Part shown: positions 1 through 64,000 of the stretch, piece by piece
How the letters are laid out: each line of letters opens with the position of its first letter
Numbering within the stretch: the first letter of the stretch is position 1
NCBI RefSeq assembly: GCF_050920415.1
Contig: NZ_CP169309.1
Origin: Escherichia coli
Lineage (GTDB): Bacteria; Pseudomonadota; Gammaproteobacteria; Enterobacterales; Enterobacteriaceae
DNA length: 64,000 nucleotides
Reading direction: 5' to 3' (one strand)
The notes under the pieces: model-generated
What the model saw: only the letters and a program-made list of their open reading frames with translations
Told to the model about the DNA's origin: nothing
The model's database searches: none
Position numbers and translations under genes: made by a program

Positions 1-1679
1 AACTCCGCCGGAAAAGAAACCGCCGCAAACCTGTGCCCTATGAACTCATTCCGGGTTCGCTGGCGCGTATGCTGTGCGCCGACTGGTGGTATCGGAAATT
101 ATGGAAGATGCGTTGCGAATGGCGGGAAGAGCAGTTGCGTGCTGTCTGTCTGGTCAGCAAAAAAGCATCTCCCTATGTCAGCTATGAAGCCGTGATGCAT
201 AAACGTGAGCAGCGCCGTAAGTCGCTGGAGTTTTTCCGTTCTCATGAACTGGTGAACGAAGACGGCGACACGCTGGACATGGAGGATGTGGTAAACGCCA
301 GCAGCAGCAACCCTGCGCATCGCCGCAATGAGATGATGGCCTGTGTTAAAGGCCTGGAGCTTATCGCGGAAATACGCGGTGACTGCGCCGTTTTCTACAC
401 CATCACCTGTCCGTCACGTTTCCATTCCACGCTAAATAACGGCAGGCCCAACCCGACCTGGACAAATGCGACGGTAAGACAAAGCAGTGATTATCTGGTT
501 GGCATGTTTGCTGCATTTCGTAAGGCGATGCACAAAGCCGGATTGCGCTGGTATGGCGTGCGGGTGGCTGAGCCGCATCATGACGGTACAGTTCACTGGC
601 ACCTGTTGTGTTTTATGCGCAAAAAAGATCGCCGCGCCATTACTGCTTTGTTGCGTAAGTTTGCCATTCGTGAAGACCGCGAGGAGCTGGGGAATAACAC
701 GGGACCACGCTTTAAGTCTGAGTTGATTAACCCGCGCAAAGGAACGCCGACAAGCTACATCGCGAAATATATCAGTAAGAACATTGACGGGCGTGGTCTG
801 GCTGGCGAGATCAGCAAGGAAACGGGTAAATCCCTGCGTGATAACGCTGAATACGTGAATGCCTGGGCGTCTCTGCATCGTGTTCAGCAATTCCGCTTCT
901 TTGGCATTCCGGGGCGTCAGGCTTACCGTGAACTGCGATTGCTGGCTGGTCAGGCGGCAAGGCAACAGGGTGACAAAAAAGCAGGTGCGCCGGTACTGGA
1001 TAACCCGCGCCTTGATGCAATCCTGGCTGCTGCTGATGCTGGTTGTTTTGCCACCTACATCATGAAGCAGGGCGGCGTACTGGTTCCCCGTAAATATCAC
1101 CTCATCAGAACCGCTTATGAAATCAACGAAGAGCCAACCGCCTATGGCGATCACGGTATTCGTATTTATGGCATCTGGTCACCCATTGCAGAGGGCAAGA
1201 TCTGCACTCATGCAGTGAAGTGGAAAATGGTTCGTAAGGCCGTTGACATTCAGGAGGCGGCAGCCGACCAGGGCGCTTGCGCCCCTTGGACTCGTGGCAA
1301 TAACTGTCCCCTTGCTGAAAATTTGAACCAACAGGAGAAAGATAAATCAGCTGATGGGGGCCCCAGAACGGACTTTACCCGCATGGATGACAAGGAGTTG
1401 CACGATTACCTGCACAGTATGAACAAAAAGGGGCGCCGGGAACTGGCTGCAAGGTTACGTCTGGTGAAACCGAAACGGCGTAGAGACTACAAACAGCGAA
1501 TTACAGACCATCAACGACAGCAGCTCGTCTATGAACTGAAATCCAGAGGATTTGATGGCAGCGAGAAAGAGGTCGATTTACTCCTTCGCGGCGGCAGTAT
1601 TCCGTCAGGAGCAGGCCTGCGTATCTTCTATCGGAACCAGCGTTTGCAGGAAGATGATAAGTGGCGGAACCTGTATTAA
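1..1679 (+). CDS. phage replication initiation protein (P2 gpA-like rolling-circle endonuclease), 5' end outside window
   Basis: Frame is open from window start (no stop before the GTG at 33); 548+ aa resembling P2/186 gpA; position upstream of the A-Q variable region. Confidence 0.8.
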
Positions 1680-1772
1680 TTACGCTGGTTAACAATTCGT
1701 GCTCTTAATAATACCAGGCATATCAGGCTGATAAGCGTAAAAAAAACGTTTTACATCAGTAAGATTATTATA

Positions 1773-1792
1773 TACTGTAAATATAAACAGTG
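1773..1792 (+). promoter_or_regulatory. LexA (SOS) box tACTGT-N8-ACAGtg
   Basis: Sequence tactgtaaatataaacagtg fits CTGT-N8-ACAG consensus; lies ~45 bp upstream of the small ORF/DinI-like pair. Confidence 0.55.
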
Positions 1793-1833
1793 GTTATACA
1801 TACAGCATTGCGTGTGGTGTCATAGGAGGAAAG

Positions 1834-2022
1834 ATGCAGGACTATTTTTTGGAGTCTTTGAAGCTCCAGCGCATTGATTTTTTTCTTAAGCTTGTAGCGG
1901 CTAGTGAGTGTAGTGATGAAGAGAAGGGGCTGGCTCTGCAGTGGGTTTCTGAATTGACTGATGAACTCATGGCAAAAATCAGAAGCCACGAATACAACCG
2001 CTCAATGGATGTCATCAGCTGA
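1834..2022 (+). CDS. small hypothetical protein, possible Tum-like antirepressor N-terminal part
   Basis: 62 aa ORF with ggagga RBS 6-8 nt upstream; follows LexA box; overlaps the DinI-like frame by ~60 nt in a different frame. Confidence 0.45.
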   Translation: MQDYFLESLKLQRIDFFLKLVAASECSDEEKGLALQWVSELTDELMAKIRSHEYNRSMDVIS

Positions 2023-2032
2023 GGTGACTTTT

Positions 2033-2266
2033 ATGCGCATTGAAATAATGATCGATAAAGAGCAGAAGATTAGCCAGTCTACCCTGGACGCCCTTGAATC
2101 CGAGCTTTACCGCAATCTGCGCCCCCTGTATCCCAAAACGGTAATCCGTATCCGTAAAGGTAGCTCTAACGGTGTGGAACTGACCGGACTGCAACTGGAC
2201 GAAGAAAGAAAACAAGTGATGAAAATTATGCAGAAGGTGTGGGAAGACGACAGCTGGCTGTATTGA
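2033..2266 (+). CDS. DinI-family protein (damage-inducible, RecA modulator-like)
   Basis: 77 aa starting MRIEIMIDK...; conserved DinI motifs (MRIE, LDAL..EL, WE..W near C-terminus); gagg RBS before ATG 2033. Confidence 0.75.
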   Translation: MRIEIMIDKEQKISQSTLDALESELYRNLRPLYPKTVIRIRKGSSNGVELTGLQLDEERKQVMKIMQKVWEDDSWLY

Positions 2267-2321
2267 TTTTGTCAATAGACGCTTGTTTTTACTAATCAAA
2301 AAGGGTTACATATGAGTGAGA

Positions 2322-2352
2322 GGCGATGTCAATCAGATATCGCCTTGTTTTT
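2322..2352 (+). terminator. putative rho-independent terminator after DinI-like gene
   Basis: ggcgat...atcgcc stem followed by ttgtttttt. Confidence 0.35.
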
Positions 2353-2379
2353 TGTCAAGAAAAGAATAATAGGCTAAAA

Positions 2380-3057
2380 ATGAAAATTAATAATGTAGCG
2401 TTACCAATATCTCTTGCTGTAATCCTAACTGGTTGCGTGCCACATGCTTCTAACCGAAATATCACTGCTATTGAAGTGGTGAAGCCTGCTATTGGGCAAA
2501 GTGCTACCGCCTACATGGGCGATCCCATTATCACATCTGCTACTGGATTTAAAACGGACGTACTAGAACTTGGTGCGGCTAATGGTGCATTGTCTTCTAT
2601 CGCTGCTGGTACATATTGCAGTGAGGGGAATGGAATTTACCGCAATTATCATAACCCTCAAGCTGTTGCGTTAAAAAATCTCTATGGGCAAATCGGTAAC
2701 TATGTTGATTATGTTAGTTACGATGCTGCAAAAAATGAGATATCACCGCCAAATGGTACTTCTTATACTGCATCAGAAATTTCTATCAAACGTGTTCCTG
2801 ATGGGCTGTGTCGAGTTAGTAACTCATTGGTTAAGACTATCGAATACAATGGAAATGCAGGCGGTGTAATGAAGTTCACCTATCGTGAATTTGCAAACGA
2901 TATGGCTCGTGCAGCATTTACAACAGATTTTTCTGTAGATTCTAAGGGAAGTGACGTTATCGCTTACAAAGGTGCCAAGTTCAAAGTGAACAAGGCTGAT
3001 AACTCGTCTATTTCTTATACAATTATTTCTGGCTTTGACAAGGCTGTCACGTTCTAG
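2380..3057 (+). CDS. orphan lipoprotein (225 aa), unknown function
   Basis: Signal peptide MKINNVALPISLAVILTG followed by Cys (lipobox LTGC); AT-rich relative to phage backbone; ORF-track start 2326 trimmed to ATG 2380. Confidence 0.6.
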   Translation: MKINNVALPISLAVILTGCVPHASNRNITAIEVVKPAIGQSATAYMGDPIITSATGFKTDVLELGAANGALSSIAAGTYCSEGNGIYRNYHNPQAVALKNLYGQIGNYVDYVSYDAAKNEISPPNGTSYTASEISIKRVPDGLCRVSNSLVKTIEYNGNAGGVMKFTYREFANDMARAAFTTDFSVDSKGSDVIAYKGAKFKVNKADNSSISYTIISGFDKAVTF

Positions 3058-3161
3058 GTTTCACGCTTACTGAGTATGTTACGATTTTGCACATTCTGCA
3101 TAAGCGCGCATGTCTATGCTGCATGAGATCGCATGATCGTTTGAGGATCTTTTGTGTTAAG

Positions 3162-3186
3162 GCCCGCCAGTTCTGGCGGGCTTTTG
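3162..3186 (+). terminator. rho-independent terminator
   Basis: gcccgcca-gttc-tggcgggc hairpin followed by ttttg. Confidence 0.55.
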
Positions 3187-3230
3187 CGTAGATCATGCAG
3201 GTGCATGAAAACCACTACATAAAGCGGGCA

Positions 3231-3250
3231 GGCGTGGCGGGGATACGAGC
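3231..3250. other. candidate cos (cohesive end) site of P2/186-like phage
   Basis: ggcgtggcggggatacgagc resembles the GGCG(A/T)GGCGGGGAAAGCA(C/T) cohesive-end sequence of P2/186 as I recall it; lies between the accessory region and the portal end. Confidence 0.3.
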
Positions 3251-3374
3251 GCGCGCTCATGGTTGAATTAATGAAATTATGGTGTTAAATAGGCTAGCTT
3301 TTTAAGTCGTGAATATTTGTCAACGCCAAGATTATTGGCCGTTTTTCGCCATTTTTAATGTCCGCTATTGGTCA

Positions 3375-4167
<793 letters not shown>

Positions 4168-4171
<4 letters not shown>

Positions 4172-5338
4172 AACAGCTCCTCATAGGCACTCAACGGCCT
4201 GTGTTCCACCTGACTGACCTGCTGCCAGAGTGGGGCGTGATGCTCCGGCACGGTCTGCCAGCCGTATACAGCCGAACAGAGACGGTGCGATGCTACCTGT
4301 TGCTCATTACTGTAGATCCGCAGTTCATCATCCAGCGAGATCCGTATTGATACCGGCTGGCCACACAGGCTTTCCGGCACGCTGTAACGGTTCCCGCCAA
4401 CCTCGATATAGCCATCCCAGGAGACATGACGGATATCGAAGTAGCTGGTATCGAAGTCCGTACCTGGCAGCGCCTGCAGATGCACCTGTTCCTGCGTGAA
4501 GCGCTGTTCCGGTGTCTGCCTGAACTGGCGAAGTCCCGCCTGTCGGCAACGTCAGCCATCCACTGCTCCAGTAGCTGATTAACATGGGCGAAGCTGTCGA
4601 ACCGGCGGTACCGGACGAAGAAGTTTTCCTTGAGGTATTTCACCATCCGTTCCACCTTACCTTTGGTTCTGGCCCTTCGTGGACGGCAGGCCCGTGGCAG
4701 GAAGCCATAGTGATGGCCAGCAGCAGGAACCCGGAGTTGAACACCACCTTCCCGTTGTTATTTTTCAGCACTGCGGCTTTCTGGTTATCGACCAGCACGG
4801 TTTTCACGCTGCCGCCGAAGTAGCGAAAGGCGCGGACCAGTGACTCATAGGTATGTTCAGCATCCTGCTTTGGTGCCGCGAAGACATGGAAGCGACGTGA
4901 GAACCCCAGCGTATTAACCGCGAAGTTAACCCTGCATCGTTGCCCGGCAACCTCAGCCTCAACTTCTCCCCAGTCATGCTGTAGCTGGTAACCGGGCTGA
5001 GTTTCGAAGCGAACCGTTTTCTTCGATGGCCGCATCTTACGTTTGGGCTGGATGTAGTAACGCAACATGGAACGGCCACCGGTATAACCCATCGCTTTGA
5101 TTTCCGCCAGGATGACCTCGCCGTTCCAGACATTCTCAGCCAGACGCATGTCGATATAGTCCATGAACGGCTTGAGTTTGGCCATTTTGTGGCGTGTTTT
5201 TCTGGCCGGAGGTTCCGGGTATTTCAGGTACCGTCTGACAGTCCGCTCAGAGCAACCAACCTGAGTGGCAATATCAACAATATACGCACCTTGCTGGCGC
5301 ATTTGCTTTATCATGTAAAAGTCCTCTCTGCTCAGCAT
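4168..5338 (-). pseudogene. istA: istA (IS21 transposase) split by at least two frameshifts
   Basis: Three consecutive ORF fragments (4640-5338, 4293-4655, 4168-4485) together cover an IstA-like protein. Confidence 0.6.
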
Positions 5339-5485
5339 GAGTGTTCCCTTTGTGGTGTAGGAACCTTAAGGAAACAACATGTTGGGTGGAGCGGACAATC
5401 CAAATGGTGAATTACTGTCTTATATCATTGGCGCTGACATATTCAATTTTTCAACTCATTTTTTTCATAGGGAGGAGTAATTGAC

Positions 5486-6184
5486 ATGGTTATGTTAGTG
5501 GATGACTGTCCACGATGTGGATCACAAAAAATAGCGTTTGATGTTAATGGGCTGAATTGCACTAGGGTTTACAATGCATTGGGCGGGGGTAAAACATACG
5601 AGTACGAGGTCTATTGTGTTTGCCGAGAGTGTCATAAAACGACAATGTTTCTTTGCAGACCTTTAACGAAAAATAAAACTTTAGATGGCTATAATTGGGA
5701 AAGTGGAATATTCGGCTTAAAGGAAGTTGCAGAGGTTGTTAGGCCTATATCACCGGCAGACTTAGCAGTAGAGGAGCCACCAGAGTTCTTACCTGAGCAT
5801 ATCAATAGTGCATATGAGGAAGGGGCGAAATGTTTGGCTATAGGTTGTTATAATGCAGCAGCAACCATGTTTAGGCTTTGCCTTGATTATGCCACAAAAG
5901 GACTTCTTCCTGATGGGGAGCAAGGGCCTGCGCAAAAAATAAGGAGAAGCCTAGGGTTAAGAATGGAGTGGTTATTTGATAATCATCTACTGCCTGAAGC
6001 TTTAAGGGAACTAGCTGAATGCGTTAAAGATGACGGAAATGATGGAGCGCATGAAGGTATTTTGGATAAAGCTGCTGCTGAGGATCTTGAAGATTTTACC
6101 TATCTTTTTTTAGAACGGCTTTACACTGAACCTCAACGCCTTATCGAAGCCAAGACAAGGCGTGAACAAAGAAGAAACAAATAA
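5486..6184 (+). CDS. orphan protein with N-terminal 4-Cys zinc ribbon and C-terminal DUF4145-like domain; candidate phage-encoded defence/abortive-infection gene
   Basis: CPRC...CREC motif at N-terminus; C-terminal region with LAECVKDDGNDGAHEG signature typical of DUF4145 as I recall it; agggaggag RBS; AT-rich; sits between IS21 and the portal gene. Confidence 0.6.
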   Translation: MVMLVDDCPRCGSQKIAFDVNGLNCTRVYNALGGGKTYEYEVYCVCRECHKTTMFLCRPLTKNKTLDGYNWESGIFGLKEVAEVVRPISPADLAVEEPPEFLPEHINSAYEEGAKCLAIGCYNAAATMFRLCLDYATKGLLPDGEQGPAQKIRRSLGLRMEWLFDNHLLPEALRELAECVKDDGNDGAHEGILDKAAAEDLEDFTYLFLERLYTEPQRLIEAKTRREQRRNK

Positions 6185-6192
6185 GTTCGGAA

Positions 6193-7230
6193 TTATTCTT
6201 CTGAAAGAATATAGGGCGTAAATTTAATCACTTCTTCGCCCAGCCAGTCGTTCAGCTCTTGTAGCCTTTTTTGCAAGGGAGTTAATTCATTACGTACAAA
6301 TACGCGACTGGCCTTCTCCACATCCCCAAACCCTCCAACATTATTAGGCATAATCCCCATCATTTGCGGCGGCACGCGGTGCGCAGCCATCATGTCGTCG
6401 CGGCTGACATTTTTGATATTCAAAAACTCATCCTTCGCCGCGACTTCTGACAATGGGATGATCTGAAGCCCGTCTTTTTTGCCGTTAGGCGAGTACATAA
6501 ACAGGTTGCGGAAGTTGCCTGGACCTTTGGCGCTTTTCATCGCATTGCGGAGGTTGTTCACATCCTCCTGGTTTTGCGCGGCATCGGTCATGTACATGAT
6601 AAAGCCCGCATGACTGCCGTTAATGTAATACTTGCGACGGAACAGCGTGGCGGACTCGTTGAGCAGGGCTGACGGAATGGCAGAAAGATAACCGGGCAGG
6701 CCGTAGATCTCCTGATTAATATCCGGTTCCATCAGATGAAAAATGCTGCCTTTCGTGAACTGATACGGCTGGGTTGTCATACCGTATTGCACAAACCAGT
6801 AGGTATCCAGGTCTAACCCGCGTCGGGTGTATTTTGCCAGTGCAGGCTCAAGGGCGATAACTTCACCGAAGCGGTTCGTGCGTTTCTCCAGGTAGGCGTT
6901 ACCAAAAACCAGATAGTCCTGCACAAAACGCGAAAAAGCCTGCTGGCTGAGCAGCGGGTGAGGGATGTAGGTGCTGGTCAGAATGTTGCACTTTACTGCA
7001 ATCGGGGAACTATGATGCACGGCAGCGCGGAAGGTGCGCGCCAGTCCGTCAAAGCTGACGGGCGGCTCATACCAGCGGTCCATCTGTACGCATTCCACAT
7101 AATCCAGCAGTTCTCGGCGGTCCAGAACAGGAACGGGATCGCCGAAGCTGAATGCTTCGGCTGTAGTTTGACTTTTAAGCTGGATCTGTTTCGTCGCCGC
7201 AGCGCGGTTCTTCTTACTCTTTCCCATCAA
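6193..7230 (-). CDS. portal protein (P2 gpQ-like)
   Basis: 345 aa, P2 Q-like; divergent from capsid operon; overlaps terminase gene by 4 nt. Confidence 0.9.
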   Translation of the reverse strand: MMGKSKKNRAAATKQIQLKSQTTAEAFSFGDPVPVLDRRELLDYVECVQMDRWYEPPVSFDGLARTFRAAVHHSSPIAVKCNILTSTYIPHPLLSQQAFSRFVQDYLVFGNAYLEKRTNRFGEVIALEPALAKYTRRGLDLDTYWFVQYGMTTQPYQFTKGSIFHLMEPDINQEIYGLPGYLSAIPSALLNESATLFRRKYYINGSHAGFIMYMTDAAQNQEDVNNLRNAMKSAKGPGNFRNLFMYSPNGKKDGLQIIPLSEVAAKDEFLNIKNVSRDDMMAAHRVPPQMMGIMPNNVGGFGDVEKASRVFVRNELTPLQKRLQELNDWLGEEVIKFTPYILSEE

Positions 7231-8993
7231 AAAATCTCCACAATATTGCTGGTATTGGCGGATTCGCCCTGCAGCGGTTCGTTAAACAGTGCGTGCATCG
7301 TTGCCCAGGCCAGATCGGCGTGGCTGGCTTCTTCGCTGCGGCTGGCTTCATAGGTCGGGCGGTTGCCACTGGCGGTGGTGGCGCGACGGATTGCCATAAA
7401 GGACTGCGCTATGTCGGTGTGTCCGGCGTCAAACTCCAGACGGCGGTGGCTGATAATGTCGTAGGCCTTGAGTACCAGGGCGTTTTTAACGTTGGGGTTG
7501 TAGACAAACTCCCGGACGGCAGGAAAAAACGCTTTCACGTTCTCGTAAACCCCGTGACCAACGCCGGTTGAGTCGATACCGATATAGGTCACGTTGTACT
7601 GTTCGGTCAGTTTTTTGATGGCGTCAGCCTGGGCGCGGAAGTCCATTCCGCGCCACTGGTGACGCTCAAGAATGCGGAACTTACCGCCCGGCACGGCTGG
7701 CGGCGCCACCACCACGCATCCGGCGCTGTCGCCGTTCTGCGTACCTTTCGCCGGGTCATATCCGATCCACACTTCGCGCCAGCCAAACGGGCGCAGGGCC
7801 AGTGCATGAAAGTCGGTCCAGACTTCCCAACTGTCCACCATGCACGCCTGCAGCTCGCTGAGCGGGAACACGGACGCGAGATCGTCCACGAACTCGCACA
7901 TCAGCAGGTTCTGGTATTCGTCCGGGCTGTACTCCATGCGCAACTGGTCAAGGTCGAACAGGTTACAGCCGCCGCGCACCGCATCTTCCACGGTGACTAT
8001 CTGGCGGTACTGCCCGTCTGCGCACAGCAGGCCGGGGGCCAGATTGCTGTGGGACAGGTCGATGTCCACCTTATCGGCTTTGTTGCGCCCTCGGTTGAAC
8101 AGCGCACCGGACCAGAACGGATAAGCACTGTGTGTCAGGCTGGATGGCGTGGAAAAATAGGTTTGTCGCCATTTTTTGTGAATAGCCATACCGGAAGCCA
8201 CTTTGCGCAGCTCCTGGAATTTCGGTATCCAGAAATATTCATCCAGATACAGGTTGCCGTGGTAACTCTGGGCCGTGCGGGCATTGGTGCCGAGGAAGTA
8301 AAGCGTGGCCCCGTTAGGAAGCACCATCGGATCGCCTTTCAGCTCCACCTCGACTTCTTTGGCGAAGTCGATGATGTACTGCTTAAAGACGTGGGCCTGT
8401 GCCTTACTGGCGGAAAGGAAAATCTGGTTACGTCCGGTCAGCAGGGCGTCAATCAGGGCTTCACGGGCAAAGTAAAAGGTCGCGCCGATCTGGCGAGACT
8501 TCAGCAGGTTGCGGATGCGATTGGTTTTTCCGGCTTCCCACCAGTGGCGCTGGTAGTTGAACATGGAGGAATGGAAGATTTCTTCCAGCTTCTCAATCTG
8601 TTCATCGGTGAAAACATTCTTTTCCGGCTGACGGCGCGGCCCTTTGTTGCGGTTGGCGACGTTAGGGTTTAAGTCGGCTTCGTTGCCGCCATTGTTAAAC
8701 TTGCCGATCCGCGCGTGGCGCTCCGACTGGCGCGCCAGCAGGTCAATTTCTTTGAAATCTTTCCCTTCTTTGTGCTCCTTCATAATGAGCTGGCAGTAGC
8801 GGGCGGCGGTGGTGAGCTGCATCTGATCCAGCGGCCCATAGTCACCCCACTTGTCGCGTTTTTTCCAGCTGTGAACGGTTGCAACTTTCTCGCCCAGCAT
8901 TTCAGCAATGCGGGCTACGCGGTATCCCTGAAAGTACAGCAGCATGGCCTGCCGACGGGGATCGAGATCTGCGGGTGTCAGTGTGGTGTTCAT
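7227..8993 (-). CDS. terminase large (ATPase) subunit (P2 gpP-like)
   Basis: 588 aa; P2 P-like; downstream of divergent late promoter region. Confidence 0.9.
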   Translation of the reverse strand: MNTTLTPADLDPRRQAMLLYFQGYRVARIAEMLGEKVATVHSWKKRDKWGDYGPLDQMQLTTAARYCQLIMKEHKEGKDFKEIDLLARQSERHARIGKFNNGGNEADLNPNVANRNKGPRRQPEKNVFTDEQIEKLEEIFHSSMFNYQRHWWEAGKTNRIRNLLKSRQIGATFYFAREALIDALLTGRNQIFLSASKAQAHVFKQYIIDFAKEVEVELKGDPMVLPNGATLYFLGTNARTAQSYHGNLYLDEYFWIPKFQELRKVASGMAIHKKWRQTYFSTPSSLTHSAYPFWSGALFNRGRNKADKVDIDLSHSNLAPGLLCADGQYRQIVTVEDAVRGGCNLFDLDQLRMEYSPDEYQNLLMCEFVDDLASVFPLSELQACMVDSWEVWTDFHALALRPFGWREVWIGYDPAKGTQNGDSAGCVVVAPPAVPGGKFRILERHQWRGMDFRAQADAIKKLTEQYNVTYIGIDSTGVGHGVYENVKAFFPAVREFVYNPNVKNALVLKAYDIISHRRLEFDAGHTDIAQSFMAIRRATTASGNRPTYEASRSEEASHADLAWATMHALFNEPLQGESANTSNIVEIF

Positions 8994-9038
8994 GGCACAA
9001 ACCTACAGCCTTGAATGAAGGCTTTCCCCGCCTGCGGT

Positions 9039-9056
9039 TTGTGTGGTTGTCGGTAC
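9039..9056. promoter_or_regulatory. Ogr/Delta-type late promoter activator box (TGT-N12-ACA) in divergent P/O promoter region
   Basis: tgt-gtggttgtcggt-aca in the 142 bp intergenic region between terminase and scaffold genes. Confidence 0.4.
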
Positions 9057-9135
9057 AAATACCGCGCATTGTTTCACTGCCCCCATCACCGCAACCATAA
9101 GGCTCCAGTAAGTTTTTTCTAACGGAGCACGGCTC

Positions 9136-9969
9136 ATGACAGTGAAAGCAAAGCGTTTTCGCATCGGGGTGGAAGGTGCCACTACCGACGGACGCGAAAT
9201 CCAGCGTGAATGGCTGGAACAGATGGCAGCCAGCTACAACCCGGCGGTGTATACCGCGCTGATTAACCTTGAGCACATTAAGTCTTATCTGCCGGACAGC
9301 ACGTTTAACCGCTACGGCAAGGTGACGGCGCTGTTTGCTGAAGAAATCGCGGAAGGTCCGCTGGCAGGCAAGATGGCACTGTATGCCGACGTTGAGCCAA
9401 CGGAGTCCCTGGTGGAACTGGTGAAAAAAGGCCAGAAATTATTCACCTCTATGGAAGTCAGCCCGAAGTTTGCTGATACGGGCAAAGCCTACCTGGTCGG
9501 CCTGGCTGCCACTGATGATCCCGCCAGTCTGGGTACGGAAATGCTGACATTCAGCGCCAGTGCAGCCCATAACCCGCTGGCAAACCGCAAGCAGAATCCT
9601 GCCAATCTTTTTACCGCTGCAGAGGAAACGGTGATCGAACTGGAAGAAATCCAGGAGGACAAGCCGTCCCTGTTTGCCCGCGTCACGGCGCTGTTTACCA
9701 AAAAAGAGCAGTCCGATGACGTCCGGTTCTCTGATGTGCATAAGGCCGTGGAACTGGTCGCCACTGAGCAGCAGAACCTGAGCACGCGCACCGAAAAATC
9801 CCTGTCTGAGCAGGAAGAACGCCTGTCTGAGCTGGAGACTGCTCTGCAGGAGCAGCAAACCGCCTTTAACGAACTGGTGGATAAGCTGAGTCATGAAGAC
9901 AGCCGCCAGGACTACCGCCAGCGTGCAACAGGCGGCAACGCCCCCGCTGACACTCTGACCAATTGCTGA
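9136..9969 (+). CDS. capsid scaffolding protein (P2 gpO-like)
   Basis: 277 aa, position and similarity to P2 O. Confidence 0.85.
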   Translation: MTVKAKRFRIGVEGATTDGREIQREWLEQMAASYNPAVYTALINLEHIKSYLPDSTFNRYGKVTALFAEEIAEGPLAGKMALYADVEPTESLVELVKKGQKLFTSMEVSPKFADTGKAYLVGLAATDDPASLGTEMLTFSASAAHNPLANRKQNPANLFTAAEETVIELEEIQEDKPSLFARVTALFTKKEQSDDVRFSDVHKAVELVATEQQNLSTRTEKSLSEQEERLSELETALQEQQTAFNELVDKLSHEDSRQDYRQRATGGNAPADTLTNC

Positions 9970-9985
9970 TGGAGCATAAAACCCA

Positions 9986-11044
9986 ATGAAGAAGAATACC
10001 CGTTTTGCTTTTAACGCTTACCTGCAGCAACTGGCGCGTCTGAACGGTGTGGCAGTTGAGGAACTGTCCAGCAAGTTCACCGTAGAGCCGTCTGTGCAGC
10101 AGACGCTGGAAGACCAGATCCAGCAGTCCGCCGCTTTCCTGACGCTGATTAACGTCACGCCAGTGACTGAGCAGTCCGGTCAGCTGCTTGGATTGGGTGT
10201 TGGCAGCACCATTGCCGGAACCACTGACACCACCGCGAAAGAGCGTGAACCTGTCGATCCGACGCTGATGATCGATGTGGAATACAAATGCGAACAGACC
10301 AACTTTGACACGGTGCTGACCTACGCGAAGCTGGACCTGTGGGCGAAGTTTCAGGATTTCCAGGTGCGTATCCGTGACGCCATCGTGAAACGCCAGGCAC
10401 TGGACCGCATCATGATCGGCTTTAACGGCGTGAAGCGTGCGAAAACCTCCAACCGTAGCGAAAACCCGCTGCTGCAGGATGTGAACAAAGGCTGGCTGCA
10501 GAAAATCCGTGAGGATGCACCGGATCACGTCATGGGCAGCACCACCACGGGCGGTGAAACCACACCGGGTGCGGTGAAAGTCGGGAAAGGTGGCGAATAT
10601 GCCAACCTGGACGCCGTGGTGATGGATGCGGTCAATGAGCTTATCGACGTGGTCTACCAGGACGATGACGATCTGGTGGTGATTTGCGGTCGTGAGCTGC
10701 TGTCTGACAAGTATTTCCCGCTGGTCAACAAAGAGCAGGAAAACAGTGAAAAACTGGCTGCCGATATGATCATCAGTCAGAAACGCATGGGTGGCCTGCA
10801 GGCCGTGCGTGCGCCGTTCTTCCCGCCGAATGCGCTGCTGATCACCCGTCTGGATAACCTGTCCATTTACTGGCAGGAAGACACCCGCCGCCGTTCGGTT
10901 ATCGACAACCCGAAACGTGACCGGATTGAAAATTTTGAATCCGTTAACGAAGCCTATGTGGTTGAGGACTACCGCTGCGCCGCACTGGTGGAAAACATCC
11001 AGATTGGCGACTTCAGCGCCGCCGCAGCAGAAACCGGAGCGTAA
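9986..11044 (+). CDS. major capsid protein (P2 gpN-like)
   Basis: 352 aa, P2 N-like. Confidence 0.9.
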   Translation: MKKNTRFAFNAYLQQLARLNGVAVEELSSKFTVEPSVQQTLEDQIQQSAAFLTLINVTPVTEQSGQLLGLGVGSTIAGTTDTTAKEREPVDPTLMIDVEYKCEQTNFDTVLTYAKLDLWAKFQDFQVRIRDAIVKRQALDRIMIGFNGVKRAKTSNRSENPLLQDVNKGWLQKIREDAPDHVMGSTTTGGETTPGAVKVGKGGEYANLDAVVMDAVNELIDVVYQDDDDLVVICGRELLSDKYFPLVNKEQENSEKLAADMIISQKRMGGLQAVRAPFFPPNALLITRLDNLSIYWQEDTRRRSVIDNPKRDRIENFESVNEAYVVEDYRCAALVENIQIGDFSAAAAETGA

Positions 11045-11047
11045 ACC

Positions 11048-11698
11048 ATGAGCCTGAGTCCCGCACGGCAGCATCGCCTGCGCGTTCAGGCTGAACAGGC
11101 CGCCCGCGAGGGCGGCAGCGTTCGCCACGCGTCGGGCTATGACCTGATGCTGCTGCAACTGGCAGAAGACCGCCGCCGTCTCAAGGGCGTTCAGTCCACG
11201 GTCAAAAAAGCGGAAATCAAGGTGGAGCTGCTGCCGAAATACGCCGCCTGGGCGGAGGGTGTCCTGGCTGCCGGAGGCGCTCAACAGGATGACGTGCTGA
11301 TGTACGTGATGCTGTGGCGCATTGATGCCGAAGATTATGTCGGAGCGCTGGAGATCGGGCGTCATGCCCTGCGTCATGGCTGGGTGATGCCGCTGGGTAA
11401 CCGCAACGTGCAGACCGTGCTGGCAGAGGAAATGGCAGACGCAGCGCAGAGCGCAATGCTTGCCACTACCGGCTTTGATGTCGATCTGCTGCTGCAGACG
11501 CTGGAGCTGACAGACGGTCTGGATATGCCGGACCAGTCACGGGCGCGTCTGCATAAAGCGATTGGCGCTGTCCTGAGTGAAAGTAATCCGGCTTCCGCCC
11601 TTAATCATCTCAACCATGCGTTACAGCTCGATCCCCGCTGTGGCGTGAAAAAAGACAAACAGCAGCTGGAGCGCAGACTGCGCAATGACAGCCGCTGA
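11048..11698 (+). CDS. terminase small (endonuclease) subunit (P2 gpM-like)
   Basis: 216 aa, position after capsid gene. Confidence 0.85.
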   Translation: MSLSPARQHRLRVQAEQAAREGGSVRHASGYDLMLLQLAEDRRRLKGVQSTVKKAEIKVELLPKYAAWAEGVLAAGGAQQDDVLMYVMLWRIDAEDYVGALEIGRHALRHGWVMPLGNRNVQTVLAEEMADAAQSAMLATTGFDVDLLLQTLELTDGLDMPDQSRARLHKAIGAVLSESNPASALNHLNHALQLDPRCGVKKDKQQLERRLRNDSR

Positions 11699-11793
11699 CA
11701 GAACGTGCCCCCGCGCACGGGCGGCACGGGGTGGCGAAAGGCACTGCCACATCAAAACCCCGTCCACCGCCCTTTATTTCAGGAGAAAGCAGC

Positions 11794-12258
11794 ATGAAGT
11801 TTGTTGCGCCAGAACAGGCACCGGAACAGGCGGAAATCATCAGAAATACGCCGTTCTGGCCTGATGTGGACCTGTCGGAGTTTCGCAGTGTCATGCGCAC
11901 TGACGGCACGGTGACGCAGCCGCGTTTAAAGCAGGTTGCGCTGTCGGCAATTTCGGAGGTCAACGCAGAGCTGTATGAGTTTCGCAGACGCCAGCAGATG
12001 CTGGGGTATGCCTCGCTGGCAGAAGTCCCGGCGGAACAACTGGACGGCAAAAGCGAGCGCATTCAGCACTATTTCAACGCGGTTTACTGCTGGGCACGCG
12101 CCATGCTCAACGAACGTTACCAGGACTATGACGCCACGGCATCCGGTGCGAAGCGAGGCGAGGAACTGGCGGAAGCAAGCGGTGATTTATGGCGTGACGC
12201 CCGCTGGGCCATCAGCCGGGTGCAGGATGCGCCGCACTGCACAGTGGAGCTTATCTGA
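11794..12258 (+). CDS. head completion/stabilisation protein (P2 gpL-like)
   Basis: Start set at ATG 11794 (MKFVAPEQ) preceded by aggag RBS; ORF-track start 11731 is probably upstream read-through. Confidence 0.8.
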   Translation: MKFVAPEQAPEQAEIIRNTPFWPDVDLSEFRSVMRTDGTVTQPRLKQVALSAISEVNAELYEFRRRQQMLGYASLAEVPAEQLDGKSERIQHYFNAVYCWARAMLNERYQDYDATASGAKRGEELAEASGDLWRDARWAISRVQDAPHCTVELI

Positions 12259-12461
12259 TGAAAGTGCGTGCGCATCAGTATGACACGGTGGACGCACTTT
12301 GCTGGCGTCATTACGGGCGCACGCAGGGTGTCACGGAGCAGGTACTGAAGGCAAATCCGGGGCTTGCCGAATACGGCCCCTTTTTACCTCACGGGCTGCA
12401 GGTGGAGCTGCCGGACATTCCGACAACCACCACCGTGCAGACCGTCCAGCTATGGGACTGA
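12258..12461 (+). CDS. tail protein X (P2 gpX-like)
   Basis: 67 aa, same size and position as P2 X. Confidence 0.7.
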   Translation: MKVRAHQYDTVDALCWRHYGRTQGVTEQVLKANPGLAEYGPFLPHGLQVELPDIPTTTTVQTVQLWD

Positions 12462-12464
12462 ATT

Positions 12465-12680
12465 ATGACGCTTGAGCGAATCAGCGCCTTTATCACGTAT
12501 TGCATCGCCGTCGTGCTGGCCTGGCTGGGCGATTTGTCCATCAAGGATGCCTCAACGCTGGGCGGCCTGATGATTGGTGTGCTGATGCTGGCTATCAACT
12601 GGTACTACAAACACAAAGCCTACCAGCTTCTGCGCGACGGGCAGATTTCGCGGGAGGACTATGAATCCATCAATCGTTAA
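12465..12680 (+). CDS. holin (small, two predicted TM segments; pinholin-like)
   Basis: 71 aa with two hydrophobic stretches and charged C-terminus; immediately upstream of SAR endolysin. Confidence 0.6.
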   Translation: MTLERISAFITYCIAVVLAWLGDLSIKDASTLGGLMIGVLMLAINWYYKHKAYQLLRDGQISREDYESINR

Positions 12681-13176
12681 ACGCTGCCTTGTCGGAGCCG
12701 TGCTGGCTATTGCTGCCACGCTGCCGGGGTTTCAGCAGCTTCACACCTCCGTGGAGGGGCTGAAACTGATTGCCGATTACGAAGGTTGTCGTCTGCAGCC
12801 GTATCAGTGCAGCGCGGGTGTCTGGACCGACGGCATTGGAAATACGTCGGGCGTCATTCCCGGCAAAACAATCACGGAACGACAGGCAGCAGAAGGGCTT
12901 ATTTCCAACGTGCTGCGTGTGGAGCGGGCGCTGGAAAGGTGTGTGAAGCAACAGCCGCCGCAGAAGGTATATGACGCTACGGTGTCGTTTGCCTTCAACG
13001 TGGGAACGGGCAATGCCTGCAGTTCTACGCTGGTGAAATTGCTCAATCAGCGGCGCTGGGCAGAAGCGTGCCGACAGTTGCCGCGCTGGGTTTATGTGAA
13101 AGGTGTGTTTAATCAGGGGCTGGATAACCGCCGTGCGCGGGAGATGGCCTGGTGCCTTAAAGGAGCTGGATTATGA
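12661..13176 (+). CDS. SAR endolysin (GH24 lysozyme with N-terminal signal-anchor-release domain)
   Basis: N-terminal weakly hydrophobic Ala/Gly-rich segment CLVGAVLAIAATLPGF; E-8aa-C-5aa-T catalytic spacing (YEGCRLQPYQCSAGVWT). Confidence 0.75.
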   Translation: MNPSIVKRCLVGAVLAIAATLPGFQQLHTSVEGLKLIADYEGCRLQPYQCSAGVWTDGIGNTSGVIPGKTITERQAAEGLISNVLRVERALERCVKQQPPQKVYDATVSFAFNVGTGNACSSTLVKLLNQRRWAEACRQLPRWVYVKGVFNQGLDNRRAREMAWCLKGAGL

Positions 13177-13601
13177 CGCGTGCGCTGGCGGTAGTGGCGG
13201 CGCTGGCACTCGTTGCGCTGGGCTGGCAGTCGTGGCGGCTTAACAGCGCCAGCCACACCATCGAAACGCAGCGCGCGGCGCTGAAAAGTAAAGCGCACGA
13301 ACTAACGAAGAAAAATAGCCAGCTGATCAGTCTGTCCATTCTGGCTGAAACCAATAACAGGGAGCAGGCGCGGCTCTATGCCGAAGCAGAACAGACCAGC
13401 GCGCTGCTGAGACAACGACAACACCGGATCGAGGAACTGAAACGTGAGAACGAGGATTTACGCCGCTGGGCTGATACTCCTTTGCCTGCTGACATTATCC
13501 GGCTGCGGGAACGTCCGGCACTCACCGGAGGTGCAGCTTACCGTCAGTGGTTGTCCGCGAGTGACGCCGTGTCGGCTGGAGCAGGCAGCGCCGCGCACTA
13601 A
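13173..13601 (+). CDS. i-spanin (LysB/Rz-like)
   Basis: 142 aa, N-terminal TM, coiled-coil-like; start overlaps endolysin stop (ATGA). Confidence 0.6.
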   Translation: MTRALAVVAALALVALGWQSWRLNSASHTIETQRAALKSKAHELTKKNSQLISLSILAETNNREQARLYAEAEQTSALLRQRQHRIEELKRENEDLRRWADTPLPADIIRLRERPALTGGAAYRQWLSASDAVSAGAGSAAH

Positions 13602-13734
13602 CGGTGATCTGAACGCATTGCTGGATGAAACGGAGGCCGCCTGGGCGGTCTGTGCAGACAAAGTGGACATGATTATTGCGTGTCAGGAGCGAAACAGTGA
13701 ACAAACCACAATCCCTGCGCCACGCCCTCAATAA
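13444..13734 (+). CDS. o-spanin lipoprotein (LysC/Rz1-like), overlapping i-spanin in +1 frame
   Basis: 96 aa with lipobox LTLSGC; begins inside the i-spanin gene. Confidence 0.55.
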   Translation: MRTRIYAAGLILLCLLTLSGCGNVRHSPEVQLTVSGCPRVTPCRLEQAAPRTNGDLNALLDETEAAWAVCADKVDMIIACQERNSEQTTIPAPRPQ

Positions 13735-14128
13735 AGCAGTGCCTTATGTCCGCAATAACCCGGATAAGCTGCATCTGTTTGTGGATAACGGTTCGCTGGT
13801 TGCCACGGGGGCCAGCTCCATGTCATGGGAGTACCGTTATACCCTCAACGTGGTGATTGAGGATTTCAGCGGCGACCAGAATCTGCTGATGGCCCCGGTT
13901 TTGCTGTGGCTGCGTGATAACCAGCCCGATGCCATCAATAATCCGGCGTTACGGGAAAAGTTATTCACCTTTGAGGTGGATATTCTGCGCAACGATGTCT
14001 GTGATATCAGCCTCAACCTGCAACTGACGGAACGTGTGCTGGTCAGCACTGACGGAAGTGTGTCGAGCGTTGAAGCAGTAGCGGAACCCGATGAACCTGA
14101 AGAAATGTGGACGGTGAAACGTGGCTGA
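13697..14128 (+). CDS. tail completion protein R (P2 gpR-like)
   Basis: Similarity to P2 R (NPDKLHLFVDNGS, RYTLNV motifs); GTG start at 13697 after ggagcg RBS. Confidence 0.8.
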   Translation: MNKPQSLRHALNKAVPYVRNNPDKLHLFVDNGSLVATGASSMSWEYRYTLNVVIEDFSGDQNLLMAPVLLWLRDNQPDAINNPALREKLFTFEVDILRNDVCDISLNLQLTERVLVSTDGSVSSVEAVAEPDEPEEMWTVKRG

Positions 14129-14573
14129 ACTGCAGAAGGTGGACGACTGGCTGAGTGCTTTGCTGGCGAATCTGGAACCAGCCGCAAGAAGCCGAATGAT
14201 GCGCCAGCTGGCGCAGGAACTGCGCCGGACACAGCAGCAGAATATCAGGATGCAGCGCAATCCAGATGGCAGCAGTTATGAGCCGCGCAGGGTAACAGCA
14301 CGCAGCAAGAAGGGGCGCATCAAACGTCAGATGTTTGCAAAGCTGCGCACCACAAAATACCTGAGAACTGCCGCCAGCGCGGATTCTGCCAGCGTACAGT
14401 TTGAAGGTAAGGTACAGCGTATTGCCCGTGTTCATCACTACGGTCTGCGCGATCGCGTCAGTCCAAAGGGGGGAGTCATTAAGTATCCATCCCGAAAATT
14501 GCTGGGTTTAAATGAACATACTGAAAATGAAGTAAGAGATTTACTTTTAAAGTATTTATTGATGAAAAATTAG
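14121..14573 (+). CDS. tail completion protein S (P2 gpS-like)
   Basis: 150 aa; last ~30 codons are AT-rich and abut a convergent AT-rich orphan gene. Confidence 0.8.
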   Translation: MAELQKVDDWLSALLANLEPAARSRMMRQLAQELRRTQQQNIRMQRNPDGSSYEPRRVTARSKKGRIKRQMFAKLRTTKYLRTAASADSASVQFEGKVQRIARVHHYGLRDRVSPKGGVIKYPSRKLLGLNEHTENEVRDLLLKYLLMKN

Positions 14574-14578
14574 AATGT

Positions 14579-15109
14579 TTACGCTCTTAATAAACTTAAA
14601 TAACTTTTTATGCTTTGGCAAAAAGGGAAAAGGTCTATTTTAATTTTCCAGTTTTTTTTGTTTTGAACCCCAGAAGCAATAATAGAACCGTCCCAATATT
14701 TTATTCCATTTTTGCCGGTCTTTTTTGTTAACTCAAAACTTAATGCGTGAATAATTTTATTGCAGCATTCGCGTATAGAATCTTTAACATGACCATCTAT
14801 AACAAAAAGTATATTTTCATGTTCTTCAAATGCTTCTTTCTCAGGTGAGTAATCTGGGTTCCACTCATGTTCACTAGTGTCTTGGAGAATTCGTAGTTTT
14901 GTACAAAGGCTAATAAGATTGTTGCTAATGGTATATTCCAACCATCCGTTGTACGATAACTCCTCCATTTCAAATTCAGTTACTATAGAACCATCATATA
15001 CTTTCTGTGTGGAATATATACGCTGTAAATAAAATTCAGATGAACAGCATAATTGCTCAATTATTCTTGCGTGTTCTTCTATAGCGTAATAATCAATTGG
15101 ATGGCTCAT
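14579..15109 (-). CDS. AT-rich orphan gene antisense to the late operon (176 aa, no recognised domain)
   Basis: ORF on minus strand between S and V; aaagg RBS before ATG (MSHPIDYY); markedly AT-rich; ends 5 bp from S stop. Confidence 0.55.
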   Translation of the reverse strand: MSHPIDYYAIEEHARIIEQLCCSSEFYLQRIYSTQKVYDGSIVTEFEMEELSYNGWLEYTISNNLISLCTKLRILQDTSEHEWNPDYSPEKEAFEEHENILFVIDGHVKDSIRECCNKIIHALSFELTKKTGKNGIKYWDGSIIASGVQNKKNWKIKIDLFPFCQSIKSYLSLLRA

Positions 15110-15140
15110 TCTTTTACCTTTCTTTGATTGGAATTGTATT

Positions 15141-15158
15141 TGTGTCATTTACCACACA
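15141..15158 (+). promoter_or_regulatory. Ogr/Delta-type late promoter box (TGT-N12-ACA) upstream of V
   Basis: tgt-gtcatttaccac-aca ~50 bp upstream of V start. Confidence 0.4.
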
Positions 15159-15204
15159 AGGACGTATTGATGCCATAGATTCAAGGTCCGTGCAACCTAA
15201 CCCT

Positions 15205-15783
15205 ATGAACGCACAACTAACCGAAATCATGCGCCTTATCACCAACCTGATCCGCACTGGTGTAGTCACCGAAGTGGACCGGGAAAACTGGCTTTGCCGG
15301 GTTAAAACGGGCGAGCTTGAAACCAACTGGATCAGCTGGCTGACGCTGCGTGCCGGGAATGCCCGCACATGGTGGCGACCATCGGAAGGTGAGCAGGTGG
15401 TGCTGCTGAGTCTGGGCGGCAATCTGGAAACTGCCTTTGCGCTGCCCGCTGTCTATTCGAATCAGTTCGCACCACCGTCGACGTCGGCAGACGCCTGCGT
15501 GACAGAACATCCTGACGGCGGCTGGTTTGAATACGAACCCACTACCGGGCGCTGGTATGTCAGGGGCATCAAATCAATGGTCATTGAGGCCGCTGACAAC
15601 ATCACCATGAAAACCAGTGAGTTTGTACTGGAGGCTGACCGCACGCGCATTAACAGCGAAGTGGTGATCAATGGTGGCGTTACCCAGGGCGGCGGAGCGA
15701 TGAGTTCTAACGGGATCGTGGTTGATGCGCATCAGCATACTGACGTCCTGAAAGGCGGCGACACAACCGGAGGCCCGGTATGA
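15205..15783 (+). CDS. baseplate spike/assembly protein V (P2 gpV-like)
   Basis: Similarity to P2 V; start set at ATG 15205 (MNAQLTEIMRL). Confidence 0.85.
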   Translation: MNAQLTEIMRLITNLIRTGVVTEVDRENWLCRVKTGELETNWISWLTLRAGNARTWWRPSEGEQVVLLSLGGNLETAFALPAVYSNQFAPPSTSADACVTEHPDGGWFEYEPTTGRWYVRGIKSMVIEAADNITMKTSEFVLEADRTRINSEVVINGGVTQGGGAMSSNGIVVDAHQHTDVLKGGDTTGGPV

Positions 15784-16139
15784 CGCTTTATAGCGGGATG
15801 AACAATACCAGCGGTAAAGCCATTACTGATATTGATCATCTGCGCCAGTCGGTGCGGGACATTTTGCTGACGCCGCAGGGTAGCCGCATTGCCCGTCGGG
15901 AATATGGTTCCCTGCTGTCGGCACTGATAGACCAGCCACAAAATCCGGCATTACGCCTGCAGGTCATGTCGGCAGTGTATGTGGCGCTGAGTCGCTGGGA
16001 GCCACGGCTGACGCTGGATTCCATCACCATTAACAGCAATTTTGACGGTTCAATGGTGGTGGAGCTGACCGGGCGGCGTAATAACGGTGTGCCTGTTTCC
16101 CTTTCCGTATCAACAGGAGCAGAGAATGGCAGTGATTGA
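15780..16139 (+). CDS. baseplate protein W (gp25-like)
   Basis: 119 aa, position and size as P2 W. Confidence 0.8.
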   Translation: MTLYSGMNNTSGKAITDIDHLRQSVRDILLTPQGSRIARREYGSLLSALIDQPQNPALRLQVMSAVYVALSRWEPRLTLDSITINSNFDGSMVVELTGRRNNGVPVSLSVSTGAENGSD

Positions 16140-17034
16140 CCTTTCGCAGTTGCCTGCGCCGCAGATTGTGGATGTGCCGGACTTTGAGACGCTGCTTGCC
16201 GAACGCAAGGCAGAATTTGTGGCGCTTCATCCGAAAGATGAGCAGGAAGCAGTGATCCGCACGCTGGAACTGGAATCTGAACCCGTCACCAAATTGTTGC
16301 AGGAGAATGCTTACCGTGAGTTGCTTCTGCGCCAGCGCATTAACGAAGCCGCGCAGGCGGTGATGGTGGCTTATGCCATAGGGGGCGATCTGGACCAGCT
16401 CGCCGCCAACTACAACGTGAAACGCCTGACGGTGACGCCTGCTGATAATGACGCTGTGCCGCCCGTTGCAGCTGTGATGGAAAGCGATGAAGCGTTACGC
16501 CTGCGTGTGCCTGCAGCCTTTGAAGGGCTTTCAGTTGCGGGGCCAACTGCAGCTTATGAATTTCATGCCCGAAGCGCCGACGGTCGGGTGGCGGATGCCA
16601 GTGCAACCAGCCCAGCACCTGCAGAGGTGGTGCTGACTGTCCTTAGCCGCGAAGGCGATGGAACTGCAGAAAAAGACCTGCTGGACGTGGTGAAAAAAGC
16701 TCTGAACAGTGAGAACGTCCGCCCGGTGGCTGACCGTCTTACGGTTCGCAGCGCAGAAATCATCCCGTATCGCGTGGAAGCCACCATTTTTCTCTATCCG
16801 GGACCGGAAGCAGAGCCGGTAATGGCAGCGGCAAAAGCCAGTCTGCAGAAGTACATTGCCAGCCAGACGAGGCTTGGTCGGGATATTCGCCGTAGCGCCA
16901 TCTTTGCTGCTCTGCATGTTGAGGGTGTTCAACGTGTGGAACTGGCTTCTCCGCTGGCGGATGTGGTCCTGAACAAAACACAGGCGGCATCATGTACGCA
17001 GTGGAGCGTAACCAACGGAGGAACGGATGAATAG
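16126..17034 (+). CDS. baseplate wedge protein J (P2 gpJ-like)
   Basis: 302 aa from ATG 16126 (MAVIDLSQLP). Confidence 0.85.
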   Translation: MAVIDLSQLPAPQIVDVPDFETLLAERKAEFVALHPKDEQEAVIRTLELESEPVTKLLQENAYRELLLRQRINEAAQAVMVAYAIGGDLDQLAANYNVKRLTVTPADNDAVPPVAAVMESDEALRLRVPAAFEGLSVAGPTAAYEFHARSADGRVADASATSPAPAEVVLTVLSREGDGTAEKDLLDVVKKALNSENVRPVADRLTVRSAEIIPYRVEATIFLYPGPEAEPVMAAAKASLQKYIASQTRLGRDIRRSAIFAALHVEGVQRVELASPLADVVLNKTQAASCTQWSVTNGGTDE

Positions 17035-17632
17035 TCTGCTGCCACCGGGTTCAACTTCACTGGAGCGCCGACTGGCGCAAACCTGTAGCGGGATTTCTGA
17101 TCTGCAGGTGCCGCTGCGTGACTTGTGGAATCCGGCTACCTGTCCGGTCAGCTTCCTGCCTTATCTCGCCTGGGCGTTCTCTGTGGATCGCTGGGACGAG
17201 GGCTGGACAGAAAGCGTCAAACGCCAGGTAGTGAAGGATGCTTTTTATATTCATCAGCATAAAGGAACTACCAGTGCCGTGCGGCGGGTGGTGGAACCGT
17301 TCGGATTCCTGATCCGCATTATTGAGTGGTGGCAGACCGGAGAAACACCGGGCACGTTTCGCCTGGATATCGGCGTGCAGGACCAGGGCATCACTGAAGA
17401 TACCTATCTGGAACTTGAGCGGCTGATAAGCGATGCCAAACCATGTAGCCGTCACATGATCGGCATGTCCATCAATCTGCAGACCAGCGGTCCGCATTGG
17501 GTGGGGGCCGCCAGCTATCTTGGCGAAGAAATCACGATCTATCCGTATATCAACGAAACAATTATTTCCGGCGGCACCGCGCATGAAGGCGGGGCGGTCC
17601 ATGTTATTGACACAATGAGAGTGAATCCATGA
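17027..17632 (+). CDS. baseplate protein I (P2 gpI-like)
   Basis: 201 aa, overlaps J stop and H start. Confidence 0.8.
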   Translation: MNSLLPPGSTSLERRLAQTCSGISDLQVPLRDLWNPATCPVSFLPYLAWAFSVDRWDEGWTESVKRQVVKDAFYIHQHKGTTSAVRRVVEPFGFLIRIIEWWQTGETPGTFRLDIGVQDQGITEDTYLELERLISDAKPCSRHMIGMSINLQTSGPHWVGAASYLGEEITIYPYINETIISGGTAHEGGAVHVIDTMRVNP

Positions 17633-19026
17633 GCACAAAATTTTATACCCTGCTGACGGATATTGGCGCGGCGAAACTTGCCAGCGCCGCCGCGCTCGGT
17701 GTGCCGCTAAAAATTACCCATATGGCGGTGGGCGATGGCGGCGGAACATTGCCAACGCCGGACGCCAAGCAGACAGCATTGGTAAATGAGAAACGCCGGG
17801 CTGCGCTGAATATGCTCTATATCGACCCGCAGAACAGCAGCCAGATTATTGCTGAACAGGTGATCCCTGAAAACGAGGGCGGTTGGTGGATACGTGAAGT
17901 GGGCCTGTTTGATGAGTCCGGGGCATTGATTGCCGTGGGCAACTGCCCGGAAAGCTATAAGCCGCAACTGGCTGAAGGCAGCGGGCGTACCCAGACCGTG
18001 CGCATGGTGCTGATTACCAGCAGCACGGACAATATCACCCTGAAAATCGACCCTGCCGTAGTGCTGGCAACCCGCAAGTATGTGGATGACAAGGTACTGG
18101 AGCTGAAGGTGTACGTGGATGATCAGATGGCAAAACATCTTGCCGCACCGGACCCGCATTCACAGTATGCACCCAAAGAAAGTCCGACGTTTACCGGGAC
18201 ACCAAAAGCGCCAACTCCAGCGGCAGGGAATAACACCACGCAGGTTGCGACCACCGCGTTTGTTCAGGCGGCACTGACGGCTCTTATTAATGGTGCGCCA
18301 GCCACGCTGGACACGCTGAAAGAAATAGCCGCAGCCATTAACAATGATCCGAATTTCAGTACCACCATTAACAATGCGCTGGCACTGAAAGCGCCGTTGT
18401 CGAGTCCGGCACTCACCGGAACGCCAACAGCCCCCACTGCTGCACAGTCGGTCAACAATACACAGATTGCCACCACGGCTTTTGTGAAATCGGCGATTGC
18501 AGCAATGGTAGGTTCTGCACCTGCGGCACTGGATACACTGAACGAACTGGCGTCGGCGTTGGGGAATGATCCGAACTTTGCCACGACAATGCTTAATGCG
18601 CTGGCAGGTAAACAACCGCTGGACAATACGCTGACTAATTTGAGTGGAAAGGATGTCGCTGGTCTTCTCGCATACCTTGGTTTGGGGGAATTGGCTCTGG
18701 CTGGCGCAACAACCGGCGCTATGTTGGTGAATGGGTATGTAGCAATTCCATTAATTATTTCTGGCGTTCGGAGACCACTTATTATCCAGTGGGGAGTGGG
18801 GCAGTTTGGGGGAAGTCTGGGGGATGATGCGGGATATTTAAACAATTTCCCTTTCGCTTTTCCGTCGGCGTGCTACGTGATGGTTGCCAGCCACGTGGGG
18901 CATACACCTTCGGGTGCCGGAATACTATCTGCTTCCGCAATCACAAAAAGCGGCTTTCGTGGTTTTTCCAGCGTAGTGACTGCCGCAAATCCTGTATCGG
19001 GCTGTTATGTTGCTATAGGAGGGTGA
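17629..19026 (+). CDS. tail fibre protein H; C-terminal 112 codons lie inside an invertible segment
   Basis: 465 aa; conserved N-terminus (MSTKFYTLLTDIGAAK...); internal tandem repeats; recombination site within codons LLAYLGLGE. Confidence 0.85.
   Translation: MSTKFYTLLTDIGAAKLASAAALGVPLKITHMAVGDGGGTLPTPDAKQTALVNEKRRAALNMLYIDPQNSSQIIAEQVIPENEGGWWIREVGLFDESGALIAVGNCPESYKPQLAEGSGRTQTVRMVLITSSTDNITLKIDPAVVLATRKYVDDKVLELKVYVDDQMAKHLAAPDPHSQYAPKESPTFTGTPKAPTPAAGNNTTQVATTAFVQAALTALINGAPATLDTLKEIAAAINNDPNFSTTINNALALKAPLSSPALTGTPTAPTAAQSVNNTQIATTAFVKSAIAAMVGSAPAALDTLNELASALGNDPNFATTMLNALAGKQPLDNTLTNLSGKDVAGLLAYLGLGELALAGATTGAMLVNGYVAIPLIISGVRRPLIIQWGVGQFGGSLGDDAGYLNNFPFAFPSACYVMVASHVGHTPSGAGILSASAITKSGFRGFSSVVTAANPVSGCYVAIGG
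18181..18624 (+). repeat. two tandem ~222 bp (74 aa) repeats within tail fibre gene
   Basis: SPTFTGTPKAP...NDPNFSTT and SPALTGTPTAP...NDPNFATT segments are clearly homologous. Confidence 0.6.
18665..18690. repeat. Hin/Gin-type recombination crossover site (left, inside H)
   Basis: ttctcgcatacc-tt-ggtttgggggaa: imperfect 26 bp palindrome matching hix/gix-like sites; inverted copy at 20480-20505. Confidence 0.55.
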
Positions 19027-19027
19027 T

Positions 19028-19462
19028 GTGTTTTTTAGTCCATCTTTAAATATTTTTGTGAATCCTGCGCTTAAGGATGACTACATCAATGTAAATTCAT
19101 GGCCAGATGATGCTGTTGAAGTTGATGAGCAGGTGTATATTGAGTTTTCCGGATTACCGCCGAAAGGAAAAATCCGTATCGCTGGGGAAAATGGTTTTCC
19201 TGCATGGTCTGAAATTCCACCACCAACGCATGAGGAACAGATTGCCGCAGCCGAATTGAAAAAACAGCAATTGATTAATCAGTCCAACGAATATATGAAT
19301 ACCAAGCAATGGCCTGGTAAAGCGGCTATTGGTCGTCTGAAAGGTGAGGAACTGGCGCAATATAATTTGTGGCTGGATTATCTGGACGCACTGGAACTGG
19401 TTGATACCTCCAGTGCTCCAGATATTGAATGGCCTACGCCTCCGGCAGTTCAGGCCAGATGA
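19028..19462 (+). CDS. tail fibre assembly chaperone (P2 gpG-like), active orientation
   Basis: 144 aa directly after H stop. Confidence 0.8.
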   Translation: MFFSPSLNIFVNPALKDDYINVNSWPDDAVEVDEQVYIEFSGLPPKGKIRIAGENGFPAWSEIPPPTHEEQIAAAELKKQQLINQSNEYMNTKQWPGKAAIGRLKGEELAQYNLWLDYLDALELVDTSSAPDIEWPTPPAVQAR

Positions 19463-20027
19463 CATCCGGCGCGGTGCTCGTATCTGTTGCCGTCACCGCG
19501 TCAATGTAATCAAGCACGGCGTTAAGCCGGGTGGTTTCTGCCTGCGTCAGCTTCCGCCCGGCCTGTAATTTCAGCTGAATCAGACTGATGGAAGCCATTG
19601 CAGCATCAATCAGTGACTGGCGCTGTGCTTCTGCCGCTTCTACTGCGGCACCGTGTTGTGCCTCAGTATCTGTCACCCATTTCTCACCATCCCATTTATC
19701 GTATGGCGTTAACGGTGAAAGCGTGACATAACCGTCTTTGATGGCACCGATATAATCCACTGTAACAGCAGCACCATTTTCGATTGAGTAAACAGTCTCA
19801 TTGCGATGGTCTTCTTCATGGCTCCATCCCTTACCTGTAAATACTGCCACTCTTCCCGGAATGTTTTCGCCAGGGTCAATACCAGTTGAACAGGCGGGCA
19901 TACTTACGCCAGTATTAATATATTCATCAGACCAGCCCGTATACTCAGATGTTTCAGCATCATAATAAAAACAACGCATATCACCCGGCACTGTAGCCAG
20001 CCCATTTTCATCAAAAACAGGTTTCAT
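19434..20027 (-). CDS. alternative tail fibre assembly chaperone (for inverted orientation)
   Basis: 197 aa minus-strand ORF inside invertible segment; C-terminus resembles the + strand chaperone (DYIDAV/LDYLDAL, IWPELP/IEWPTP). Confidence 0.75.
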   Translation of the reverse strand: MKPVFDENGLATVPGDMRCFYYDAETSEYTGWSDEYINTGVSMPACSTGIDPGENIPGRVAVFTGKGWSHEEDHRNETVYSIENGAAVTVDYIGAIKDGYVTLSPLTPYDKWDGEKWVTDTEAQHGAAVEAAEAQRQSLIDAAMASISLIQLKLQAGRKLTQAETTRLNAVLDYIDAVTATDTSTAPDVIWPELPEA

Positions 20028-20492
20028 TATGCAGCCCTCACAATATAATTAAAGGCGATGTTACGTGGACGGTTTTCATTAGCTGTTGGCACGACACGAG
20101 AGGCGTCGAATCCAAGGTCATCGGTTTTGTCTATAGTAGTTGTGTTATTCGGCATTCTCGCTGATCGTGTTCCTGCATCGTAAAAAGCCCCTCTGATTGC
20201 ATCAAAAGACATACCGATCCCGCCATCTGCGAATCCCTCAATATTTCTTATTGCATCCCCCTGTGAAGATAATAATTGTCGCCCGGCATCCACTCCACGT
20301 CCGTCATCCCAGCCACGAATAAATTCACCGCGTAAATCAGGCAATTTATTTTTCGGATAAACCTTTGCCAGTTCCGGGTATTCTTCAGCAGAAAAAGCCG
20401 CACCGTTGCATTTCAGCCAGCCAGTAGGCGGTGTGGCTGAAGGCCACGGAACAGGCACACCAACGGGTAATGCTGAACCTTCTCCCAAACCA
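20027..20492 (-). CDS. alternative tail fibre C-terminal cassette (promoterless; expressed only after inversion)
   Basis: Minus-strand frame open through right crossover site; contains Mu S'/P1-type fibre tip motif LPDLRGEFIRGWDDGRGVDAGR. Confidence 0.7.
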
Positions 20493-20505
20493 ACGTTTAT
20501 GAAAA
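20480..20505. repeat. Hin/Gin-type recombination crossover site (right)
   Basis: ttctcccaaacc-aa-cgtttatgaaaa; inverted relative to site at 18665-18690; 55 bp upstream of invertase gene. Confidence 0.55.
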
Positions 20506-20560
20506 TGCAGAGATAACGGCTAACTGGCATCATCTCCGGTTTTTATTCAGGGGGATGATC

Positions 20561-21127
20561 ATGCTTATTGGCTATGTACGCGTGTCAACAAATGACCAGA
20601 ACACCGATTTGCAACGTAATGCACTGAACTGCGCGGGATGTGAGCGGATTTTTGAGGATAAAATCAGTGGCACTAAGTCCGACAGACCGGGGCTGAAAAA
20701 GCTGCTCAGGACACTATCGGCAGGAGACACGCTGGTTGTCTGGAAGCTGGACAGGTTGGGGCGCAGTATGCGGCATCTTGTTACGCTGATAGAGGAGTTG
20801 CGCCAGCGTGGTGTGAATTTCCGAAGCCTGACTGACAGTATTGATACCAGTACCCCAATGGGCCGTTTCTTTTTTCATGTCATGGGTGCCCTGGCTGAAA
20901 TGGAACGCGAACTGATAGTTGAACGTACCAGGGCAGGGCTGGCTGCAGCTCGTGCCAAAGGCAGAGTAGGTGGACGCCGTCCTAAGTTGACCACCGAACA
21001 GTGGGCACAGATTGGGCGTTTACTCGAGGCCGGAGAATCAAGACAGCGTATTGCACTGATTTTTGATGTGGGTGTTTCCACAATTTATAGAAAATTTCCG
21101 GCAAATAAGAGTAATGAATCCCCCTGA
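20561..21127 (+). CDS. site-specific DNA invertase, serine recombinase (Hin/Gin/Cin/Pin family)
   Basis: N-terminus MLIGYVRVSTNDQNTDLQRNAL with catalytic Ser; resolvase fold plus C-terminal HTH (GVSTIYRKF). Confidence 0.85.
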   Translation: MLIGYVRVSTNDQNTDLQRNALNCAGCERIFEDKISGTKSDRPGLKKLLRTLSAGDTLVVWKLDRLGRSMRHLVTLIEELRQRGVNFRSLTDSIDTSTPMGRFFFHVMGALAEMERELIVERTRAGLAAARAKGRVGGRRPKLTTEQWAQIGRLLEAGESRQRIALIFDVGVSTIYRKFPANKSNESP

Positions 21128-21175
21128 ATCAGCATTATTTTGATTATCCCTGCAAGTAGACAAATACCGTCATTT

Positions 21176-21193
21176 TGTGTGAATAACGGTACA
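21176..21193 (+). promoter_or_regulatory. Ogr/Delta-type late promoter box (TGT-N12-ACA) upstream of sheath gene
   Basis: tgt-gtgaataacggt-aca ~75 bp upstream of FI start. Confidence 0.4.
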
Positions 21194-21269
21194 ACTGCGC
21201 TTAGCTGTTTGTCAGGCACAATCACTTCAACATAGGGCGAAGCCTAATCCAATCAGGAGGTTCGCCACT

Positions 21270-22442
21270 ATGGCTCAGGATTACCACCACGGGGTGCGCG
21301 TTGTTGAAGTCAACGAAGGCACCCGATCCATTACCACGGTGAGCACCGCCATCGTGGGCATGGTCTGCACGGGCGATGATGCCGATGCAAAAATGTTTCC
21401 TCTTAACAAACCTGTGCTGATCACTGATGTGCTGACTGCCAGCGGTAAAGCGGGTGAGTCCGGCACGCTGGCCCGTTCGCTGGATGCCATCGCTGACCAG
21501 GCAAAACCCGTGACCGTTGTTGTGCGTGTGCCGCAGGGTGAAACGGAAGAAGAAACCACGACCAATATCATCGGCGCAGTGACTGCTGAAGGTAAAAAAA
21601 CAGGCATGAAAGCTCTGTTATCTGCCCAGTCACAGCTCGGCGTTAAACCGCGCATTCTCGGCGTGCCAGGTCACGATAACAAAGCCGTTGCGACTGAGTT
21701 GCTGAGCGTGGCGCAAAGCCTGCGTGGGTTTGCTTACCTGTCAGCGTATGGCTGCAAGACGGTACAGGAGGCGATCACTTACCGTGAAAACTTCAGCCAG
21801 CGCGAAGGAATGCTGATCTGGCCCGACTTTACTGGCTGGGACACGGTGCTGAATGCCGAAGCAACGGCATATGCCACCGCCCGTGCACTTGGTCTGCGTG
21901 CCAAAATTGATGAGCAGACCGGGTGGCACAAAAGCCTGTCCAACGTGGGCGTGAACGGTGTCACCGGAATTTCTGCAGATGTGTTCTGGGATCTGCAGGA
22001 CCCGGCAACCGATGCAGGTCTGCTGAACCAGAACGACGTCACCACGCTTGTGCGTAAAGACGGTTTCCGCTTCTGGGGTTCCCGCTGTCTGAGCGATGAT
22101 CCGCTTTTTGCCTTCGAAAACTACACCCGCACGGCGCAGGTGCTGACGGACACAATGGCAGAAGCACACATGTGGGCGGTGGATAAACCGCTTAACCCGT
22201 CGCTGGCCCGCGACATTATCGAAGGTATCCGCGCCAAAATACGCAGCCTGGTCAGTCAGGGCTATCTCATTGGTGGTGATTGCTGGCTGGATGAGTCGGT
22301 GAACGACAAAGACACGCTGAAAGCCGGAAAACTCACCATCGACTATGACTACACGCCAGTGCCGCCACTTGAAAATCTGATGCTGCGCCAGCGCATCACC
22401 GATCAGTACCTGGTGAATTTCGCCAGCCAGGTCAGCGCGTAA
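21270..22442 (+). CDS. contractile tail sheath protein (P2 gpFI-like)
   Basis: 390 aa, P2 FI-like. Confidence 0.9.
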
Positions 22443-22451
22443 GGGGACAAC

Positions 22452-22967
22452 ATGGCTTTACCACGCAAATTAAAACATCTGAACCTGTTTAACGACGGGA
22501 ACAACTGGCAGGGGATCGTTGAGTCGCTGACGCTGCCGAAATTCACCCGCAAATATGAGAAGTATCGCGGCGGCGGAATGCCGGGTGCAGTGGATGTGGA
22601 TCTGGGGCTTGATGACAGTGCGCTGGACACAGAATTTTCCATTGGTGGTACTGAACTGCTGCTGTTTAAGCAGATGGGCAAAGCCACGGTAGATGGCATT
22701 CAGCTGCGCTTTACCGGCTCTATCCAGCGTGACGATACCGGGGAAGTGCAGGCCGTGGAGCTTGTGGTGCGTGGACGTCACAAAGAAGTGGATTCCGGCG
22801 AGTGGAAGACGGGCGAAAGCAACACCACCAAAGTGACCAGTACCAACAGCTACGCGAAGCTGACCATCAATGGTGAGGTGCTCTATGAAGTGGACCTTAT
22901 CAACATGGTGGAAATTGTGGACGGTGTGGACCTGATGGAAGCGCACCGCAACGCCCTCGGCCTCTGA
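22452..22967 (+). CDS. tail tube protein (P2 gpFII-like)
   Basis: 171 aa, P2 FII-like. Confidence 0.9.
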   Translation: MALPRKLKHLNLFNDGNNWQGIVESLTLPKFTRKYEKYRGGGMPGAVDVDLGLDDSALDTEFSIGGTELLLFKQMGKATVDGIQLRFTGSIQRDDTGEVQAVELVVRGRHKEVDSGEWKTGESNTTKVTSTNSYAKLTINGEVLYEVDLINMVEIVDGVDLMEAHRNALGL

Positions 22968-23021
22968 TGTATCTGAACGGCGCGGGATACCGCGCCAGAA
23001 CCCAATTTACAGGACAGCAAA

Positions 23022-23324
23022 ATGAGCGATAAGCAGACTGAAAAGACTATTCAACTGGATACCCCCATCAAGCGCGGTAAAACAGAAATCACCGAAATTG
23101 TGCTGCGTAAACCGCAGTCCGGTGCGCTGCGCGGTACACGCCTGCAGGCCATTATGGATATGGATGTGAACGCGATGATGACCGTGATCCCCCGTATCTC
23201 CAGTCCGGCACTGACTGCACAGGAAATTGCAGAGATGGACCCGGCAGATCTCACTGCCATGTCGGTTGAGGTTGTCACTTTTTTGTTGAAGAAGTCGGTG
23301 CTTGCCGGTTTACCGACAGCCTGA
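23022..23324 (+). CDS. tail assembly chaperone E (P2 gpE-like); E+E' extension by -1 frameshift would end at 23457
   Basis: 100 aa; slippery T-TTT-TTG near 3' end; -1 frame stays open to TGA at 23455-23457. Confidence 0.8.
   Translation: MSDKQTEKTIQLDTPIKRGKTEITEIVLRKPQSGALRGTRLQAIMDMDVNAMMTVIPRISSPALTAQEIAEMDPADLTAMSVEVVTFLLKKSVLAGLPTA
23279..23285 (+). promoter_or_regulatory. programmed -1 ribosomal frameshift slippery heptamer (E/E')
   Basis: T TTT TTG in zero frame of E; downstream -1 frame encodes ~57 further aa overlapping tape-measure start. Confidence 0.5.
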
Positions 23325-23450
23325 CGGTTGACGATCTGGTGGCTGATATCGCCACCATCTTTCACTGGCCGCCATCCGTTACTGACGTTATGCCGCTGAC
23401 CGAAGTGCTGGAATGGCGGTATAAAGCGATTCAGAGAAGCGGGGCCAACG

Positions 23451-26400
23451 ATGAGTGATAACAACCTGCGGCTGCAGGTCATTCTTAATGCGGTTGACAA
23501 ACTCACCCGCCCATTCCGTGTTGCACAGGCCAGTTCGAAAGAGCTGGCTGGCGCAATTCAGAATACCCGAAACAGCCTCAAAGAACTGAATAAGCAGGCT
23601 GGCAGAATTGATGAATTTCGCAAGACGCGCTCGCAACTAGCCATAACAGCCAACAACCTGAACGCAGCCCGCGAAGAGGCGGCAAAACTCGCCACACAAT
23701 TTGCTGCCACTAACAGGCCAACCGCCGCGCAGGCAAAGTTATTCAGTCAGGCCAAAACACGAGTACAGGAACTTCAGCAGACCTATAACGGCTTGTTGGG
23801 GGCGGTCCAGAGACAACGTCAGGCACTTAAAGAATCAGGGATTGATACCAGACAACTCAGTAGTGCCCAGCGAGAACTTAAGAAAAATGCTGAAGAAACA
23901 AGGCAGGCACTGGAGGGCCAGCAAAAAGCACTTAAACGTCTGGGTGAACAACAGTCACGGATGAACGCTGCCAGAGAACAATACTCAAGACGGCTTGAAG
24001 TGCGCGATCGCATCGCAGGAGCCGGAGCCACTACCACGGCTGCAGGGCTGGCAATGGGTGCGCCAGTGATGGCAGCAGTAAAAAGCTATACCAGCATGGA
24101 AGATGCCATGAAAGGTGTGGCAAAGCAGGTCAATGGTCTGCGTGATGATAATGGCAACCGCACTGCGCGTTTTTACGAAATGCAGGATGCCATCAAGGCT
24201 GCCAGCGAACAGTTGCCGATGGAAAACGGTGCTGTGGACTTTGCCGCACTGGTTGAAGGTGGTGCGCGCATGAACGTCGCAAATCCTGACGACAGCTGGG
24301 AAGACCAGAAACGTGACCTGCTGGCCTTCGCCAGCACGGCAGCAAAGGCGGCAACAGCCTTTGAGCTGCCAGCGGATGAACTGTCAGAAAGTCTGGGGAA
24401 AATCGCCCAGCTCTACAAAATCCCTACCCGCAATATTGAACAGCTCGGTGATGCGCTGAACTATCTGGATGATAACGCCATGTCGAAAGGGTCAGACATC
24501 ATTGATGTCATGCAACGCCTGGGCGGTGTGGCAGATCGTCTGGATTATCGTAAAGCGGCGGCGCTGGGTTCCACCTTCCTGACACTGGGCGCTGCGCCGG
24601 AGGTTGCTGCCAGTGCAGCAAACGCGATGGTGCGTGAATTGTCCATTGCCACCATGCAAAGTAAGAGTTTCTTTGAAGGGATGAATCTGCTGAAACTCAA
24701 TCCTGAAGTGATTGAAAAGCAGATGACGAAGGATGCGATGGGAACTATCCAGCGTGTGCTGGAGAAGGTGAACGCACTGCCGCAGGACAAGCGTCTGTCT
24801 GCCATGACCATGTTGTTTGGTAAAGAGTTTGGTGATGATGCAGCGAAACTGGCAAACAACCTTCCGGAACTGCAGCGCCAGCTAAAACTGACAGCGGGCA
24901 ATGATGCGCTCGGTTCCATGCAGAAAGAATCCGACATCAACAAAGACTCACTTTCCGCTCAGTGGTTGCTGGTCAAAACCGGAGCGCAGAACACCTTCAG
25001 CAGCCTGGGCGAAACGCTGCGCCAGCCGCTGATGGATATTCTGTACACGGTGAAAAGCATCACGGGGGCGTTGCGCCGCTGGGTGGAAGCTAACCCGGAA
25101 CTGACAGGCACACTGATGAAAGTAGCGGCTGTTGTGGCTGCGGTTACCGTAGGCCTCGGCACCTTAGCGGTGGCGCTGGCTGCAGTGCTGGGGCCGCTGG
25201 CAGTCATCCGTCTGGGATTCTCTGTGCTGGGTATCAAAACGTTACCTTCCGTTACGGCAGCAGTAACACGAACCAGCAGCGCGTTGTCCTGGTTAGCTGG
25301 CGCTCCACTGGCACTGCTGCGACGCGGGCTTGCTTCATCGGGCAACGCAGCGGGTTTACTTACTGCGCCGTTGTCGTCTTTGCGCCGCACCGCATCACTG
25401 ACGGGGAATGTCCTGAAAACTGTAGCAGGTGTGCCGGTTGCACTGTTGCGGTCTGGATTATCCGGTTTACGTGCGGTTGCTGTGATGTTTATGAATCCAC
25501 TGGCAGCACTACGCGGTGGACTGGCTGCCGCAGGCGCGGTGCTGCGTGTGCTGGCATCCGATCCGCTGGCGATGCTGCGCGTTGCCCTGTATGCCGTATC
25601 TGGTCTGTTAGGTGCTCTGCTCAGTCCGATAGGTCTTGTGGTTACTGCACTGGCGGGCGTGGCGCTGGTTGTCTGGAAATACTGGCAACCCATCACCGCA
25701 TTTCTCGGTGGCGTGGTGGAAGGATTCAAAGCGGCGGCAGGTCCCATCAGTGCTGCATTCGAACCGCTTAAGCCCGTGTTCCAGTGGATTGGCGACAAAG
25801 TACAGGCGTTGTGGGGCTGGTTTACTGATCTGCTGACGCCTGTTAAGTCGACCTCTGCCGAACTGCAGAGCGCAGCGGCAATGGGGCGACGATTCGGGGA
25901 GGCACTGGCGGAAGGGCTGAATATGGTCATGCATCCGTTGGACTCCCTGAAATCCGGCGTTTCCTGGTTGCTGGAGAAACTCGGTATTGTCAGTAAAGAG
26001 GCTGCAAAGGCGAAACTGCCGGAAAGCGTGACGCGTCAGCAACCTGCGACGGTGAATGCAGACGGTAAAGTGATGATGCCATCGGGTGGTTTTCCGTCAT
26101 GGGGATATGGCTTTGCGGGGATGTATGACAGCGGCGGCTATATCCCGCGCGGGCAGTTCGGCATTGTCGGTGAAAACGGGCCTGAAATTGTCAACGGTCC
26201 GGCAAACGTGACCAGTCGGAGAAATACAGCTGCACTGGCTGCCGTTGTTGCCGGAATGATGGGCGTTGCTGCCGCGCCTGCAGAGCTTCCGCCGTTACAT
26301 CCTTTGGCACTTCCCGCGAAAGGCGGCGAAGCGATGGTGAGTCGTGCAGCCACTGTGCCGCCCGCTCAACGGATTGAGGCACCGACGCAGATCATCATCC

Positions 26401-26528
26401 AGACGCAGCCAGGACAAAGTGCGCAGGATATTGCGCGGGAGGTGGCACGCCAGCTTGATGAACGTGAACGCAGGCTGAAGGCAAAAGCCAGGAGTAACTA
26501 CAGCGATCAGGGGGGATACGACGCATGA
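23451..26528 (+). CDS. tail tape measure protein (P2 gpT-like), 1025 aa
   Basis: Long alpha-helical-type protein with central hydrophobic Ala/Leu-rich block; position between E and U. Confidence 0.85.
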   Translation: MSDNNLRLQVILNAVDKLTRPFRVAQASSKELAGAIQNTRNSLKELNKQAGRIDEFRKTRSQLAITANNLNAAREEAAKLATQFAATNRPTAAQAKLFSQAKTRVQELQQTYNGLLGAVQRQRQALKESGIDTRQLSSAQRELKKNAEETRQALEGQQKALKRLGEQQSRMNAAREQYSRRLEVRDRIAGAGATTTAAGLAMGAPVMAAVKSYTSMEDAMKGVAKQVNGLRDDNGNRTARFYEMQDAIKAASEQLPMENGAVDFAALVEGGARMNVANPDDSWEDQKRDLLAFASTAAKAATAFELPADELSESLGKIAQLYKIPTRNIEQLGDALNYLDDNAMSKGSDIIDVMQRLGGVADRLDYRKAAALGSTFLTLGAAPEVAASAANAMVRELSIATMQSKSFFEGMNLLKLNPEVIEKQMTKDAMGTIQRVLEKVNALPQDKRLSAMTMLFGKEFGDDAAKLANNLPELQRQLKLTAGNDALGSMQKESDINKDSLSAQWLLVKTGAQNTFSSLGETLRQPLMDILYTVKSITGALRRWVEANPELTGTLMKVAAVVAAVTVGLGTLAVALAAVLGPLAVIRLGFSVLGIKTLPSVTAAVTRTSSALSWLAGAPLALLRRGLASSGNAAGLLTAPLSSLRRTASLTGNVLKTVAGVPVALLRSGLSGLRAVAVMFMNPLAALRGGLAAAGAVLRVLASDPLAMLRVALYAVSGLLGALLSPIGLVVTALAGVALVVWKYWQPITAFLGGVVEGFKAAAGPISAAFEPLKPVFQWIGDKVQALWGWFTDLLTPVKSTSAELQSAAAMGRRFGEALAEGLNMVMHPLDSLKSGVSWLLEKLGIVSKEAAKAKLPESVTRQQPATVNADGKVMMPSGGFPSWGYGFAGMYDSGGYIPRGQFGIVGENGPEIVNGPANVTSRRNTAALAAVVAGMMGVAAAPAELPPLHPLALPAKGGEAMVSRAATVPPAQRIEAPTQIIIQTQPGQSAQDIAREVARQLDERERRLKAKARSNYSDQGGYDA

Positions 26529-27010
26529 TGATGGTGCTGGGATTGTACGTGTTTATGCTGCGCACTGTGCCGTATCAGGAACTGCAGTATCAACGCAGCT
26601 GGCGACATGCGGCAAACAGCCGGGTCAACCGACGTCCGTCCACGCAGTTTCTGGGACCGGACAACGACATGCTGACGCTTTCTGGTGTTCTTATGCCGGA
26701 GATAACAGGCGGCAGGCTGTCGTTGCTGGTACTGGAGCAGATGGCAGAACAGGGGAAAGCATGGCCCCTGATTGAAGGCAGCGGCACGATTTACGGCATG
26801 TATGTGATTGAGGGACTGAATCAGACTAAAACGGAGTTTTTCCGCGACGGTATGCCGCGCCGGATTGAGTTCACCCTGTCGCTCAAACGGGTGGATGAAT
26901 CCCTGTCCGATATGTTCGGTGATCTCAGTGCGCAACTGAATAATCTGCAGGACACGGCAACGTCTGCCTTAAGCGATATCAGTAAAACGGTGGGAGGGCT
27001 GCTGTCGTGA
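26525..27010 (+). CDS. tail protein U (P2 gpU-like)
   Basis: 161 aa, overlaps T stop. Confidence 0.8.
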   Translation: MMMVLGLYVFMLRTVPYQELQYQRSWRHAANSRVNRRPSTQFLGPDNDMLTLSGVLMPEITGGRLSLLVLEQMAEQGKAWPLIEGSGTIYGMYVIEGLNQTKTEFFRDGMPRRIEFTLSLKRVDESLSDMFGDLSAQLNNLQDTATSALSDISKTVGGLLS

Positions 27011-28107
27011 ATTTCAGCTCTGAACTGCTTAACAAAGGCAACAAAACTCCCGCATTCAGCATCAGTATTGAGGGCAGGGATATCACCACTGTGCTGGATA
27101 ACCGCCTGATGAGTTTGACGCTGACGGACAATCGGGGCTTTGAAGCAGACCAGCTTGATCTGGAGCTGGACGACGCCGACGGAAAAATCGTGCTGCCGCG
27201 CCGTGGTGCGGTTATTACGCTGGCGCTGGGCTGGAAGGGGCAGCCGCTTTTCCCGAAAGGGGCATTCACGGTGGACGAGATTGAACACACTGGCGCACCG
27301 GACCGCCTGACTATCCGGGCGCGAAGTGCTGATTTTCGTGAAACGCTGAATACCCGCCGTGAAAAGTCGTGGCACAAGACCACCGTTGGGGAAGTGGTGA
27401 AGGAAATAGCTGCACGGCACAAACTGAAGATGGCATTGGGTAAAGACCTGTCAGATAAACCCGTGGAACATATAGACCAGACCAATGAGAGTGACGGCAG
27501 TTTTCTGATGCGACTGGCGCGCCAGTACGGTGCTATTGCGTCGGTGAAAAATGGCAATCTGTTATTCATCCGGCAGGGACAGGGCAAAAGCGCCAGCGGT
27601 AAACCACTGCCGGTGATCACTATCACGCGTAAGGACGGCGACAGTCACCGCTTTACCCTGGCAGATCGCGGAGCCTATACGGGCGTCATTGCCAGCTGGT
27701 TGCATACCCGCGAACCCGCGAAGAAAGAAAGCACCACGGTGAAGCGTAAGCGCAGAACTAAGAAGCAGAAGAAAGAGCCGGAAGCGAAGCAGGGCGATTA
27801 TCTGGTGGGGACGGATGAAAACGTGCTGGTACTTAATCGCACTTATGCCAACCGGAGCAACGCCGAACGAGCGGCGAAAATGCAGTGGGAACGCCTGCAA
27901 CGCGGTGTTGCGTCATTCTCGCTACAACTGGCGGAAGGTCGGGCAGATCTCTACACGGAAATGCCTGTGAAGGTCAGTGGCTTTAAACAGCCAATAGATG
28001 ATGCGGAATGGACCATTACGACTCTGACACATACCGTCAGCCCGGATAACGGTTTTACGACCAGTATTGAACTTGAAGTGAAAATTGGTGATCTTGAAAT
28101 GGAATAA
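27007..28107 (+). CDS. tail protein D (P2 late control gene D-like)
   Basis: 366 aa, P2 D-like. Confidence 0.85.
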   Translation: MNFSSELLNKGNKTPAFSISIEGRDITTVLDNRLMSLTLTDNRGFEADQLDLELDDADGKIVLPRRGAVITLALGWKGQPLFPKGAFTVDEIEHTGAPDRLTIRARSADFRETLNTRREKSWHKTTVGEVVKEIAARHKLKMALGKDLSDKPVEHIDQTNESDGSFLMRLARQYGAIASVKNGNLLFIRQGQGKSASGKPLPVITITRKDGDSHRFTLADRGAYTGVIASWLHTREPAKKESTTVKRKRRTKKQKKEPEAKQGDYLVGTDENVLVLNRTYANRSNAERAAKMQWERLQRGVASFSLQLAEGRADLYTEMPVKVSGFKQPIDDAEWTITTLTHTVSPDNGFTTSIELEVKIGDLEME

Positions 28108-28175
28108 ATGGTTCTCAATATTGGTATTTTGTGTATCATTGCAATGATTCTGATAGCAAAGGTAGGGATCTGGAT

Positions 28176-28394
28176 ATGATGAATTGTCCAAAGTGTGGTC
28201 ATGCGGCGCACACAAGGAGCAGTTTTCAAGTAACAGAAAGCACCAAAGAGCGTTACTGCCAGTGCCAAAATATTAACTGCGGGAGCACTTTTGTTACCCA
28301 TGAAACAGTGGTCCGGTTTATTGTGACACCTGCAGTGATTGCCACAGCCCCTCCACATCCATTGCCAGGTGGTCAGGGCCATATGAATTTTTAA
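28176..28394 (+). CDS. ogr: Ogr/Delta zinc-finger late transcription activator
   Basis: MMNCPKCGHAAHTRSS...ERYCQCQNINCGSTF: C-x2-C...C-x4-C pattern of Ogr; 72 aa from ATG 28176. Confidence 0.8.
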   Translation: MMNCPKCGHAAHTRSSFQVTESTKERYCQCQNINCGSTFVTHETVVRFIVTPAVIATAPPHPLPGGQGHMNF

Positions 28395-28420
28395 GAAAGA
28401 GAACCTGCTACGGCAGGTTT

Positions 28421-28903
28421 TTATTCATCTGGGATCTCACCCGTTTCAAGAAAATGTATAAAGCCAGGCTCATCTATGATGATAGTGCCTTTCATCCTGG
28501 CTGCCGATACTTTTGATGGGCCTGCATTGTAACCGCAACAGAGCATCTGAAGGTTTTGGGTTACAGATGTTCTTACCGTTAATCCTTGTTCATTCGCCTT
28601 ATCAACCAACCTTTCTTTATCTGCTTTCTTAAATCCGGTGAAACACACATCGAATGTATTTTTTTTCGGACCTGACTGCTTAGTGAGATGTGAGTAGTTT
28701 TCGGGGAGGAATGACGCGCATTCCTGAATGGCTTGTTCTTGTGAATCGTATTGTTTAAGAATGCGGTCTTTTCGGAAGGTTTTTATTCGATCGGTGTTCT
28801 TACAAATGCCCTGTATGTGATTTTCGCTATAACTGATGCTCTGTATTGAGTGAACACCGATACGACCATTTGCATTGATGTAAACAAAGTGAAGTTCTTC
28901 CAT
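28421..28903 (-). CDS. orphan protein with N-terminal WYL-like region and C-terminal BRCT-like domain (160 aa)
   Basis: R-x-F-R-x-D-R-I signature (IKTFRKDRI) in N-half; C-half FDVCFTGF...CCGYNAGPSKVSAARMKGTIIIDEPGF fits BRCT pattern; AT-rich; between ogr and ssrA. Confidence 0.5.
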   Translation of the reverse strand: MEELHFVYINANGRIGVHSIQSISYSENHIQGICKNTDRIKTFRKDRILKQYDSQEQAIQECASFLPENYSHLTKQSGPKKNTFDVCFTGFKKADKERLVDKANEQGLTVRTSVTQNLQMLCCGYNAGPSKVSAARMKGTIIIDEPGFIHFLETGEIPDE

Positions 28904-28989
28904 GTCAAACCTCTTTGCATGATTTCAAGATGGCGACAGGCAAGATGGACGCAAAAGTCTGTCGCCATTTTGCCGCCACTACCTAAGAA

Positions 28990-29026
28990 AAAGGGGCTAC
29001 GCTTTCACGTAACCCCTTGATTTATT
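28990..29026 (-). terminator. ssrA transcription terminator
   Basis: On minus strand ggggttacg-tgaaag-cgtagcccc hairpin followed by ttttt, directly after tmRNA 3' end. Confidence 0.5.
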
Positions 29027-29389
29027 TGGTGGAGCTGGCGGGAGTTGAACCCGCGTCCGAAATTCCTACATCCTCGGTACTACATGCTTAGTCAGTCTTT
29101 ACATTCGCTTGCCAGCTGCGGACGGACACGCCACTAACAAACTAGCCTGATTAAGTTTTAACGCTTCAACCCCAGGCAGGGCTTCCACGCGATCTCTTTT
29201 GGGTTTGACCTCTCTTGATCCCCGTCCTAAGAGCGGAGGCTAGGGAGAGAGGGCTCTAAGCAGGTTATTAAGCTGCTAAAGCGTAGTTTTCGTCGTTTGC
29301 GACTATTTTTTGCGGCTTTTTACGAGGCCAACCGCCCCTCGGCATGCACCTTGGGTTTCGCAAATCCCGTCGAATCCAGAATCAGCCCC
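29027..29389 (-). ncRNA. ssrA: tmRNA (SsrA), 363 nt
   Basis: Reverse complement matches E. coli tmRNA from GGGGCUGAUUCUGG 5' end to GCCAGCUCCACCA 3' end, including tag-encoding region. Confidence 0.95.
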
Positions 29390-29603
29390 AATGTGTAACG
29401 GTAAGTATACCAGATTCATGAGTGCCATGACCAGCCTCAATGGCGTTATCGTTAAAGATTTAGCACCCATGTAGCCTGATTTTTATTCGATTAAGCAATG
29501 GGATGGCAACATTTGGGTCGGATGTGATAGCCAATAAGATGTTCATTCGCGCCGCCGGAGAGGGTGGCGCGGTGAGGAACTGGTCAATAATTGGAGTGCA
29601 GAT

Positions 29604-30086
29604 TTAACGGTGGGCGTTTTTCATGATACGCGCTTTATCCACCTGCCATTCGCGTTCTTTGATGTCTGAACGTTTATCGTGCTGTTTCTTACCTTTAGCG
29701 ACGCCGATTTTCACTTTGCACCAGGCATTTTTCCAGTACAGGGAGAGCGCCACTACGGTATAGCCTTCTCGATTGACGCGACCGTACAATGAGTCCAGTT
29801 CGCGCTGGTTGAGAAGTAACTTGCGGGTACGGGTAGGATCGCACACCACATGCGTGGATGCCACAGCCATTGGCGTGATGTTAGCGCCAAACAGAAATGC
29901 TTCTCCATCACGTAGAAGGACGTAGCTGTCGCTGATATTGGCTTTTCCTGCGCGCAGGGATTTAACCTCCCAGCCTTGCAGGGCAAGTCCCGCTTCGAAC
30001 TCTTCTTCGATAAAGTATTCGTGACGGGCGCGCTTGTTAAGCTCGATGGTCGCTGAACCAGGTTTATGTGCTTTTTTCTTCGTCAT
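29604..30086 (-). CDS. smpB: SsrA-binding protein SmpB
   Basis: 160 aa [28 protein letters not shown]...; directly upstream of ssrA. Confidence 0.95.
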
Positions 30087-30217
30087 AAGCGTTGTGAATC
30101 ATCGGTAATCTGAAATCGAAAACACCCCATATCAATCCTGCGGGGGACAAGGCTCTATCTTAGCATGAACCCGATGTTACCCAGCGCCGGGATAGCGTTT
30201 TTTTTACAGCAGGATAA

Positions 30218-30694
30218 ATGATATTATTTGTTGGATTTTTGTTGATGGAAATTGTTATGCCTCAGATTAGCCGGACCGCACTGGTACCCTACAGCGCGGA
30301 GCAAATGTATCAGTTAGTGAATGACGTTCAGTCTTATCCTCAGTTTTTGCCGGGTTGTACCGGAAGTCGGATTCTGGAGTCCACTCCTGGGCAGATGACC
30401 GCGGCGGTAGATGTCTCTAAGGCTGGGATCAGCAAAACGTTTACTACCCGCAACCAGTTGACCAGTAACCAAAGTATTCTTATGAATCTGGTGGATGGGC
30501 CGTTCAAGAAATTGATCGGTGGATGGAAGTTTACGCCGCTGAGCCAGGAGGCGTGTCGTATCGAGTTTCATCTCGACTTTGAGTTTACCAATAAGTTGAT
30601 TGAACTCGCCTTTGGCCGCGTGTTTAAAGAGCTGGCGGCTAATATGGTGCAGGCTTTTACGGTTCGTGCGAAAGAGGTTTACAGTGCCAGGTAA
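30218..30694 (+). CDS. ratA: ribosome association toxin RatA (SRPBCC family)
   Basis: 158 aa; conserved neighbour of smpB. Confidence 0.85.
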
Positions 30695-30974
30695 AATTGC
30701 CGTTGAGGTGGCTTATGCTCTACCTGAGAAGCAGTACCTGCAGCGCGTGACGCTGCAGGAGGGCGCGACGGTTGAGGAAGCTATTCGCACCAGTGGCTTG
30801 CTGGAATTGCGTACCGATATCGATTTAACTAAAAACAAAGTCGGCATTTACAGCCGTCCGGCAAAACTGAGCGATACCGTGCATGATGGCGATCGGGTGG
30901 AGATTTATCGTCCTCTCATTGCCGATCCGAAAGAGCTTCGCAGGCAACGAGCAGAAAAATCAGCGAATAAATAA
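30684..30974 (+). CDS. ratB: RatB/YfjF (RnfH-family small protein)
   Basis: GTG start at 30684 ([14 protein letters not shown]...) overlapping ratA stop; 96 aa. Confidence 0.75.
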
Positions 30975-30981
30975 CAGACAG

Positions 30982-31010
30982 AAAAAAGGTGCTCATTGAG
31001 CACCTTTTTT
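30982..31010. terminator. bidirectional rho-independent terminator between ratB and bamE
   Basis: aggtgctc-att-gagcacct hairpin flanked by A-run and T-run. Confidence 0.55.
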
Positions 31011-31035
31011 AACGTCTTTGAGAGCAACTTTATTA

Positions 31036-31377
31036 TTAGTTACCACTCAGCGCAGGTTTGTTATCAATGTTGGTCAACACCCCGCTACTGTTAAAGGTCA
31101 GCGTCAGCGTTTGCTGCGTTACACCTTCATGACCTGGTTGCTGGCGGAAGACATAGAACCAGGTATTCGTACCAAATGGATCGGACATCAGCGGTGTACC
31201 CAATGCGTACGCAACTTGTTGTTGCGTCATGCCAACACGTATTTTGGATACGTCGTTAGCGGTCAGATAGTTCCCCTGGTTGATGTCAGGACGGTAAACC
31301 ACTCGCTCCAGAGTGGAACAGCCTGCGGTCAACATCAATAGTACTGCTGCTGCAGCAGTCAGCGTTTTACAGCGCAT
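31036..31377 (-). CDS. bamE: outer membrane protein assembly factor BamE (SmpA)
   Basis: 113 aa lipoprotein, lipobox LTAGC. Confidence 0.9.
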
Positions 31378-31525
31378 AGTGATTTGATTCCTTTTCGGGC
31401 CCGAGCAGTACGTGGCTCATCTGTAATATGCCGATGATAATAGACCTTTCATCACTTTAAAACCTTTTGCTTTCCGGTCTTACGGCGTTTTGCTGTTTAC
31501 TCTGACCGTGAAGCAGGAAAAAAGT

Positions 31526-33187
31526 TTACGCCGCAAGCAGTTCTTTCGCATTCGCCAGTGTGTTACGTGTGACTTCACTGCCACCAAGCAGGCGCGCCAG
31601 CTCTTGTAACCGCGCTTTTTTGTCCAGCGACTCCATATGCGTTTCTGTCATCGCACCATCGGTTTCTTTGCTGACAAAATAGTGTTGATGACCACATCCC
31701 GCGACTTGTGGCAGGTGGGTAACACACATCACCTGAGTTGATTCGCCGAGTTGACGCAGCAGTTTGCCGACAACTGCCGCTGTTGGACCGCTAATCCCTA
31801 CATCCACTTCATCAAAAATCAGTGCCGGGGTTTCCATTTTACGCGCTGTGATGACCTGAATTGCCAATGCGATGCGGGACAATTCACCACCAGATGCGAC
31901 TTTGGCAATAGGCTGCATTGGCTGACCTGGGTTGGTGGTTACCCGAAACTCAATACGATCAGCGCCGTCAGCGCCCAGGTGATGCTCGTCAAATTTAACA
32001 TCAATCGTAAACTGCCCATGCGGCATAGAGAGTGCATGCATACTGTCGGTGATCAGCTGTGCCAACTCATTTGCATAATGCTGGCGTTGCTGGTGTAACG
32101 CGCGCGCCGTTTCCAGTGCCTGCTGATGATGTTTCGTTACCGCCAGCGCGAGCGTTTCTTGTGAGTCGGCCTGATTGTCCAGTTGCTGCTGCTCTTCCAG
32201 TAGCGACTGGTAATACTGTGGCAATACCTCAGGGCTGACGTGATGTTTACGTGCCAGCGAAATCTGTTTTGAGATGCGCTGTTCAAGTTCAAACAGTCGG
32301 TTGGGATCGAGATCCAGACGATCGCAGTAGTGGCGTAGTTCGTCGCTGGCTTCAACAATCTGGATGGTAGCTTCTTCCAGCATATCAAGTACGCCGGACA
32401 GTTTGCTGTCCATGCCAATCAATTCGCTCACCAGTTGTTTAGCCGTGTAAAGCTGACTTTGCAGGTTTGCGTCTTCGCCGTCGGCCATTAATGCCAATGC
32501 ATTCTGGCTGGTGGTCAGCAATTGACCGCTGTTCGCCAGACGTTTGTACTCTTCGTCGATTTGCTCAAACTCTCCGGGCTGCGGATTAAATTCGTTCAGT
32601 TCTTTTAATTGGTATTGCAGCAGCTCCGCACGAGCGGCGCGTTCCTGACTTAACTGTTGATGATGCGCGAGGTCGCGGCAGCTTTGATGCCACAACTGAT
32701 AACGTGCGGTCATTTCCTGAAGCAGAGAGGTTTCATTGGCATAGCCATCAAGCAGGAATTTTTGGTGCTCGGGTTTGGTGAGTAATTGATGGGCGTGCTG
32801 ACCATGGATCTGAATGAGCAACTGGCCCAGTTCGCGCAGTTGTGACAGTGGAACAGCTGTACCGTTGATAAAACCACGAGAGCGACCATCGCTACTGATT
32901 ACGCGACGAAGCAGGCATTCACGGCCATCTTCCAGTTGGTTTTCTTCCAGCCAGCGCAGTGCTGCGGGTGTATCTTTCAGAGAAAAACGGGCGCACAGAT
33001 CTGCGCGAGCAGCGCCGGTACGCACCATGTCGGCTTCAGCGCGACCGCCGAGACAAAGGCCCAGGGCATCTATTGCAATAGATTTACCCGCGCCAGTCTC
33101 GCCGGTGATTACGGTCATGCCGCTGTGAAAATCAATCTCAAGCTCACGAACGATAGCAAAGTTGCTGATGGTCAGTTGTGCCAACAT
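31526..33187 (-). CDS. recN: DNA repair protein RecN
   Basis: 553 aa, Walker [12 protein letters not shown]-like. Confidence 0.95.
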
Positions 33188-33213
33188 AGTTGTTTTCCTG
33201 TATGAAAAACCAT

Positions 33214-33255
33214 TACTGTTATTGTGTACAGTATAAACTGGTTTTATATACAGTA
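33214..33255 (-). promoter_or_regulatory. tandem LexA boxes in recN promoter
   Basis: tactgttattgtgtacagta (33214-33233) and aactggttttatatacagta (33236-33255) fit CTGT-N8-ACAG. Confidence 0.7.
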
Positions 33256-33272
33256 AAGAGGCTGGCGTAAAA

Positions 33273-34151
33273 TTAGAATAATTTTTTTGACCAGCCGAGC
33301 TTGGTGCTTAATGTATTGAAATAACTGTAATCTTTCGGATGAATCAGATTCAGATGGTAATCACAGCGACGAATCAGGACATCTTCTCCTTCCTGAATCG
33401 GCAGTGCTATCTGACTGTCGCAACTGATTTCCAGGTCGTTACGGCGATGTGAAAAACGCAGACGGATCGTGCTGCTGCTGTTTATGACCAGTGGTCGTGC
33501 TGACAACGTATGCGGGAACATGGGCACCAGGGTAATCGCATCCAGAGAAGGCGTCAGGATTGGACCGCCTGCCGAGAGAGAATAGGCAGTAGAGCCTGTA
33601 GGTGTCGAAATAATCAGGCCATCGGAACGCTGCGAAAACGCAAAGATCTCGTCGATATATACTTCGAATTCAATCATATGCGCCACTTTTCCTGGGTGAA
33701 GCACCACTTCATTTATCGCGGTGCTGATGCGCTTTTGGCAATCTTGCTGACAGACTTGCGCTTCCAGCAAAAAACGTTTCTCGCTGATGTAGTGACCTTC
33801 CAGCACATCGGCTAATTGTTGCTGAGCGTTATCGGGGTCAAGGTCGGTCAGGAAACCCAGGTTGCCACGGTTGATTCCAATAACTTTAATATCGTAACGG
33901 GCGAGTGTGCGCGCCGCGCCCAGCATATTACCGTCGCCACCAACGACTACCGCGAGATCAGCCAGTTGCCCAATCTCCGCGAGCGTGCCAGTTTTCACAT
34001 TCTTCAGTTGCAGTTCGTGAGCGATTTGTTGCTCAACGATGACCTCGTAACCTTTTGTGCACAGCCAGCGGTAGAGCATTTCATGTGTTGTCAGTGCAGT
34101 AGGGTGCCGTGGGTGTCCCACAATGCCAATACACTTGAAATGATTATTCAT
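33273..34151 (-). CDS. nadK: NAD kinase
   Basis: 292 aa, GGDG motif ([14 protein letters not shown]). Confidence 0.95.
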
Positions 34152-34197
34152 TTTTCCGAGGTCCTTGTTGCGAAGATTGATGACAATGTGAGTGCTT

Positions 34198-34230
34198 CCC
34201 TTGAAACCCTGAAACTGATCCCCATAATAA
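34198..34230 (+). promoter_or_regulatory. sigma32 heat-shock promoter of grpE
   Basis: cccTTGAAA -35 and CCCCATAAT -10 with ~13 bp spacer, ~45 bp upstream of grpE. Confidence 0.55.
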
Positions 34231-34240
34231 GCGAAGTTAG

Positions 34241-34867
<627 letters not shown>

Positions 34868-34921
34868 TTTCTGCTTTCGTAATAAATCACGGCCCAGCAT
34901 GCGAATGCCGGGCCGTTTTCG

Positions 34922-36184
34922 TTACTCCGCCACACTCTCACGCAGCGGTTTCACAGGAAAAACTTTTACCTGCTTAATCATATTGTCCTGTACATCGAGA
35001 ATATCGATATCGTACTCGCCAATACGCACGCGAGTTCCTGCGACAGGAATCTCTTCCAGTGCCTCAAGAATGACGCCATTAACCGTTCGTGCATCATCTT
35101 CCGGTAGATGCCAGTTAAAGGCTTTGTTGATTTCCCGCACGTTGGCAGTGCCATCGATAATCACCGAACCGTCGTTTTGCGGCGTGACCTCTTCGGCGAG
35201 CGTTGGCGACATCGACGTGGTGAAATCACCAACAATCTCTTCGAGAATATCTTCGACCGTCACCAGACCCTGAATATCTCCATACTCGTTGACGACCAGG
35301 CCGACTTTCTTTTTGTTGCGCTGAAACTTCACCAGCTGCGTGCTGAGCGGCGTACCTTCCGGGACAAAATAGATTTCGTCCGCGGCGCGTAGCATGGTTT
35401 CTTTGGTGAACTCTTTTTTCTCCGACATCAACCGCCAGGCTTCACGCACACGCAGCATACTGATGGCGTCGTCCAGCGAGTCACGGTAGAGCACGATGCG
35501 TCCGTGAGGTGAGTGGGAGAGTTGGCGGAGAATCGATTTCCAGTCATCGTTGATATCAATACCGATAATTTCACTACGCGGCACCATGATGTCATCGACG
35601 GTCATCTTTTCCAGATCGAGTACCGACAGCAGCATATCCTGATTGCGACGGGAAATTTGTGAGCGCGATTCGTGCACGATAGTACGCAACTCTTCTTTGC
35701 TCAAAGAGCCGCTAACCACGATATCGGTTTTGATGCCCATCATGCGCATTAACATTCGGGTAATAGCATTCAGCAACCAGACCAGCGGCATCATCAAAAT
35801 TTGTAGCGGTGCCAGCAGAAAACTACTTGGATAGGCGACTTTTTCCGGGTACAGCGCGGCAATGGTTTTCGGCAATACTTCAGCAAAAACCAGTACGACA
35901 AAAGTTAGTACACCAGTCGCAATTGCCACGCCCGCATCCCCGTACAAACGCATCCCCACAATAGTACCGAGCGCGGAGGCAAGAATATTGACCAGGTTAT
36001 TGCCGATTAACACCAGGCTTATCAGGCGGTCTGGCTTACGCAGCAATTTTTCGACGCGTTTGGCCGAGCGATTACCCTGTTTCGCCATATGCCGCAGACG
36101 ATAGCGGTTGAGTGTCATCATTCCGGTTTCGGACCCGGAAAAATAGGCTGAAATGACCACCATGATGATCAGAATAATGATCAA
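34922..36184 (-). CDS. yfjD: CNNM/CorC-family inner membrane protein with CBS domains (YfjD)
   Basis: 420 aa from the ORF-track start; N-terminal TM region (DUF21-like) plus CBS pair and CorC C-terminal region; true start may be a few codons upstream. Confidence 0.85.
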   Translation of the reverse strand: MIIILIIMVVISAYFSGSETGMMTLNRYRLRHMAKQGNRSAKRVEKLLRKPDRLISLVLIGNNLVNILASALGTIVGMRLYGDAGVAIATGVLTFVVLVFAEVLPKTIAALYPEKVAYPSSFLLAPLQILMMPLVWLLNAITRMLMRMMGIKTDIVVSGSLSKEELRTIVHESRSQISRRNQDMLLSVLDLEKMTVDDIMVPRSEIIGIDINDDWKSILRQLSHSPHGRIVLYRDSLDDAISMLRVREAWRLMSEKKEFTKETMLRAADEIYFVPEGTPLSTQLVKFQRNKKKVGLVVNEYGDIQGLVTVEDILEEIVGDFTTSMSPTLAEEVTPQNDGSVIIDGTANVREINKAFNWHLPEDDARTVNGVILEALEEIPVAGTRVRIGEYDIDILDVQDNMIKQVKVFPVKPLRESVAE

Positions 36185-36228
36185 CGTAGTAGTAGAAATG
36201 TGTTCCAGGGGAAACTCCTTTTCTGGGT

Positions 36229-37020
36229 TTAGCTGATTAACTGCTGGACAATTCGGCTGCCGAAGTAGGCCAGTGTCAGAATGACTGCACCCGCAACGTT
36301 AAACCAGACGACGCGGCGTCCACGCCATCCTTCATGATAATGTCCCCACAGCAGCACAATATAGACAAACCACGCCACGATAGAGAGCACGGCCTTGTCG
36401 ATATTTTCCATGCTAAATAAGTTGTGCATGTAGAACAGGCCAGTGCAAAGAGTGAGCGTTAACAGCACCACGCCAATCTGCGTGATGTGGAACATTTTAC
36501 GCTCGATACTCATCAACGGCGGCATTTCCTGGTTAAACGCCAGCTTCTTGTTCTTCAGTTGGTAATCAATCCACGCCAGTTGTAATGCATACAGAGCGGC
36601 GATAATCAGCGTGGCATAGGAAAAGAGCGATAAGCCAATGTGCACCAGCATCCCAGGCGTTGCTTCCAGATGGGTGATGTATTCATTGGGCATAAAGGTT
36701 GCCAGCGCCAGGTTGATAAGCGCAAAGGCATAGACAATGGGTAGCAGTAACCAGCCACGATTGCGGGAAGCCACGATGGTCATTACCGTACAGATCATCA
36801 AACTGACCAGCGAACCAACGTTCAGTAAGCTGAGGTTTTGTCCGCTATCACCGTCGGGCAAGATGCGGGCTTCCAGAGCGATTGCGTGGCAGACCAGCGC
36901 GATGACCGCAGAAATAATAGCCATGCGCCGCCAGCCGCCGTTTTTTTGCAGCAGACCGGGAACAATCAGCGCAAGACTGACGGAGTAGGCGACAAGCGCG
37001 AGCAGAGCAAAAACGGGCAT
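36229..37020 (-). CDS. ypjD: inner membrane protein YpjD (CcsA-like)
   Basis: Multi-TM protein; start set at ATG 37020 (MPVFALLALVAY), 263 aa. Confidence 0.8.
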   Translation of the reverse strand: MPVFALLALVAYSVSLALIVPGLLQKNGGWRRMAIISAVIALVCHAIALEARILPDGDSGQNLSLLNVGSLVSLMICTVMTIVASRNRGWLLLPIVYAFALINLALATFMPNEYITHLEATPGMLVHIGLSLFSYATLIIAALYALQLAWIDYQLKNKKLAFNQEMPPLMSIERKMFHITQIGVVLLTLTLCTGLFYMHNLFSMENIDKAVLSIVAWFVYIVLLWGHYHEGWRGRRVVWFNVAGAVILTLAYFGSRIVQQLIS

Positions 37021-37186
37021 AGTAATGTCGACAGTTTGAGCAATAAGAAAGAGAAGCAGTATAGCGTCAGGTGAACGCTGCTCCAACCGTTGCATAACAA
37101 CAAAGACGCCTTCATGTTATACTGCGGCAAAATACTGATGATGTGTCGCGATTGCGGCCAACCGTTTCCACCCCAGGCGAGAGACA

Positions 37187-38548
37187 ATGTTTGATAATTT
37201 AACCGATCGTTTGTCGCGCACGCTGCGCAATATCAGTGGCCGTGGACGCCTCACTGAAGACAACGTAAAAGATACGCTGCGCGAAGTGCGCATGGCGCTG
37301 CTGGAGGCGGACGTCGCCCTGCCGGTAGTGCGTGAGTTTATCAATCGCGTAAAAGAGAAAGCGGTTGGTCATGAAGTTAATAAGAGCCTGACGCCGGGGC
37401 AGGAGTTCGTCAAAATCGTCCGTAACGAACTGGTTGCGGCGATGGGCGAAGAGAACCAGACCCTGAATCTGGCTGCGCAACCGCCAGCGGTGGTACTGAT
37501 GGCGGGCCTGCAAGGTGCCGGTAAAACAACCAGCGTGGGCAAGCTCGGTAAGTTCCTGCGTGAGAAGCACAAGAAAAAAGTGCTGGTGGTTTCTGCCGAC
37601 GTTTATCGTCCGGCGGCAATCAAACAGCTGGAGACGCTGGCAGAGCAGGTGGGTGTTGATTTCTTCCCTTCTGATGTTGGTCAGAAGCCGGTTGATATCG
37701 TTAACGCGGCGCTGAAAGAAGCCAAACTGAAATTCTACGACGTGTTGCTGGTGGATACCGCCGGTCGTTTGCACGTTGACGAAGCGATGATGGACGAGAT
37801 CAAGCAGGTCCATGCATCGATTAATCCGGTTGAAACTTTGTTCGTGGTTGACGCCATGACCGGTCAGGATGCGGCCAATACGGCAAAAGCATTCAATGAA
37901 GCGTTACCGCTGACCGGTGTGGTACTGACTAAAGTCGACGGCGATGCCCGTGGCGGTGCGGCGCTCTCTATTCGTCACATTACGGGCAAACCGATCAAGT
38001 TCCTCGGTGTTGGCGAGAAAACTGAGGCGCTGGAGCCGTTCCATCCGGACCGTATCGCTTCCCGTATTCTCGGCATGGGCGACGTACTGTCGCTGATCGA
38101 AGATATCGAAAGCAAAGTTGACCGCGCGCAGGCAGAGAAATTAGCCAGCAAGCTGAAAAAAGGTGACGGCTTCGATCTCAACGACTTCCTTGAGCAACTG
38201 CGCCAGATGAAAAATATGGGCGGCATGGCTAGCCTGATGGGCAAACTGCCGGGCATGGGGCAGATCCCGGATAACGTCAAGTCGCAGATGGACGATAAAG
38301 TGCTGGTGCGTATGGAAGCCATCATCAACTCGATGACGATGAAAGAGCGCGCTAAGCCAGAAATCATCAAAGGTTCGCGTAAACGCCGTATCGCTGCCGG
38401 TTGCGGTATGCAGGTGCAGGACGTTAACCGTCTTCTGAAACAGTTCGACGACATGCAGCGCATGATGAAGAAAATGAAGAAGGGCGGAATGGCGAAGATG
38501 ATGAGAAGCATGAAAGGGATGATGCCGCCGGGATTTCCTGGTCGCTAA
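37187..38548 (+). CDS. ffh: signal recognition particle protein Ffh
   Basis: 453 aa, GTPase motifs (GLQGAGKTT, DTAGR), Met-rich C-terminal M-domain. Confidence 0.95.
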   Translation: MFDNLTDRLSRTLRNISGRGRLTEDNVKDTLREVRMALLEADVALPVVREFINRVKEKAVGHEVNKSLTPGQEFVKIVRNELVAAMGEENQTLNLAAQPPAVVLMAGLQGAGKTTSVGKLGKFLREKHKKKVLVVSADVYRPAAIKQLETLAEQVGVDFFPSDVGQKPVDIVNAALKEAKLKFYDVLLVDTAGRLHVDEAMMDEIKQVHASINPVETLFVVDAMTGQDAANTAKAFNEALPLTGVVLTKVDGDARGGAALSIRHITGKPIKFLGVGEKTEALEPFHPDRIASRILGMGDVLSLIEDIESKVDRAQAEKLASKLKKGDGFDLNDFLEQLRQMKNMGGMASLMGKLPGMGQIPDNVKSQMDDKVLVRMEAIINSMTMKERAKPEIIKGSRKRRIAAGCGMQVQDVNRLLKQFDDMQRMMKKMKKGGMAKMMRSMKGMMPPGFPGR

Positions 38549-38606
38549 ATGACCTTATGCGACAGAGTTATTAACTGCTGATTGCATTTTCTCCAGAAAT
38601 CAGTAA

Positions 38607-38933
<327 letters not shown>

Positions 38934-38951
38934 TCTGTCACGGTGGTCATG

Positions 38952-39500
38952 ATGAGCAAACAACTCACCGCGCAAGCACCTGTTGATCCCATCGTTTTGG
39001 GAAAAATGGGTTCGTCTTACGGTATTCGTGGGTGGCTCAGAGTGTTTTCTTCCACCGAAGACGCCGAAAGCATTTTTGACTATCAGCCCTGGTTTATCCA
39101 GAAGGCGGGTCAGTGGCAGCAAGTCCAGCTGGAAAGCTGGAAGCACCACAATCAGGACATGATCATCAAGCTGAAAGGCGTTGACGATCGTGATGCGGCG
39201 AACCTGCTGACGAATTGTGAAATTGTCGTGGATTCATCGCAGCTGCCTCAGCTTGAAGAGGGTGACTACTACTGGAAAGACCTGATGGGCTGCCAGGTAG
39301 TAACCACTGAAGGCTACGATCTCGGTAAAGTCGTCGATATGATGGAAACCGGATCTAATGACGTTCTCGTCATTAAGGCAAACCTGAAAGATGCGTTTGG
39401 TATCAAGGAACGACTTGTACCGTTCCTCGATGGGCAGGTTATCAAGAAAGTCGATCTCACTACTCGTTCAATCGAAGTAGATTGGGATCCTGGTTTTTAA
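38952..39500 (+). CDS. rimM: ribosome maturation factor RimM
   Basis: 182 aa from ATG 38952. Confidence 0.9.
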
Positions 39501-39530
39501 ACCACCGGATAAACGGTAAAAGACGGCGCT

Positions 39531-40298
39531 ATGTGGATTGGCATAATTAGCCTGTTTCCTGAAATGTTCCGCGCAATTACCGATTACGGGGTAACTGGCC
39601 GGGCAGTTAAAAATGGCCTGCTGAGCATCCAGAGCTGGAGTCCTCGTGACTTCACGCATGACCGGCACCGTACCGTGGACGATCGTCCTTACGGCGGCGG
39701 ACCGGGGATGTTAATGATGGTGCAACCTTTACGGGACGCCATTCATGCAGCAAAAGCCGCGGCGGGTGAAGGCGCAAAGGTGATTTATCTGTCACCGCAG
39801 GGGCGCAAGCTTGATCAAGCAGGCGTCAGCGAACTGGCAACGAATCAAAAATTGATTCTGGTGTGCGGTCGCTACGAAGGTATAGATGAGCGCGTGATCC
39901 AAACCGAAATTGACGAAGAATGGTCAATCGGCGATTACGTTCTCAGTGGTGGTGAGTTACCCGCAATGACGCTGATTGACTCCGTTTCCCGGTTTATTCC
40001 GGGAGTACTGGGACATGAAGCTTCGGCAACGGAAGACTCCTTTGCTGAAGGATTGCTGGATTGCCCGCACTATACGCGGCCTGAGGTGTTAGAAGGGATG
40101 GAAGTTCCGTCAGTGTTACTGTCGGGCAACCATGCCGAGATACGTCGCTGGCGTTTGAAACAGTCGCTGGGCCGTACCTGGCTTAGAAGACCTGAACTTC
40201 TGGAAAACCTGGCTCTGACTGAAGAGCAAGCAAGGTTGCTGGCGGAGTTCAAAACGGAACACGCACAACAGCAACATAAACATGATGGGATGGCGTAA
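39531..40298 (+). CDS. trmD: tRNA (guanine37-N1)-methyltransferase TrmD
   Basis: 255 aa. Confidence 0.95.
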
Positions 40299-40336
40299 GC
40301 CCCCGAGATATCAGTTTACCCAGGATAAGAGATTAA

Positions 40337-40687
<351 letters not shown>

Positions 40688-40716
40688 GATTTCGCTTAAG
40701 CGACATCCTGTTAAGA

Positions 40717-40746
40717 AGGGCTGGCCAATTGGCTGGCCCTTTTTTT
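40717..40746 (+). terminator. rho-independent terminator of rpsP operon
   Basis: agggctggcc-aatt-ggctggccct hairpin (with G-U pairs) followed by tttttt. Confidence 0.55.
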
Positions 40747-40763
40747 GTCTGTTTGCTCGTGTT

Positions 40764-41246
40764 TTAAGGGGTTGTAATCACCACTGCGACGCGGCGGTTC
40801 TCGGCGCGACCCTGGGCGGTCTTGTTACTGGCTATGGGATATTTTTTTCCTAAACCCTGTGTGGTGAGATTTCTGCGCGGAATTTGTCCACCCATAGCCC
40901 ATGCATCGGCCACAACATTCGCCCGTTTCAATGATAAGGCTTCGTTGTAACTGTCTTCACCATAGTTGTCGGTGTGTCCATCCATACGGGCATGCGTTAG
41001 CCCTGTCGAGGCCAATTTGGCTGCCATGGTTTGGATCTGTTGCTGGCTTTCCGGGAGCAATTTGTAGTCATTTTTTGCGAACAGAATGGCATCTGATAAT
41101 CCCAGCGACCAGTCGCCGGCGGATTCAGTAAATCCATAAGATTGCATAGCGGCAACTTGCTCAGGAGTAAACTTTCCCTGAGGGGACTGGCAGCCAGTCA
41201 GTACTAGCGAGGTGAAAATCAGGGGTGCTACCAGGTGCTTTATCAT
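40764..41246 (-). CDS. yfiB: OmpA-family lipoprotein YfiB
   Basis: 160 aa, lipobox LTGC, OmpA-like C-terminal domain. Confidence 0.85.
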   Translation of the reverse strand: MIKHLVAPLIFTSLVLTGCQSPQGKFTPEQVAAMQSYGFTESAGDWSLGLSDAILFAKNDYKLLPESQQQIQTMAAKLASTGLTHARMDGHTDNYGEDSYNEALSLKRANVVADAWAMGGQIPRRNLTTQGLGKKYPIASNKTAQGRAENRRVAVVITTP

Positions 41247-41261
41247 ATCGATATATCCTTG

Positions 41262-42488
41262 TTATCTCACCAGCTTTTCGGCACGCTGGTGTTTGGCCTG
41301 ATACATATTGTGATCGGCCAGCTCTTGTAATTTTTCCGCAGAGGCATGCTCAATGGTCATCGCGTAACCAATGCTTAATGTCATGGTGGTCTGATGACCA
41401 TTATGAAGATCAAACGGGCGATTAAAGATTTGTGTCAGTGCTGAGCAAATCCGCTGTACTTCGGATTCCGACTGTACACCAAAGAGGACCATCGCAAATT
41501 CATCGCCGCCTATGCGGTATGCTTTATGTTGCAGCCCGCCAAATTCAGCTAACCGTTTTGCTACCTCAATCAAGACACGATCGCCCGTCGCATGACCCCA
41601 GGTATCATTGATATATTTGAAATTATCGCCATCAAGAAATAGTAACGCCGACGTTTTTCGGGCGTCGGAACTGCTCATCAACGTGTTGATGCCGCTACGA
41701 AACGCAGCCCGGTTCGCCAGCCCGGTTAATGGGTCATGTAGCGCGGTACGTAGCAGCTGCGCATTTTTAGCCTGTAAGCGAAGCTGCCACTCTTCCATTT
41801 CATCCAGCAGACTGTTGAAGTCGAGAGCGAAGCGGTGAAACTCAGCGATACGTTCTTCCGAAACTCGTCGGGAAAAATTGCGGTTGGAACGCACATCATG
41901 TACGACATCGGTGATATTTTTCAGCGCTTCCACCAGGCCATTGTGCAAATGGCGGGTGAGGGTAATTGCGATGCCTGATGCCAGCAGAATACAACCGGTC
42001 AGGACAGCGAGCGAAAACCAGATAAAATGGCTGATCGAGCTGTCGCGAGCGGTTAAGCGTACTTCGCCAATGGTTTCACCATTGTGACGAATCGGCTGAG
42101 TGATGGGGGCAGGGAAGAGCCAGTGGCTTATGAAATTGCTGAAAGTATCGCCTGGATCCTTACGGGTGTAATGCCAGGATGCCAGAATATTTTGCTGCTT
42201 ATCACGCACTTCTGCAGTTGAAAATTGCCCTTGCTTCCCCAGCGCTGCCAGTGTTTGAGTTGCTGCAGGGCCATCGGCAAAAACGACCGCTGCTTCCAGA
42301 CTGTAAGTCATTGTTGCTGCTGTCAGTGCCAGGTTTTTTTGCGCGTACTGTTTCAGAGTCAGCACCGAGGTCACGGAAAGCAGCAACCAGATCAGCATCA
42401 TAGTGATAAATATGCTGGTCATACTGATGTTGCGTAATGCTCTTTTAAACGTGGGGCGCTTATTAAGAGAATTATCGTTATCCATCAT
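41262..42488 (-). CDS. dgcN: diguanylate cyclase YfiN (DgcN)
   Basis: 408 aa, TM/HAMP then GGDEF domain (RIGGDEF). Confidence 0.85.
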
Positions 42489-42996
42489 TTTTCTTCCGTG
42501 CGAGCATTAAGACATCCGGGTTGACCTTTACACCGCTACGCGATAAGGCATCCAGGTTTACGGCAAATCTGACGTCATTATTGTGGATGATCAGACAAAA
42601 GGCGCTACCAATAATGCAATCGGTATTTTGTTCGGCAATTAATAATAACGCCTTTGACGGATATTGTTCGGTTAATTCCATCTGGAATGTCGGTGACTCC
42701 TTGCCAAAATAAAAACCATTGCAGCCTGAAATCATCGCCTCTTGTTGAGTGTGAATGATGACAGGCAAATAAGGCAAAGATGTCGCGGCATTCTCTTGTA
42801 GGGCGGTACTAAAACGTGAAGATGAAAAGATACATAACTTTGGTGGCCCTGATAGCACGGGCCAGCGGGTGTAACTGACAATACCGGAAACCATCATACG
42901 CACGTTTTTCGCAACGTCAGAAGGTTCCTGAGCGAGTATTGGTGCTCCCGTCAGCAGGAGAATCAGCAGTAAGAACAGTCGGTGAGAAAAACGCAT
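42478..42996 (-). CDS. yfiR: periplasmic repressor YfiR
   Basis: 172 aa with signal peptide; first gene of yfiRNB. Confidence 0.8.
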
Positions 42997-43145
42997 TCAG
43001 GGATCCTCACCATCTTCGCTCGAAATGCATCGATATTTTTTCAGAATGCTCATTAAAATATCATTCTTTCATGCGTTCGTCATCAATGTGAGAAATAAAA
43101 CACAATGAGTAGAATCTCATGTTTAATTTATTTGTGGGGGTTTAA

Positions 43146-43511
43146 TTAATTTAATCGTATTGTGCTGGCATTTTCATCAGCCCCTTTTTGCCATACTTCA
43201 TGCAGTTGGCTGGCATTTTCAACATTGTTGCAGCTGGCAGGAAAGATTTTACCGGAAAGTCCTCGGGCATAAGTAAAATCGGTCTGGCAAGTTTTCTTTT
43301 GTCCTTCGGCATATCCTTTAAGGTATAGACCGCGATCCGCCTGTGAATCGCTAAATGCATCGTCTTCTTTTATGGCGTTGCCCGATATCGCATCTTCCAT
43401 ACCAACATCATACCAGTCGGTGCTGGTCAAGGTTGGCGCGTGAGTATAAGGATCAATCTGACATCCGCTAACCAGTAAAGCCAACAAGGGGGCGATAAAC
43501 TTTTTCATCAT
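43146..43511 (-). CDS. yfiL: lipoprotein YfiL
   Basis: Start set at ATG 43511 (MMKKFIAPLLALLVSGC). Confidence 0.7.
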   Translation of the reverse strand: MMKKFIAPLLALLVSGCQIDPYTHAPTLTSTDWYDVGMEDAISGNAIKEDDAFSDSQADRGLYLKGYAEGQKKTCQTDFTYARGLSGKIFPASCNNVENASQLHEVWQKGADENASTIRLN

Positions 43512-43556
43512 TTCTTTCTCCTTTTTCAAAGCATAGCGGATTGTTTTCAAAGGCGA

Positions 43557-43649
43557 TGTAAATTTATTTATACATAAACAAGGGTTAAAAGCGCGAATAA
43601 ATTGCTTGTGTAAAGAAAAATGTACGAAATATGGATTGAAAACTTTACT
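43557..43649 (+). promoter_or_regulatory. TyrR boxes in aroF promoter region
   Basis: TGTAAA-N6-TATACA (43557-43574), TGTAAA-N6-TGTACG (43609-43626), TGGATT-N6-TTTACT (43632-43649). Confidence 0.5.
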
Positions 43650-43720
43650 TTATGTGTTATCGTTACGTCATCCTCGCTGAGGATCAACTATCGCAAACGA
43701 GCATAAACAGGATCGCCATC

Positions 43721-44791
43721 ATGCAAAAAGACGCGCTGAATAACGTACATATTACCGACGAACAAGTTTTAATGACTCCGGAACAACTGAAGGCCGCTTT
43801 TCCATTAAGCCTGCAACAGGAAGCCCAGATTGCTGACTCGCGTAAAACCATTTCAGATATTATCGCCGGGCGCGATCCTCGTCTGTTGGTAGTATGTGGT
43901 CCTTGTTCCATTCATGATCCGGAAACTGCTCTGGAATATGCTCGTCGATTTAAAGCCCTTGCCGCAGAGGTCAGCGATAGCCTCTATCTGGTAATGCGCG
44001 TCTATTTTGAAAAACCCCGTACCACTGTCGGTTGGAAAGGGTTGATTAACGATCCCCATATGGATGGCTCTTTTGATGTAGAAGCCGGGCTGCAGATCGC
44101 GCGTAAATTGCTGCTTGAGCTGGTGAATATGGGACTGCCACTGGCGACGGAAGCGTTAGATCCTAATAGCCCGCAATACCTGGGCGATCTGTTTAGCTGG
44201 TCAGCAATTGGTGCTCGTACAACGGAATCGCAAACACACCGTGAAATGGCCTCCGGGCTTTCCATGCCGGTTGGTTTTAAAAACGGCACCGACGGCAGCC
44301 TTGCAACGGCTATTAACGCTATGCGTGCCGCCGCCCAGCCGCACCGTTTTGTTGGCATTAACCAGGCAGGGCAGGTTGCGTTGCTACAAACTCAGGGGAA
44401 TCCGGACGGGCATGTGATCCTGCGCGGTGGTAAAGCGCCGAACTATAGCCCTGCGGATGTTGCGCAATGTGAAAAAGAGATGGAACAGGCGGGACTGCGC
44501 CCGTCTCTGATGGTAGATTGCAGCCACGGTAATTCCAATAAAGATTATCGCCGTCAGCCTGCGGTGGCAGAATCCGTGGTTGCTCAAATCAAAGATGGCA
44601 ATCGCTCAATTATTGGTCTGATGATCGAAAGTAATATCCACGAGGGCAATCAGTCTTCCGAGCAACCGCGCAGTGAAATGAAATACGGTGTATCCGTAAC
44701 CGATGCCTGCATTAGTTGGGAAATGACCGATGCCTTGCTGCGTGAAATTCATCAGGATCTGAACGGGCAGCTGACGGCTCGCGTGGCTTAA
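43721..44791 (+). CDS. aroF: DAHP synthase, Tyr-sensitive
   Basis: 356 aa from ATG 43721 ([11 protein letters not shown]...). Confidence 0.95.
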
Positions 44792-44801
44792 GAGGTTTAT
44801 T

Positions 44802-45923
44802 ATGGTTGCTGAATTGACCGCATTACGCGATCAAATTGATGAAGTCGATAAAGCGCTGCTGAATTTATTAGCGAAGCGTCTGGAACTGGTTGCTGAAGTT
44901 GGCGAGGTGAAAAGCCGCTTTGGACTGCCTATTTATGTTCCGGAGCGCGAGGCATCTATGCTGGCCTCGCGGCGTGCAGAGGCGGAAGCTCTGGGTGTAC
45001 CGCCAGATCTGATTGAGGATGTTTTGCGTCGGGTGATGCGTGAATCTTACTCCAGTGAAAACGACAAAGGATTTAAAACGCTTTGTCCGTCTCTGCGTCC
45101 GGTGGTTATCGTCGGTGGTGGCGGTCAGATGGGACGTCTGTTCGAGAAGATGCTGGCACTCTCGGGTTATCAGGTGCGGATTCTGGAGCAACATGACTGG
45201 GATCGAGCGGCTGATATTGTTGCCGATGCCGGAATGGTGATTGTTAGTGTGCCCATCCACGTTACTGAACAAGTTATTGGCAAATTACCGCCTTTACCGA
45301 AAGATTGTATTCTGGTCGATCTGGCATCGGTGAAAAATGGACCATTACAGGCCATGCTGGCGGCGCATGATGGTCCGGTGCTGGGGTTACACCCGATGTT
45401 CGGCCCGGACAGCGGTAGCCTGGCAAAGCAAGTTGTGGTCTGGTGTGATGGACGTAAGCCGGAAGCATACCAATGGTTTCTGGAGCAAATTCAGGTCTGG
45501 GGCGCTCGGCTGCATCGTATTAGCGCTGTCGAGCACGATCAGAATATGGCGTTTATTCAGGCACTGCGCCACTTTGCTACTTTTGCTTATGGGCTGCACC
45601 TGGCAGAAGAAAATGTTCAGCTTGAGCAACTTCTGGCGCTTTCTTCGCCGATTTACCGCCTTGAGCTGGCGATGGTTGGGCGACTGTTTGCTCAGGATCC
45701 GCAACTGTATGCCGACATTATTATGTCGTCAGAGCGTAATCTGGCGTTAATCAAACGTTACTATAAGCGTTTCGGCGAGGCGATTGAGTTGCTGGAGCAG
45801 GGCGATAAGCAGGCGTTTATTGACAGTTTCCGCAAGGTGGAGCACTGGTTCGGCGATTACGCACAGCGTTTTCAGAGTGAAAGCCGCGTGTTATTGCGTC
45901 AGGCGAATGACAGTCGCCAGTAA
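44802..45923 (+). CDS. tyrA: T-protein: chorismate mutase / prephenate dehydrogenase
   Basis: 373 aa. Confidence 0.95.
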
Positions 45924-45965
45924 TAATCCAGTGCCGGGTGGCGTGTTTCACCCGGCACGATTTCA

Positions 45966-47126
45966 TTATGCCGGATCGACTGGTACCACATTCTCGCTTG
46001 GGTAACAGCCCAGGACTTTCATCGAGCGAGTGATTTCACCTAGCTCTTTCAACGCCTGTTGCATTTCCGCTGATTCCAGATTGGCCTGAATATCCAGATA
46101 AAACATCTCTTCCCACGGGTTTCCGTGAATCGGGCGTGATTCCAGACGGGTCATAATCAGATTGTGGTTGCGCAGTACCAGCAACGCTTCAACCAGCGCA
46201 CCAGCTTGTTGTCCGGTCGCCATTAACAACGTCGTTTTCGCCGGAACCTGGTCAGAAACGTTAATGGCTTTACGTGCCAACACCACAAATCGGGTGAAGT
46301 TTTGTCGCTGATTCGCTTCAATATGCTCCAGTACCTGCAAACCGTACAAAGTGCCGCCAGCTTCGCTTCCCAACGCAGCAACATGCGGTGATTTTGCCTG
46401 TGCAACCTTTTCCATTGCCGCAGACGTACTTTCGGTATATTCAATCTTCCAGTGCGGATAACGATTAAGGAATTTGCTGCATTGCTGGAATGGCTGCGGA
46501 TGGCTGTAGACCGTATTAATGGTGGATAAATCAGTAGTGCCGGAGACCAACAAACAATGATCGATAGTTAACGTCATCTCGCCAACAATCGACAAACTGG
46601 TATGTTGCAGCAGATCGTAAACGTCGTTTATGGCACCGGAGCTGGTATTTTCAATCGGTACGACGGCATAGTCGGCCTGGCCGGTTTCCACCTGATTAAA
46701 AATATCGGCAAATTTGGCGCAGCCACTTTCAATGAATTGCTCAAAGTGACGCGCAGCGTACTGACGAGCGGCAAGATGTGAATAGGAGCCTTTGGGGCCG
46801 AGAAAAGCGATGCGTGCTGAGTGCGGATTAATTTTATTGAGATGTTGCTGGAGCAGTGCCTGCTGAGTTAATACGGAATCTTCAATGATGAGCTGGAACA
46901 GGCGAGTAATGTAATGGGCGTCCAGATGGTGCGCTTTACCGAGCGTAATTAATCTTTCCAGCAAATCGCGTTCGCGATCAATATCACGTACCGGGCGATG
47001 AGAGAGCAGTTTGGCTTTTCCCACCTCGACGGCCAGTTCGCGCCGCTCTGCCAGTAATGCTAATAATTTTTCATCCAGCGCGCTGATTTTCTCTCGCAGC
47101 GCCAGTAACGGGTTTTCCGATGTCAT
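45966..47126 (-). CDS. pheA: P-protein: chorismate mutase / prephenate dehydratase
   Basis: 386 aa. Confidence 0.95.
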
Positions 47127-47153
47127 AGTGTTGCCTTTTTGTTATCAATAAAA

Positions 47154-47178
47154 AAGGCCCCCCGGTTTGGGAGGCCTT
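47154..47178 (-). terminator. pheA attenuator terminator
   Basis: On minus strand aaggcctccc-aaac-cggggggcctttttt between pheL and pheA. Confidence 0.6.
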
Positions 47179-47223
47179 ATTGTTCGTCTTCGCATTCTGT
47201 TTCACACGACGAAACGCCTCCCA

Positions 47224-47271
47224 TTCAGGGGAAGGTAAAAAAGAATGCGAAGAAAAACGGTGTGTGTTTCA
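47224..47271 (-). CDS. pheL: pheA leader peptide
   Basis: Minus strand ATG AAA CAC ACA CCG TTT TTC TTC GCA TTC TTT TTT ACC TTC CCC TGA = MKHTPFFFAFFFTFP. Confidence 0.85.
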
Positions 47272-47326
47272 TGTTTGTTTCCTTAAGTGACTTTAGTACA
47301 GTACCCGTACTGTTTTCACGCTGTCA

Positions 47327-47352
47327 ACAAAAAACGCGCCCGAAGGCGCGTT
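47327..47352 (-). terminator. raiA terminator
   Basis: aacgcgcc-ttcg-ggcgcgtt hairpin followed by tttttgttg on minus strand. Confidence 0.5.
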
Positions 47353-47375
47353 GGCGATACACTCAATATAAAGGA

Positions 47376-47771
<396 letters not shown>

Positions 47772-47963
47772 TCAAAATGTGTGATGGAAATCTCATAATT
47801 TTGTCACTTTTTGTCAACGAATCTTTTTTGTGAGAAATCGCAGGAAGAGGTGTTTTTTTACTTGAGGAATATCTCAAAGCGAGCCATATTTGATGAGATC
47901 GGTAGTGACTAAATCGCTTCAGTTACACAACTAACAGAATAAAAAAACGGTAGCTCAAGGCTG

Positions 47964-48688
47964 TAATGCCAGTCAGTTAAGCAACTGACTGGCTCTTTTT
48001 TGGGGCTGTGGGGTATTTCCAGGGCCTCTCCTTTACCACTCTCGGGAAGGCCCTTTCCCTTCTTGTCGGTAATTTCACAAGTTGTCCCATACTTGCAAGA
48101 TCGCGCATCAGCTCCGGTATACGTCCCGGTGAAGCGCATGGCGTCCGTCATCGACGTCAGCAGATGGCTGGTCAGTTCCATCTGGCAGACCATTTTGACC
48201 TGCGGGTAGAGCGCCGGGGTCCCGGTATGTGTCTGGCGAGGGAAGGCTGCATCGTTCTCTGGTGTATCCGGTGTGCGCCAGAACACACCATCGATGGCCA
48301 GCAGGGTCAGGCCGCACCAGTGCGGATGCGGCGTGGCGTTATGCCAGAGCTGCGCTGTTTTCGTGAACACGCGGCGGACAGCCTCACTTCCCAGGCGCTG
48401 GCGGGCCTGAATAACGGCACTGGGGGCAACGAAGGGGCGATTGCCCGGCAGCATGATGTCCAGGCGATTCACAATCTGGTGAAGAGGTTCTTTACGCTCA
48501 AGCGCCATGCCAACAATACACCAGACCATCATTTCGAGGGGAAGACGGCGCTTGCGTAGCGTTACAGTACCTGATTCGGCAAGGCAACGAGAGATGAGTT
48601 CGGGGTCGAGGTAATCCCCCAGAGAAGTCAGTGGGTTACGCAGAGAATCGTAACGGGATACCAAATCAAGGGCCTGTCCAATGAGCAT
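47964..48688 (-). pseudogene. truncated IS4 transposase
   Basis: N-terminal ~195 aa look like IS4 transposase (LLAIDGVFWRTPDTPEN region), then frame runs into unrelated sequence. Confidence 0.55.
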
Positions 48689-48773
48689 AAAAAAAATCCG
48701 GAAACGAGTGAGCGTTTCCGGATTCTTACACAGGCACTGGATCGGTCAACTGATCCTTAACTGATCGGCATTA
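47964..48773 (-). mobile_element. internally deleted IS4 copy (~810 bp) flanked by 12-bp target-site duplication
   Basis: Ends taatgccagtcagttaag / rc taatgccgatcagttaag are inverted repeats; agctcaaggctg present directly outside both ends (47952-47963, 48775-48786); truncated transposase inside. Confidence 0.65.
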
Positions 48774-48809
48774 CAGCTCAAGGCTGCCGTTTTGTGTTTC
48801 AGGTTTCTG

Positions 48810-49547
48810 TTATGTATTGCTGCTGTTTGCGGCGATGATTTTCGCTACTTTTTCAGCTTGCGCATTCATCTGCATCTGACGGTATGCATTTTCCATCAGC
48901 GGCAGCGCATCACGCGTAGCCTGGGTATCCGGATAGTCGCGCAACATGTCTTCTACGCGGTTAACGACAGCAACCCATGCACCACGTTCTGTATAGTACT
49001 CGGCAACGGAGTATTCATATTTCGCCAGACGATCTTTCAGGAATACCAGACGTTTGGTGGCATCGGTGGTGTACTGACTGTTCGGATAGCCGCGCACCAG
49101 TTTGGAAAAGTCACTAAACGCAGCTCGTGCATGTTGAGGATCGCGATCGCTACGGTCAACGCCAAAGAACCCTTGCAGCGCACTGTCATCCAGCGCCATA
49201 TTGGTCAGGCCACGCATGTACATGACATAATCGATATTCGGATGGGTCGGGTTAAGGCGAATAAAACGATCGATGGCAGCCTGTGCTAACGGCAAATCGG
49301 CGTTTTTATAGTAGGCGTAGATGAGATCCAGCTGCACCTGCTGCGAATACGGACCAAACGGATAGCGATTATCTAACGCTTCCAGTTGCGTTATTGCCTG
49401 TCTCCAGTTACCGTCCTGCAGCTTTTGTTGTGCAGTCGCGTAAATTTCATTTGGCGGATTATCAGGTACTTCTTCCTTTGACCCCGAGCAACCCGCCAAA
49501 AACAGGCTTAGTGTGGCGGCTGCCACCAGATATTTCATGCGCGTCAT
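48810..49547 (-). CDS. bamD: outer membrane protein assembly factor BamD
   Basis: 245 aa TPR lipoprotein (lipobox LAGC). Confidence 0.9.
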
Positions 49548-49681
49548 GACGTTTTGACTTTCCTCAAAATGTAATACGGGAGATTCTCTGTTCCTGCTCC
49601 CGGTTAAGACCAGCTACAATAGCACACTATATTAAACGGCAAAGCCGTAAAACCCCAACGATAAACGAAGAAGCAGTATAT

Positions 49682-50662
49682 ATGGCACAACGAGTACAGC
49701 TCACTGCAACGGTGTCCGAAAACCAACTCGGTCAACGCTTAGATCAGGCTTTGGCCGAAATGTTCCCGGATTATTCACGTTCGCGAATAAAAGAATGGAT
49801 CCTCGACCAGCGCGTGCTGGTTAACGGCAAAGTTTGCGATAAGCCGAAAGAAAAAGTATTGGGTGGCGAGCAGGTGGCCATCAACGCTGAGATTGAAGAA
49901 GAAGCGCGTTTTGAACCGCAGGATATCCCGCTGGATATCGTCTATGAAGATGAAGATATCATCGTCATTAATAAACCACGCGACCTGGTGGTACATCCTG
50001 GCGCGGGTAACCCGGATGGCACGGTACTGAATGCGTTGCTTCATTATTATCCGCCCATTGCCGATGTACCGCGTGCGGGCATCGTCCATCGTCTGGATAA
50101 AGACACCACCGGCCTGATGGTTGTGGCAAAAACCGTTCCGGCTCAGACGCGTTTAGTCGAATCTTTGCAACGGCGTGAAATTACTCGTGAGTATGAAGCG
50201 GTGGCAATTGGTCATATGACCGCTGGCGGTACAGTAGATGAACCAATCAGCCGCCACCCGACCAAACGTACTCACATGGCGGTGCATCCGATGGGTAAAC
50301 CGGCGGTCACTCACTATCGCATCATGGAACACTTCCGTGTGCACACGCGTCTGCGGTTGCGTCTGGAAACCGGACGTACGCACCAGATCCGCGTGCATAT
50401 GGCCCATATCACTCATCCGCTGGTGGGCGATCCGGTTTATGGCGGCCGTCCGCGTCCGCCAAAAGGTGCTTCGGAAGCGTTTATCTCCACGCTGCGTAAG
50501 TTTGACCGCCAGGCGCTTCATGCAACCATGCTGCGTCTTTATCACCCGATCTCCGGCATCGAAATGGAATGGCATGCGCCTATTCCACAAGATATGGTGG
50601 AGCTGATTGAGGTGATGCGCGCCGATTTCGAAGAGCATAAGGATGAAGTGGACTGGTTATGA
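49682..50662 (+). CDS. rluD: 23S rRNA pseudouridine synthase RluD
   Basis: 326 aa, S4 domain then RluA-family catalytic core (HRLDKDTTG). Confidence 0.95.
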   Translation: MAQRVQLTATVSENQLGQRLDQALAEMFPDYSRSRIKEWILDQRVLVNGKVCDKPKEKVLGGEQVAINAEIEEEARFEPQDIPLDIVYEDEDIIVINKPRDLVVHPGAGNPDGTVLNALLHYYPPIADVPRAGIVHRLDKDTTGLMVVAKTVPAQTRLVESLQRREITREYEAVAIGHMTAGGTVDEPISRHPTKRTHMAVHPMGKPAVTHYRIMEHFRVHTRLRLRLETGRTHQIRVHMAHITHPLVGDPVYGGRPRPPKGASEAFISTLRKFDRQALHATMLRLYHPISGIEMEWHAPIPQDMVELIEVMRADFEEHKDEVDWL

Positions 50663-51390
50663 GTAAGCTGATTGTCCCGCAGTGGCCGCTGCCAAAAGGT
50701 GTTGCGGCCTGTAGCTCTACCCGTATCGGCGGCGTGAGCTTGCCGCCGTATGACTCGCTCAACCTCGGTGCCCATTGTGGCGATAACCCGGATTACGTCG
50801 AGGAAAATCGTAAGCGACTTTTTGCTGCGGGCAATTTGCCTTCAAAACCGGTCTGGCTTGAGCAGGTACACGGCAAAGATGTGCTTAAGCTTACTGGCGG
50901 ACCTTATGCCTCAAAACGAGCGGATGCCTCTTATAGCAATACGCCCGGCACGGTTTGCGCCGTGATGACGGCTGACTGCCTCCCTGTGCTGTTTTGCAAT
51001 CGAGCGGGAACGGAAGTCGCCGCCGCTCATGCTGGCTGGCGTGGACTGTGCGCAGGCGTGCTGGAAGAGACGGTTTCCTGTTTTGCTGATAATCCCGAAA
51101 ACATTCTCGCCTGGTTAGGGCCGGCAATTGGTCCACGCGCGTTTGAAGTGGGAGCGGAGGTTCGCGAGGCGTTTATGGCAGTAGACGCCAAAGCGAGTGC
51201 AGCTTTCATTCAGCATGGAGATAAATATCTGGCGGATATTTATCAGCTTGCCCGGCAGCGTCTGGCGAATGTTGGTGTTGAGCAAATTTTCGGCGGTGAC
51301 CGCTGTACATACACAGAAAATGAGACATTCTTCTCTTATCGTCGCGACAAGACCACTGGTCGTATGGCAAGTTTCATTTGGCTGATATAA
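50659..51390 (+). CDS. yfiH: YfiH/PgeF (DUF152 laccase-like purine nucleoside enzyme)
   Basis: 243 aa, overlaps rluD stop. Confidence 0.9.
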   Translation: MSKLIVPQWPLPKGVAACSSTRIGGVSLPPYDSLNLGAHCGDNPDYVEENRKRLFAAGNLPSKPVWLEQVHGKDVLKLTGGPYASKRADASYSNTPGTVCAVMTADCLPVLFCNRAGTEVAAAHAGWRGLCAGVLEETVSCFADNPENILAWLGPAIGPRAFEVGAEVREAFMAVDAKASAAFIQHGDKYLADIYQLARQRLANVGVEQIFGGDRCTYTENETFFSYRRDKTTGRMASFIWLI

Positions 51391-51451
51391 CCTAAAGAAT
51401 CAAGACGATCCGGTACGCGTGATTTTCTTTTCACATTAATCTGGTCAATAA

Positions 51452-51482
51452 CCTTGAATAATTGAGGGATGACCTCATTTAA
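51452..51482 (+). promoter_or_regulatory. sigma32 heat-shock promoter of clpB
   Basis: CCTTGAA -35 and GACCTCATTTA -10-like element ~40 bp upstream of clpB. Confidence 0.5.
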
Positions 51483-51519
51483 TCTCCAGTAGCAACTTTG
51501 ATCCGTTATGGGAGGAGTT

Positions 51520-54093
51520 ATGCGTCTGGATCGTCTTACTAATAAATTCCAGCTTGCTCTTGCCGATGCCCAATCACTTGCACTCGGGCACGACAACCAA
51601 TTCATCGAACCACTTCATTTAATGAGCGCCCTGCTGAATCAGGAAGGGGGTTCGGTTAGTCCTTTATTAACATCCGCCGGCATCAATGCTGGTCAGTTGC
51701 GCACAGATATCAATCAGGCATTAAATCGTTTACCGCAGGTTGAAGGCACTGGTGGCGATGTCCAGCCCTCACAGGATCTGGTGCGCGTTCTTAATCTTTG
51801 CGACAAGCTGGCGCAAAAACGTGGTGATAACTTTATCTCGTCAGAACTGTTCGTTCTGGCGGCACTTGAGTCTCGCGGCACGCTGGCCGACATCCTGAAA
51901 GCAGCAGGGGCGACCACCGCCAACATTACTCAAGCGATTGAACAAATGCGTGGAGGTGAAAGCGTGAACGATCAAGGAGCTGAAGACCAACGTCAGGCTT
52001 TGAAAAAATACACTATCGACCTCACCGAACGAGCCGAACAAGGCAAACTCGATCCGGTGATTGGCCGTGATGAAGAAATTCGCCGTACCATTCAGGTACT
52101 GCAACGTCGTACTAAAAATAACCCGGTGCTGATTGGTGAACCAGGCGTTGGTAAAACAGCCATCGTTGAAGGTCTGGCTCAGCGTATTATCAATGGCGAA
52201 GTACCGGAAGGGCTGAAAGGCCGCCGCGTACTGGCGCTGGATATGGGCGCGCTGGTGGCCGGGGCGAAATATCGCGGTGAGTTTGAAGAACGTTTAAAAG
52301 GCGTGCTTAACGATCTCGCCAAACAGGAAGGCAACGTCATCCTGTTTATCGACGAATTACATACCATGGTCGGTGCGGGTAAAGCCGATGGCGCAATGGA
52401 TGCCGGCAACATGCTGAAACCGGCGCTGGCGCGTGGTGAATTGCACTGCGTAGGTGCCACGACGCTTGACGAATATCGCCAGTACATCGAAAAAGATGCT
52501 GCGCTGGAACGTCGTTTCCAGAAAGTGTTTGTTGCCGAGCCTTCTGTTGAAGACACCATTGCTATTCTGCGTGGCCTGAAAGAACGTTACGAACTGCACC
52601 ACCATGTGCAAATTACTGACCCGGCAATTGTTGCAGCGGCGACGTTGTCTCATCGCTACATTGCTGACCGTCAGTTGCCGGATAAAGCCATCGACCTGAT
52701 CGATGAAGCAGCATCCAGCATTCGTATGCAGATTGACTCAAAACCAGAAGAACTCGACCGACTCGATCGTCGTATCATCCAGCTCAAACTGGAACAACAG
52801 GCGTTAATGAAAGAGTCTGATGAAGCCAGTAAAAAACGCCTGGATATGCTCAACGAAGAACTGAGCGACAAAGAACGTCAGTATTCCGAGTTAGAAGAAG
52901 AGTGGAAAGCTGAGAAAGCGTCGCTTTCTGGTACGCAGACCATTAAAGCGGAACTGGAACAGGCGAAAATCGCCATTGAACAGGCTCGCCGTGTGGGTGA
53001 TCTGGCGCGGATGTCTGAACTGCAATATGGCAAAATTCCAGAACTGGAAAAGCAACTGGAAGCCGCAACGCAGCTCGAAGGCAAAACTATGCGTCTCTTG
53101 CGTAATAAAGTGACCGACGCCGAAATTGCTGAAGTGCTGGCGCGTTGGACGGGGATTCCGGTTTCTCGCATGATGGAAAGCGAGCGCGAAAAACTGCTGC
53201 GTATGGAGCAAGAACTGCACCATCGCGTTATTGGTCAGAACGAAGCGGTTGATGCGGTATCTAACGCTATTCGTCGTAGCCGTGCGGGGCTTGCGGATCC
53301 AAATCGCCCGATTGGTTCATTCCTGTTCCTTGGCCCAACTGGTGTGGGTAAAACTGAGCTTTGTAAGGCGCTGGCGAACTTTATGTTTGATAGCGACGAG
53401 GCGATGGTCCGTATCGATATGTCCGAGTTTATGGAGAAACACTCGGTGTCTCGTCTGGTTGGTGCGCCTCCGGGATATGTCGGTTATGAAGAAGGTGGCT
53501 ACCTGACCGAAGCGGTGCGTCGTCGTCCGTATTCCGTCATCCTGCTGGATGAAGTGGAAAAAGCGCATCCGGATGTCTTCAACATTCTGTTGCAGGTACT
53601 GGATGATGGACGTCTGACTGACGGGCAGGGGAGAACGGTCGACTTCCGTAATACGGTTGTCATTATGACCTCTAACCTAGGTTCCGATTTGATTCAGGAA
53701 CGCTTCGGTGAACTGGATTATGCGCACATGAAAGAGCTGGTACTCGGTGTGGTAAGCCATAACTTCCGTCCGGAATTCATTAACCGTATCGATGAAGTGG
53801 TGGTCTTCCATCCGCTGGGTGAACAGCACATTGCGTCGATTGCGCAGATTCAGTTGAAACGTCTGTACAAACGTCTGGAAGAACGTGGTTATGAAATCCA
53901 CATTTCTGACGAGGCGCTGAAACTGCTGAGCGAGAACGGTTACGATCCGGTCTATGGTGCACGTCCTCTGAAACGTGCTATCCAGCAGCAGATCGAAAAC
54001 CCGCTGGCACAGCAAATACTGTCTGGTGAATTGGTTCCGGGTAAAGTTATTCGCCTGGAAGTTAATGAAGACAGGATTGTCGCCGTCCAGTAA
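51520..54093 (+). CDS. clpB: disaggregase chaperone ClpB
   Basis: 857 aa from ATG 51520 ([11 protein letters not shown]); two AAA+ modules. Confidence 0.95.
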
Positions 54094-54100
54094 TGATAAA

Positions 54101-54125
54101 ACGAGTCCTTCGGGGCTCGTTTTTG
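54101..54125 (+). terminator. clpB terminator
   Basis: acgagtcc-ttcg-gggctcgt followed by ttttt. Confidence 0.55.
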
Positions 54126-54206
54126 TCTATAAATTAGACGGAAAAGACTATATTCAAGATGTTTTGCCTGAAAAATGAGCGAACGATAAAGTTTTTATAT
54201 TTTTCG

Positions 54207-54354
54207 CTTGTCAGGCCGGAATAACTCCCTATAATGCGCCACCACTGACACGGAACAACGGCAAACACGCCGCCGGGTCAGCGAGGTTCTCCTGAGAATC
54301 TCGACAGAGAAAAGCAAAAAAAATGCTTGACTCTGTAGCGGGAAAGCGTATTAT
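54207..54354 (+). promoter_or_regulatory. rRNA operon promoters P1 and P2
   Basis: P1 cttgtca-16bp-tataat (54207-54235); P2 ttgact-16bp-tattat (54327-54354); A/T-rich UP region upstream. Confidence 0.6.
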
Positions 54355-54535
54355 GCACACCCCGCGCCGCTGAGAAAAAGCGAAGCGGCACTGCTCTTTA
54401 ACAATTTATCAGGCAATCTGTGTGGGCACTCGAAGATACGGATTCTTAACGTCGCAAGACGAAAAATGAATACCAAGTCTCAAGAGTGAACACGTAATTC
54501 ATTACGAAGTTTAATTCTTTGAGCATCAAACTTTT

Positions 54536-56070
<1,535 letters not shown>

Positions 56071-56242
56071 CCTTAAAGAACTGTTCTTTGCAGTGCTCAC
56101 ACAGATTGTCTGATGAAAAGTGAATAGCAAGGCGTTTACGCGTTGGGAGTGAGGCTGAAGAGAATAAGGCCGTTCGCTTTCTGTTAATGAAAGCTCACCC
56201 TACACGAAAATATCACGCAGCGCGTGATAAGCAATTTTCGTG

Positions 56243-56318
56243 TCCCCTTCGTCTAGAGGCCCAGGACACCGCCCTTTCACGGCGGTAACAGGGGTTCGAA
56301 TCCCCTAGGGGACGCCAC
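56243..56318 (+). tRNA. gltW: tRNA-Glu (UUC) in 16S-23S spacer
   Basis: gtccccttcgtctagaggcccaggacaccgccctttcacggcggtaacaggggttcgaatcccctaggggacgcca. Confidence 0.95.
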
Positions 56319-56501
56319 TTGCTGGTTTGTGAGTGAAAGTCGCCGACCTTGATATCGTTAAAGATGACTTACGAGTCATGTTTAAGATATTTGCTCTTTA
56401 AAAATCTGGATCAAGCTGAAAATTGAAACACTGAACAACGAAAGTTGTTCGTGAGTCTCTCAAATTTTCGCAATCAGAAGTGAAACATCTTCGGGTTGTG
56501 A

Positions 56502-59401
<2,900 letters not shown>

Positions 59402-59494
59402 ACAACGCCGAAGATGTTTTGGCGGATTGAGAGAAGATTTTCAGCCTGATACAGATTAAATCAGAACGCAGAAGCGGTCTGATGAAACAGAATT

Positions 59495-59614
59495 TGCCTG
59501 GCGGCCTTAGCGCGGTGGTCCCACCTGACCCCATGCCGAACTCAGAAGTGAAACGCCGTAGCGCCGATGGTAGTGTGGGGTCTCCCCATGCGAGAGTAGG
59601 GAACTGCCAGGCAT
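59495..59614 (+). rRNA. rrf: 5S ribosomal RNA
   Basis: TGCCTGGCGGCC...GGAACTGCCAGGCAT, 120 nt. Confidence 0.95.
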
Positions 59615-59626
59615 CAAATTAAGCAG

Positions 59627-59653
59627 AAGGCCATCCGTCAGGATGGCCTTTTT
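59627..59653 (+). terminator. rrn operon terminator
   Basis: aaggccatcc-gtca-ggatggcctt followed by ttt. Confidence 0.6.
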
Positions 59654-59672
59654 GCGCTGGTGCGGAAAAAAT

Positions 59673-59709
59673 GCCGGATGCGACGCTGGCTGCATCTTAT
59701 CCGTCCTAC
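59673..59709. repeat. REP-like palindromic element
   Basis: gccggatgcgacgctggc...tcttatccg resembles E. coli REP consensus. Confidence 0.3.
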
Positions 59710-59938
59710 GCTCCCACATAAGCCAGATTCAACAGCGAATACGGCTTCCCCAACTTGCCCACTTCTATACGTCCTCCATACCTGAATTCTATACTGAAGA
59801 TCCTCAATAACTATTCCCCTGCTAACTAAATTCATGGTTAAGGTTGCATAATTACATGCAACAAATGTATAACATTTTCTTTGCCAAAAAATAACGATAA
59901 CCGATAAAGCATCGGATTACGGCAGGAGACATAATGGC

Positions 59939-61237
59939 ATGACTGAAAGTACTGTAACGGCAGACAGCAAACTGACAAGTAGTGATACTCGTCGCCGCAT
60001 CTGGGCAATTGTGGGGGCCTCTTCAGGTAATTTGGTCGAGTGGTTCGATTTCTATGTCTACTCGTTCTGTTCACTCTACTTCGCCCACATCTTCTTCCCT
60101 TCCGGGAACACGACGACTCAACTACTGCAAACAGCAGGTGTTTTTGCTGCGGGATTTCTGATGCGCCCAATAGGCGGTTGGCTATTTGGCCGGATAGCCG
60201 ATAAACATGGTCGCAAAAAATCGATGTTGTTATCGGTGTGTATGATGTGTTTCGGCTCACTGGTTATCGCCTGTTTGCCAGGCTACGAAACAATCGGTAC
60301 CTGGGCTCCGGCATTATTGCTTCTTGCTCGTTTATTCCAGGGATTATCCGTTGGCGGAGAATATGGCACCAGCGCCACCTATATGAGTGAAGTTGCCGTT
60401 GAAGGGCGCAAAGGTTTTTACGCATCATTTCAGTATGTGACGTTGATCGGCGGGCAACTGCTAGCTCTACTGGTTGTCGTGGTTTTACAACACACCATGG
60501 AAGACGCTGCACTCAGAGAGTGGGGATGGCGTATTCCTTTCGCGTTAGGAGCTGTGTTAGCTGTTGTGGCGTTGTGGTTACGTCGTCAGTTAGATGAAAC
60601 TTCACAACAAGAAACACGCGCTTTAAAAGAAGCTGGATCTCTGAAAGGATTATGGCGCAATCGCCGTGCATTCATCATGGTTCTCGGTTTTACCGCTGCG
60701 GGCTCCCTTTGTTTCTATACCTTCACCACTTATATGCAGAAGTATCTGGTAAATACTGCGGGAATGCATGCCAACGTGGCGAGTGGCATTATGACTGCCG
60801 CATTGTTTGTATTCATGCTTATTCAACCACTTATTGGCGCGCTGTCGGATAAGATTGGTCGTCGTACCTCAATGTTATGTTTCGGTTCTCTGGCAACCAT
60901 TTTTACCGTTCCTATTCTCTCAGCATTGCAGAACGTTTCTTCGCCTTATGCCGCTTTTGGTCTAGTGATGTGCGCCCTGCTGATAGTGAGTTTTTATACT
61001 TCAATCAGTGGAATACTAAAGGCTGAAATGTTCCCGGCACAGGTTCGCGCATTAGGTGTTGGTCTGTCGTATGCGGTCGCCAATGCTATATTTGGTGGCT
61101 CAGCAGAGTACGTAGCGTTGTCGCTGAAATCAATAGGAATGGAAACAGCCTTCTTCTGGTATGTGACCTTGATGGCCGTGGTGGCGTTTCTGGTTTCTTT
61201 GATGCTACATCGCAAAGGGAAGGGGATGCGCCTTTAA
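59939..61237 (+). CDS. kgtP: alpha-ketoglutarate permease (MFS)
   Basis: 432 aa, 12-TM MFS transporter. Confidence 0.9.
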
Positions 61238-61557
61238 TTATGCGCCAACTGCCAGACGGTATAGCCAGTAGTTGCACCGGCGACATCCCAGGTAAAATCT
61301 TTCCAGCTCCAGCCGCTCCCCTCGGGGCGGCTATCCCAAAGTTCTTTTGACGCGCCCAGCCCAACAGAGAACATCAGCCCGAAAGTGGCACTGCGATCGC
61401 GACTCATCCCCTGATGCTGTGAATATTCATTTCCGGCAGCGGAAAGCATCGCCGAGGCGATAAAGTGTTGAGCTTTATCCTGCCCGCTCCAGCTATCGTT
61501 AGCCATATGGCTGCATCCAGAAAGTAACAATAGCGAACAGACAAAAAGAATACGCAA
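61234..61557 (-). CDS. yfiM: lipoprotein YfiM
   Basis: 107 aa, lipobox LLSGC. Confidence 0.8.
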
Positions 61558-61601
61558 AACGTGGCCTCCAAAAACAAACCCCGTACAGGACGGGGTTGTG
61601 A

Positions 61602-62957
61602 TTACAGGATGCGGCTAATTAATCGGTCGATGCGGATACGGCGCAAACGGCGGATAAGTTTACGAACCTTCACCGGATAATCGGCAATGCTTTGCAGATC
61701 GCGGTAGTGCTTAACGATGGTGGTATGCTCGCGGATCAGTTCCAGTTCTTTCTCACGCTGTGGCGCAAGTTCCAGTTGCGGATCGTGAATCAAAATGGCG
61801 TTTTCCAGATCCAGACGCCAGGCGCGTGGGTTCAGGTTATTGCCGGTGATCAGCATCCACTTATCATCAACCCACATCCCTTTCAGGTGATAGGTGTTGT
61901 CGTCGTCTTTCCATAACCGAACCACTAACTGGTCAGTATTGACGTAATACTGCAAACGGCTCAGGAAACGACGCAGATTGATCTCATAGAGATAAGGCAG
62001 TGCACCGATTATCTTGAAAGGTTCATCTTCCGGAATAAAGAAGTCATTCGCAGTTTTATCGCCAACAATAATTTCGACCTTTTTCCCTTCGCGCAGTAAC
62101 TGGATGATATTACGCACAAGGATTGCTGGCAGGTTGAAATATGGTGTACAAATGGTTAGTTTCTGCTCGGCACAAGGCATAAGATGGAAAATGGTCTTGT
62201 TCAACAGACTCGATTTCCCCAGACCTACCAACGGCGTTACGGAAAGCTGATCGTTGTCAGCATCGCCCTGGAAATGATAAGCGGCATCACGCAGCTCCTG
62301 GCGGAACAGACGAATATCGTTCTTGATTTCCGGGCTTTTTGGCCGATTAACATCATCCAGACGATTAACGCCGCGGCCATTCATAATATTCTGTGTAACC
62401 CATTCAAACATAATGTCTGACATCTTACGGTTACGGATCAGATGATAACGGTCGTAGCGATATTTATCGTGCTGATGCAGGTAAACATCGTTCAGGCTGG
62501 CACCGCTATAAAGTACGGTATCGTCGATGATAAAGCCTTTAAAGTGCAGGACGCCAAGGGCTTCACGGGTATTGATTGGAACGCCATAAACCGGAACATC
62601 TACGCCCGGATTTTCCTGCGCCATGCGGCAGTACCAGTCAGCGTTAGTATTAGACGCCGCAGCACCAATGCGTCCACGTTGTGCACGATGCCAGTCGACC
62701 AGCACCCGCACATCCAGTTCCGGACGCTGCCGTTTAGCCTCATACAACGCGTTCAGAATGCCTTTGCCACCGTCATCCTGTTCGAGATACAGGGCGACAA
62801 TGCAAATGCGCTGCTTCGCGCTGGCTATTTTTTCCAGCAGCGTCTCCCGGAAGTCGGCGGGAGCGTAAAAGAAATCGACATCATCAACTGATTGAGAAAT
62901 CTTGGGTAGTTGGGCAAGGTGTTGTTGATGTTTATTACGCTTAAATTTTGACAACAT
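61602..62957 (-). CDS. pssA: phosphatidylserine synthase
   Basis: 451 aa from [12 protein letters not shown]; PLD-type HKD motifs. Confidence 0.9.
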
Positions 62958-63070
62958 CACAGTGCATTTCTTCTCTGTTCATTGAAGGGTCCTCTGTGCA
63001 ATGCAGACGACATAAGCGGGCAATAATAACACCAGTCCCGATTAAGTGGTCAACATTTCCAGTACCTTAC

Positions 63071-64000
63071 TCATGATTCCTCGCGCTGGGCAAGATTTAG
63101 CGTAAGCCCAACGATCCCCTCTTCGAGCTGGATATCAACGTTAAACCCGAGCTTGCGGGCCAGCGCCACCATGCCACGATTGTTTGGCATCGTAATACCA
63201 TTCAGACGTTGCAGTCCGTGATCTCGCGTATAGGTAATCAACTTTTCCATTAAGCGTCGACCTAAGCCTAACCCTTTGAGATCCGAGCGAACCAGCACGG
63301 CAAATTCGGCATCGATGTTATCAGGATCGGAGATCGCACGCGTGACGCCGAGGATCTCTTCCGTTTGATCAATACGTCGTACCGCTACAAACGCCATTTC
63401 CCGATCGTAGTCGATCTGCGTCATGTTGGCTAAATCTTCATGGGTAAATTCGTTGATCTCGCTAAAGTAGCGGTAATAAAGATCTTCTTTGGTGACTCGC
63501 GAAATGAATTGCTGAAGCTGTGGCTCATCTTCCGGCAAAATCGGGCGGAACAAGCAACGTTCGCCGTTTTTCAATTCTACCCATTCTTCCAGCTGATGAG
63601 GATAAGGGCGCACAGCCAGGCGACTCTCGTTATCGCCTTCAAACGGAGCGATATCCAGCGTGACATCAAGCGCGGTAAATTCATTGCCGGAAGCCAGCAA
63701 AGGATGAATATCCAGCCTCTGAATCTCCGGACAATCAACAATCAAGTTAGAAACCTGCACCAGTAACTGGCTTAATCCCGCCACATCCAGCGGGCGTAGC
63801 GCACTACGCGCACGAATCTTTTTACTTTTGATCCCCTGAATGACCAGATAACGTGCCAGGTTCATGTTCAGCGGCGGTAGTGCGACGACGGCTTGATCTT
63901 CAGGACGCCACTCCACACCGCCTTCGCCCAGCATGATCAACGGTCCGAAAACCGGATCGTGCTCAACCACTACTCGCAACTCCTGAGCGCCAGCACGGTT
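63071..64000 (-). CDS. patZ: protein lysine acetyltransferase PatZ/YfiQ, C-terminal part (5' end beyond window)
   Basis: 302 aa ORF is the GNAT-containing C-terminus; frame remains open to the window edge. Confidence 0.85.
   Translation of the reverse strand, partial: NRAGAQELRVVVEHDPVFGPLIMLGEGGVEWRPEDQAVVALPPLNMNLARYLVIQGIKSKKIRARSALRPLDVAGLSQLLVQVSNLIVDCPEIQRLDIHPLLASGNEFTALDVTLDIAPFEGDNESRLAVRPYPHQLEEWVELKNGERCLFRPILPEDEPQLQQFISRVTKEDLYYRYFSEINEFTHEDLANMTQIDYDREMAFVAVRRIDQTEEILGVTRAISDPDNIDAEFAVLVRSDLKGLGLGRRLMEKLITYTRDHGLQRLNGITMPNNRGMVALARKLGFNVDIQLEEGIVGLTLNLAQREES

What the first reader, a model, noticed from the sequence alone, without database searches (positions are those of the whole stretch)
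12465..13734. Pinholin + SAR-endolysin + overlapping spanins in a P2-type backbone
The lysis cassette is of the phage 21 type: a 71-aa two-TM holin and an endolysin with an N-terminal signal-anchor-release segment and E-8aa-C-5aa-T catalytic spacing. This differs from the P2 Y/K/lysA arrangement, although the LysB/LysC-like overlapping spanins are retained, indicating modular exchange of the lysis genes.
Basis: partly seen in the sequence, partly recalled or inferred. Interest (0 to 1): 0.35.

Follow-up and report, generated by a model that had tools for sequence, protein, structure and literature searches.

The report
Ordinary Fels-2-type prophage lysis cassette
This is the intact four-gene cell-bursting cassette (small holin, membrane-tethered lysozyme, two overlapping spanins) of a P2-family prophage nearly identical to phage Cartapus of E. 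coli LF82; it is real, but already annotated in about a fifth of complete E. coli genomes.

Summary
There are four overlapping genes: a holin (12465-12680, 71 aa, two hydrophobic segments), a GH24 endolysin (12661-13176, N-terminal signal-anchor-like segment, E41-8aa-C50-5aa-T56), LysB (13173-13601) and LysC (13444-13734). LysC starts in the +1 frame inside lysB and ends beyond it.

The cassette is 99.8% identical to Escherichia phage Cartapus, a Fels-2-like P2-family prophage of E. coli LF82. It occurs in 1037 of 5426 complete E. coli genomes, where it is annotated as "HP1 family phage holin / lysozyme / LysB / LysC".

- The holin is a remote homologue of the phage 21 pinholin (same PHROG; hhalign E 3.5e-6). 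However, its first transmembrane segment is strongly hydrophobic and there is no dual start, so "pinholin" remains an inference.
- The endolysin is of the P1 Lyz type, not the R21 type. Its best solved relative is 1XJT, and three cysteines matching P1 C13/C44/C51 are invariant across P2-like genera.
- Holin and endolysin are unrelated to P2 Y/K, while the flanking genes and spanins are P2 homologues. The swapped unit is therefore holin plus endolysin.
- The lysA homologue present in close relatives is missing here.

Verdict: already known, low interest.

The parts
12258..12461 (+). Tail protein X gene (left flank of the cassette; P2 gpX homologue)
   Evidence: Pfam Phage_tail_X E 2e-34. 61% identical to P2 X over 67/67 aa.
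12465..12680 (+). Class II holin, 71 aa, two hydrophobic segments (residues 6-22 and ~32-48). Single ATG start, preceded in frame by the TGA of gene X. Probable pinholin.
   Evidence: Pfam PF16080 (HP1 holin family) 36.7 bits, above cut-off 28.8. PF04971 (P21 holin S) 23.2 bits, below cut-off 26. PHROG 20 E 2e-26, the same PHROG as S21-68 and HP2 Hol. hhalign to S21-68: probability 87.6%, E 3.5e-6. Hydropathy. 100% identical to the Cartapus holin and 80% to the Fels-2 'lysis protein, 2 transmembrane domains'.
12661..13176 (+). GH24 (T4-lysozyme-fold) SAR-type endolysin, 171 aa, P1 Lyz type
   Evidence: Pfam Phage_lysozyme E 3e-40. Best solved relative is P1 Lyz 1XJT at E 3e-26, versus R21 3HDE at E 2e-17. 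37% identical to a P1-like Lyz over 172 aa including the N-terminus. A GGGAGGA Shine-Dalgarno sequence lies just upstream of the ATG.
12661..12732 (+). Codons 1-24 of the endolysin: MNPSIVKR-CLVGAVLAIAATL-PGF. This is the signal-anchor-release-like segment, with Cys9 at its N-terminal edge.
   Evidence: The 13-residue uncharged core contains 6 Gly/Ala/Thr and follows K7R8. S-I-V-K-R-C and the hydrophobic core are conserved in five P2-like genera, with many synonymous codon changes.
12781..12828 (+). Catalytic motif E41 (12781-12783) - 8 aa - C50 (12808-12810) - 5 aa - T56 (12826-12828), with Cys43 (12787-12789) in between
   Evidence: Read directly from the sequence. Aligned residue by residue with the P1 Lyz stretch EGCRRDPYMCPAGVWT.
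13173..13601 (+). lysB: i-spanin (Rz-like), 142 aa, with an N-terminal TM segment and a coiled-coil periplasmic part
   Evidence: NCBIfam TIGR03495 phage_LysB 176.9 bits (cut-off 92.75). PHROG 89 E 1.5e-46. 36% identical to P2 LysB over the C-terminal 76 aa. TM segment.
13444..13734 (+). lysC: o-spanin (Rz1-like) lipoprotein, 96 aa, GTG start, +1 frame inside lysB. It extends 133 nt past the lysB stop and into gene R. Lipobox LSGC, with Cys21 at 13504-13506.
   Evidence: NCBIfam NF038368 P2_Rz1 124.7 bits (cut-off 27). Pfam LysC E 1.5e-15. 42% identical to P2 LysC over 92 aa from the same start: MRTRIYAAG versus MRTKIFAAG.
13169..13176 (+). Junction where relatives (Wadgaonvirus 500465-1, vB_EcoM-813R9, Fels-2) carry an extra ~376 bp. 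In the first two this encodes a 125-aa, four-TM LysA-family protein. It is absent here and in Cartapus.
   Evidence: MAFFT alignment places the whole insertion after window position 13169. Gene tables. The 125-aa protein and P2 LysA both fall in PHROG 162.
13697..14128 (+). Tail completion gene R (right flank). The GTG start at 13697 gives the same 38-nt overlap with lysC as in P2. Cartapus is annotated from the TTG at 13676.
   Evidence: Pfam P2_Phage_GpR E 4e-47. 54% identical to P2 R. P2 coordinates.

Best explanation
This is the complete late-operon lysis cassette of a Fels-2-like, P2-family (Peduoviridae, Elveevirus) prophage integrated at ssrA in an E. coli chromosome. It is essentially phage Cartapus of strain LF82.

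Inferred mechanism, by homology:
1. The 171-aa GH24 endolysin is exported by Sec. It stays tethered to the inner membrane by a short, Ala/Gly-rich N-terminal signal-anchor-release segment.
2. While tethered it is inactive, as in P1 Lyz. The catalytic Cys50 is locked in a disulfide with Cys43, and Cys9 at the cytoplasmic edge of the anchor stays reduced.
3. The 71-aa two-TM class II holin accumulates in the membrane and triggers at a set time. It probably forms small depolarising holes (a pinholin). The resulting collapse of the proton-motive force releases the anchor.
4. Cys9 then attacks the Cys43-Cys50 disulfide, frees Cys50, and the enzyme degrades the murein.
5. LysB (inner-membrane i-spanin) and LysC (outer-membrane lipoprotein o-spanin) then disrupt the outer membrane.

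No antiholin is identifiable: there is no dual start and no lysA homologue.

Shown here: gene structure, family membership, conserved residues, distribution.
Inferred: export route, disulfide switch, hole size.
For: - Gene structure and family hits.
- Identity to known phage: 99.8% nucleotide identity to Cartapus, with holin, endolysin and LysB annotated there.
- Distribution: the same cassette is in 1037 of 5426 complete E. coli genomes, named 'HP1 family phage holin', 'lysozyme', 'LysB' and 'LysC' by PGAP.
- Host and integration site: the flank is E. coli recN-nadK-grpE-yfjD and the prophage ends at the tmRNA gene.
- Endolysin: best PDB relative is P1 Lyz 1XJT (E 3e-26), with E41/C43/C50/T56 aligned. 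C9, C43 and C50 are invariant in Fels-2, Dagavirus, Yersinia, EtG and Midge homologues. They match P1 C13/C44/C51 and HP2 C4/C42/C49, whereas R21 has none and has Asp at the catalytic position. N-terminal codons are conserved with synonymous changes.
- Holin: same PHROG as S21-68 and the HP1/HP2 holin; hhalign E 3.5e-6 to S21-68.
- Experimental precedent: the HP1 cassette, in a P2-family phage, was characterised as pinholin plus SAR endolysin (PMC7312051).
- Published modelling: a 95%-identical Klebsiella KP12 endolysin was modelled on 1XJT with TM-score 0.83 and called a SAR endolysin with P2-type overlapped spanins (PMC9902359).
- Curated annotation: the Center for Phage Technology annotates the Midge homologues as 'holin class II', 'SAR endolysin', 'putative antiholin', 'i-spanin' and 'o-spanin'.
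- Function: Cartapus is spontaneously induced and releases encapsidated genomes from LF82 (PMC9928086).
Against: - No experiment exists on this holin or endolysin.
- Holin TMD1 (ISAFITYCIAVVLAWLG) is strongly hydrophobic: Kyte-Doolittle 2.12 and summed Hessa -0.56. S21 TMD1 scores 0.49 (best 17-residue window) and +8.55 (full 22-residue TMD1). The S21 mechanism, in which TMD1 leaves the bilayer, is therefore not supported by sequence.
- The holin scores below the Pfam P21-holin cut-off. BLAST finds no similarity to S21 and only E 0.86 to HP2 Hol.
- The endolysin's hydrophobic core is only 13-16 residues, against 19 in P1 Lyz and R21. Its Cys lies at the edge of the segment rather than in the middle as in P1.
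- The KP12 authors obtained only a low-confidence heptamer model for what is probably the homologous holin in that cassette (peg.320; PMC9902359).
- TM and signal-peptide predictors proper were not available.
Confidence: 0.88

Rival explanations
1. The holin is a canonical large-hole class II holin rather than a pinholin. The SAR endolysin would still be released by the depolarisation that follows triggering, as P1 Lyz is with LydA.
For: - TMD1 is as hydrophobic as an ordinary TM helix and far more so than the SAR-like TMD1 of S21-68.
- There is no dual-start antiholin, unlike S21.
- P1 shows that a SAR endolysin can work with canonical holins (PMC9025707).
- The TMD2 small-residue pattern is not conserved across the family.
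Against: - It shares a PHROG and shows profile-level homology with two experimentally supported pinholins, S21-68 and HP1 Hol (PMC7312051).
- It is tightly coupled to a SAR endolysin by overlapping genes.
- SAR endolysin genes usually adjoin pinholin genes (PMC9239132, PMC9025707).
Confidence: 0.3
2. The endolysin N-terminus is a cleavable Sec signal peptide. The enzyme would be secreted as a soluble periplasmic protein and controlled in some other way.
For: - The hydrophobic core is only 13 residues after K7R8 and is followed by Pro-Gly, dimensions typical of a signal-peptide h-region.
- T4 RI was reclassified from SAR to a cleavable signal (PMC8385771, listed).
Against: - No Ala-X-Ala-type site follows the Pro-Gly; this was read from the sequence, with no predictor available.
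- Cys9 in this segment is invariant across five genera together with Cys43 and Cys50. That pattern only makes sense if the segment stays on the mature enzyme, as in P1 Lyz.
- The similarly short HP1 N-terminus behaves as a SAR endolysin experimentally (PMC7312051).
Confidence: 0.08
3. The cassette was recently imported from a lambdoid, phage-21-like phage into a P2 backbone.
For: - It has the same functional layout (two-TM holin, SAR endolysin) and shares PHROG 20 with S21-68.
Against: - BLAST detects no similarity between this holin and S21.
- The endolysin is closer to P1 Lyz than to R21, and R21 lacks the cysteines.
- The spanins are P2-type overlapped, not the embedded type of phage 21.
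- All listed phage records carrying this holin are P2-like, with the gene next to X.
- S21-type holins were found mainly in lambdoid and Stx phages.
- Holin/endolysin divergence between P2-like genera tracks backbone divergence.
Confidence: 0.03
4. The cassette is a decaying remnant in a cryptic prophage and no longer functions.
For: - The lysA-family gene found in relatives is missing.
- The prophage is cut by the left edge of the window, so its completeness cannot be judged here.
Against: - All four reading frames are intact and 99.8-100% identical to those of Cartapus, which produces encapsidated genomes in LF82.
- lysA-less versions also occur in complete phages of other genera: Yersinia vB_YenM_56.17 and Klebsiella ST13-OXA48phi12.1.
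- P2 lysA is annotated as nonessential.
Confidence: 0.03

Closest known systems
Escherichia phage Cartapus (LF82 prophage 4; Peduoviridae, Elveevirus) and Salmonella phage Fels-2
   Same: Cartapus is 99.8% identical in nucleotides over X through lysC, with holin and endolysin 100% identical in protein. It has the same four-gene layout without lysA. Fels-2 has the same order, with holin 80% and endolysin 92% identical. Its annotation reads 'putative holin, 2 transmembrane domains', 'similar to Lyz of P1', 'P2 LysB-like' and 'P2 LysC-like'.
   Different: Fels-2 and Wadgaonvirus relatives carry an extra ~376 bp between the endolysin and lysB. In Wadgaonvirus this is a LysA-family gene; in Fels-2 it is annotated as two short ORFs. 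The Cartapus RefSeq record does not annotate lysC. The Fels-2 endolysin is annotated from an internal start that removes the SAR segment.
Phage P1 Lyz (SAR endolysin activated by disulfide isomerisation; PDB 1XJT/1XJU)
   Same: It is the best solved relative (E 3e-26, 37% identity). It shares the GH24 domain and the E-8-C-5-T motif with a catalytic Cys. It also shares the Cys two residues after the Glu and a Cys in the N-terminal hydrophobic segment.
   Different: The hydrophobic segment is shorter here (13-16 versus 19 residues), and the Cys sits at its N-terminal edge (C9 after KR) rather than mid-helix (C13). A ~11-residue loop of P1/HP1 Lyz is absent. The genomic context also differs, since P1 lyz is not in a holin-endolysin-spanin cassette.
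Phage 21 S21-68/R21/Rz-Rz1 (the pinholin-SAR endolysin paradigm)
   Same: It has a two-TM class II holin of about 70 aa immediately upstream of a SAR GH24 endolysin, followed by a two-component spanin. The holins share PHROG 20 and align by hhalign (34% over 47 columns, E 3.5e-6).
   Different: - S21 has a dual start (S71 antiholin) and a Gly/Ser/Ala-rich TMD1 that is 6 residues longer in the alignment.
- R21 uses a catalytic Asp and has no regulatory cysteines.
- Phage 21 Rz1 is embedded in Rz, whereas here lysC is overlapped.
- This holin scores below the Pfam P21-holin cut-off.
Haemophilus phage HP1/HP2 hol-lys (P2-family; experimentally a pinholin plus SAR endolysin)
   Same: It is a P2-family phage with a small holin lacking a dual start, overlapping a P1-Lyz-like endolysin. 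That endolysin has a short N-terminal hydrophobic segment carrying a Cys near its start (C4) plus C42/C49, and is followed by a LysB-like gene. The window holin passes the Pfam HP1-family model, and PGAP names it 'HP1 family phage holin'.
   Different: Direct similarity of the holins is negligible (BLAST E 0.86; hhalign probability 4%). The endolysins are 34% identical. The HP1 cassette sits after the tail tube gene, not after X.
Phage P2 Y-K-lysA-lysB-lysC
   Same: It occupies the same position in the late operon, between X and R. lysB/lysC are homologous with the same overlapped architecture and the same 38-nt lysC-R overlap. LysC is 42% and LysB 36% identical.
   Different: P2 Y is a three-TM holin (PHROG 175), and K is an endolysin of another family (PHROG 90) with no N-terminal hydrophobic segment. 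Neither is detectably similar to the genes here. P2 has lysA and this window does not.

Membership tests
Phage 21 S-type pinholin (Pfam PF04971 / PHROG 20 / holin superfamily II) | Small protein with two transmembrane segments and a charged C-terminus | tested here: met
   71 aa. Hydrophobic segments at residues 6-22 and ~32-48, with a charged C-terminal tail. Hydropathy scales only; no TM predictor was available.
Phage 21 S-type pinholin (Pfam PF04971 / PHROG 20 / holin superfamily II) | Sequence-family membership | tested here: inconclusive
   PF04971 scores 23.2 bits, below the curated cut-off of 26, and BLAST to S21 finds nothing. On the other hand it shares PHROG 20 with S21-68, and hhalign gives 87.6% probability, E 3.5e-6.
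Phage 21 S-type pinholin (Pfam PF04971 / PHROG 20 / holin superfamily II) | Weakly hydrophobic, SAR-like TMD1 able to leave the bilayer | tested here: not met
   TMD1 has Kyte-Doolittle mean 2.12 and summed Hessa -0.56. S21 TMD1 scores 0.49 (best 17-residue window) and +8.55 (full 22-residue TMD1). The other five P2-like homologues score 1.54-2.42.
Phage 21 S-type pinholin (Pfam PF04971 / PHROG 20 / holin superfamily II) | Dual-start motif giving an antiholin | tested here: not met
   There is a single ATG at 12465, and the in-frame codons upstream are ATT then TGA. Phage 21 has the S71/S68 dual start.
Phage 21 S-type pinholin (Pfam PF04971 / PHROG 20 / holin superfamily II) | Forms nanometre-scale holes that depolarise the membrane but do not pass proteins | not testable with these tools
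   Needs lysis or complementation and leakage assays.
HP1 holin family (Pfam PF16080) | Score above the curated Pfam cut-off | tested here: met
   36.7 bits versus cut-off 28.8, E 4e-9, covering profile positions 3-54 of 56. PGAP names the identical gene 'HP1 family phage holin'. Direct similarity to the HP2 holin itself is weak.
SAR endolysin, P1 Lyz type (GH24) | GH24 / Phage_lysozyme catalytic domain with the E-8aa-D/C-5aa-T motif | tested here: met
   PF00959 E 3e-40. E41, C50 and T56 align to P1 Lyz in 1XJT.
SAR endolysin, P1 Lyz type (GH24) | N-terminal uncharged segment rich in Gly/Ala/Ser/Thr, preceded by basic residues, with no cleavage region | tested here: met
   After K7R8 comes CLVGAVLAIAATL, with 6 of 13 residues Gly/Ala/Thr, then PGF. 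No Ala-X-Ala follows. Conserved across genera. It is shorter than in P1 and R21, and no SignalP or TMHMM run was possible.
SAR endolysin, P1 Lyz type (GH24) | Cysteine in the SAR segment, plus a cysteine two residues after the catalytic Glu, plus a catalytic Cys (disulfide-isomerisation switch) | tested here: met
   C9, C43 and C50 are present and invariant in six P2-like homologues. P1 has C13/C44/C51 and HP2 has C4/C42/C49. The P1 mechanism itself (Xu et al. 2005, Science 307:113) is cited from my own knowledge; that paper was not held.
SAR endolysin, P1 Lyz type (GH24) | Sec-dependent export, membrane tethering in inactive form, and release on depolarisation | not testable with these tools
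   Experimental. Shown for the HP1 homologue (PMC7312051) and for P1 Lyz.
R21-type SAR endolysin | Catalytic Asp in E-8-D-5-T, with regulation by SAR refolding and no cysteines | tested here: not met
   The window has Cys at the Asp position plus C9 and C43. R21 has none of these. R21 is a weaker PDB match than P1 Lyz.
P2 LysB/LysC overlapped two-component spanin | i-spanin of the LysB family with an N-terminal TM segment | tested here: met
   TIGR03495 scores 176.9 bits against cut-off 92.75. TM segment at residues 1-17/4-22. 36% identical to P2 LysB.
P2 LysB/LysC overlapped two-component spanin | o-spanin of the LysC family with a lipoprotein signal (lipobox Cys) | tested here: met
   NF038368 scores 124.7 bits against cut-off 27. 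Lipobox L-S-G-C21 with Gly at +2. 42% identical to P2 LysC from the same start.
P2 LysB/LysC overlapped two-component spanin | Overlapped architecture: the o-spanin starts in the +1 frame inside the i-spanin gene and ends beyond it | tested here: met
   lysC spans 13444-13734 and lysB spans 13173-13601, giving a 158-nt overlap and a 133-nt extension. The architecture is defined in PMC6139136.
P2-type Y/K/LysA lysis genes | Homology of the holin to Y, of the endolysin to K, and presence of lysA | tested here: not met
   Holin versus Y: BLAST E 0.002 in a 10-sequence database and hhalign probability 1%. Endolysin versus K: E 0.13. They fall in different PHROGs (175 and 90 versus 20 and 7). There is no lysA-family gene between the endolysin and lysB.

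The most novel reading that the evidence does not exclude
This P2-family branch of the S21/HP1 holin superfamily may trigger differently from S21-68. It combines a short but fully hydrophobic TMD1, no dual start and, in this variant, no LysA antiholin. It is paired with a P1-type cysteine-switch endolysin whose membrane anchor is unusually short (13-16 residues), with the switch cysteine at the cytoplasmic edge. If TMD1 does not leave the membrane, it could be a natural minimal holin-endolysin timer working by another route.
Probability: 0.2. Interest if true: 0.3.

Novelty: already known. Interest (0 to 1): 0.08.

Why it matters
It matters little as a discovery. The cassette is a textbook alternative lysis module of P2-family phages, already annotated in Fels-2, Cartapus, Midge and about 19% of complete E. 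coli genomes. Its class has been studied experimentally in HP1, P1 and phage 21.

Three points have modest practical value:
- It documents that the swapped unit within Peduoviridae is the holin+endolysin pair. The spanins and, in some lineages, lysA stay with the backbone.
- It flags annotation errors in reference records: a missing lysC and truncated endolysin starts that remove the SAR segment.
- It points to a widespread, untested holin subfamily whose TMD1 does not look like that of the S21 paradigm.

Tried and rejected
- BLASTP of the holin against S21-71, HP2 Hol and P2 Y gave nothing for S21 and E 0.86 for HP2. For P2 Y it gave E 0.002 or 5.5e-4 in databases of only 10 or 5 sequences. 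I rejected that hit as hydrophobic-segment noise, because hhalign gives 1% probability and the PHROGs differ.
- I considered filing the holin simply as 'HP1 family'. The Pfam cut-off is met, but direct profile comparison with the HP2 holin is weak, while S21-68 aligns better. I therefore describe it as a separate branch of the same superfamily.
- The promoter/terminator consensus scan of 8900-15300 found 4 promoter-like and 7 terminator-like sites, against 3.8 and 7.6 expected from shuffles. It gives no evidence of internal signals, which fits one late operon.
- The primary papers on P1 Lyz and R21 regulation (PMC404059, PMC2953681, PMC3075974) were not held. The residue-level P1 mechanism is therefore cited from my own knowledge.
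- PMC12626290 and PMC8986868 were checked for Fels-2 or 186-type lysis gene data and held nothing relevant.
- No structure prediction was run. Sequence matches to solved structures were already decisive, and a published AlphaFold model exists for a 95%-identical protein.
- The neighbouring AT-rich ORF 14579-15148 was screened against Pfam, NCBIfam, PADLOC and PDB without a meaningful hit.
Full report
**1. Observation**

The four reading frames are present exactly as described.
- The holin gene spans 12465-12680 (71 aa).
- The endolysin gene spans 12661-13176 (171 aa) and overlaps the holin gene by 20 nt.
- lysB spans 13173-13601 (142 aa) and starts in an ATGA overlap with the endolysin stop.
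- lysC spans 13444-13734 (96 aa, GTG start). It begins in the +1 frame inside lysB, shares 158 nt with it, and runs 133 nt beyond its stop into tail gene R.

Shine-Dalgarno-like sequences precede the endolysin (GGGAGGA), lysB (GGAG) and lysC (GAGGAA) starts.

Every product has strong family matches.
- Pfam assigns Phage_lysozyme (E 3e-40), LysC (E 1.5e-15) and Phage_holin_2_3 (E 4e-9, above its cut-off).
- PHROGs assigns holin, endolysin and Rz-like spanin families, with E from 2e-26 to 8e-69.
- The NCBIfam equivalog models for LysB and LysC are passed by wide margins.

The flanks are P2-type head and tail genes. Pfam assigns Phage_GPL, Phage_tail_X, P2_Phage_GpR and Phage_tail_S. These genes are 39-61% identical to P2 L, X, R and S.

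**2. What the window is**

The stretch from X through lysC is 99.8% identical to Escherichia phage Cartapus (Peduoviridae, Elveevirus). It is 92-97% identical to many Klebsiella and Escherichia P2-like phages. Cartapus covers 81% of window 1-25000 at 99.3% identity.

Cartapus is prophage 4 of the adherent-invasive E. coli LF82. [quoted passage not shown]

In the window the prophage ends next to the tmRNA gene at 29027-29389. The DNA beyond it is E. coli recN-nadK-grpE-yfjD.

The cassette occurs in 1037 of 5426 complete E. coli genomes. NCBI's pipeline already names the genes there "HP1 family phage holin", "lysozyme", "LysB" and "LysC".

**3. The endolysin**

- The closest solved structures are the two forms of P1 Lyz (1XJT E 3e-26, 1XJU E 8e-25). 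R21 is clearly weaker (3HDE/3HDF, E 2e-17).
- E41, C50 and T56 align with the E-8-C-5-T motif of P1 Lyz, and C43 aligns with the P1 cysteine two residues after the glutamate.
- The N-terminus reads MNPSIVKR-CLVGAVLAIAATL-PGF. That is two basic residues, then a 13-residue uncharged core with 6 Gly/Ala/Thr, then Pro-Gly with no Ala-X-Ala site after it.
- I aligned homologues from five further P2-like lineages: Fels-2, a Klebsiella Dagavirus, Yersinia vB_YenM_56.17, Erwinia EtG and Escherichia Midge. Endolysin identity to the window is 92% for Fels-2 and 63-64% for Yersinia and Midge.
- In that alignment the S-I-V-K-R-C motif, the hydrophobic core, C43 and C50 are all conserved. The N-terminal codons differ mostly by synonymous changes. 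The extension is therefore translated and under selection.
- P1 Lyz has C13/C44/C51 and HP2 Lys has C4/C42/C49. R21 has none of the three and has Asp at the catalytic position.

The enzyme is therefore a SAR-type GH24 endolysin of the cysteine-switch (P1 Lyz) kind, not the R21 kind. The switch mechanism itself comes from my own knowledge of Xu et al. 2005 (Science 307:113), because the primary papers were not held. In that mechanism an inhibitory disulfide on the catalytic Cys is resolved by the SAR-domain Cys after membrane release.

Two features differ from P1. The anchor is shorter (13-16 versus 19 residues), and the Cys lies at its N-terminal edge, as in HP1/HP2 Lys.

**4. The holin**

Hydropathy gives two segments, ISAFITYCIAVVLAWLG (residues 6-22) and about LGGLMIGVLMLAINWYY (32-48), followed by a charged tail. 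The Fels-2 record notes "2 transmembrane domains" for the 80%-identical protein.

Evidence on family membership is mixed.
- It passes the Pfam HP1-holin model (36.7 bits versus cut-off 28.8).
- It falls short of the P21-holin model (23.2 bits versus cut-off 26).
- BLAST finds no similarity to S21 and only E 0.86 to HP2 Hol.
- PHROG 20 contains this holin (E 2e-26), S21-68 (E 6e-31) and HP2 Hol (E 1e-9).
- A profile of six P2-like holins aligns to S21-68 with 87.6% probability (E 3.5e-6, 34% identity over 47 columns). The same profile gives 4% against HP2 Hol and 1% against P2 Y.

It is therefore a remote homologue of the phage 21 pinholin.

Two S21 hallmarks are missing.
- There is no dual start. 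A single ATG is preceded in frame by ATT and then the TGA of gene X.
- TMD1 is 6 residues shorter in the alignment and strongly hydrophobic: Kyte-Doolittle 2.12 and summed Hessa -0.56. S21 TMD1 scores 0.49 (best 17-residue window) and +8.55 (full 22-residue TMD1).

"Pinholin" is thus the likeliest reading. It rests on homology to two experimentally supported pinholins, on tight coupling to a SAR endolysin, and on the general association stated in PMC9239132 and PMC9025707. It is not demonstrated, and the S21 activation route (TMD1 exit) is not supported by the sequence.

**5. The spanins**

- LysB has an N-terminal TM segment. It is 36% identical to P2 LysB over its C-terminal half.
- LysC is 42% identical to P2 LysC from the same start (MRTRIYAAG versus MRTKIFAAG). 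It has a lipobox, LSGC21, with Gly at +2.
- The gene arrangement is the "overlapped" class defined with P2 as its type (PMC6139136).
- With R starting at the GTG at 13697, the lysC-R overlap is 38 nt, as in P2.

**6. Modular exchange**

Against P2, the window's proteins are 48% (M), 40% (L), 61% (X), 36% (LysB), 42% (LysC), 54% (R) and 39% (S) identical. The holin and endolysin have no significant match to Y or K.

The cleanest case is phage Midge or EtG against P2. Identities are M 69-72%, L 67%, X 73-75%, LysA 40-43%, LysB 61-62% and LysC 73%. Yet a class II holin and SAR endolysin sit in place of Y and K. The exchanged unit is therefore the holin+endolysin pair.

Between the window and Midge, the endolysin (64%) and holin (29%) have diverged about as much as the backbone (X 61%, M 50%, L 46%). 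All listed phage records carrying this holin are P2-like, with the gene next to X. S21-type holins were found mainly in lambdoid and Stx phages.

This argues for an old Peduoviridae module rather than a recent import from phage 21. Variable holin/endolysin/antiholin genes next to conserved LysB/LysC had already been described for Burkholderia P2-like phages (PMC3091744).

**7. The missing lysA**

Close relatives (Wadgaonvirus 500465-1, vB_EcoM-813R9) carry a 125-aa, four-TM protein between the endolysin and lysB. It falls in the same PHROG (162) as P2 LysA and Midge LysA. In Fels-2 the corresponding stretch is annotated as two short hypothetical ORFs.

The alignment places the whole ~376-bp difference after window position 13169. 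The first ~130 nt of lysB are then more diverged (56-73% identity versus 90-100% beyond).

About 780 E. coli genomes carry this gene, against 1037 carrying the cassette. lysA-less versions also occur in complete Yersinia and Klebsiella phages. Absence is therefore a common variant, and P2 lysA is annotated as nonessential. Together with the single start, no antiholin can be identified in this window.

**8. Prior knowledge and verdict**

- The HP1 cassette, from a P2-family phage, was characterised experimentally as pinholin plus SAR endolysin (PMC7312051).
- The 95%-identical KP12 endolysin was modelled on P1 Lyz and described together with P2-type overlapped spanins (PMC9902359).
- Curated annotation of Midge lists holin class II, SAR endolysin, antiholin, i-spanin and o-spanin.

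The feature itself is ordinary and already known. The only open point of modest interest is how this holin subfamily triggers, given its hydrophobic TMD1 and the absence of any antiholin.

Noticed in passing
window 14579-15148 (- strand): A 189-aa ORF with 32% GC lies among neighbours of 52-60% GC, between tail genes S and V (the position of P2 orf30). It has no Pfam, NCBIfam, PADLOC or meaningful PDB match. Its only hit is PHROG 18838, of unknown function (E 6e-136). It is present in Cartapus as a hypothetical protein and is probably a horizontally acquired cargo (moron) gene.
   Followed up: partly
L001 (Cartapus NC_070909) 4187-4477; L008 (Fels-2) 2697-3206; L003 (vB_EcoM-813R9) 1904-2416: Reference annotations are incomplete. 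The Cartapus RefSeq record has no lysC (o-spanin) CDS. The Fels-2 and vB_EcoM-813R9 endolysins are annotated from internal starts that remove the N-terminal SAR segment, including the conserved Cys9.
   Followed up: yes
window ~13169-13176; L002 2418-2795: There is a presence/absence polymorphism of a 125-aa four-TM LysA-family gene (NCBIfam DNZ54_00345 family, PHROG 162, mislabelled 'endolysin' in PHROGs and RefSeq). About 780 of the 1037 E. coli genomes with the cassette carry it. The junction coincides with a more diverged 5' part of lysB, which suggests a recombination boundary.
   Followed up: partly
window 29027-29389 (- strand) and 31500-35000: A tmRNA (ssrA) gene with tag ANDENYALAA marks the right end of the prophage, followed by E. 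coli recN-nadK-grpE-yfjD. The prophage runs off the left edge of the window, whose first ORFs lie in the replication-gene region.
   Followed up: partly
L009 (Yersinia vB_YenM_56.17) 1795-2016: The homologous holin in the Yersinia phage begins MGLKMEK, that is Met1...Lys4-Met5. This looks like a dual-start (antiholin/holin) motif, which the window's holin lacks. Regulation therefore appears to differ within the family.
   Followed up: no

What the first reader, a model, noticed from the sequence alone, without database searches (positions are those of the whole stretch)
14470..15204. AT-rich antisense orphan gene wedged between tail genes S and V
A 176-aa ORF on the opposite strand interrupts the otherwise co-directional late operon. 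Its composition is strikingly AT-rich, it has a plausible RBS and no recognisable domain, its stop is 5 bp from the S stop, and the last ~30 codons of S are themselves AT-rich, as if the insertion replaced the native S 3' end. The V late-promoter box lies just beyond it. In P2 the S-V junction is a known site for accessory ORFs, so this is a moron likely expressed in the lysogen.
Basis: partly seen in the sequence, partly recalled or inferred. Interest (0 to 1): 0.65.

Follow-up and report, generated by a model that had tools for sequence, protein, structure and literature searches.

The report
Backward cargo gene between tail genes
A real, conserved but uncharacterised 176-residue gene sits backwards between two tail genes of a P2-like E. 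coli prophage, in a slot where related phages swap single AT-rich cargo genes; it is transcribed in the lysogen and most likely serves phage-versus-phage conflict, though its function is untested.

Summary
Window 14464-15193 is a 32% GC segment in a 57% GC late region of a P2-like prophage that is 99.9% identical to phage Cartapus of E. coli LF82. It carries one minus-strand gene, 14579-15109 (176 aa, Cartapus gp14 / LF82_787). It also carries a replaced 3' end of tail gene S and its own copy of the V late-promoter activator box. The closest relatives have only 68 bp between S and V.

The gene is real. dN/dS is about 0.1 among orthologues of 60-84% identity, and all of them sit in this slot. 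Published LF82 RNA-seq shows it at 16-58 FPKM in four of five conditions, where S and V give 0-15.

The slot is the known P2 orf30 site. In E. coli it holds alternative single-gene cargo: TIR, FRG, DUF2971, DUF6216 and hypothetical proteins.

The protein has no match in Pfam, NCBIfam, PADLOC or PDB. It belongs to a widespread unannotated family with invariant R73, R113, N117, K118, H121 and W154. Family members ride on several kinds of mobile element.

My best guess is a stand-alone conflict (defence) effector, possibly a divergent HEPN-like RNase. Fold and architecture resemble HEPN, but the Rx4-6H motif and a profile comparison fail. It is a new member of a known kind; interest is moderate.

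The parts
14464..15193 (.). Imported AT-rich cassette (GC 0.327). It comprises a replaced S 3' end, the cargo gene, and a cassette-specific version of the V promoter region.
   Evidence: Alignment with insert-free relatives L002 and L003 fixes the left junction at about 14463 and the right junction at about 15193. Other cargo types in the same slot also bring their own low-GC S tail and P_V region.
14121..14573 (+). Tail completion gene S (150 aa). It is chimeric: codons 1-114 are backbone-like and the last 36 codons (14464-14573, GC 0.31) belong to the cassette.
   Evidence: PHROG 26 'tail completion', E 1e-49. The protein alignment is identical or nearly so up to residue 114 and diverged but alignable after it. 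GC 0.571 versus 0.306.
14579..15109 (-). Cargo gene, 176 aa, 20.6 kDa, pI 5.4, no hydrophobic segment. It equals Cartapus gp14, LF82_787 and WP_000019234.
   Evidence: ORF; annotation. dN/dS is 0.07-0.12 among slot orthologues. The AF2 model has pLDDT 90.3.
14744..14779 (-). Codons for residues 111-122, SIRECCNKIIHA, the family signature. R113, N117, K118 and H121 are invariant and E114 is nearly so.
   Evidence: Alignments A3 and A4. In the model this is helix 112-120, with H121 at the start of the following loop.
15117..15121 (-). Shine-Dalgarno-like AAAGG, 7 nt upstream of the ATG.
   Evidence: Sequence. An AAGG or GAGG sits at the same place in the Salmonella and Enterobacter orthologues and in IMG/VR locus L024.
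15133..15159 (-). Candidate sigma-70 promoter of the cargo gene: -35 TTGTGT (15159-15154), a 15-nt spacer, -10 TACAAT (15138-15133). It overlaps the activator box of P_V. Inferred, not shown.
   Evidence: Read by eye. The consensus scan, which requires a 16-18 nt spacer, did not report it. Transcription of the gene independent of its neighbours is shown by RNA-seq.
15141..15158 (+). TGT-N12-ACA dyad: the Ogr-type late activator box of the V promoter, carried on the cassette.
   Evidence: Pattern match. Window-wide the number of matches is at chance level, so the argument rests on position. A box starts 64-66 bp before the V ATG in all 8 related loci, empty or loaded. P2 annotates an activator site 42-69 bp upstream of V.
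15205..15783 (+). Baseplate spike/assembly gene V, the first gene of the next late operon.
   Evidence: PHROGs 9992 and 6142 'baseplate assembly protein'; annotation.

Best explanation
The feature is a horizontally exchanged single-gene cargo cassette in the 'orf30 slot' between tail genes S and V of a P2-like (Fels-2 type) prophage. The explanation has five steps of decreasing certainty.

1. **Shown.** The cassette arrived by recombination between P2-like phages. One crossover lay inside the 3' part of S and the other at the V promoter, so the cassette brought its own S tail and its own late-activator box.
2. **Shown.** The gene encodes a folded, soluble 20-kDa alpha/beta protein under strong purifying selection.
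3. **Shown in strain LF82.** It is transcribed against the late operons in the lysogen while S and V are silent.
4. **Inferred, about 0.4-0.5.** The product acts in conflict between mobile elements. It would be a stand-alone anti-phage (abortive-infection-type) effector that stays harmless in the lysogen until another phage infects.
5. **Inferred, about 0.25-0.3.** The effector is a divergent HEPN-like, metal-independent RNase. The face R113-N117-H121 of a short helix would form its active site together with E114, K118 and R73. The arginine sits one helical turn further from the histidine than in canonical HEPN domains.

The confidence value given (0.4) refers to step 4, the conflict role. Steps 1-3 are near certain.
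For: **Identity and origin**
- The region is 99.9% identical to phage Cartapus.
- Relatives about 95% identical in the flanks have an empty slot, which gives precise junctions.
- Each alternative cargo in the slot carries its own low-GC S tail and its own P_V box.

**Real gene**
- dN/dS is 0.07-0.12 among orthologues of 60-84% identity.
- All 21 loci holding relatives of at least 60% identity have the gene antisense beside V and/or S: both flanks in 18, one contig-truncated flank in 2, and a diverged flank in L028.
- The AF2 model has pLDDT 90.3 and pTM 0.86.

**Expression**
- LF82_787 gives 28-58 FPKM in B1, B6 and MB1 where S and V give 0-5; CI gives 250-620.

**Conflict role, by association**
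- In a spread sample of 31 S-V junctions on this backbone in E. coli, 21 were empty and 10 held other single-gene cargo.
- All six cargo genes examined have GC 0.31-0.37, and five of the six are antisense.
- Three of the six match PADLOC defence-candidate models: TIR to PDC-S66/SpbK, DUF2971 to PDC-S31, FRG to PDC-S15.
- More distant family members are cargo of an integrated inovirus, lie beside a capsid/portal/primase satellite-like module, lie in an AlpA element, or lie next to a TIR gene, a HEPN gene or a MazG_C gene.
- No partner gene is conserved across these contexts.

**Enzyme-like site**
- R73, R113, N117, K118, H121 and W154 are invariant across 71 sequences of only 20-40% identity.

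**HEPN resemblance**
- The invariant His sits at the end of a helix and the start of a loop, as described for HEPN.
- The invariant N117 is four residues before the His, the place of the polar residue that follows the canonical Arg.
- A Pfam HEPN family (pEK499_p136) modelled here has the same order of elements: motif helix, then a three-stranded meander, then a long C-terminal helix.
Against: **No direct functional evidence exists.**

**Against a known defence gene**
- The window protein and 10 diverse family members have no family-specific PADLOC or NCBIfam hit; the two weak hits that appeared look spurious.
- None of 71 members has a Pfam hit at E<=0.001.
- No paper mentions the protein accession.

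**Against HEPN**
- The defining Rx4-6H spacing is not met. The spacing here is Rx7H, and the canonical Arg position is C, S, W or F.
- hhalign against the pEK499_p136 HEPN family gives probability 0.15%.
- Foldseek against PDB finds nothing, best E 0.11.
- The HEPN-like element order was compared only by secondary-structure strings, not by superposition.

**Against an important role**
- Only 21 of 1037 E. coli genomes with this S-V backbone carry the gene.
- Truncated 156-157-aa variants circulate.
- It was at background in stationary LB and was not called a moron by the authors.
- Some family members sit in nondescript chromosomal contexts.
Confidence: 0.4

Rival explanations
1. The gene serves the phage itself rather than the host. 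It could be a counter-defence or host-takeover factor, or an accessory of lysogeny or induction. Its low constitutive expression in the lysogen would then be incidental.
For: The 2026 survey found anti-defence genes in 28 of 1511 P2-like prophages. The gene has stayed in the same slot across P2-like lineages of Escherichia, Salmonella and Enterobacter down to 60% identity. Relatives occur in other phage-type elements, an inovirus and a satellite-like element. It is small, soluble and single-domain, like many anti-defence proteins.
Against: It is oriented against both late operons and lies far from the early region, so it cannot be part of the early infection programme. It is transcribed while the prophage is repressed. 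Invariant R/N/K/H residues across phyla point to a conserved substrate rather than a fast-evolving host target. Family members also occur outside phages.
Confidence: 0.2
2. The gene is a conflict or defence factor but not a nuclease. It would work by binding a phage or satellite component as a decoy, sensor or inhibitor, and the conserved helix face would be a binding surface.
For: The context evidence is the same as for the best explanation. The HEPN tests fail on motif spacing and on profile similarity. No solved structure with a comparable fold was found.
Against: Invariance of five polar or charged residues across sequences of 20-40% identity from several phyla is more typical of catalysis, or of binding a universal ligand, than of binding variable phage proteins.
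Confidence: 0.15
3. The gene is a host-adaptation moron unrelated to phages. It would improve survival of the lysogen in particular environments such as cell-culture medium, macrophages or the gut.
For: Transcript level rises from about 1.5-6 FPKM in stationary LB to 28-58 FPKM in the B1 and B6 conditions and 16-34 FPKM inside macrophages. It is carried by the adherent-invasive strain LF82 and by isolates from a range of hosts.
Against: CI and int rise by similar factors in the same conditions, so the change may reflect growth state rather than specific regulation. The protein has no signal peptide, no membrane segment and no metabolic or virulence domain. Family members are spread across marine and soil bacteria.
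Confidence: 0.12
4. The cassette matters in cis. A convergent antisense transcript would insulate or terminate the upstream late operon and modulate the V promoter, and the protein would be secondary or irrelevant.
For: The stop codons of S and the ORF are 5 bp apart and no intrinsic terminator was found. The candidate promoter overlaps the activator box of P_V. P2 annotates a terminator at this junction.
Against: dN/dS of about 0.1 and an invariant motif show that selection acts on the protein. Most related phages work with an empty 68-bp junction. Homologues occur in contexts unrelated to tail operons.
Confidence: 0.03

Closest known systems
P2 Orf30 and the 'orf30 site' of P2-like phages
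   Same: Same slot between S and V, same antisense orientation, similar low GC (0.34 versus 0.32), single gene, non-essential, function unknown. The site is recognised as a locus of horizontally acquired genes (PMC3091744; PMC6823313).
   Different: No sequence similarity (BLASTP E 0.22). Sizes differ: 261 versus 176 aa. P2 has an annotated terminator between S and orf30; here the two stops are 5 bp apart and no terminator was found.
Other single-gene cargo of the same slot in E. coli prophages: TIR (PADLOC PDC-S66/SpbK-like), FRG (PDC-S15), DUF2971 (PDC-S31), DUF6216
   Same: Same flanks. GC is 0.31-0.37. Each is one gene, mostly antisense, and each has its own S tail and P_V box.
   Different: The families are unrelated. 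Three of them at least match defence-candidate HMMs, whereas this gene matches none.
P2 lysogen-expressed exclusion genes old, tin and fun(Z), and the gpA-Q and Z/fun defence hotspots
   Same: They are AT-rich, horizontally acquired cargo genes of P2-like prophages expressed from the prophage. These hotspots are proven reservoirs of defence systems (PMC9122126; PMC9519451).
   Different: The locus is different. The S-V slot was not among the hotspots surveyed in those two studies. A 2026 preprint mentions defence loci 'within the late genes' without naming this junction. No defence phenotype is known for this gene.
HEPN superfamily RNases, especially stand-alone forms on mobile elements (integron-cassette HEPN 3jrt, HepT toxins 5yep/7ae2, pEK499_p136 family PF18736)
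   Different: The spacing is Rx7H, not Rx4-6H, and the canonical Arg position is not basic. There is no profile similarity (hhalign 0.15%), no Pfam HEPN hit in 71 members and no Foldseek match. There is no MNT or antitoxin partner.

Membership tests
orf30-site cargo of P2-like phages (positional class) | Lies between tail completion gene S and baseplate gene V | tested here: met
   S is at 14121-14573, the ORF at 14579-15109 and V at 15205-15783. P2 has the same layout.
orf30-site cargo of P2-like phages (positional class) | Foreign composition, and absence from otherwise near-identical phages | tested here: met
   GC 0.32 versus 0.57. The slot is empty in relatives with about 95% identical flanks. 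Only 21 of 1037 E. coli genomes with this backbone carry it.
orf30-site cargo of P2-like phages (positional class) | Homology to P2 Orf30 itself | tested here: not met
   BLASTP E 0.22. tblastn against 50,697 phage records finds only Cartapus.
Moron (autonomously expressed prophage gene) | Transcribed in the lysogen independently of neighbouring phage genes | tested here: met
   Published LF82 RNA-seq gives 28-58 FPKM in B1, B6 and MB1 where S and V give 0-5. The profiles are strand-resolved.
Moron (autonomously expressed prophage gene) | At least 5-fold above prophage background in stationary LB (criterion of PMC9928086) | tested here: not met
   Normalised count 8.97 against a cutoff of 34.4; the gene is not in the paper's Table 1.
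Moron (autonomously expressed prophage gene) | Own promoter and terminator | tested here: inconclusive
   Only a promoter-like TTGTGT-15 nt-TACAAT was read by eye. The scan found no promoter on this strand and no terminator, and the fold z-score is 0.52.
Moron (autonomously expressed prophage gene) | Benefit to the host | not testable with these tools
   Needs deletion and complementation phenotypes.
HEPN superfamily | Rx4-6H motif | tested here: not met
   The invariant residues R113 and H121 are separated by 7 residues. The positions 5-7 residues before the His, where the canonical Arg would sit (114-116), hold E, then C/A/S/T, then C/S/W/F. The criterion is taken from PMC3710099.
HEPN superfamily | Motif at the end of core helix 3 with the His exposed at the start of the following loop, and a polar N/D/H next to the canonical Arg position | tested here: met
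   Helix 112-120 is followed by H121 in the loop. N117 is invariant at four residues before the His. Solvent exposure could not be measured.
HEPN superfamily | Four-helix up-down core fold | tested here: inconclusive
HEPN superfamily | Detectable profile similarity to a HEPN family | tested here: not met
   hhalign of A4 against the pEK499_p136 alignment A5 gives probability 0.15%. None of 71 members hits a Pfam HEPN family. Only one HEPN family was compared profile to profile.
HEPN superfamily | Metal-independent RNase activity | not testable with these tools
   Needs biochemistry.
Catalogued anti-phage defence systems (PADLOC-DB 2.0) | Match to a defence or candidate HMM | tested here: not met
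   No hit for the window protein at E<=1. Ten diverse relatives give no family-specific hit at E<=10; the single weak hit, REase_I at E 0.0027 for P0049, is judged spurious.
Toxin-antitoxin module | Conserved adjacent partner gene | tested here: not met
   The cassette holds one gene. Neighbours of nine homologues are mutually unrelated.

The most novel reading that the evidence does not exclude
The gene founds an undescribed family of stand-alone anti-phage effectors carried by prophages, inoviruses and satellite-like elements. Its active site would be a displaced-arginine derivative of the HEPN RNase site (R-x3-N-x3-H). In addition, the S-V ('orf30') junction would be a further, so far unsurveyed single-gene defence hotspot of P2-like phages.
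Probability: 0.3. Interest if true: 0.6.

Novelty: new member of a known kind. Interest (0 to 1): 0.4.

Why it matters
P2-like prophages occur in a large share of E. coli genomes; 1037 of 5426 complete genomes carry this particular S-V backbone. Their two surveyed variable loci have already yielded many new defence systems.

The S-V junction behaves in the same way. It holds single AT-rich genes that are swapped together with an S tail and a promoter box, and several of them match defence-candidate models. Yet it was not among the hotspots surveyed in the two main P2 studies read here.

This gene is a clean test case:
- it is one small soluble protein with no partner;
- it has an invariant, catalytic-looking motif;
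- it has no annotation in any library searched;
- a natural host, LF82, already has transcriptomes and CRISPRi tools.

A positive phage-challenge result would add a defence family and justify mining the slot. A negative result would caution against assigning function from hotspot position alone.

Tried and rejected
- **Sequence libraries.** Pfam on the protein and on 71 family members, NCBIfam, PADLOC and PDB sequence searches with single sequence and with profiles all gave nothing. PHROGs gave only an 'unknown function' family.
- **Homology to P2 Orf30.** Rejected.
- **Profile test for HEPN.** hhalign against the pEK499_p136 family was negative.
- **Fusion partners.** The two long 'hits', P0098 and P0103, are repeat proteins and spurious. 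P0100 and P0184 only add disordered N-termini.
- **Conserved neighbour or antitoxin.** None found.
- **Donor of the AT-rich S tail.** The best phage match other than Cartapus is about 60% identical at protein level, so the donor lineage is not in the phage collection.
- **Terminator at the S/ORF junction.** None found.
- **Identity with the published Cartapus moron LF82_789.** Rejected. That gene lies about 10 kb away at LF82 2759532-2760143.
- **Literature search by protein accession.** No paper.
- **Spurious ORF.** Rejected on dN/dS, the chance calculation and the confident fold.
Full report
**What is there**

The window from its first base to about 28,740 is a P2-like prophage lying next to the tmRNA gene ssrA (29027-29389). 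The stretch 14000-15700 is 99.9% identical to Escherichia phage Cartapus (Peduoviridae, Elveevirus), the fourth prophage of the adherent-invasive strain LF82.

The late genes R, S, V, W, J and I all run on the plus strand. Between S (14121-14573) and V (15205-15783) lies a minus-strand ORF, 14579-15148, with an internal ATG at 15109. The 176-aa form beginning MSHPI is the real one. That N-terminus is conserved at the very start of nearly all homologues. RefSeq and the Cartapus record both annotate 531 bp.

GC is 0.32 for the ORF and 0.33 for 14464-15193, against 0.57 for the flanking parts of S and V. At that composition, 189 stop-free codons are expected with a probability of about 2e-7. The two stop codons are 5 bp apart.

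**How it got there**

Phage 500465-1 and Klebsiella phage KP12 are about 95% identical to the window in S and V. They have only 68 bp between the S stop and the V start. The alignment places the left junction inside S at about 14463 and the right junction at about 15193, just before the V ribosome-binding site.

S is identical or nearly so to these relatives up to residue 114. The last 36 residues are a diverged but clearly homologous S tail written in AT-rich codons (GC 0.31). The segment also contains a TGT-N12-ACA dyad at 15141-15158 that starts 64 bp before the V ATG. Window-wide, the number of matches to this pattern is at chance level. However, a box at -64 to -66 is present in all eight related loci examined, whether empty or loaded. 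P2 annotates the activator site of its V promoter at the equivalent place.

So the cassette consists of a replacement S tail, the cargo gene and a cassette-specific copy of the late promoter region. It was exchanged by recombination between P2-like phages, not inserted as naked foreign DNA. No phage in the 50,697-record collection other than Cartapus has this S tail; the best is about 60% identical at protein level. The donor lineage is therefore unknown.

**The slot is a single-gene cargo hotspot**

Of 5426 complete E. coli genomes, 1037 carry this S-V backbone and only 21 carry this cassette, always at 99% identity or more.

A rank-spread sample contained 31 junctions with both flanks. Of these, 21 were empty and 10 held other cargo:
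- DUF6216, three times;
- a TIR-domain protein, twice;
- DUF2971, twice;
- FRG, once;
- hypothetical proteins, twice.

Six of these junctions were examined in detail. Each holds one gene with GC 0.31-0.37, and five of the six are antisense. Each has its own low-GC S tail and P_V region. Three match PADLOC candidate-defence models: PDC-S66/SpbK for TIR, PDC-S31 for DUF2971 and PDC-S15 for FRG.

P2 itself has Orf30 here (261 aa, antisense, GC 0.34, non-essential). It is unrelated in sequence to this gene. The literature already lists the orf30 site as one of three loci of horizontally acquired genes in P2-like phages (PMC3091744; PMC6823313). The two main defence-hotspot studies surveyed only the gpA-Q and Z/fun loci. 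A 2026 preprint mentions defence loci within the late genes without naming this junction.

**The gene is real and long resident in this slot**

Relatives of 98%, 84%, 74% and about 60% identity occur in E. coli, Salmonella and Enterobacter. In all 21 loci examined the gene lies antisense beside V and/or S of a P2-like element:
- both flanks were detected in 18 loci;
- two loci are cut by the contig end;
- in L028 only a diverged V was detected.

Pairwise dN/dS is 0.07-0.12 wherever dS is not saturated. A Shine-Dalgarno-like AAGG or GAGG is kept upstream in the orthologues although the surrounding sequence diverges. The exact protein is on at least 1000 contigs, always labelled hypothetical. 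Truncated forms of 156-157 aa also circulate.

**Expression**

PMC9928086 provides strand-resolved RNA-seq of LF82, whose sequence is 100% identical to the window over 14470-15204. The table gives its S1 values for LF82_787 (= CARTA_14) converted to FPKM. I take columns B1 and B6 to be the DMEM cultures at two time points, from the S1 legend. MB1 and MB6 are macrophage infections; MB6 is 6 h after infection.

| Condition | This gene | S and V | CI | int |
|---|---|---|---|---|
| Stationary LB | 1.5-6 | 0-4 | 26-30 | 6-7 |
| B1 | 28-31 | 0-1 | 281-321 | 58-68 |
| B6 | 54-58 | 2-5 | 255-277 | 47-62 |
| MB1 | 30-34 | 0-4 | 604-617 | 70-81 |
| MB6 | 16-19 | 4-15 | 277 | 52-67 |

The gene is thus transcribed in the lysogen independently of the late operons, at about the level of int. 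It did not pass the authors' 5-fold cut-off in stationary LB and is not one of their two Cartapus morons. One of those, LF82_789, lies about 10 kb away.

A promoter can only be proposed: TTGTGT, 15 nt, TACAAT at 15159-15133, overlapping the activator box. The consensus scan found no promoter on this strand and no terminator.

**The protein**

It is 20.6 kDa, has pI 5.4 and has no hydrophobic segment. There is no hit in Pfam, NCBIfam, PADLOC or PDB sequences; the only hit is PHROG 18838, 'unknown function'.

Exhaustive searches find 93 representative clusters at E<=1e-3 with the single sequence and 157 proteins with the family profile. All are about 180-200 aa, single-domain, unnamed and without Pfam domains. 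AFDB50 returns 59 structural matches, all 'uncharacterized', from gamma- and alpha-proteobacteria, Bacteroidota and Chloroflexota.

Across 71 sequences of 20-40% identity, the invariant residues are R73, R113, N117, K118, H121 and W154. E114, W139, G141 and G147 are nearly invariant. The signature is [ST][IL]RExxNK[IV]xH[AS].

The AF2 model is confident (pLDDT 90.3, pTM 0.86). Its elements are helices 7-21, 24-34, 45-78 and 89-95; strand 101-105; the motif helix 112-120 with H121 at the start of the following loop; a three-stranded meander 124-159; and helix 160-175.

**Where the family lives**

Outside P2-like phages, I found members in these contexts:
- as antisense cargo of an integrated inovirus in Aeromonas, with Zot, RstB, Rep_trans and an integrase;
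- next to an HK97 capsid/protease/portal/small-terminase block and a primase, which looks like a satellite;
- in an AlpA element made of small ORFs;
- next to a TIR gene, next to a pEK499_p136 HEPN gene, and near an HTH/MazG_C pair;
- in three nondescript chromosomal sites.

No neighbour is conserved, and there are no domain fusions. The family is a stand-alone module that travels on mobile elements.

**Mechanism: what I commit to**

The context argues for a role in conflict between mobile elements. That context is a cargo hotspot shared with defence-candidate genes, expression from the repressed prophage, carriage by several kinds of mobile element, and the absence of a partner. I put this at about 0.4-0.5.

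The invariant polar constellation argues for catalysis, or for binding of a universal ligand.

The best structural lead is HEPN:
- PMC3710099 states that the HEPN motif lies at the end of helix 3 with the His at the start of the next loop. It also states that the residue after the Arg is usually N, D or H. Here H121 is in that position, and the invariant N117 sits where that polar residue would be.
- A bona fide Pfam HEPN protein (PF18736, the neighbour gene in L011) modelled here shows the same order of elements: motif helix 86-98, three strands, then a long C-terminal helix.

Against HEPN:
- The defining Rx4-6H spacing is not met. The spacing is Rx7H, and the canonical Arg position holds C, S, W or F.
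- hhalign against that HEPN family gives probability 0.15%.
- No member hits any Pfam HEPN family.
- Foldseek finds no solved relative.

I therefore do not file the gene as a HEPN member. I rate 'works like a HEPN RNase with a displaced arginine' at about 0.25-0.3.

**Rivals**

The rivals are a phage-serving or counter-defence factor, a non-catalytic conflict protein, a host-adaptation moron, and a purely cis-acting transcriptional role. The last is contradicted by selection on the protein.

**Verdict**

The gene is not an orphan. The late-promoter box is part of the cassette. Expression depends on the growth condition.

In kind, this is a new, uncharacterised member of a known class: AT-rich cargo at the P2 orf30 site. 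Interest is moderate. It would not surprise a specialist, but it is a tidy, directly testable candidate and a pointer to an under-surveyed hotspot.

Noticed in passing
window 14121-15783, compared with loci L030-L035 and L002: The S-V junction of this prophage backbone is a single-gene cargo hotspot in E. coli. Alternative cargo are TIR, FRG, DUF2971, DUF6216 and two hypothetical proteins, all with GC 0.31-0.37 and five of six antisense. Each comes with its own low-GC S C-terminus and its own P_V region, keeping a TGT-N12-ACA box 64-66 bp before the V ATG. Three match PADLOC candidate systems (PDC-S66, PDC-S31, PDC-S15).
   Followed up: partly
window 5486-6184 (+): A 232-aa gene lies in the gpA-portal ('TO') hotspot and corresponds to LF82_788. 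It has a weak PADLOC hit to PD-T7-4 (E 1.2e-6) and matches PHROG 1305 'DNA binding protein'. In the published LF82 data its signal rises from log2 4.7 in LB to 9.5 in macrophages.
   Followed up: partly
window 4640-5338 (-): A 232-aa ORF matches transposase-type PHROGs (1157, 7847). It lies in the same hotspot, where LF82 coordinates would place the moron LF82_789 on the other strand. The window strain may differ from LF82 here, or an IS fragment may overlap the locus.
   Followed up: no
window 28421-28903 (-): A 160-aa gene sits at the prophage end next to ssrA (PHROG 2561 'DNA ligase'-like; weak PADLOC PDC-S48 hit). It corresponds to LF82_783 'putative exonuclease', the most strongly expressed Cartapus moron in LB (15-fold above background).
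   Followed up: no
window 2326-3057 (+): A 243-aa ORF of unknown function (PHROG 1353) lies in a GC dip (0.417 for 2001-3000) within the early region, next to a DinI-like gene (1961-2266).
   Followed up: no
window 29027-29389 (-): A tmRNA gene (ssrA, tag ANDENYALAA) lies immediately outside the prophage end. This is consistent with integration of the prophage at ssrA.
   Followed up: no
L040 8001-8546 (Aeromonas caviae contig): A homologue of about 40% identity is cargo of an integrated filamentous (CTX/inovirus-like) prophage. It lies between the Zot gene and the integrase end, on the strand opposite to the phage genes. A second kind of phage therefore carries this family in the same antisense manner.
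   Followed up: partly
L011 943-1413 and 2454-2999: A family member lies about 1 kb downstream of a pEK499_p136 HEPN nuclease gene (PF18736). The AF2 model of that protein has the same order of elements after the catalytic helix (three strands, then a long helix), although profile comparison shows no similarity.
   Followed up: yes

What the first reader, a model, noticed from the sequence alone, without database searches (positions are those of the whole stretch)
18665..21127. Hin/Gin-type invertible tail-fibre switch in a P2-like tail module
Two 26-bp imperfect palindromes in inverted orientation bracket ~1.8 kb containing the H C-terminus + chaperone on one strand and an alternative C-terminus + chaperone on the other. 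Both sites encode GLGE in the fibre reading frame so either orientation fuses in frame. A serine invertase gene follows immediately. The alternative tip has the conserved Mu S'/P1-type motif, so host range probably alternates between two receptor specificities. This occupies the G-FI slot where P2 has Z/fun.
Basis: seen in the sequence. Interest (0 to 1): 0.5.

Follow-up and report, generated by a model that had tools for sequence, protein, structure and literature searches.

The report
Pin/Fin-type invertible tail-fibre switch

Summary
Two 26-bp imperfect palindromes (18665-18690 and 20480-20505) lie in inverted orientation. They are the only matches to the hix/gix/cix consensus in the 64-kb window (0 expected by chance). 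They bracket tip A plus chaperone on the + strand and tip B plus chaperone on the - strand. Flipping in silico at the central TT/AA gives an in-frame 504-aa fibre. The adjacent 188-aa serine invertase is 87% identical to e14 PinE, 86% to Fels-2 Fin, 79% to P1 Cin and 75% to Mu Gin. It keeps the residues linked to Fis/enhancer activation. Its nt 19-90 are homologous to the annotated P1 cin enhancer.

Near-identical prophages carry the segment in either orientation, with breakpoints at the site centres and reciprocal half-site exchange. Among IMG/VR relatives the split is 33:33.

One detail is wrong. Tip B has no detectable similarity to Mu S/S', P1 S/Sv' or P2 H. It is a Collar-domain tip, 60% identical to e14 StfE.

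Fels-2 has the same architecture, related loci are already annotated, and inversion in P2-like prophages is published. Verdict: already known, low interest. Inversion in this strain and the host-range effect are inferred.

The parts
17629..18676 (+). Constant N-terminal part of tail-fibre gene H, outside the invertible segment (about 349 codons up to the crossover).
   Evidence: Pfam Phage_tail_fib PF12571 on residues 1-150, E 6e-65. 84% identical to Fels-2 H over residues 1-259. Similar to P2 H, E 2e-67.
18665..18690 (.). Left crossover site, a 26-bp imperfect palindrome with core TT at 18677-18678. It codes ...A-Y-L-G-L-G-E in the H frame.
   Evidence: Same layout as Mu gixL/gixR and P1 cixL/cixR read from their records. 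The P1 record places the crossover in the central dinucleotide.
18679..19026 (+). Tip A: the fibre C-terminus fused to H in the present orientation (H = 465 aa).
   Evidence: Pfam Gp53-like_C PF21882 on residues 384-464, E 4e-11. 39% identical to the variable part of e14 StfP. 100% identical DNA in E. coli DE17.
19028..19462 (+). tfaA: tail-fibre assembly chaperone paired with tip A (144 aa, GTG start).
   Evidence: phrog_188 tail fiber assembly protein, E 1.5e-61. 58% identical to e14 TfaP. Annotated as such in L001.
19434..20027 (-). tfaB: chaperone paired with tip B (197 aa). Its 3' end overlaps the 3' end of tfaA by 29 nt, convergently.
   Evidence: phrog_105 tail fiber assembly, E 1.6e-84. 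64% identical to e14 TfaE.
20027..20491 (-). Tip B: the silent alternative fibre C-terminus. After inversion it is fused in frame to H, giving 504 aa. The mechanical ORF runs on to an ATG at 20533, outside the segment.
   Evidence: In-silico flip. Pfam Collar PF07484, E 1.5e-13. phrog_523 tail collar fiber protein, E 7e-79. 60% identical to e14 StfE.
20480..20505 (.). Right crossover site, core AA at 20492-20493, 81 nt upstream of the invertase ATG.
   Evidence: Identical in sequence to the right site of the e14 P segment. A site with core AA sits at this same offset in nearly all of 80 related loci.
20522..20541 (+). Weak terminator-like hairpin followed by a T-run, between the right site and the invertase. 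It may limit read-through from the fibre operon. Inferred only.
   Evidence: Consensus scan. The stem is not well conserved in relatives.
20561..21127 (+). Small serine DNA invertase, 188 aa (ORF open from 20555). The catalytic Ser9 context VRVSTNDQ is intact.
   Evidence: E 8e-93 to the Mu Gin structure 3uj3, aligned full length without gaps. 86.7% identical to PinE, 86.3% to Fin, 79% to Cin, 75% to Gin. phrog_125 DNA invertase, E 1e-101.
20579..20650 (.). Putative Fis-dependent recombinational enhancer inside the 5' end of the invertase gene (nt 19-90).
   Evidence: Homologous to the 'enhancer of Cin-mediated C-segment inversion' annotated at nt 19-90 of cin in NC_005856. 56/72 identical to P1 and 52/72 to Mu, against 68% and 66% for the rest of the gene. 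Fewer synonymous changes in codons 6-33. The site-to-block distance is 95.5-96.5 bp in the window, e14 and Mu, and the same arithmetic on the Fels-2 coordinates gives 95.5. Fis binding was not tested.
21176..21193 (+). TGT-N12-ACA dyad 77-94 nt upstream of FI, marking the start of the next late operon and so the right boundary of the inserted module. Context only.
   Evidence: It sits at the same relative position as the 'activator binding site' of pF in the P2 record. The motif count in the whole window is no higher than chance; only the position is informative.

Best explanation
This is a two-state, site-specific DNA inversion switch of the Pin/Fin/Cin/Gin/Hin type. It sits in a Cartapus/Fels-2-like (P2-family) prophage of E. 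coli. The invertase (20561-21127) binds the two 26-bp sites as dimers. Together with host Fis bound to an enhancer inside the 5' end of its own gene, it assembles an invertasome, cuts both sites at the central TT/AA dinucleotide, and rejoins them after subunit rotation. This flips the 1.8-kb segment between the sites. The constant part of fibre gene H and its late promoter stay outside the segment. In the present orientation H ends in tip A (Gp53-like C-terminal domain) and is followed by chaperone tfaA. After inversion H ends in tip B (Collar domain, StfE-like) and is followed by chaperone tfaB. A lysogen population would therefore release two kinds of virions with different receptor-binding tips. 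Shown here: the sites, the frames, the identity of the invertase, and both orientations in near-identical relatives with breakpoints at the site centres. Inferred: Fis dependence, inversion in this particular strain, and different receptor specificity of the two tips.
For: Sites: the consensus is matched only twice in 64 kb, with 0 expected. The sites are in inverted orientation with matching cores TT/AA. Frames: an in-frame 504-aa fusion results after the flip. Enzyme: E 8e-93 to the Gin structure, and 75-87% identical to Gin, Cin, Fin and PinE. The equivalents of Hin K47/R48/K51 and Q151/R154/L155 are present; McLean et al. 2013 (PMC3798978) report these as conserved among Fis/enhancer-dependent invertases. 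Enhancer: homology to the annotated P1 cin enhancer, with conserved spacing to the site. Natural inversions: L001 versus L002 (98.8% identical) are collinear in the flanks, and the segment is inverted exactly between the site centres with reciprocal exchange of the inner half-sites. The same holds for L022/L023 (99.6-99.9%), L021/L053 and L008/L024. In E. coli complete genomes, 15 match the window orientation and 21 the flipped construct at 80% coverage or more. In IMG/VR relatives the split is 33:33. Architecture: identical to Fels-2 and to the e14 P segment, whose right site has the same sequence. Literature: read-level phase variation in P2-like prophages of EPEC (PMC4272514), and an invertase with inverted neighbours noted in the P2 Z/fun hotspot (bioRxiv 10.1101/2024.10.15.618418).
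Against: There are no reads from this strain, so inversion here is not observed directly. No sigma-70-like promoter for the invertase was found by the simple scan. Fis sites are inferred by homology only. The excess conservation of the enhancer stretch is modest (78% against 68%), and the sequences compared are not independent. Receptor specificities of tips A and B are unknown.
Confidence: 0.9

Rival explanations
1. Fossil switch: the parts are all present, but the segment no longer inverts in this prophage. The invertase might be silent, or the sites too diverged, so the fibre would be fixed with tip A.
For: The outer half-sites are rather diverged from each other (7/12). No invertase promoter was detected. 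Only one orientation is seen in this single assembly.
Against: The invertase ORF is intact and 99-100% identical to those of dozens of relatives. The right site is identical to the e14 site. PMC4272514 reports that the e14 segment inverts. Prophages 98.8-99.9% identical to each other differ by the orientation of their segment alone, which implies recent inversions. The silent cassette has no stops or frameshifts.
Confidence: 0.06
2. The switch mainly serves the lysogen as an anti-phage device. The flipped form would make an StfE-like chimeric fibre protein that blocks adsorption of other phages, as reported for the e14 P segment inverted by PinQ. Varying the phage's own host range would be secondary.
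For: The cassettes are homologous to those of e14: tip B is 60% identical to StfE and tfaB 64% identical to TfaE. PMC12529663 reports that the inverted e14 P segment yields StfE2, which blocks T2 adsorption.
Against: Here the module sits in an apparently complete tail operon of a prophage 99.3% identical to Cartapus over 81% of the 25 kb compared. Cartapus DNA is released from LF82 cultures, though no virions were seen by electron microscopy and no propagating host was found (PMC9928086). H would be transcribed from an activator-dependent late promoter, as in P2, so little expression is expected in a lysogen. This last point is an inference from P2 biology.
Confidence: 0.08
3. The two orientations seen in relatives arise from RecA-dependent homologous recombination between the short inverted repeats, not from the invertase.
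For: None specific. Inverted repeats can in principle recombine.
Against: The repeats share only about 16 contiguous near-identical bases. The breakpoints fall at the centre of sites that match the invertase consensus. A dedicated invertase is always adjacent, at a fixed distance.
Confidence: 0.01

Closest known systems
P segment / PinE of the cryptic prophage e14 (E. coli K-12)
   Same: The invertase is 86.7% identical. The right crossover site has the identical sequence. The layout is the same: fibre N-terminus outside the segment, tip plus chaperone on each strand, a convergent 29-nt overlap of the two chaperone genes, and the invertase downstream. The segment is about 1.8 kb in both. Tip B/StfE are 60% identical, tfaB/TfaE 64%, tfaA/TfaP 58% and tip A/StfP 39%.
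   Different: e14 is a defective lambdoid remnant with a truncated fibre gene. Here the switch sits in a complete P2-type tail operon with a 349-codon constant H part. The cassettes are diverged (39-64% identity).
Fin invertase and invertible fibre segment of Salmonella phage Fels-2 (Felsduovirus, Peduoviridae)
   Same: Same phage family and same slot: H, G-like, G-like on the opposite strand, partial H-like on the opposite strand, invertase, FI. The invertase is 86.3% identical and the H N-terminus 84%. The site-to-enhancer spacing is the same. Fin is cited as a functional DNA invertase in PMC12529663.
   Different: The Fels-2 sites have core TC/GA, like gix, rather than TT/AA. Its segment is larger (about 2.7 kb between sites) and carries different tips.
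G segment / Gin of phage Mu and C segment / Cin of phage P1
   Same: Same enzyme family (75% and 79% identity). The 26-bp sites have the same half-site consensus. The enhancer lies in the 5' end of the invertase gene. The principle is the same: a constant fibre N-terminus with two alternative C-termini and chaperones.
   Different: The tips are unrelated to Mu S/S' and P1 S/Sv'. The Mu constant part is short (169 codons) and its segment is 3 kb. In P1, cin lies on the other side of the segment, with cixL at its 3' end. The phage families also differ.
Invertible tail-fibre loci in P2-like prophages of EPEC E2348/69 (Goldberg et al. 2014, PMC4272514)
   Same: These are P2-like prophages in which read mapping shows a fibre segment co-existing in two orientations. 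One of the two loci is a simple two-state switch like this one.
   Different: The other EPEC locus is a three-site shufflon with four variants. The window has only two sites. I did not compare sequences with those loci.

Membership tests
Fis/enhancer-dependent DNA invertases (Hin/Gin/Cin/Pin/Fin subfamily of small serine recombinases) | Protein of about 190 aa with an N-terminal serine-recombinase catalytic domain (active-site Ser9/10) and a C-terminal helix-turn-helix domain | tested here: met
   Full-length gap-free alignment to Gin structures 3uj3 and 4m6f (E 8e-93), with the VRVSTNDQ context intact. The C-terminal domain aligns to the Hin DNA-binding domain 1hcr, E 4e-10. phrog_125 DNA invertase, E 1e-101.
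Fis/enhancer-dependent DNA invertases (Hin/Gin/Cin/Pin/Fin subfamily of small serine recombinases) | Close sequence relationship to experimentally characterised invertases, closer than to resolvases | tested here: met
   86.7% identical to PinE, 86.3% to Fin, 79% to Cin and 75% to Gin. Gamma-delta and Tn3 resolvases score far lower, E 1e-34 to 1e-28.
Fis/enhancer-dependent DNA invertases (Hin/Gin/Cin/Pin/Fin subfamily of small serine recombinases) | Two 26-bp imperfectly palindromic crossover sites in inverted orientation, with identical central dinucleotides | tested here: met
   The cores are TT and AA on the + strand, the same as in the cix sites. The half-sites match those of gix and cix read from the Mu and P1 records.
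Fis/enhancer-dependent DNA invertases (Hin/Gin/Cin/Pin/Fin subfamily of small serine recombinases) | Residues that mediate Fis/enhancer activation: Hin Lys47, Lys/Arg48 and Lys/Arg51 in helix B, and Gln151, Arg154 and Leu155 in the DNA-binding domain (PMC3798978) | tested here: met
   Helix B reads G-L-K-K-L-L-R, giving K, K and R at the three positions. The DNA-binding domain alignment to 1hcr puts Q, R and L opposite Hin 151, 154 and 155. The Hin numbering of 1hcr (chain residue 1 = 139) and of helix B comes from my own knowledge.
Fis/enhancer-dependent DNA invertases (Hin/Gin/Cin/Pin/Fin subfamily of small serine recombinases) | A cis-acting recombinational enhancer with two Fis sites, in the 5' part of the invertase gene about 100 bp from the nearest site | tested here: inconclusive
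   Nt 19-90 are homologous to the enhancer annotated in the P1 record: 78% against 68% identity. Synonymous changes are fewer there. The 95.5-96.5 bp spacing is conserved in the window, e14 and Mu, and by the same arithmetic in Fels-2. Fis binding itself cannot be tested with these tools.
Fis/enhancer-dependent DNA invertases (Hin/Gin/Cin/Pin/Fin subfamily of small serine recombinases) | The segment actually inverts | tested here: met
   Met at the population level only. Four pairs of near-identical prophages differ by an inversion with breakpoints at the site centres and reciprocal half-site exchange. Orientation counts are 15 against 21 E. coli genomes and 33 against 33 viral contigs. Not testable for this strain without reads.
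Invertible tail-fibre segments (Mu G, P1 C, e14 P, Fels-2) | Constant fibre N-terminus and promoter outside the segment, with two oppositely oriented sets of variable C-terminus plus cognate chaperone inside, both fusing in frame | tested here: met
   The best BLASTP E-values are 1.4-2.9. The tips are instead homologous to e14 StfE and StfP.
Multi-site shufflon-type inversion systems (p15B Min; EPEC P2-like shufflon) | Three or more crossover sites giving more than two arrangements | tested here: not met
   Only two sites are found at up to 3 mismatches in the whole window. Some relatives do have 3-4 sites (L060, L065).
P2-like (Peduoviridae) tail module | Gene order V-W-J-I-H-G ... FI-FII-E-T-U-D, with an accessory slot between G and FI | tested here: met
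   Matching annotations in L001 and Cartapus. The P2 record has fun(Z) in the slot. The prophage is 99.3% identical to Cartapus over 81% of 25 kb.

The most novel reading that the evidence does not exclude
In the lysogen the switch might do more than vary the phage's host range. The flipped state would make an H-StfE-like Collar-tip protein that, as reported for e14 StfE2, could interfere with adsorption of T-even phages. The prophage invertase could also act in trans on other Pin-type segments in the same chromosome, coupling several switches. A separate minor possibility concerns the perfect 12-nt inverted repeat that brackets the invertase ORF. It might pair the Shine-Dalgarno region with the 3' end of the mRNA and so throttle invertase translation.
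Probability: 0.08. Interest if true: 0.4.

Novelty: already known. Interest (0 to 1): 0.1.

Why it matters
For this strain, it means the prophage can probably release virions with two different receptor-binding tips, which is useful to know for host-range or phage-typing work. It also explains why annotation pipelines call 'partial' or orphan tail-fibre genes here. It adds nothing new to the biology of DNA inversion. The same module is described in e14 and Fels-2, is annotated in related E. coli genomes and phage records, and has been seen switching in sequencing reads of P2-like prophages.

Tried and rejected
1. Homology of tip B, and in one comparison tip A, to Mu S/S', P1 S/Sv' and P2 H: no significant BLASTP match. 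The 'Mu S'/P1 motif' reading is dropped.

2. A shufflon with extra sites: none found at up to 3 mismatches. A tighter core pattern found only the right site.

3. The 12-nt perfect inverted repeat bracketing the invertase ORF (20545-20556 / 21118-21129). About one such repeat is expected by chance in 5.5 kb. It is kept, with some non-compensated changes, in close relatives. Its 3' arm is absent in the group at about 78% nucleotide identity, whose genes end differently. I treat it as probably fortuitous or lineage-specific.

4. Sigma-70 promoter scan for the invertase: nothing on the + strand near 20480-20560, and total counts are no higher than in shuffles.

5. NCBIfam gave no family for the fibre and chaperone proteins. 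For the invertase it gave only hits to other serine recombinase families, all below their cut-offs.

6. The synonymous-site profile for the enhancer shows a trend only. The sequences are related, so I claim no statistic.

7. Kutsukake et al. 2006 (PMC1347348), on Fin, is not held in the library. Fin's activity is cited second-hand from PMC12529663.

8. TGT-N12-ACA late-promoter dyads: the total count equals chance, so only the positions are used.
Full report
**What is in the sequence.** The region holds a tail-fibre gene H (17629-19026, +, 465 aa) and a 144-aa ORF (19028-19462, +). On the minus strand are a 197-aa ORF (19434-20027) and a 168-aa ORF (20027-20533). A 188/190-aa ORF follows (20561 or 20555 to 21127, +), then the tail sheath gene (21270-22442).

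It runs 18665-18690 and 20480-20505, with 26-nt arms, 20/26 complementary, and 1789 nt between the arms.

Written as half-site, core, half-site, the sites are TTCTCGCATACC-TT-GGTTTGGGGGAA and TTCTCCCAAACC-AA-CGTTTATGAAAA. Each is an imperfect palindrome. I built a consensus from what I recalled of the hix/gix/cix sites and compared it with the Mu and P1 sites read from their records: TTNTCNNAAACCNNGGTTTNNGANAA. Allowing 3 mismatches, it matches these two places and nowhere else in 64 kb. None of 100 dinucleotide-preserving shuffles gave any match.

**Frames.** Both sites read G-L-G-E in the fibre frame. Reverse-complementing 18677-20493, that is, crossing over in the central dinucleotide, gives an uninterrupted 504-aa fibre. 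It is followed directly by the 197-aa ORF in the sense orientation.

**What the parts are.**

- The constant part of H has the Phage_tail_fib N-terminal domain (E 6e-65). It resembles P2 H (E 2e-67) and Fels-2 H (84% over 259 residues).
- The present tip (A) has a Gp53-like C-terminal domain.
- The silent tip (B) has a Collar domain.
- The two small ORFs are tail-fibre assembly chaperones: phrog_188 at E 1.5e-61 and phrog_105 at E 1.6e-84.
- The last ORF is a small serine recombinase. It aligns end to end without gaps to the Mu Gin crystal structures (E 8e-93). It is 86.7% identical to e14 PinE, 86.3% to Fels-2 Fin, 79% to P1 Cin and 75% to Mu Gin.

**Comparison with the classical systems.** The Mu and P1 sites have the same half-site pattern. 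The P1 record places the crossover in the central dinucleotide. The window shares its TT/AA core with cix.

The P1 record annotates the Cin enhancer at nt 19-90 of cin. The homologous stretch here is 20579-20650. It is 78% identical to P1 and 72% to Mu, against 68% and 66% for the rest of the gene. Codons 6-33 show fewer synonymous changes than the rest in comparisons with diverged relatives. That is only a trend, because the sequences are related.

The distance from the centre of the nearest site to the first conserved block (GTRTCAACAAATGAC) is 96.5 bp here and 95.5 bp in e14 and Mu. The same arithmetic on the Fels-2 coordinates gives 95.5 bp. This is close to the roughly 100 bp quoted for hixL and its proximal Fis site (PMC3798978).

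That paper also names residues that are conserved in Fis/enhancer-dependent invertases but not in resolvases: Hin 47, 48 and 51, and 151, 154 and 155. All have the expected residues here. Fis binding itself is inferred.

**Does the segment invert?** I have no reads for this strain, so I used natural variation.

- E. coli DE17 (L001) and MFDS1006657 (L002) carry the same prophage, 98.8% identical. The flanks are collinear and the segment is inverted. The inverted alignment starts and ends at position 13 of each 26-bp site.
- The inner half-sites differ by one base (GGGGGAA against GGGAGAA), and that marker is exchanged reciprocally between the two genomes.
- Three more pairs among IMG/VR contigs show the same pattern, one at 99.6-99.9% identity.
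- In complete E. coli genomes, 15 match the window's arrangement and 21 match my flipped construct over at least 80% of 3.7 kb.
- Among 68 viral contigs with recognisable homologues of the window's cassettes, 33 have them in the window's orientation, 33 in the opposite one, and 2 are mixed.
- In 64 of the 83 loci scanned (the 80 viral contigs plus L001-L003) there are exactly two sites. A TT-core site lies 1.1-2.8 kb upstream of an AA-core site, which sits at a fixed 81 nt (80 nt in three loci) before the invertase ATG.

**Context.** The host is E. coli. The prophage is 99.3% identical to phage Cartapus of strain LF82 over 81% of the first 25 kb. In Cartapus the flanks of the switch are 99.9-100% identical but the cassettes differ, and the invertase is annotated as a 'Mu phage Gin invertase homolog'. 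The paper that named Cartapus describes it as P2-related and close to Fels-2 (PMC9928086).

Fels-2 has the same gene order: H, G-like, G-like on the opposite strand, partial H-like on the opposite strand, invertase, FI. Its invertase Fin is cited as able to invert the Salmonella H segment (PMC12529663).

**Closest known system.** The cassettes are homologues of the e14 P segment: tip B/StfE 60% identical, tfaB/TfaE 64%, tfaA/TfaP 58%, tip A/StfP 39%. The right site is identical to the e14 right site.

The conserved motif it saw (PVPWP...GWLKCNG) belongs to the Collar domain.

**Mechanism.**

- Shown: the sites, the frames, the enzyme family, and recurrent inversion at the site centres in relatives.
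- Inferred from the well-studied Hin/Gin/Cin systems: invertase dimers on the two sites and Fis on the enhancer form an invertasome. Double-strand cuts with 2-nt overhangs at TT/AA, followed by subunit rotation, invert the segment. Late transcription of H then yields fibre tip A with TfaA, or tip B with TfaB, and hence two adsorption specificities.

**Literature and novelty.** Read-level phase variation of fibre segments in P2-like prophages of EPEC was published in 2014 (PMC4272514). A survey of P2-like hotspots notes invertases with inverted neighbouring genes in the Z/fun hotspot (bioRxiv 10.1101/2024.10.15.618418). Together with e14 Pin and Fels-2 Fin, this makes the finding an already known kind. 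The only particular feature is the cassette combination: tip A and tfaA as in DE17, and a tip B 97% identical to those of L060 and L064.

**Rivals.** A frozen switch is possible but unlikely, given intact parts and recent inversions in near-identical relatives. RecA-mediated inversion is very unlikely. A host-defence role like that reported for e14 StfE2 is not excluded, but nothing here supports it. Interest is low.

Noticed in passing
window 20545-20556 and 21118-21129: A perfect 12-nt inverted repeat (ATTCAGGGGGAT / ATCCCCCTGAAT) brackets the invertase ORF. It covers the Shine-Dalgarno region at one end and the last codons plus stop at the other. Close relatives keep it with some uncompensated changes. 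Relatives at about 78% nucleotide identity lack the 3' arm. It is probably chance or lineage-specific, but long-range mRNA pairing that limits translation is not excluded.
   Followed up: partly
window 19434-19462: The two chaperone genes converge and overlap by 29 nt, so the same DNA encodes both conserved C-terminal ends (…EWPTPPAVQAR and …VIWPELPEA). The same 29-nt overlap is annotated in E. coli DE17 and MFDS1006657, in Cartapus and in e14 (tfaP/tfaE). In Mu, U and U' are instead separated by 28 nt.
   Followed up: partly
window 20506-20533 (- strand): The ORF of the silent tip stays open past the right site to ATG ATG at 20533/20530, preceded by GGAG. In relatives, pipelines annotate the silent cassette as a free-standing gene ('gp53-like domain-containing protein', L002) or as a partial pseudogene (L001). 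Whether the orphan ORF is ever expressed is unknown.
   Followed up: no
L060 (sites at 50, 1881, 3459, 5200) and L065 (sites at 332, 2014, 3920): Some relatives with a 98%-identical invertase carry three or four crossover sites. These are multi-inversion (shufflon-like) versions of the same module.
   Followed up: no
E. coli ERP001, NZ_CP063214.1 4984962-4988682 and 20435-24151: One assembly holds the module in both orientations, at two places about 26 kb apart across the start of the circular record (hits H35 and H73). This could be two tandem P2-like prophages, or an assembly duplication caused by mixed orientations in the culture.
   Followed up: no
window 8982-8999, 9040-9057, 15141-15158, 21176-21193: TGT-N12-ACA dyads sit in front of the P, O, V and FI gene positions, where P2 has its activator-dependent late promoters. 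The total count in the window is no higher than chance, so only the positions are suggestive.
   Followed up: partly
window 29027-29389 (- strand): The tmRNA gene ssrA (tag ANDENYALAA) lies about 120 nt beyond the last prophage-side ORF. It is probably the attachment site of this prophage. The integrase end of the prophage would lie off the left edge of the window.
   Followed up: no
window 14579-15148 (- strand): A 189-aa ORF on the opposite strand sits between the tail-completion genes and baseplate gene V. It matches only phrog_18838, of unknown function (E 6e-136). It is a candidate accessory gene (moron).
   Followed up: no
window 3375-5338 (- strand): ORFs here resemble a transposase (phrog_1157) and a DnaC/IstB-like helper (phrog_3277, phrog_50), and look fragmented. 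This may be an IS21-type remnant in the accessory region between the replication genes and the portal gene.
   Followed up: no
window 47148-47273, 51401-51539, 54536-59612: Ordinary chromosomal RNA features lie outside the prophage: the Phe leader, the RyfD sRNA, and a complete rRNA operon with tRNA-Glu in the spacer.
   Followed up: no

What the first reader, a model, noticed from the sequence alone, without database searches (positions are those of the whole stretch)
23022..23457. Conserved E/E' programmed -1 frameshift site
The heptamer T-TTT-TTG lies in the zero frame of gene E and the -1 frame stays open for ~57 codons until a TGA that overlaps the tape-measure start codon. This is the arrangement expected for the tail-chaperone frameshift product of P2-like and lambda-like (G/GT) phages.
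Basis: partly seen in the sequence, partly recalled or inferred. Interest (0 to 1): 0.3.

Follow-up and report, generated by a model that had tools for sequence, protein, structure and literature searches.

The report
P2-type tail-chaperone E/E′ frameshift site
This is the well-known programmed −1 ribosomal frameshift that lets P2-like phages make two tail-assembly chaperones (E and E+E′) from one gene, here in a Fels-2/Cartapus-type prophage of E. coli; it is real but ordinary.

Summary
Gene E (23022-23324, 100 aa) carries T_TTT_TTG at 23279-23285 in its zero frame. The −1 frame is open from 23270 to a TGA at 23456-23458, one base beyond the reported end. That makes 57 new-frame codons. The TGA lies 2 nt after the tape-measure ATG (23451), giving an 8-nt overlap, ATGAGTGA, exactly as in P2.

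The heptamer and the open frame alone are weak evidence, but homology is decisive:
- The zero frame is Pfam Phage_TAC_7 (1e-18) and the −1 frame is Phage_P2_GpE (5e-19).
- The deduced 145-aa fusion aligns without gaps to P2 E+E′ across the junction (49% identity, 4e-51).
- In all 101 related loci examined, E′ homology (21 diverse loci) or a long open −1 frame (80 close loci) follows E, with an in-frame X_XXY_YYZ heptamer at the same place.
- Substitutions switch from zero-frame to −1-frame third positions.
- Six of 18 diverse sequences examined (17 relatives plus the window) have no start codon for a stand-alone E′.

No conserved downstream hairpin or significant upstream SD-like element was found. 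The DNA is 100% identical to phage Cartapus and occurs in 998 of 5426 complete E. coli genomes. Databases annotate E′ as a separate 39-aa ORF there. Already known; low interest.

The parts
22452..22967 (+). Tail tube gene FII, immediately upstream of E
   Evidence: Pfam Phage_tube 8.8e-60; annotated as major tail tube protein in identical or related records.
23022..23324 (+). Gene E: zero-frame tail assembly chaperone, 100 aa, stop TGA 23322-23324
   Evidence: ORF and translation; Pfam PF10109 Phage_TAC_7 1e-18; PHROG 103 tail protein 4e-44; 43% identical to P2 gpE by tblastn.
23279..23285 (+). Slippery heptamer T_TTT_TTG (X_XXY_YYZ) in the E frame, codons 86(3rd base)-88
   Evidence: Sequence. 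Same heptamer at the homologous position in P2, L-413C, Fels-2, KS14, Dobby, RSA1, ENT90, BEK, FSL SP-004, KSP20, Milagro and others, and in 79 of 80 IMG/VR relatives. P2 record marks this site as the -1 frameshift.
23270..23458 (+). -1 frame open reading frame E' (62 codons, stop TGA 23456-23458). It has no credible initiation site of its own.
   Evidence: Translation; Pfam PF06528 Phage_P2_GpE 5e-19. Variable columns concentrate at -1-frame third positions downstream of the E stop (7/4/17). The annotated GTG has an anti-SD duplex of -3.0 kcal/mol, equal to background.
23022..23458 (+). Deduced E+E' frameshift product: join(23022..23285, 23285..23458), 145 aa, junction ...VVTFL|VEEVG...
   Evidence: 49% identity over 139 aa without gaps to P2 E+E', E = 4e-51. 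AlphaFold2 model has pLDDT 90.5 and pTM 0.81, with helix 74-92 running through the junction.
23339..23458 (+). 39-aa ORF that GenBank/RefSeq annotate as a stand-alone 'GpE family phage tail protein' (GTG start); most likely an annotation artefact of the unrecognised frameshift
   Evidence: Cartapus CARTA_27 and RefSeq WP_000763311.1 map here. E' homology to P2 starts 18 codons upstream of this GTG. The equivalent codon is not a start codon in 6 of 18 diverse sequences.
23451..26528 (+). Tape measure gene T; its ATG overlaps the end of E' by 8 nt (ATGAGTGA)
   Evidence: ORF; Pfam PhageMin_Tail 1.4e-18; same 8-nt overlap in P2.

Best explanation
This is the orthologue of the bacteriophage P2 E/E+E' recoding site, in a Fels-2/Cartapus-type (Peduoviridae) prophage of E. 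coli inserted next to ssrA.

Mechanism:
- Most ribosomes translate gene E to its stop at 23322-23324 and make the 100-aa tail assembly chaperone gpE.
- A minority slip one base backwards on U_UUU_UUG (23279-23285). The P-site tRNA-Phe re-pairs from UUU to UUU, and the A-site tRNA-Leu re-pairs from UUG to UUU.
- These ribosomes continue for 57 codons in the -1 frame and terminate at 23456-23458, just inside the tape-measure gene. The product is a 145-aa E+E' protein with the gpE N-terminus and a new C-terminal domain.
- By analogy with lambda gpG/gpGT, the shared E part binds the tape-measure protein T. The E' part recruits the tube protein, and the slippage frequency fixes the E : E+E' ratio needed for tail assembly.

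Shown here: the sequence anatomy, homology in both frames, conservation of heptamer and frame, purifying selection in the -1 frame, and the absence of an independent start in relatives.
Inferred: that the shift occurs in this phage, its frequency, the exact junction residue, and the binding partners.
For: - Anatomy.
- Zero frame is PF10109 (1e-18) and -1 frame is PF06528 (5e-19).
- Gene order sheath, tube, E/E', tape measure, U, D.
- tblastn of the fusion finds 424 phage records, 269 of them covering 80% or more of the query in two pieces.
- In all 21 fetched loci (Peduovirus, Felsduovirus and about 14 other Peduoviridae genera, plus Vhmlvirus) the E' homology is in frame E minus 1.
- An in-frame X_XXY_YYZ heptamer sits at the homologous codon in all 21 (16 are T_TTT_TTG) and in all 80 IMG/VR loci.
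- Relatives that lack the T run have other canonical tandem-slip heptamers (G_GGA_AAG, C_CCT_TTC, A_AAT_TTT). That fits ribosomal, not transcriptional, slippage.
- Gap-free alignment to P2 E+E' through the junction.
- Codon-position switch of substitutions, 18/8/51 in the zero frame upstream and 7/4/17 in the -1 frame downstream.
- No start codon between the slip site and the conserved AD[IVL] motif in 6 of 18 diverse sequences, and background-level SD in the window.
- P2, L-413C, KS14, Smp131 and Milagro records annotate the joined CDS; the Fels-2 record notes the slippage.
- Literature: in P2 the -1 shift at TTTTTTG gives the 91-aa E and 142-aa E+E' (PMC3091744 and PMC3931495, citing Christie 2002, PMID 12426340, and Xu 2004, PMID 15469818). 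Lambda G/GT mechanism: PMC5009743.
Against: - No direct evidence (protein, reporter, ribosome profiling) exists for this phage.
- The primary P2 paper could not be read here. My recollection of about 10% efficiency and of the essentiality of E' is unverified.
- No stimulatory element was found. Downstream folds are not better than shuffles (window z = -0.33 over 55 nt) and are not shared among relatives. The upstream GAGGU is no better than 8.9% of background windows. Efficiency therefore rests on the heptamer alone, as reported for P2.
Confidence: 0.93

Rival explanations
1. E' is an independent small gene. It would be a 39-aa peptide started at GTG 23339, as GenBank and RefSeq annotate it, either by direct initiation or by re-initiation after the E stop 15 nt upstream. 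No frameshift would be involved.
For: - Cartapus, RE-2010, SopEPhi, Dobby, BEK and RefSeq PGAP all annotate a separate 'GpE family' CDS.
- A GTG or ATG lies at this position in 12 of 18 diverse sequences.
- Pfam PF06528 spans only these 37 residues.
Against: - The anti-SD duplex upstream of GTG 23339 is -3.0 kcal/mol. The background mean is -3.3, and most neighbouring tail genes (FI, FII, T, U, D) have -7 to -11.5, although gene E's own ATG scores only -4.0.
- In 6 of 18 diverse sequences the aligned codon is GCC, ATT, GTT, ATC, TGG or ATT, and no ATG/GTG/TTG lies anywhere between the slip site and the conserved motif.
- Amino-acid conservation with P2 continues 18 codons upstream of the GTG, right to the heptamer.
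- The -1 frame opens only 3 codons before the heptamer, both here and in P2.
- P2 E' is reported to lack a ribosome binding site and to be made as an extension of E (PMC3931495, citing Christie 2002).
Confidence: 0.03
2. The frame change is made at the RNA level. RNA polymerase would stutter on the T6 run and add one extra U to a fraction of transcripts, which are then translated normally into E+E'. The junction would read ...TFFVEEVG....
For: - The site is a homopolymer run of six T, or seven T in Smp131 and ST11-VIM1phi8.4.
- A one-base insertion would give the same downstream frame.
- The tools used here cannot separate the two routes.
Against: - Relatives with the same gene arrangement use G_GGA_AAG, C_CCT_TTC or A_AAT_TTT. 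These have no long homopolymer but obey the tandem tRNA-slippage rule and are phased with the zero frame.
- The run is held at 6-7 T in all T-run loci (96 of 101) and never reaches the 8-9 or more that, from my knowledge of bacterial transcriptional slippage, is usually needed.
- The heptamer phase relative to the E frame is invariant, which matters for ribosomes but not for RNA polymerase.
- The literature treats it as translational (PMC3091744, PMC3931495).
Confidence: 0.03
3. Chance coincidence: a T-rich heptamer and a fortuitously open alternative frame with no function.
For: TTTTTTG occurs 35 times in the window, and 7% of coding positions are followed by 59 or more open -1 codons.
Against: - Pfam E = 5e-19 for the -1 peptide.
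- Heptamer, phase and open frame are conserved in 101 of 101 related loci across many genera.
- Substitution pattern is that of a coding -1 frame.
- Confident fold of the fusion.
Confidence: 0.01

Closest known systems
Bacteriophage P2 genes E and E+E' (FETUD tail operon; Christie et al. 2002, PMID 12426340)
   Same: - Same position between FII and T.
- Same heptamer T_TTT_TTG at the homologous codon.
- Same -1 direction.
- The -1 frame opens 9 nt before the heptamer in both.
- Same 8-nt overlap of E' with T (ATGnnTGA).
- Fusion products are 145 vs 142 aa, 49% identical with no gaps.
- No downstream hairpin in either (PMC3091744).
   Different: - E is 100 aa here vs 91 aa in P2. The zero-frame tail after the slip site is 12 vs 6 residues and is unrelated.
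- The sequence has diverged: 43% identity in E and 56% in E'.
- The frameshift has not been demonstrated experimentally for this phage.
Fels-2 / SopEPhi / RE-2010 (Felsduovirus) and Escherichia phage Cartapus (Elveevirus) E and E' genes
   Same: - 100% nucleotide identity to Cartapus and 85-86% to Fels-2 over 22950-23520.
- Identical heptamer and frame layout.
- The Fels-2 record already notes that gpE+E' forms by translational slippage.
   Different: Nothing of substance. Cartapus and RefSeq E. coli records annotate two separate CDSs and no frameshift.
Phage lambda G/GT tail assembly chaperone frameshift (Levin 1993; Xu, Hendrix, Duda 2004, 2013, 2014)
   Same: - Same logic: a chaperone gene between the major tail gene and the tape measure gene.
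- A -1 slip near its 3' end on an X_XXY_YYZ heptamer.
- A minor fusion product whose ratio to the short product matters for assembly (PMC5009743).
- The Mannheimia relative of E even uses lambda's heptamer G_GGA_AAG.
   Different: - No detectable sequence similarity, and a different heptamer.
- This is a contractile-tail (myovirus) rather than a siphovirus context.
- The partner of the E' domain is inferred, not shown.

Membership tests
P2 gpE / gpE+E' tail assembly chaperone pair with programmed -1 frameshift | Gene lies between the tail tube gene (FII) and the tape measure gene (T) in an FI-FII-E-T-U-D operon | tested here: met
   Pfam: sheath 21270, tube 22452, PhageMin_Tail 23451, GpU 26525, GPD 27007.
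P2 gpE / gpE+E' tail assembly chaperone pair with programmed -1 frameshift | Zero-frame product homologous to gpE (Pfam PF10109 Phage_TAC_7) | tested here: met
   E = 1e-18, 67.5 bits against a cutoff of 25; tblastn to P2 E gives 43% identity, E = 6e-21.
P2 gpE / gpE+E' tail assembly chaperone pair with programmed -1 frameshift | -1 frame downstream encodes the E' domain (Pfam PF06528 Phage_P2_GpE) | tested here: met
   E = 5e-19, 67.9 bits against a cutoff of 23; 56% identity to P2 E' over all 57 residues.
P2 gpE / gpE+E' tail assembly chaperone pair with programmed -1 frameshift | In-frame X_XXY_YYZ slippery heptamer (T_TTT_TTG in P2) at the homologous codon, inside the zero/-1 overlap | tested here: met
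   23279-23285, aligned with the P2 site; P2 site annotated in NC_001895.
P2 gpE / gpE+E' tail assembly chaperone pair with programmed -1 frameshift | E' has no translation start of its own | tested here: met
   Background-level SD at the only candidate GTG. Homology extends upstream of that GTG. No start codon at all in 6 of 18 diverse sequences.
P2 gpE / gpE+E' tail assembly chaperone pair with programmed -1 frameshift | E' terminates at the start of T (overlap ATGnnTGA) | tested here: met
   Stop at 23456-23458 against ATG 23451; identical in P2.
P2 gpE / gpE+E' tail assembly chaperone pair with programmed -1 frameshift | A fusion protein is actually produced at a set low frequency and is essential for tail assembly | not testable with these tools
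   Needs protein or reporter data. Reported for P2 only (Christie 2002, quoted in PMC3091744 and PMC3931495).
Lambda-type G/GT tail assembly chaperones (Phage_TACs superfamily) | Shared chaperone fold with solved TACs (HK97 2ob9 and the like) | tested here: inconclusive
Lambda-type G/GT tail assembly chaperones (Phage_TACs superfamily) | Sequence similarity to lambda gpG/gpGT | not tested
   Reported absent in the literature (PMC3931495). Only the working principle is claimed, not family membership at sequence level.
-1 PRF sites with an RNA stimulator (dnaX-type: upstream SD-like element plus downstream hairpin) | Conserved downstream stem-loop 5-9 nt after the heptamer | tested here: not met
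   The window's 55-nt fold has z = -0.33. The 19 sequences folded (window plus 18 relatives) range from z = -1.85 to +1.32 with no common structure. An 80-nt fold gave z = -2.1 but its pairs are broken in close relatives.
-1 PRF sites with an RNA stimulator (dnaX-type: upstream SD-like element plus downstream hairpin) | Upstream Shine-Dalgarno-like element stronger than background | tested here: not met
   GAGGU at 23268-23272 gives -6.8 kcal/mol; 8.9% of 18-nt windows in the late operon do as well.

The most novel reading that the evidence does not exclude
The most novel reading not excluded is that the GAGGU/AAGGUG motif 6-7 nt upstream of the heptamer is a selected anti-SD pairing site that tunes slippage frequency. 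The Glu codon there is GAG in all 38 distinct close variants, while neighbouring third positions vary freely. P2 and FSL SP-004 have AAGGUG at the same place. Alternatively, part of the E+E' yield could come from transcriptional slippage on the T6 run. Either would add a regulatory layer to a site thought to depend on the heptamer alone.
Probability: 0.08. Interest if true: 0.3.

Novelty: already known. Interest (0 to 1): 0.1.

Why it matters
Biologically it matters only in the ordinary way: without E+E′ a P2-type phage cannot build tails, and the slip frequency sets the chaperone ratio.

The practical point concerns annotation. This exact segment is present in 998 of 5426 complete E. coli genomes and in phage Cartapus. 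In the records listed for it, E′ is called as a free-standing 39-aa 'GpE family phage tail protein' rather than as a ribosomal-slippage join. Proteomic databases therefore lack the true 145-aa product. Nothing here opens a new question.

Tried and rejected
1. Downstream stimulatory RNA structure. An 80-nt fold looked mildly stable (z = -2.1), and one candidate 6-bp stem starts 8 nt after the heptamer. However, the 55-nt folds of the 19 sequences (window plus 18 relatives) show no shared hairpin and ordinary z-scores. Single substitutions in close relatives break pairs of the longer hairpin. Rejected; this agrees with the literature for P2 and the Burkholderia phages (PMC3091744).
2. Upstream SD-like stimulator: not above background.
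3. Independent initiation of E': rejected.
5. NCBIfam has no model matching E or the fusion.
6. The primary paper (Christie 2002) could not be read by DOI or PMC id. Its content is taken second-hand from PMC3091744 and PMC3931495.
7. att repeats of the prophage were not found, because the window begins inside the prophage.
8. The IMG/VR scan returned only close relatives (72-97% identity), so it added depth but not breadth.
Full report
**What is in the sequence.**
- Gene E runs from ATG 23022 to TGA 23322-23324 and encodes 100 aa.
- The string TTTTTTG occupies 23279-23285. In the E frame it reads ACT TTT TTG, which is a canonical X_XXY_YYZ heptamer.
- The -1 frame has a stop at 23267-23269. 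It is open from 23270 and closes at TGA 23456-23458.
- Two small corrections apply. The stop ends at 23458, not 23457. It lies two bases after the tape-measure ATG (23451-23453) rather than on it, so E' and T overlap by 8 nt (ATGAGTGA).
- The +1 frame is full of stops.

**Is it more than chance?** Taken alone, only just.
- TTTTTTG occurs 35 times in the window, against 18 expected.
- About 7% of zero-frame positions inside long ORFs of this window are followed by 59 or more open -1 codons.

The decisive evidence is homology and conservation.
- The zero-frame protein is Pfam Phage_TAC_7 (1e-18). The -1 peptide is Phage_P2_GpE (5e-19).
- PHROGs gives the same picture.
- Neighbouring genes are sheath, tube (FII), tape measure, GpU and GpD, which is the P2 FI-FII-E-T-U-D operon.

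**Relatives.**
- The 571 bases around the site are 100% identical to Escherichia phage Cartapus (Peduoviridae, Elveevirus). Cartapus is prophage 4 of E. coli LF82 (PMC9928086). The segment is 85-86% identical to Fels-2 and its kin.
- tblastn with the deduced fusion finds 424 phage records. In 269 of them two pieces together cover at least 80% of the query.
- I fetched 21 loci spanning P2, L-413C, Fels-2, SopEPhi, RE-2010, and Burkholderia, Ralstonia, Pseudomonas, Stenotrophomonas, Mannheimia, Erwinia, Serratia, Klebsiella, Citrobacter and Vibrio phages, plus a skin metagenome phage.
- In all 21 the E' homology lies in the frame one base behind E.
- All 21 carry an in-frame X_XXY_YYZ heptamer at the homologous place. 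Sixteen have T_TTT_TTG, two T_TTT_TTC and one T_TTT_TTT. One each has G_GGA_AAG, C_CCT_TTC and A_AAT_TTT.
- Eighty further IMG/VR loci (72-97% identity) have T_TTT_TTG (79) or T_TTT_TTA (1), with 59-61 open -1 codons.

**Comparison with P2.**
- The P2 record annotates E (91 aa), the joined E+E' CDS, and a 'site of -1 translational frameshift' at the base after the same heptamer.
- The window's 145-aa fusion aligns with P2 E+E' (142 aa) at 49% identity over 139 residues. There is no gap and the alignment runs straight through the junction (FLV in both).
- In both phages the -1 frame opens 9 nt before the heptamer, and E' overlaps T by 8 nt.

**The -1 frame is translated, and only as an extension of E.**
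- Among the window and four relatives, variable columns in the E-only part fall 18/8/51 on zero-frame codon positions 1/2/3.
- Downstream of the E stop they fall 7/4/17 on -1-frame positions. Purifying selection switches frame.
- GenBank and RefSeq records mostly call a separate 39-aa ORF from GTG 23339. Four results argue against that ORF:
  - The GTG has a background-level anti-SD duplex of -3.0 kcal/mol. The background mean is -3.3. Most neighbouring tail genes (FI, FII, T, U, D) have -7 to -11.5, although gene E's own ATG scores only -4.0.
  - Homology to P2 begins 18 codons upstream of it.
  - In 6 of 18 diverse sequences there is no ATG, GTG or TTG anywhere between the slip site and the conserved AD[IVL] motif.
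  - An AlphaFold2 model of the fusion is confident (pLDDT 90.5, pTM 0.81), and a single helix (residues 74-92) runs through the junction.

**Mechanism.**
- The best explanation is tandem -1 ribosomal slippage on U_UUU_UUG. It gives a minor E+E' product alongside the major E product.
- By analogy with lambda G/GT, both bind the tape-measure protein through the shared part, and the extension recruits the tube protein (PMC5009743).
- Published accounts say that in P2 the shift at TTTTTTG yields the 91-aa and 142-aa proteins. They also say the arrangement is conserved among P2-like phages (PMC3091744, PMC3931495, citing Christie 2002 and Xu 2004).
- From memory, and unverified here because the paper is not held, the P2 frequency is about 10% and E' is essential.
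- I found no stimulatory RNA element. Folds of the 55 nt downstream are not better than shuffles (window z = -0.33) and share no structure across the 19 sequences folded, the window plus 18 relatives. The upstream GAGGU is no stronger than 8.9% of background windows.
- Transcriptional slippage on the T6 run cannot be excluded by computation. It is disfavoured because relatives with no homopolymer run use other phased tandem-slip heptamers. In the T-run loci (96 of 101) the run never exceeds 7 T.

**Fold.**
- No solved structure matches by sequence profile or by Foldseek.
- Only 2ob9 is labelled a tail assembly chaperone. The other two are deposited as uncharacterised proteins, and their identification as chaperone-like is from my memory.
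- This gives weak support that E works like the lambda-type chaperones.

**Context and verdict.**
- The window is E. coli chromosome. The prophage abuts ssrA (tmRNA 29027-29389), followed by smpB, recN, grpE, ffh, trmD and an rrn operon.
- The E/E' segment occurs in 998 of 5426 complete E. coli genomes.
- Its only practical value is to show that current annotations of this very common prophage omit the frameshift product.

Noticed in passing
window 17629-21127: There is a probable invertible host-range segment. A Gin/Cin-type serine invertase lies at 20555-21127 (+) (Pfam Resolvase + HTH_7). It sits beside two sets of tail-fibre and fibre-assembly ORFs in opposite orientation: 17629-19026 and 19028-19462 (+), against 19434-20027 and 20027-20533 (-). 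These are flanked by a 26-nt imperfect inverted repeat, 18665-18690 / 20480-20505. RefSeq relatives label these fibre genes 'frameshifted' or 'partial'.
   Followed up: partly
window 23339-23458: Public annotation (phage Cartapus CARTA_27, RefSeq WP_000763311.1) and Pfam PF06528 treat the last 37-39 residues of E' as a stand-alone protein. The frameshift join is annotated only in a minority of P2-like records: P2, L-413C, KS14, Smp131 and Milagro.
   Followed up: yes
window 28100-29389: The prophage ends next to ssrA (tmRNA, 29027-29389, minus strand). A 160-aa ORF of unknown function lies on the minus strand (28421-28903), in the stretch between gene D (ends 28107) and ssrA. The related RefSeq record also has an ogr/Delta-like zinc-finger gene in this stretch; it was not located in window coordinates. 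The window begins inside the prophage, so the other att site is not present.
   Followed up: partly
window 26510-26528: An in-frame G_GGG_GGA heptamer lies 5 codons before the end of T, and gene U is in the -1 frame. This looks like an ordinary ATGA stop/start overlap (T stop 26526-26528, U ATG 26525) rather than recoding.
   Followed up: partly
window, whole: TTTTTTG is about twice as frequent as dinucleotide shuffles predict: 35 observed against 18.2 expected, with 0 of 100 shuffles reaching 35. Whether the other copies are followed by a long or homologous -1 ORF was checked only for in-frame heptamers inside ORFs of at least 150 aa; no TTTTTTG appeared among those with 40 or more open -1 codons.
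   Followed up: partly
window 23268-23272: GAGGU lies 6 nt upstream of the slippery heptamer. The Glu codon is GAG in all 38 distinct close variants, although flanking third positions vary. P2 and FSL SP-004 have AAGGUG at the same spot. Its anti-SD pairing energy is not above background, so this may simply be codon or phylogenetic inertia.
   Followed up: partly
window 47148-47273, 51401-51539, 54536-59612: Ordinary host RNA features were found by Rfam: the Phe leader, the RyfD sRNA upstream of an 861-aa ORF (51508-54093; probably clpB, from memory, not checked), and an rrn operon with tRNA-Glu in the spacer.
   Followed up: no
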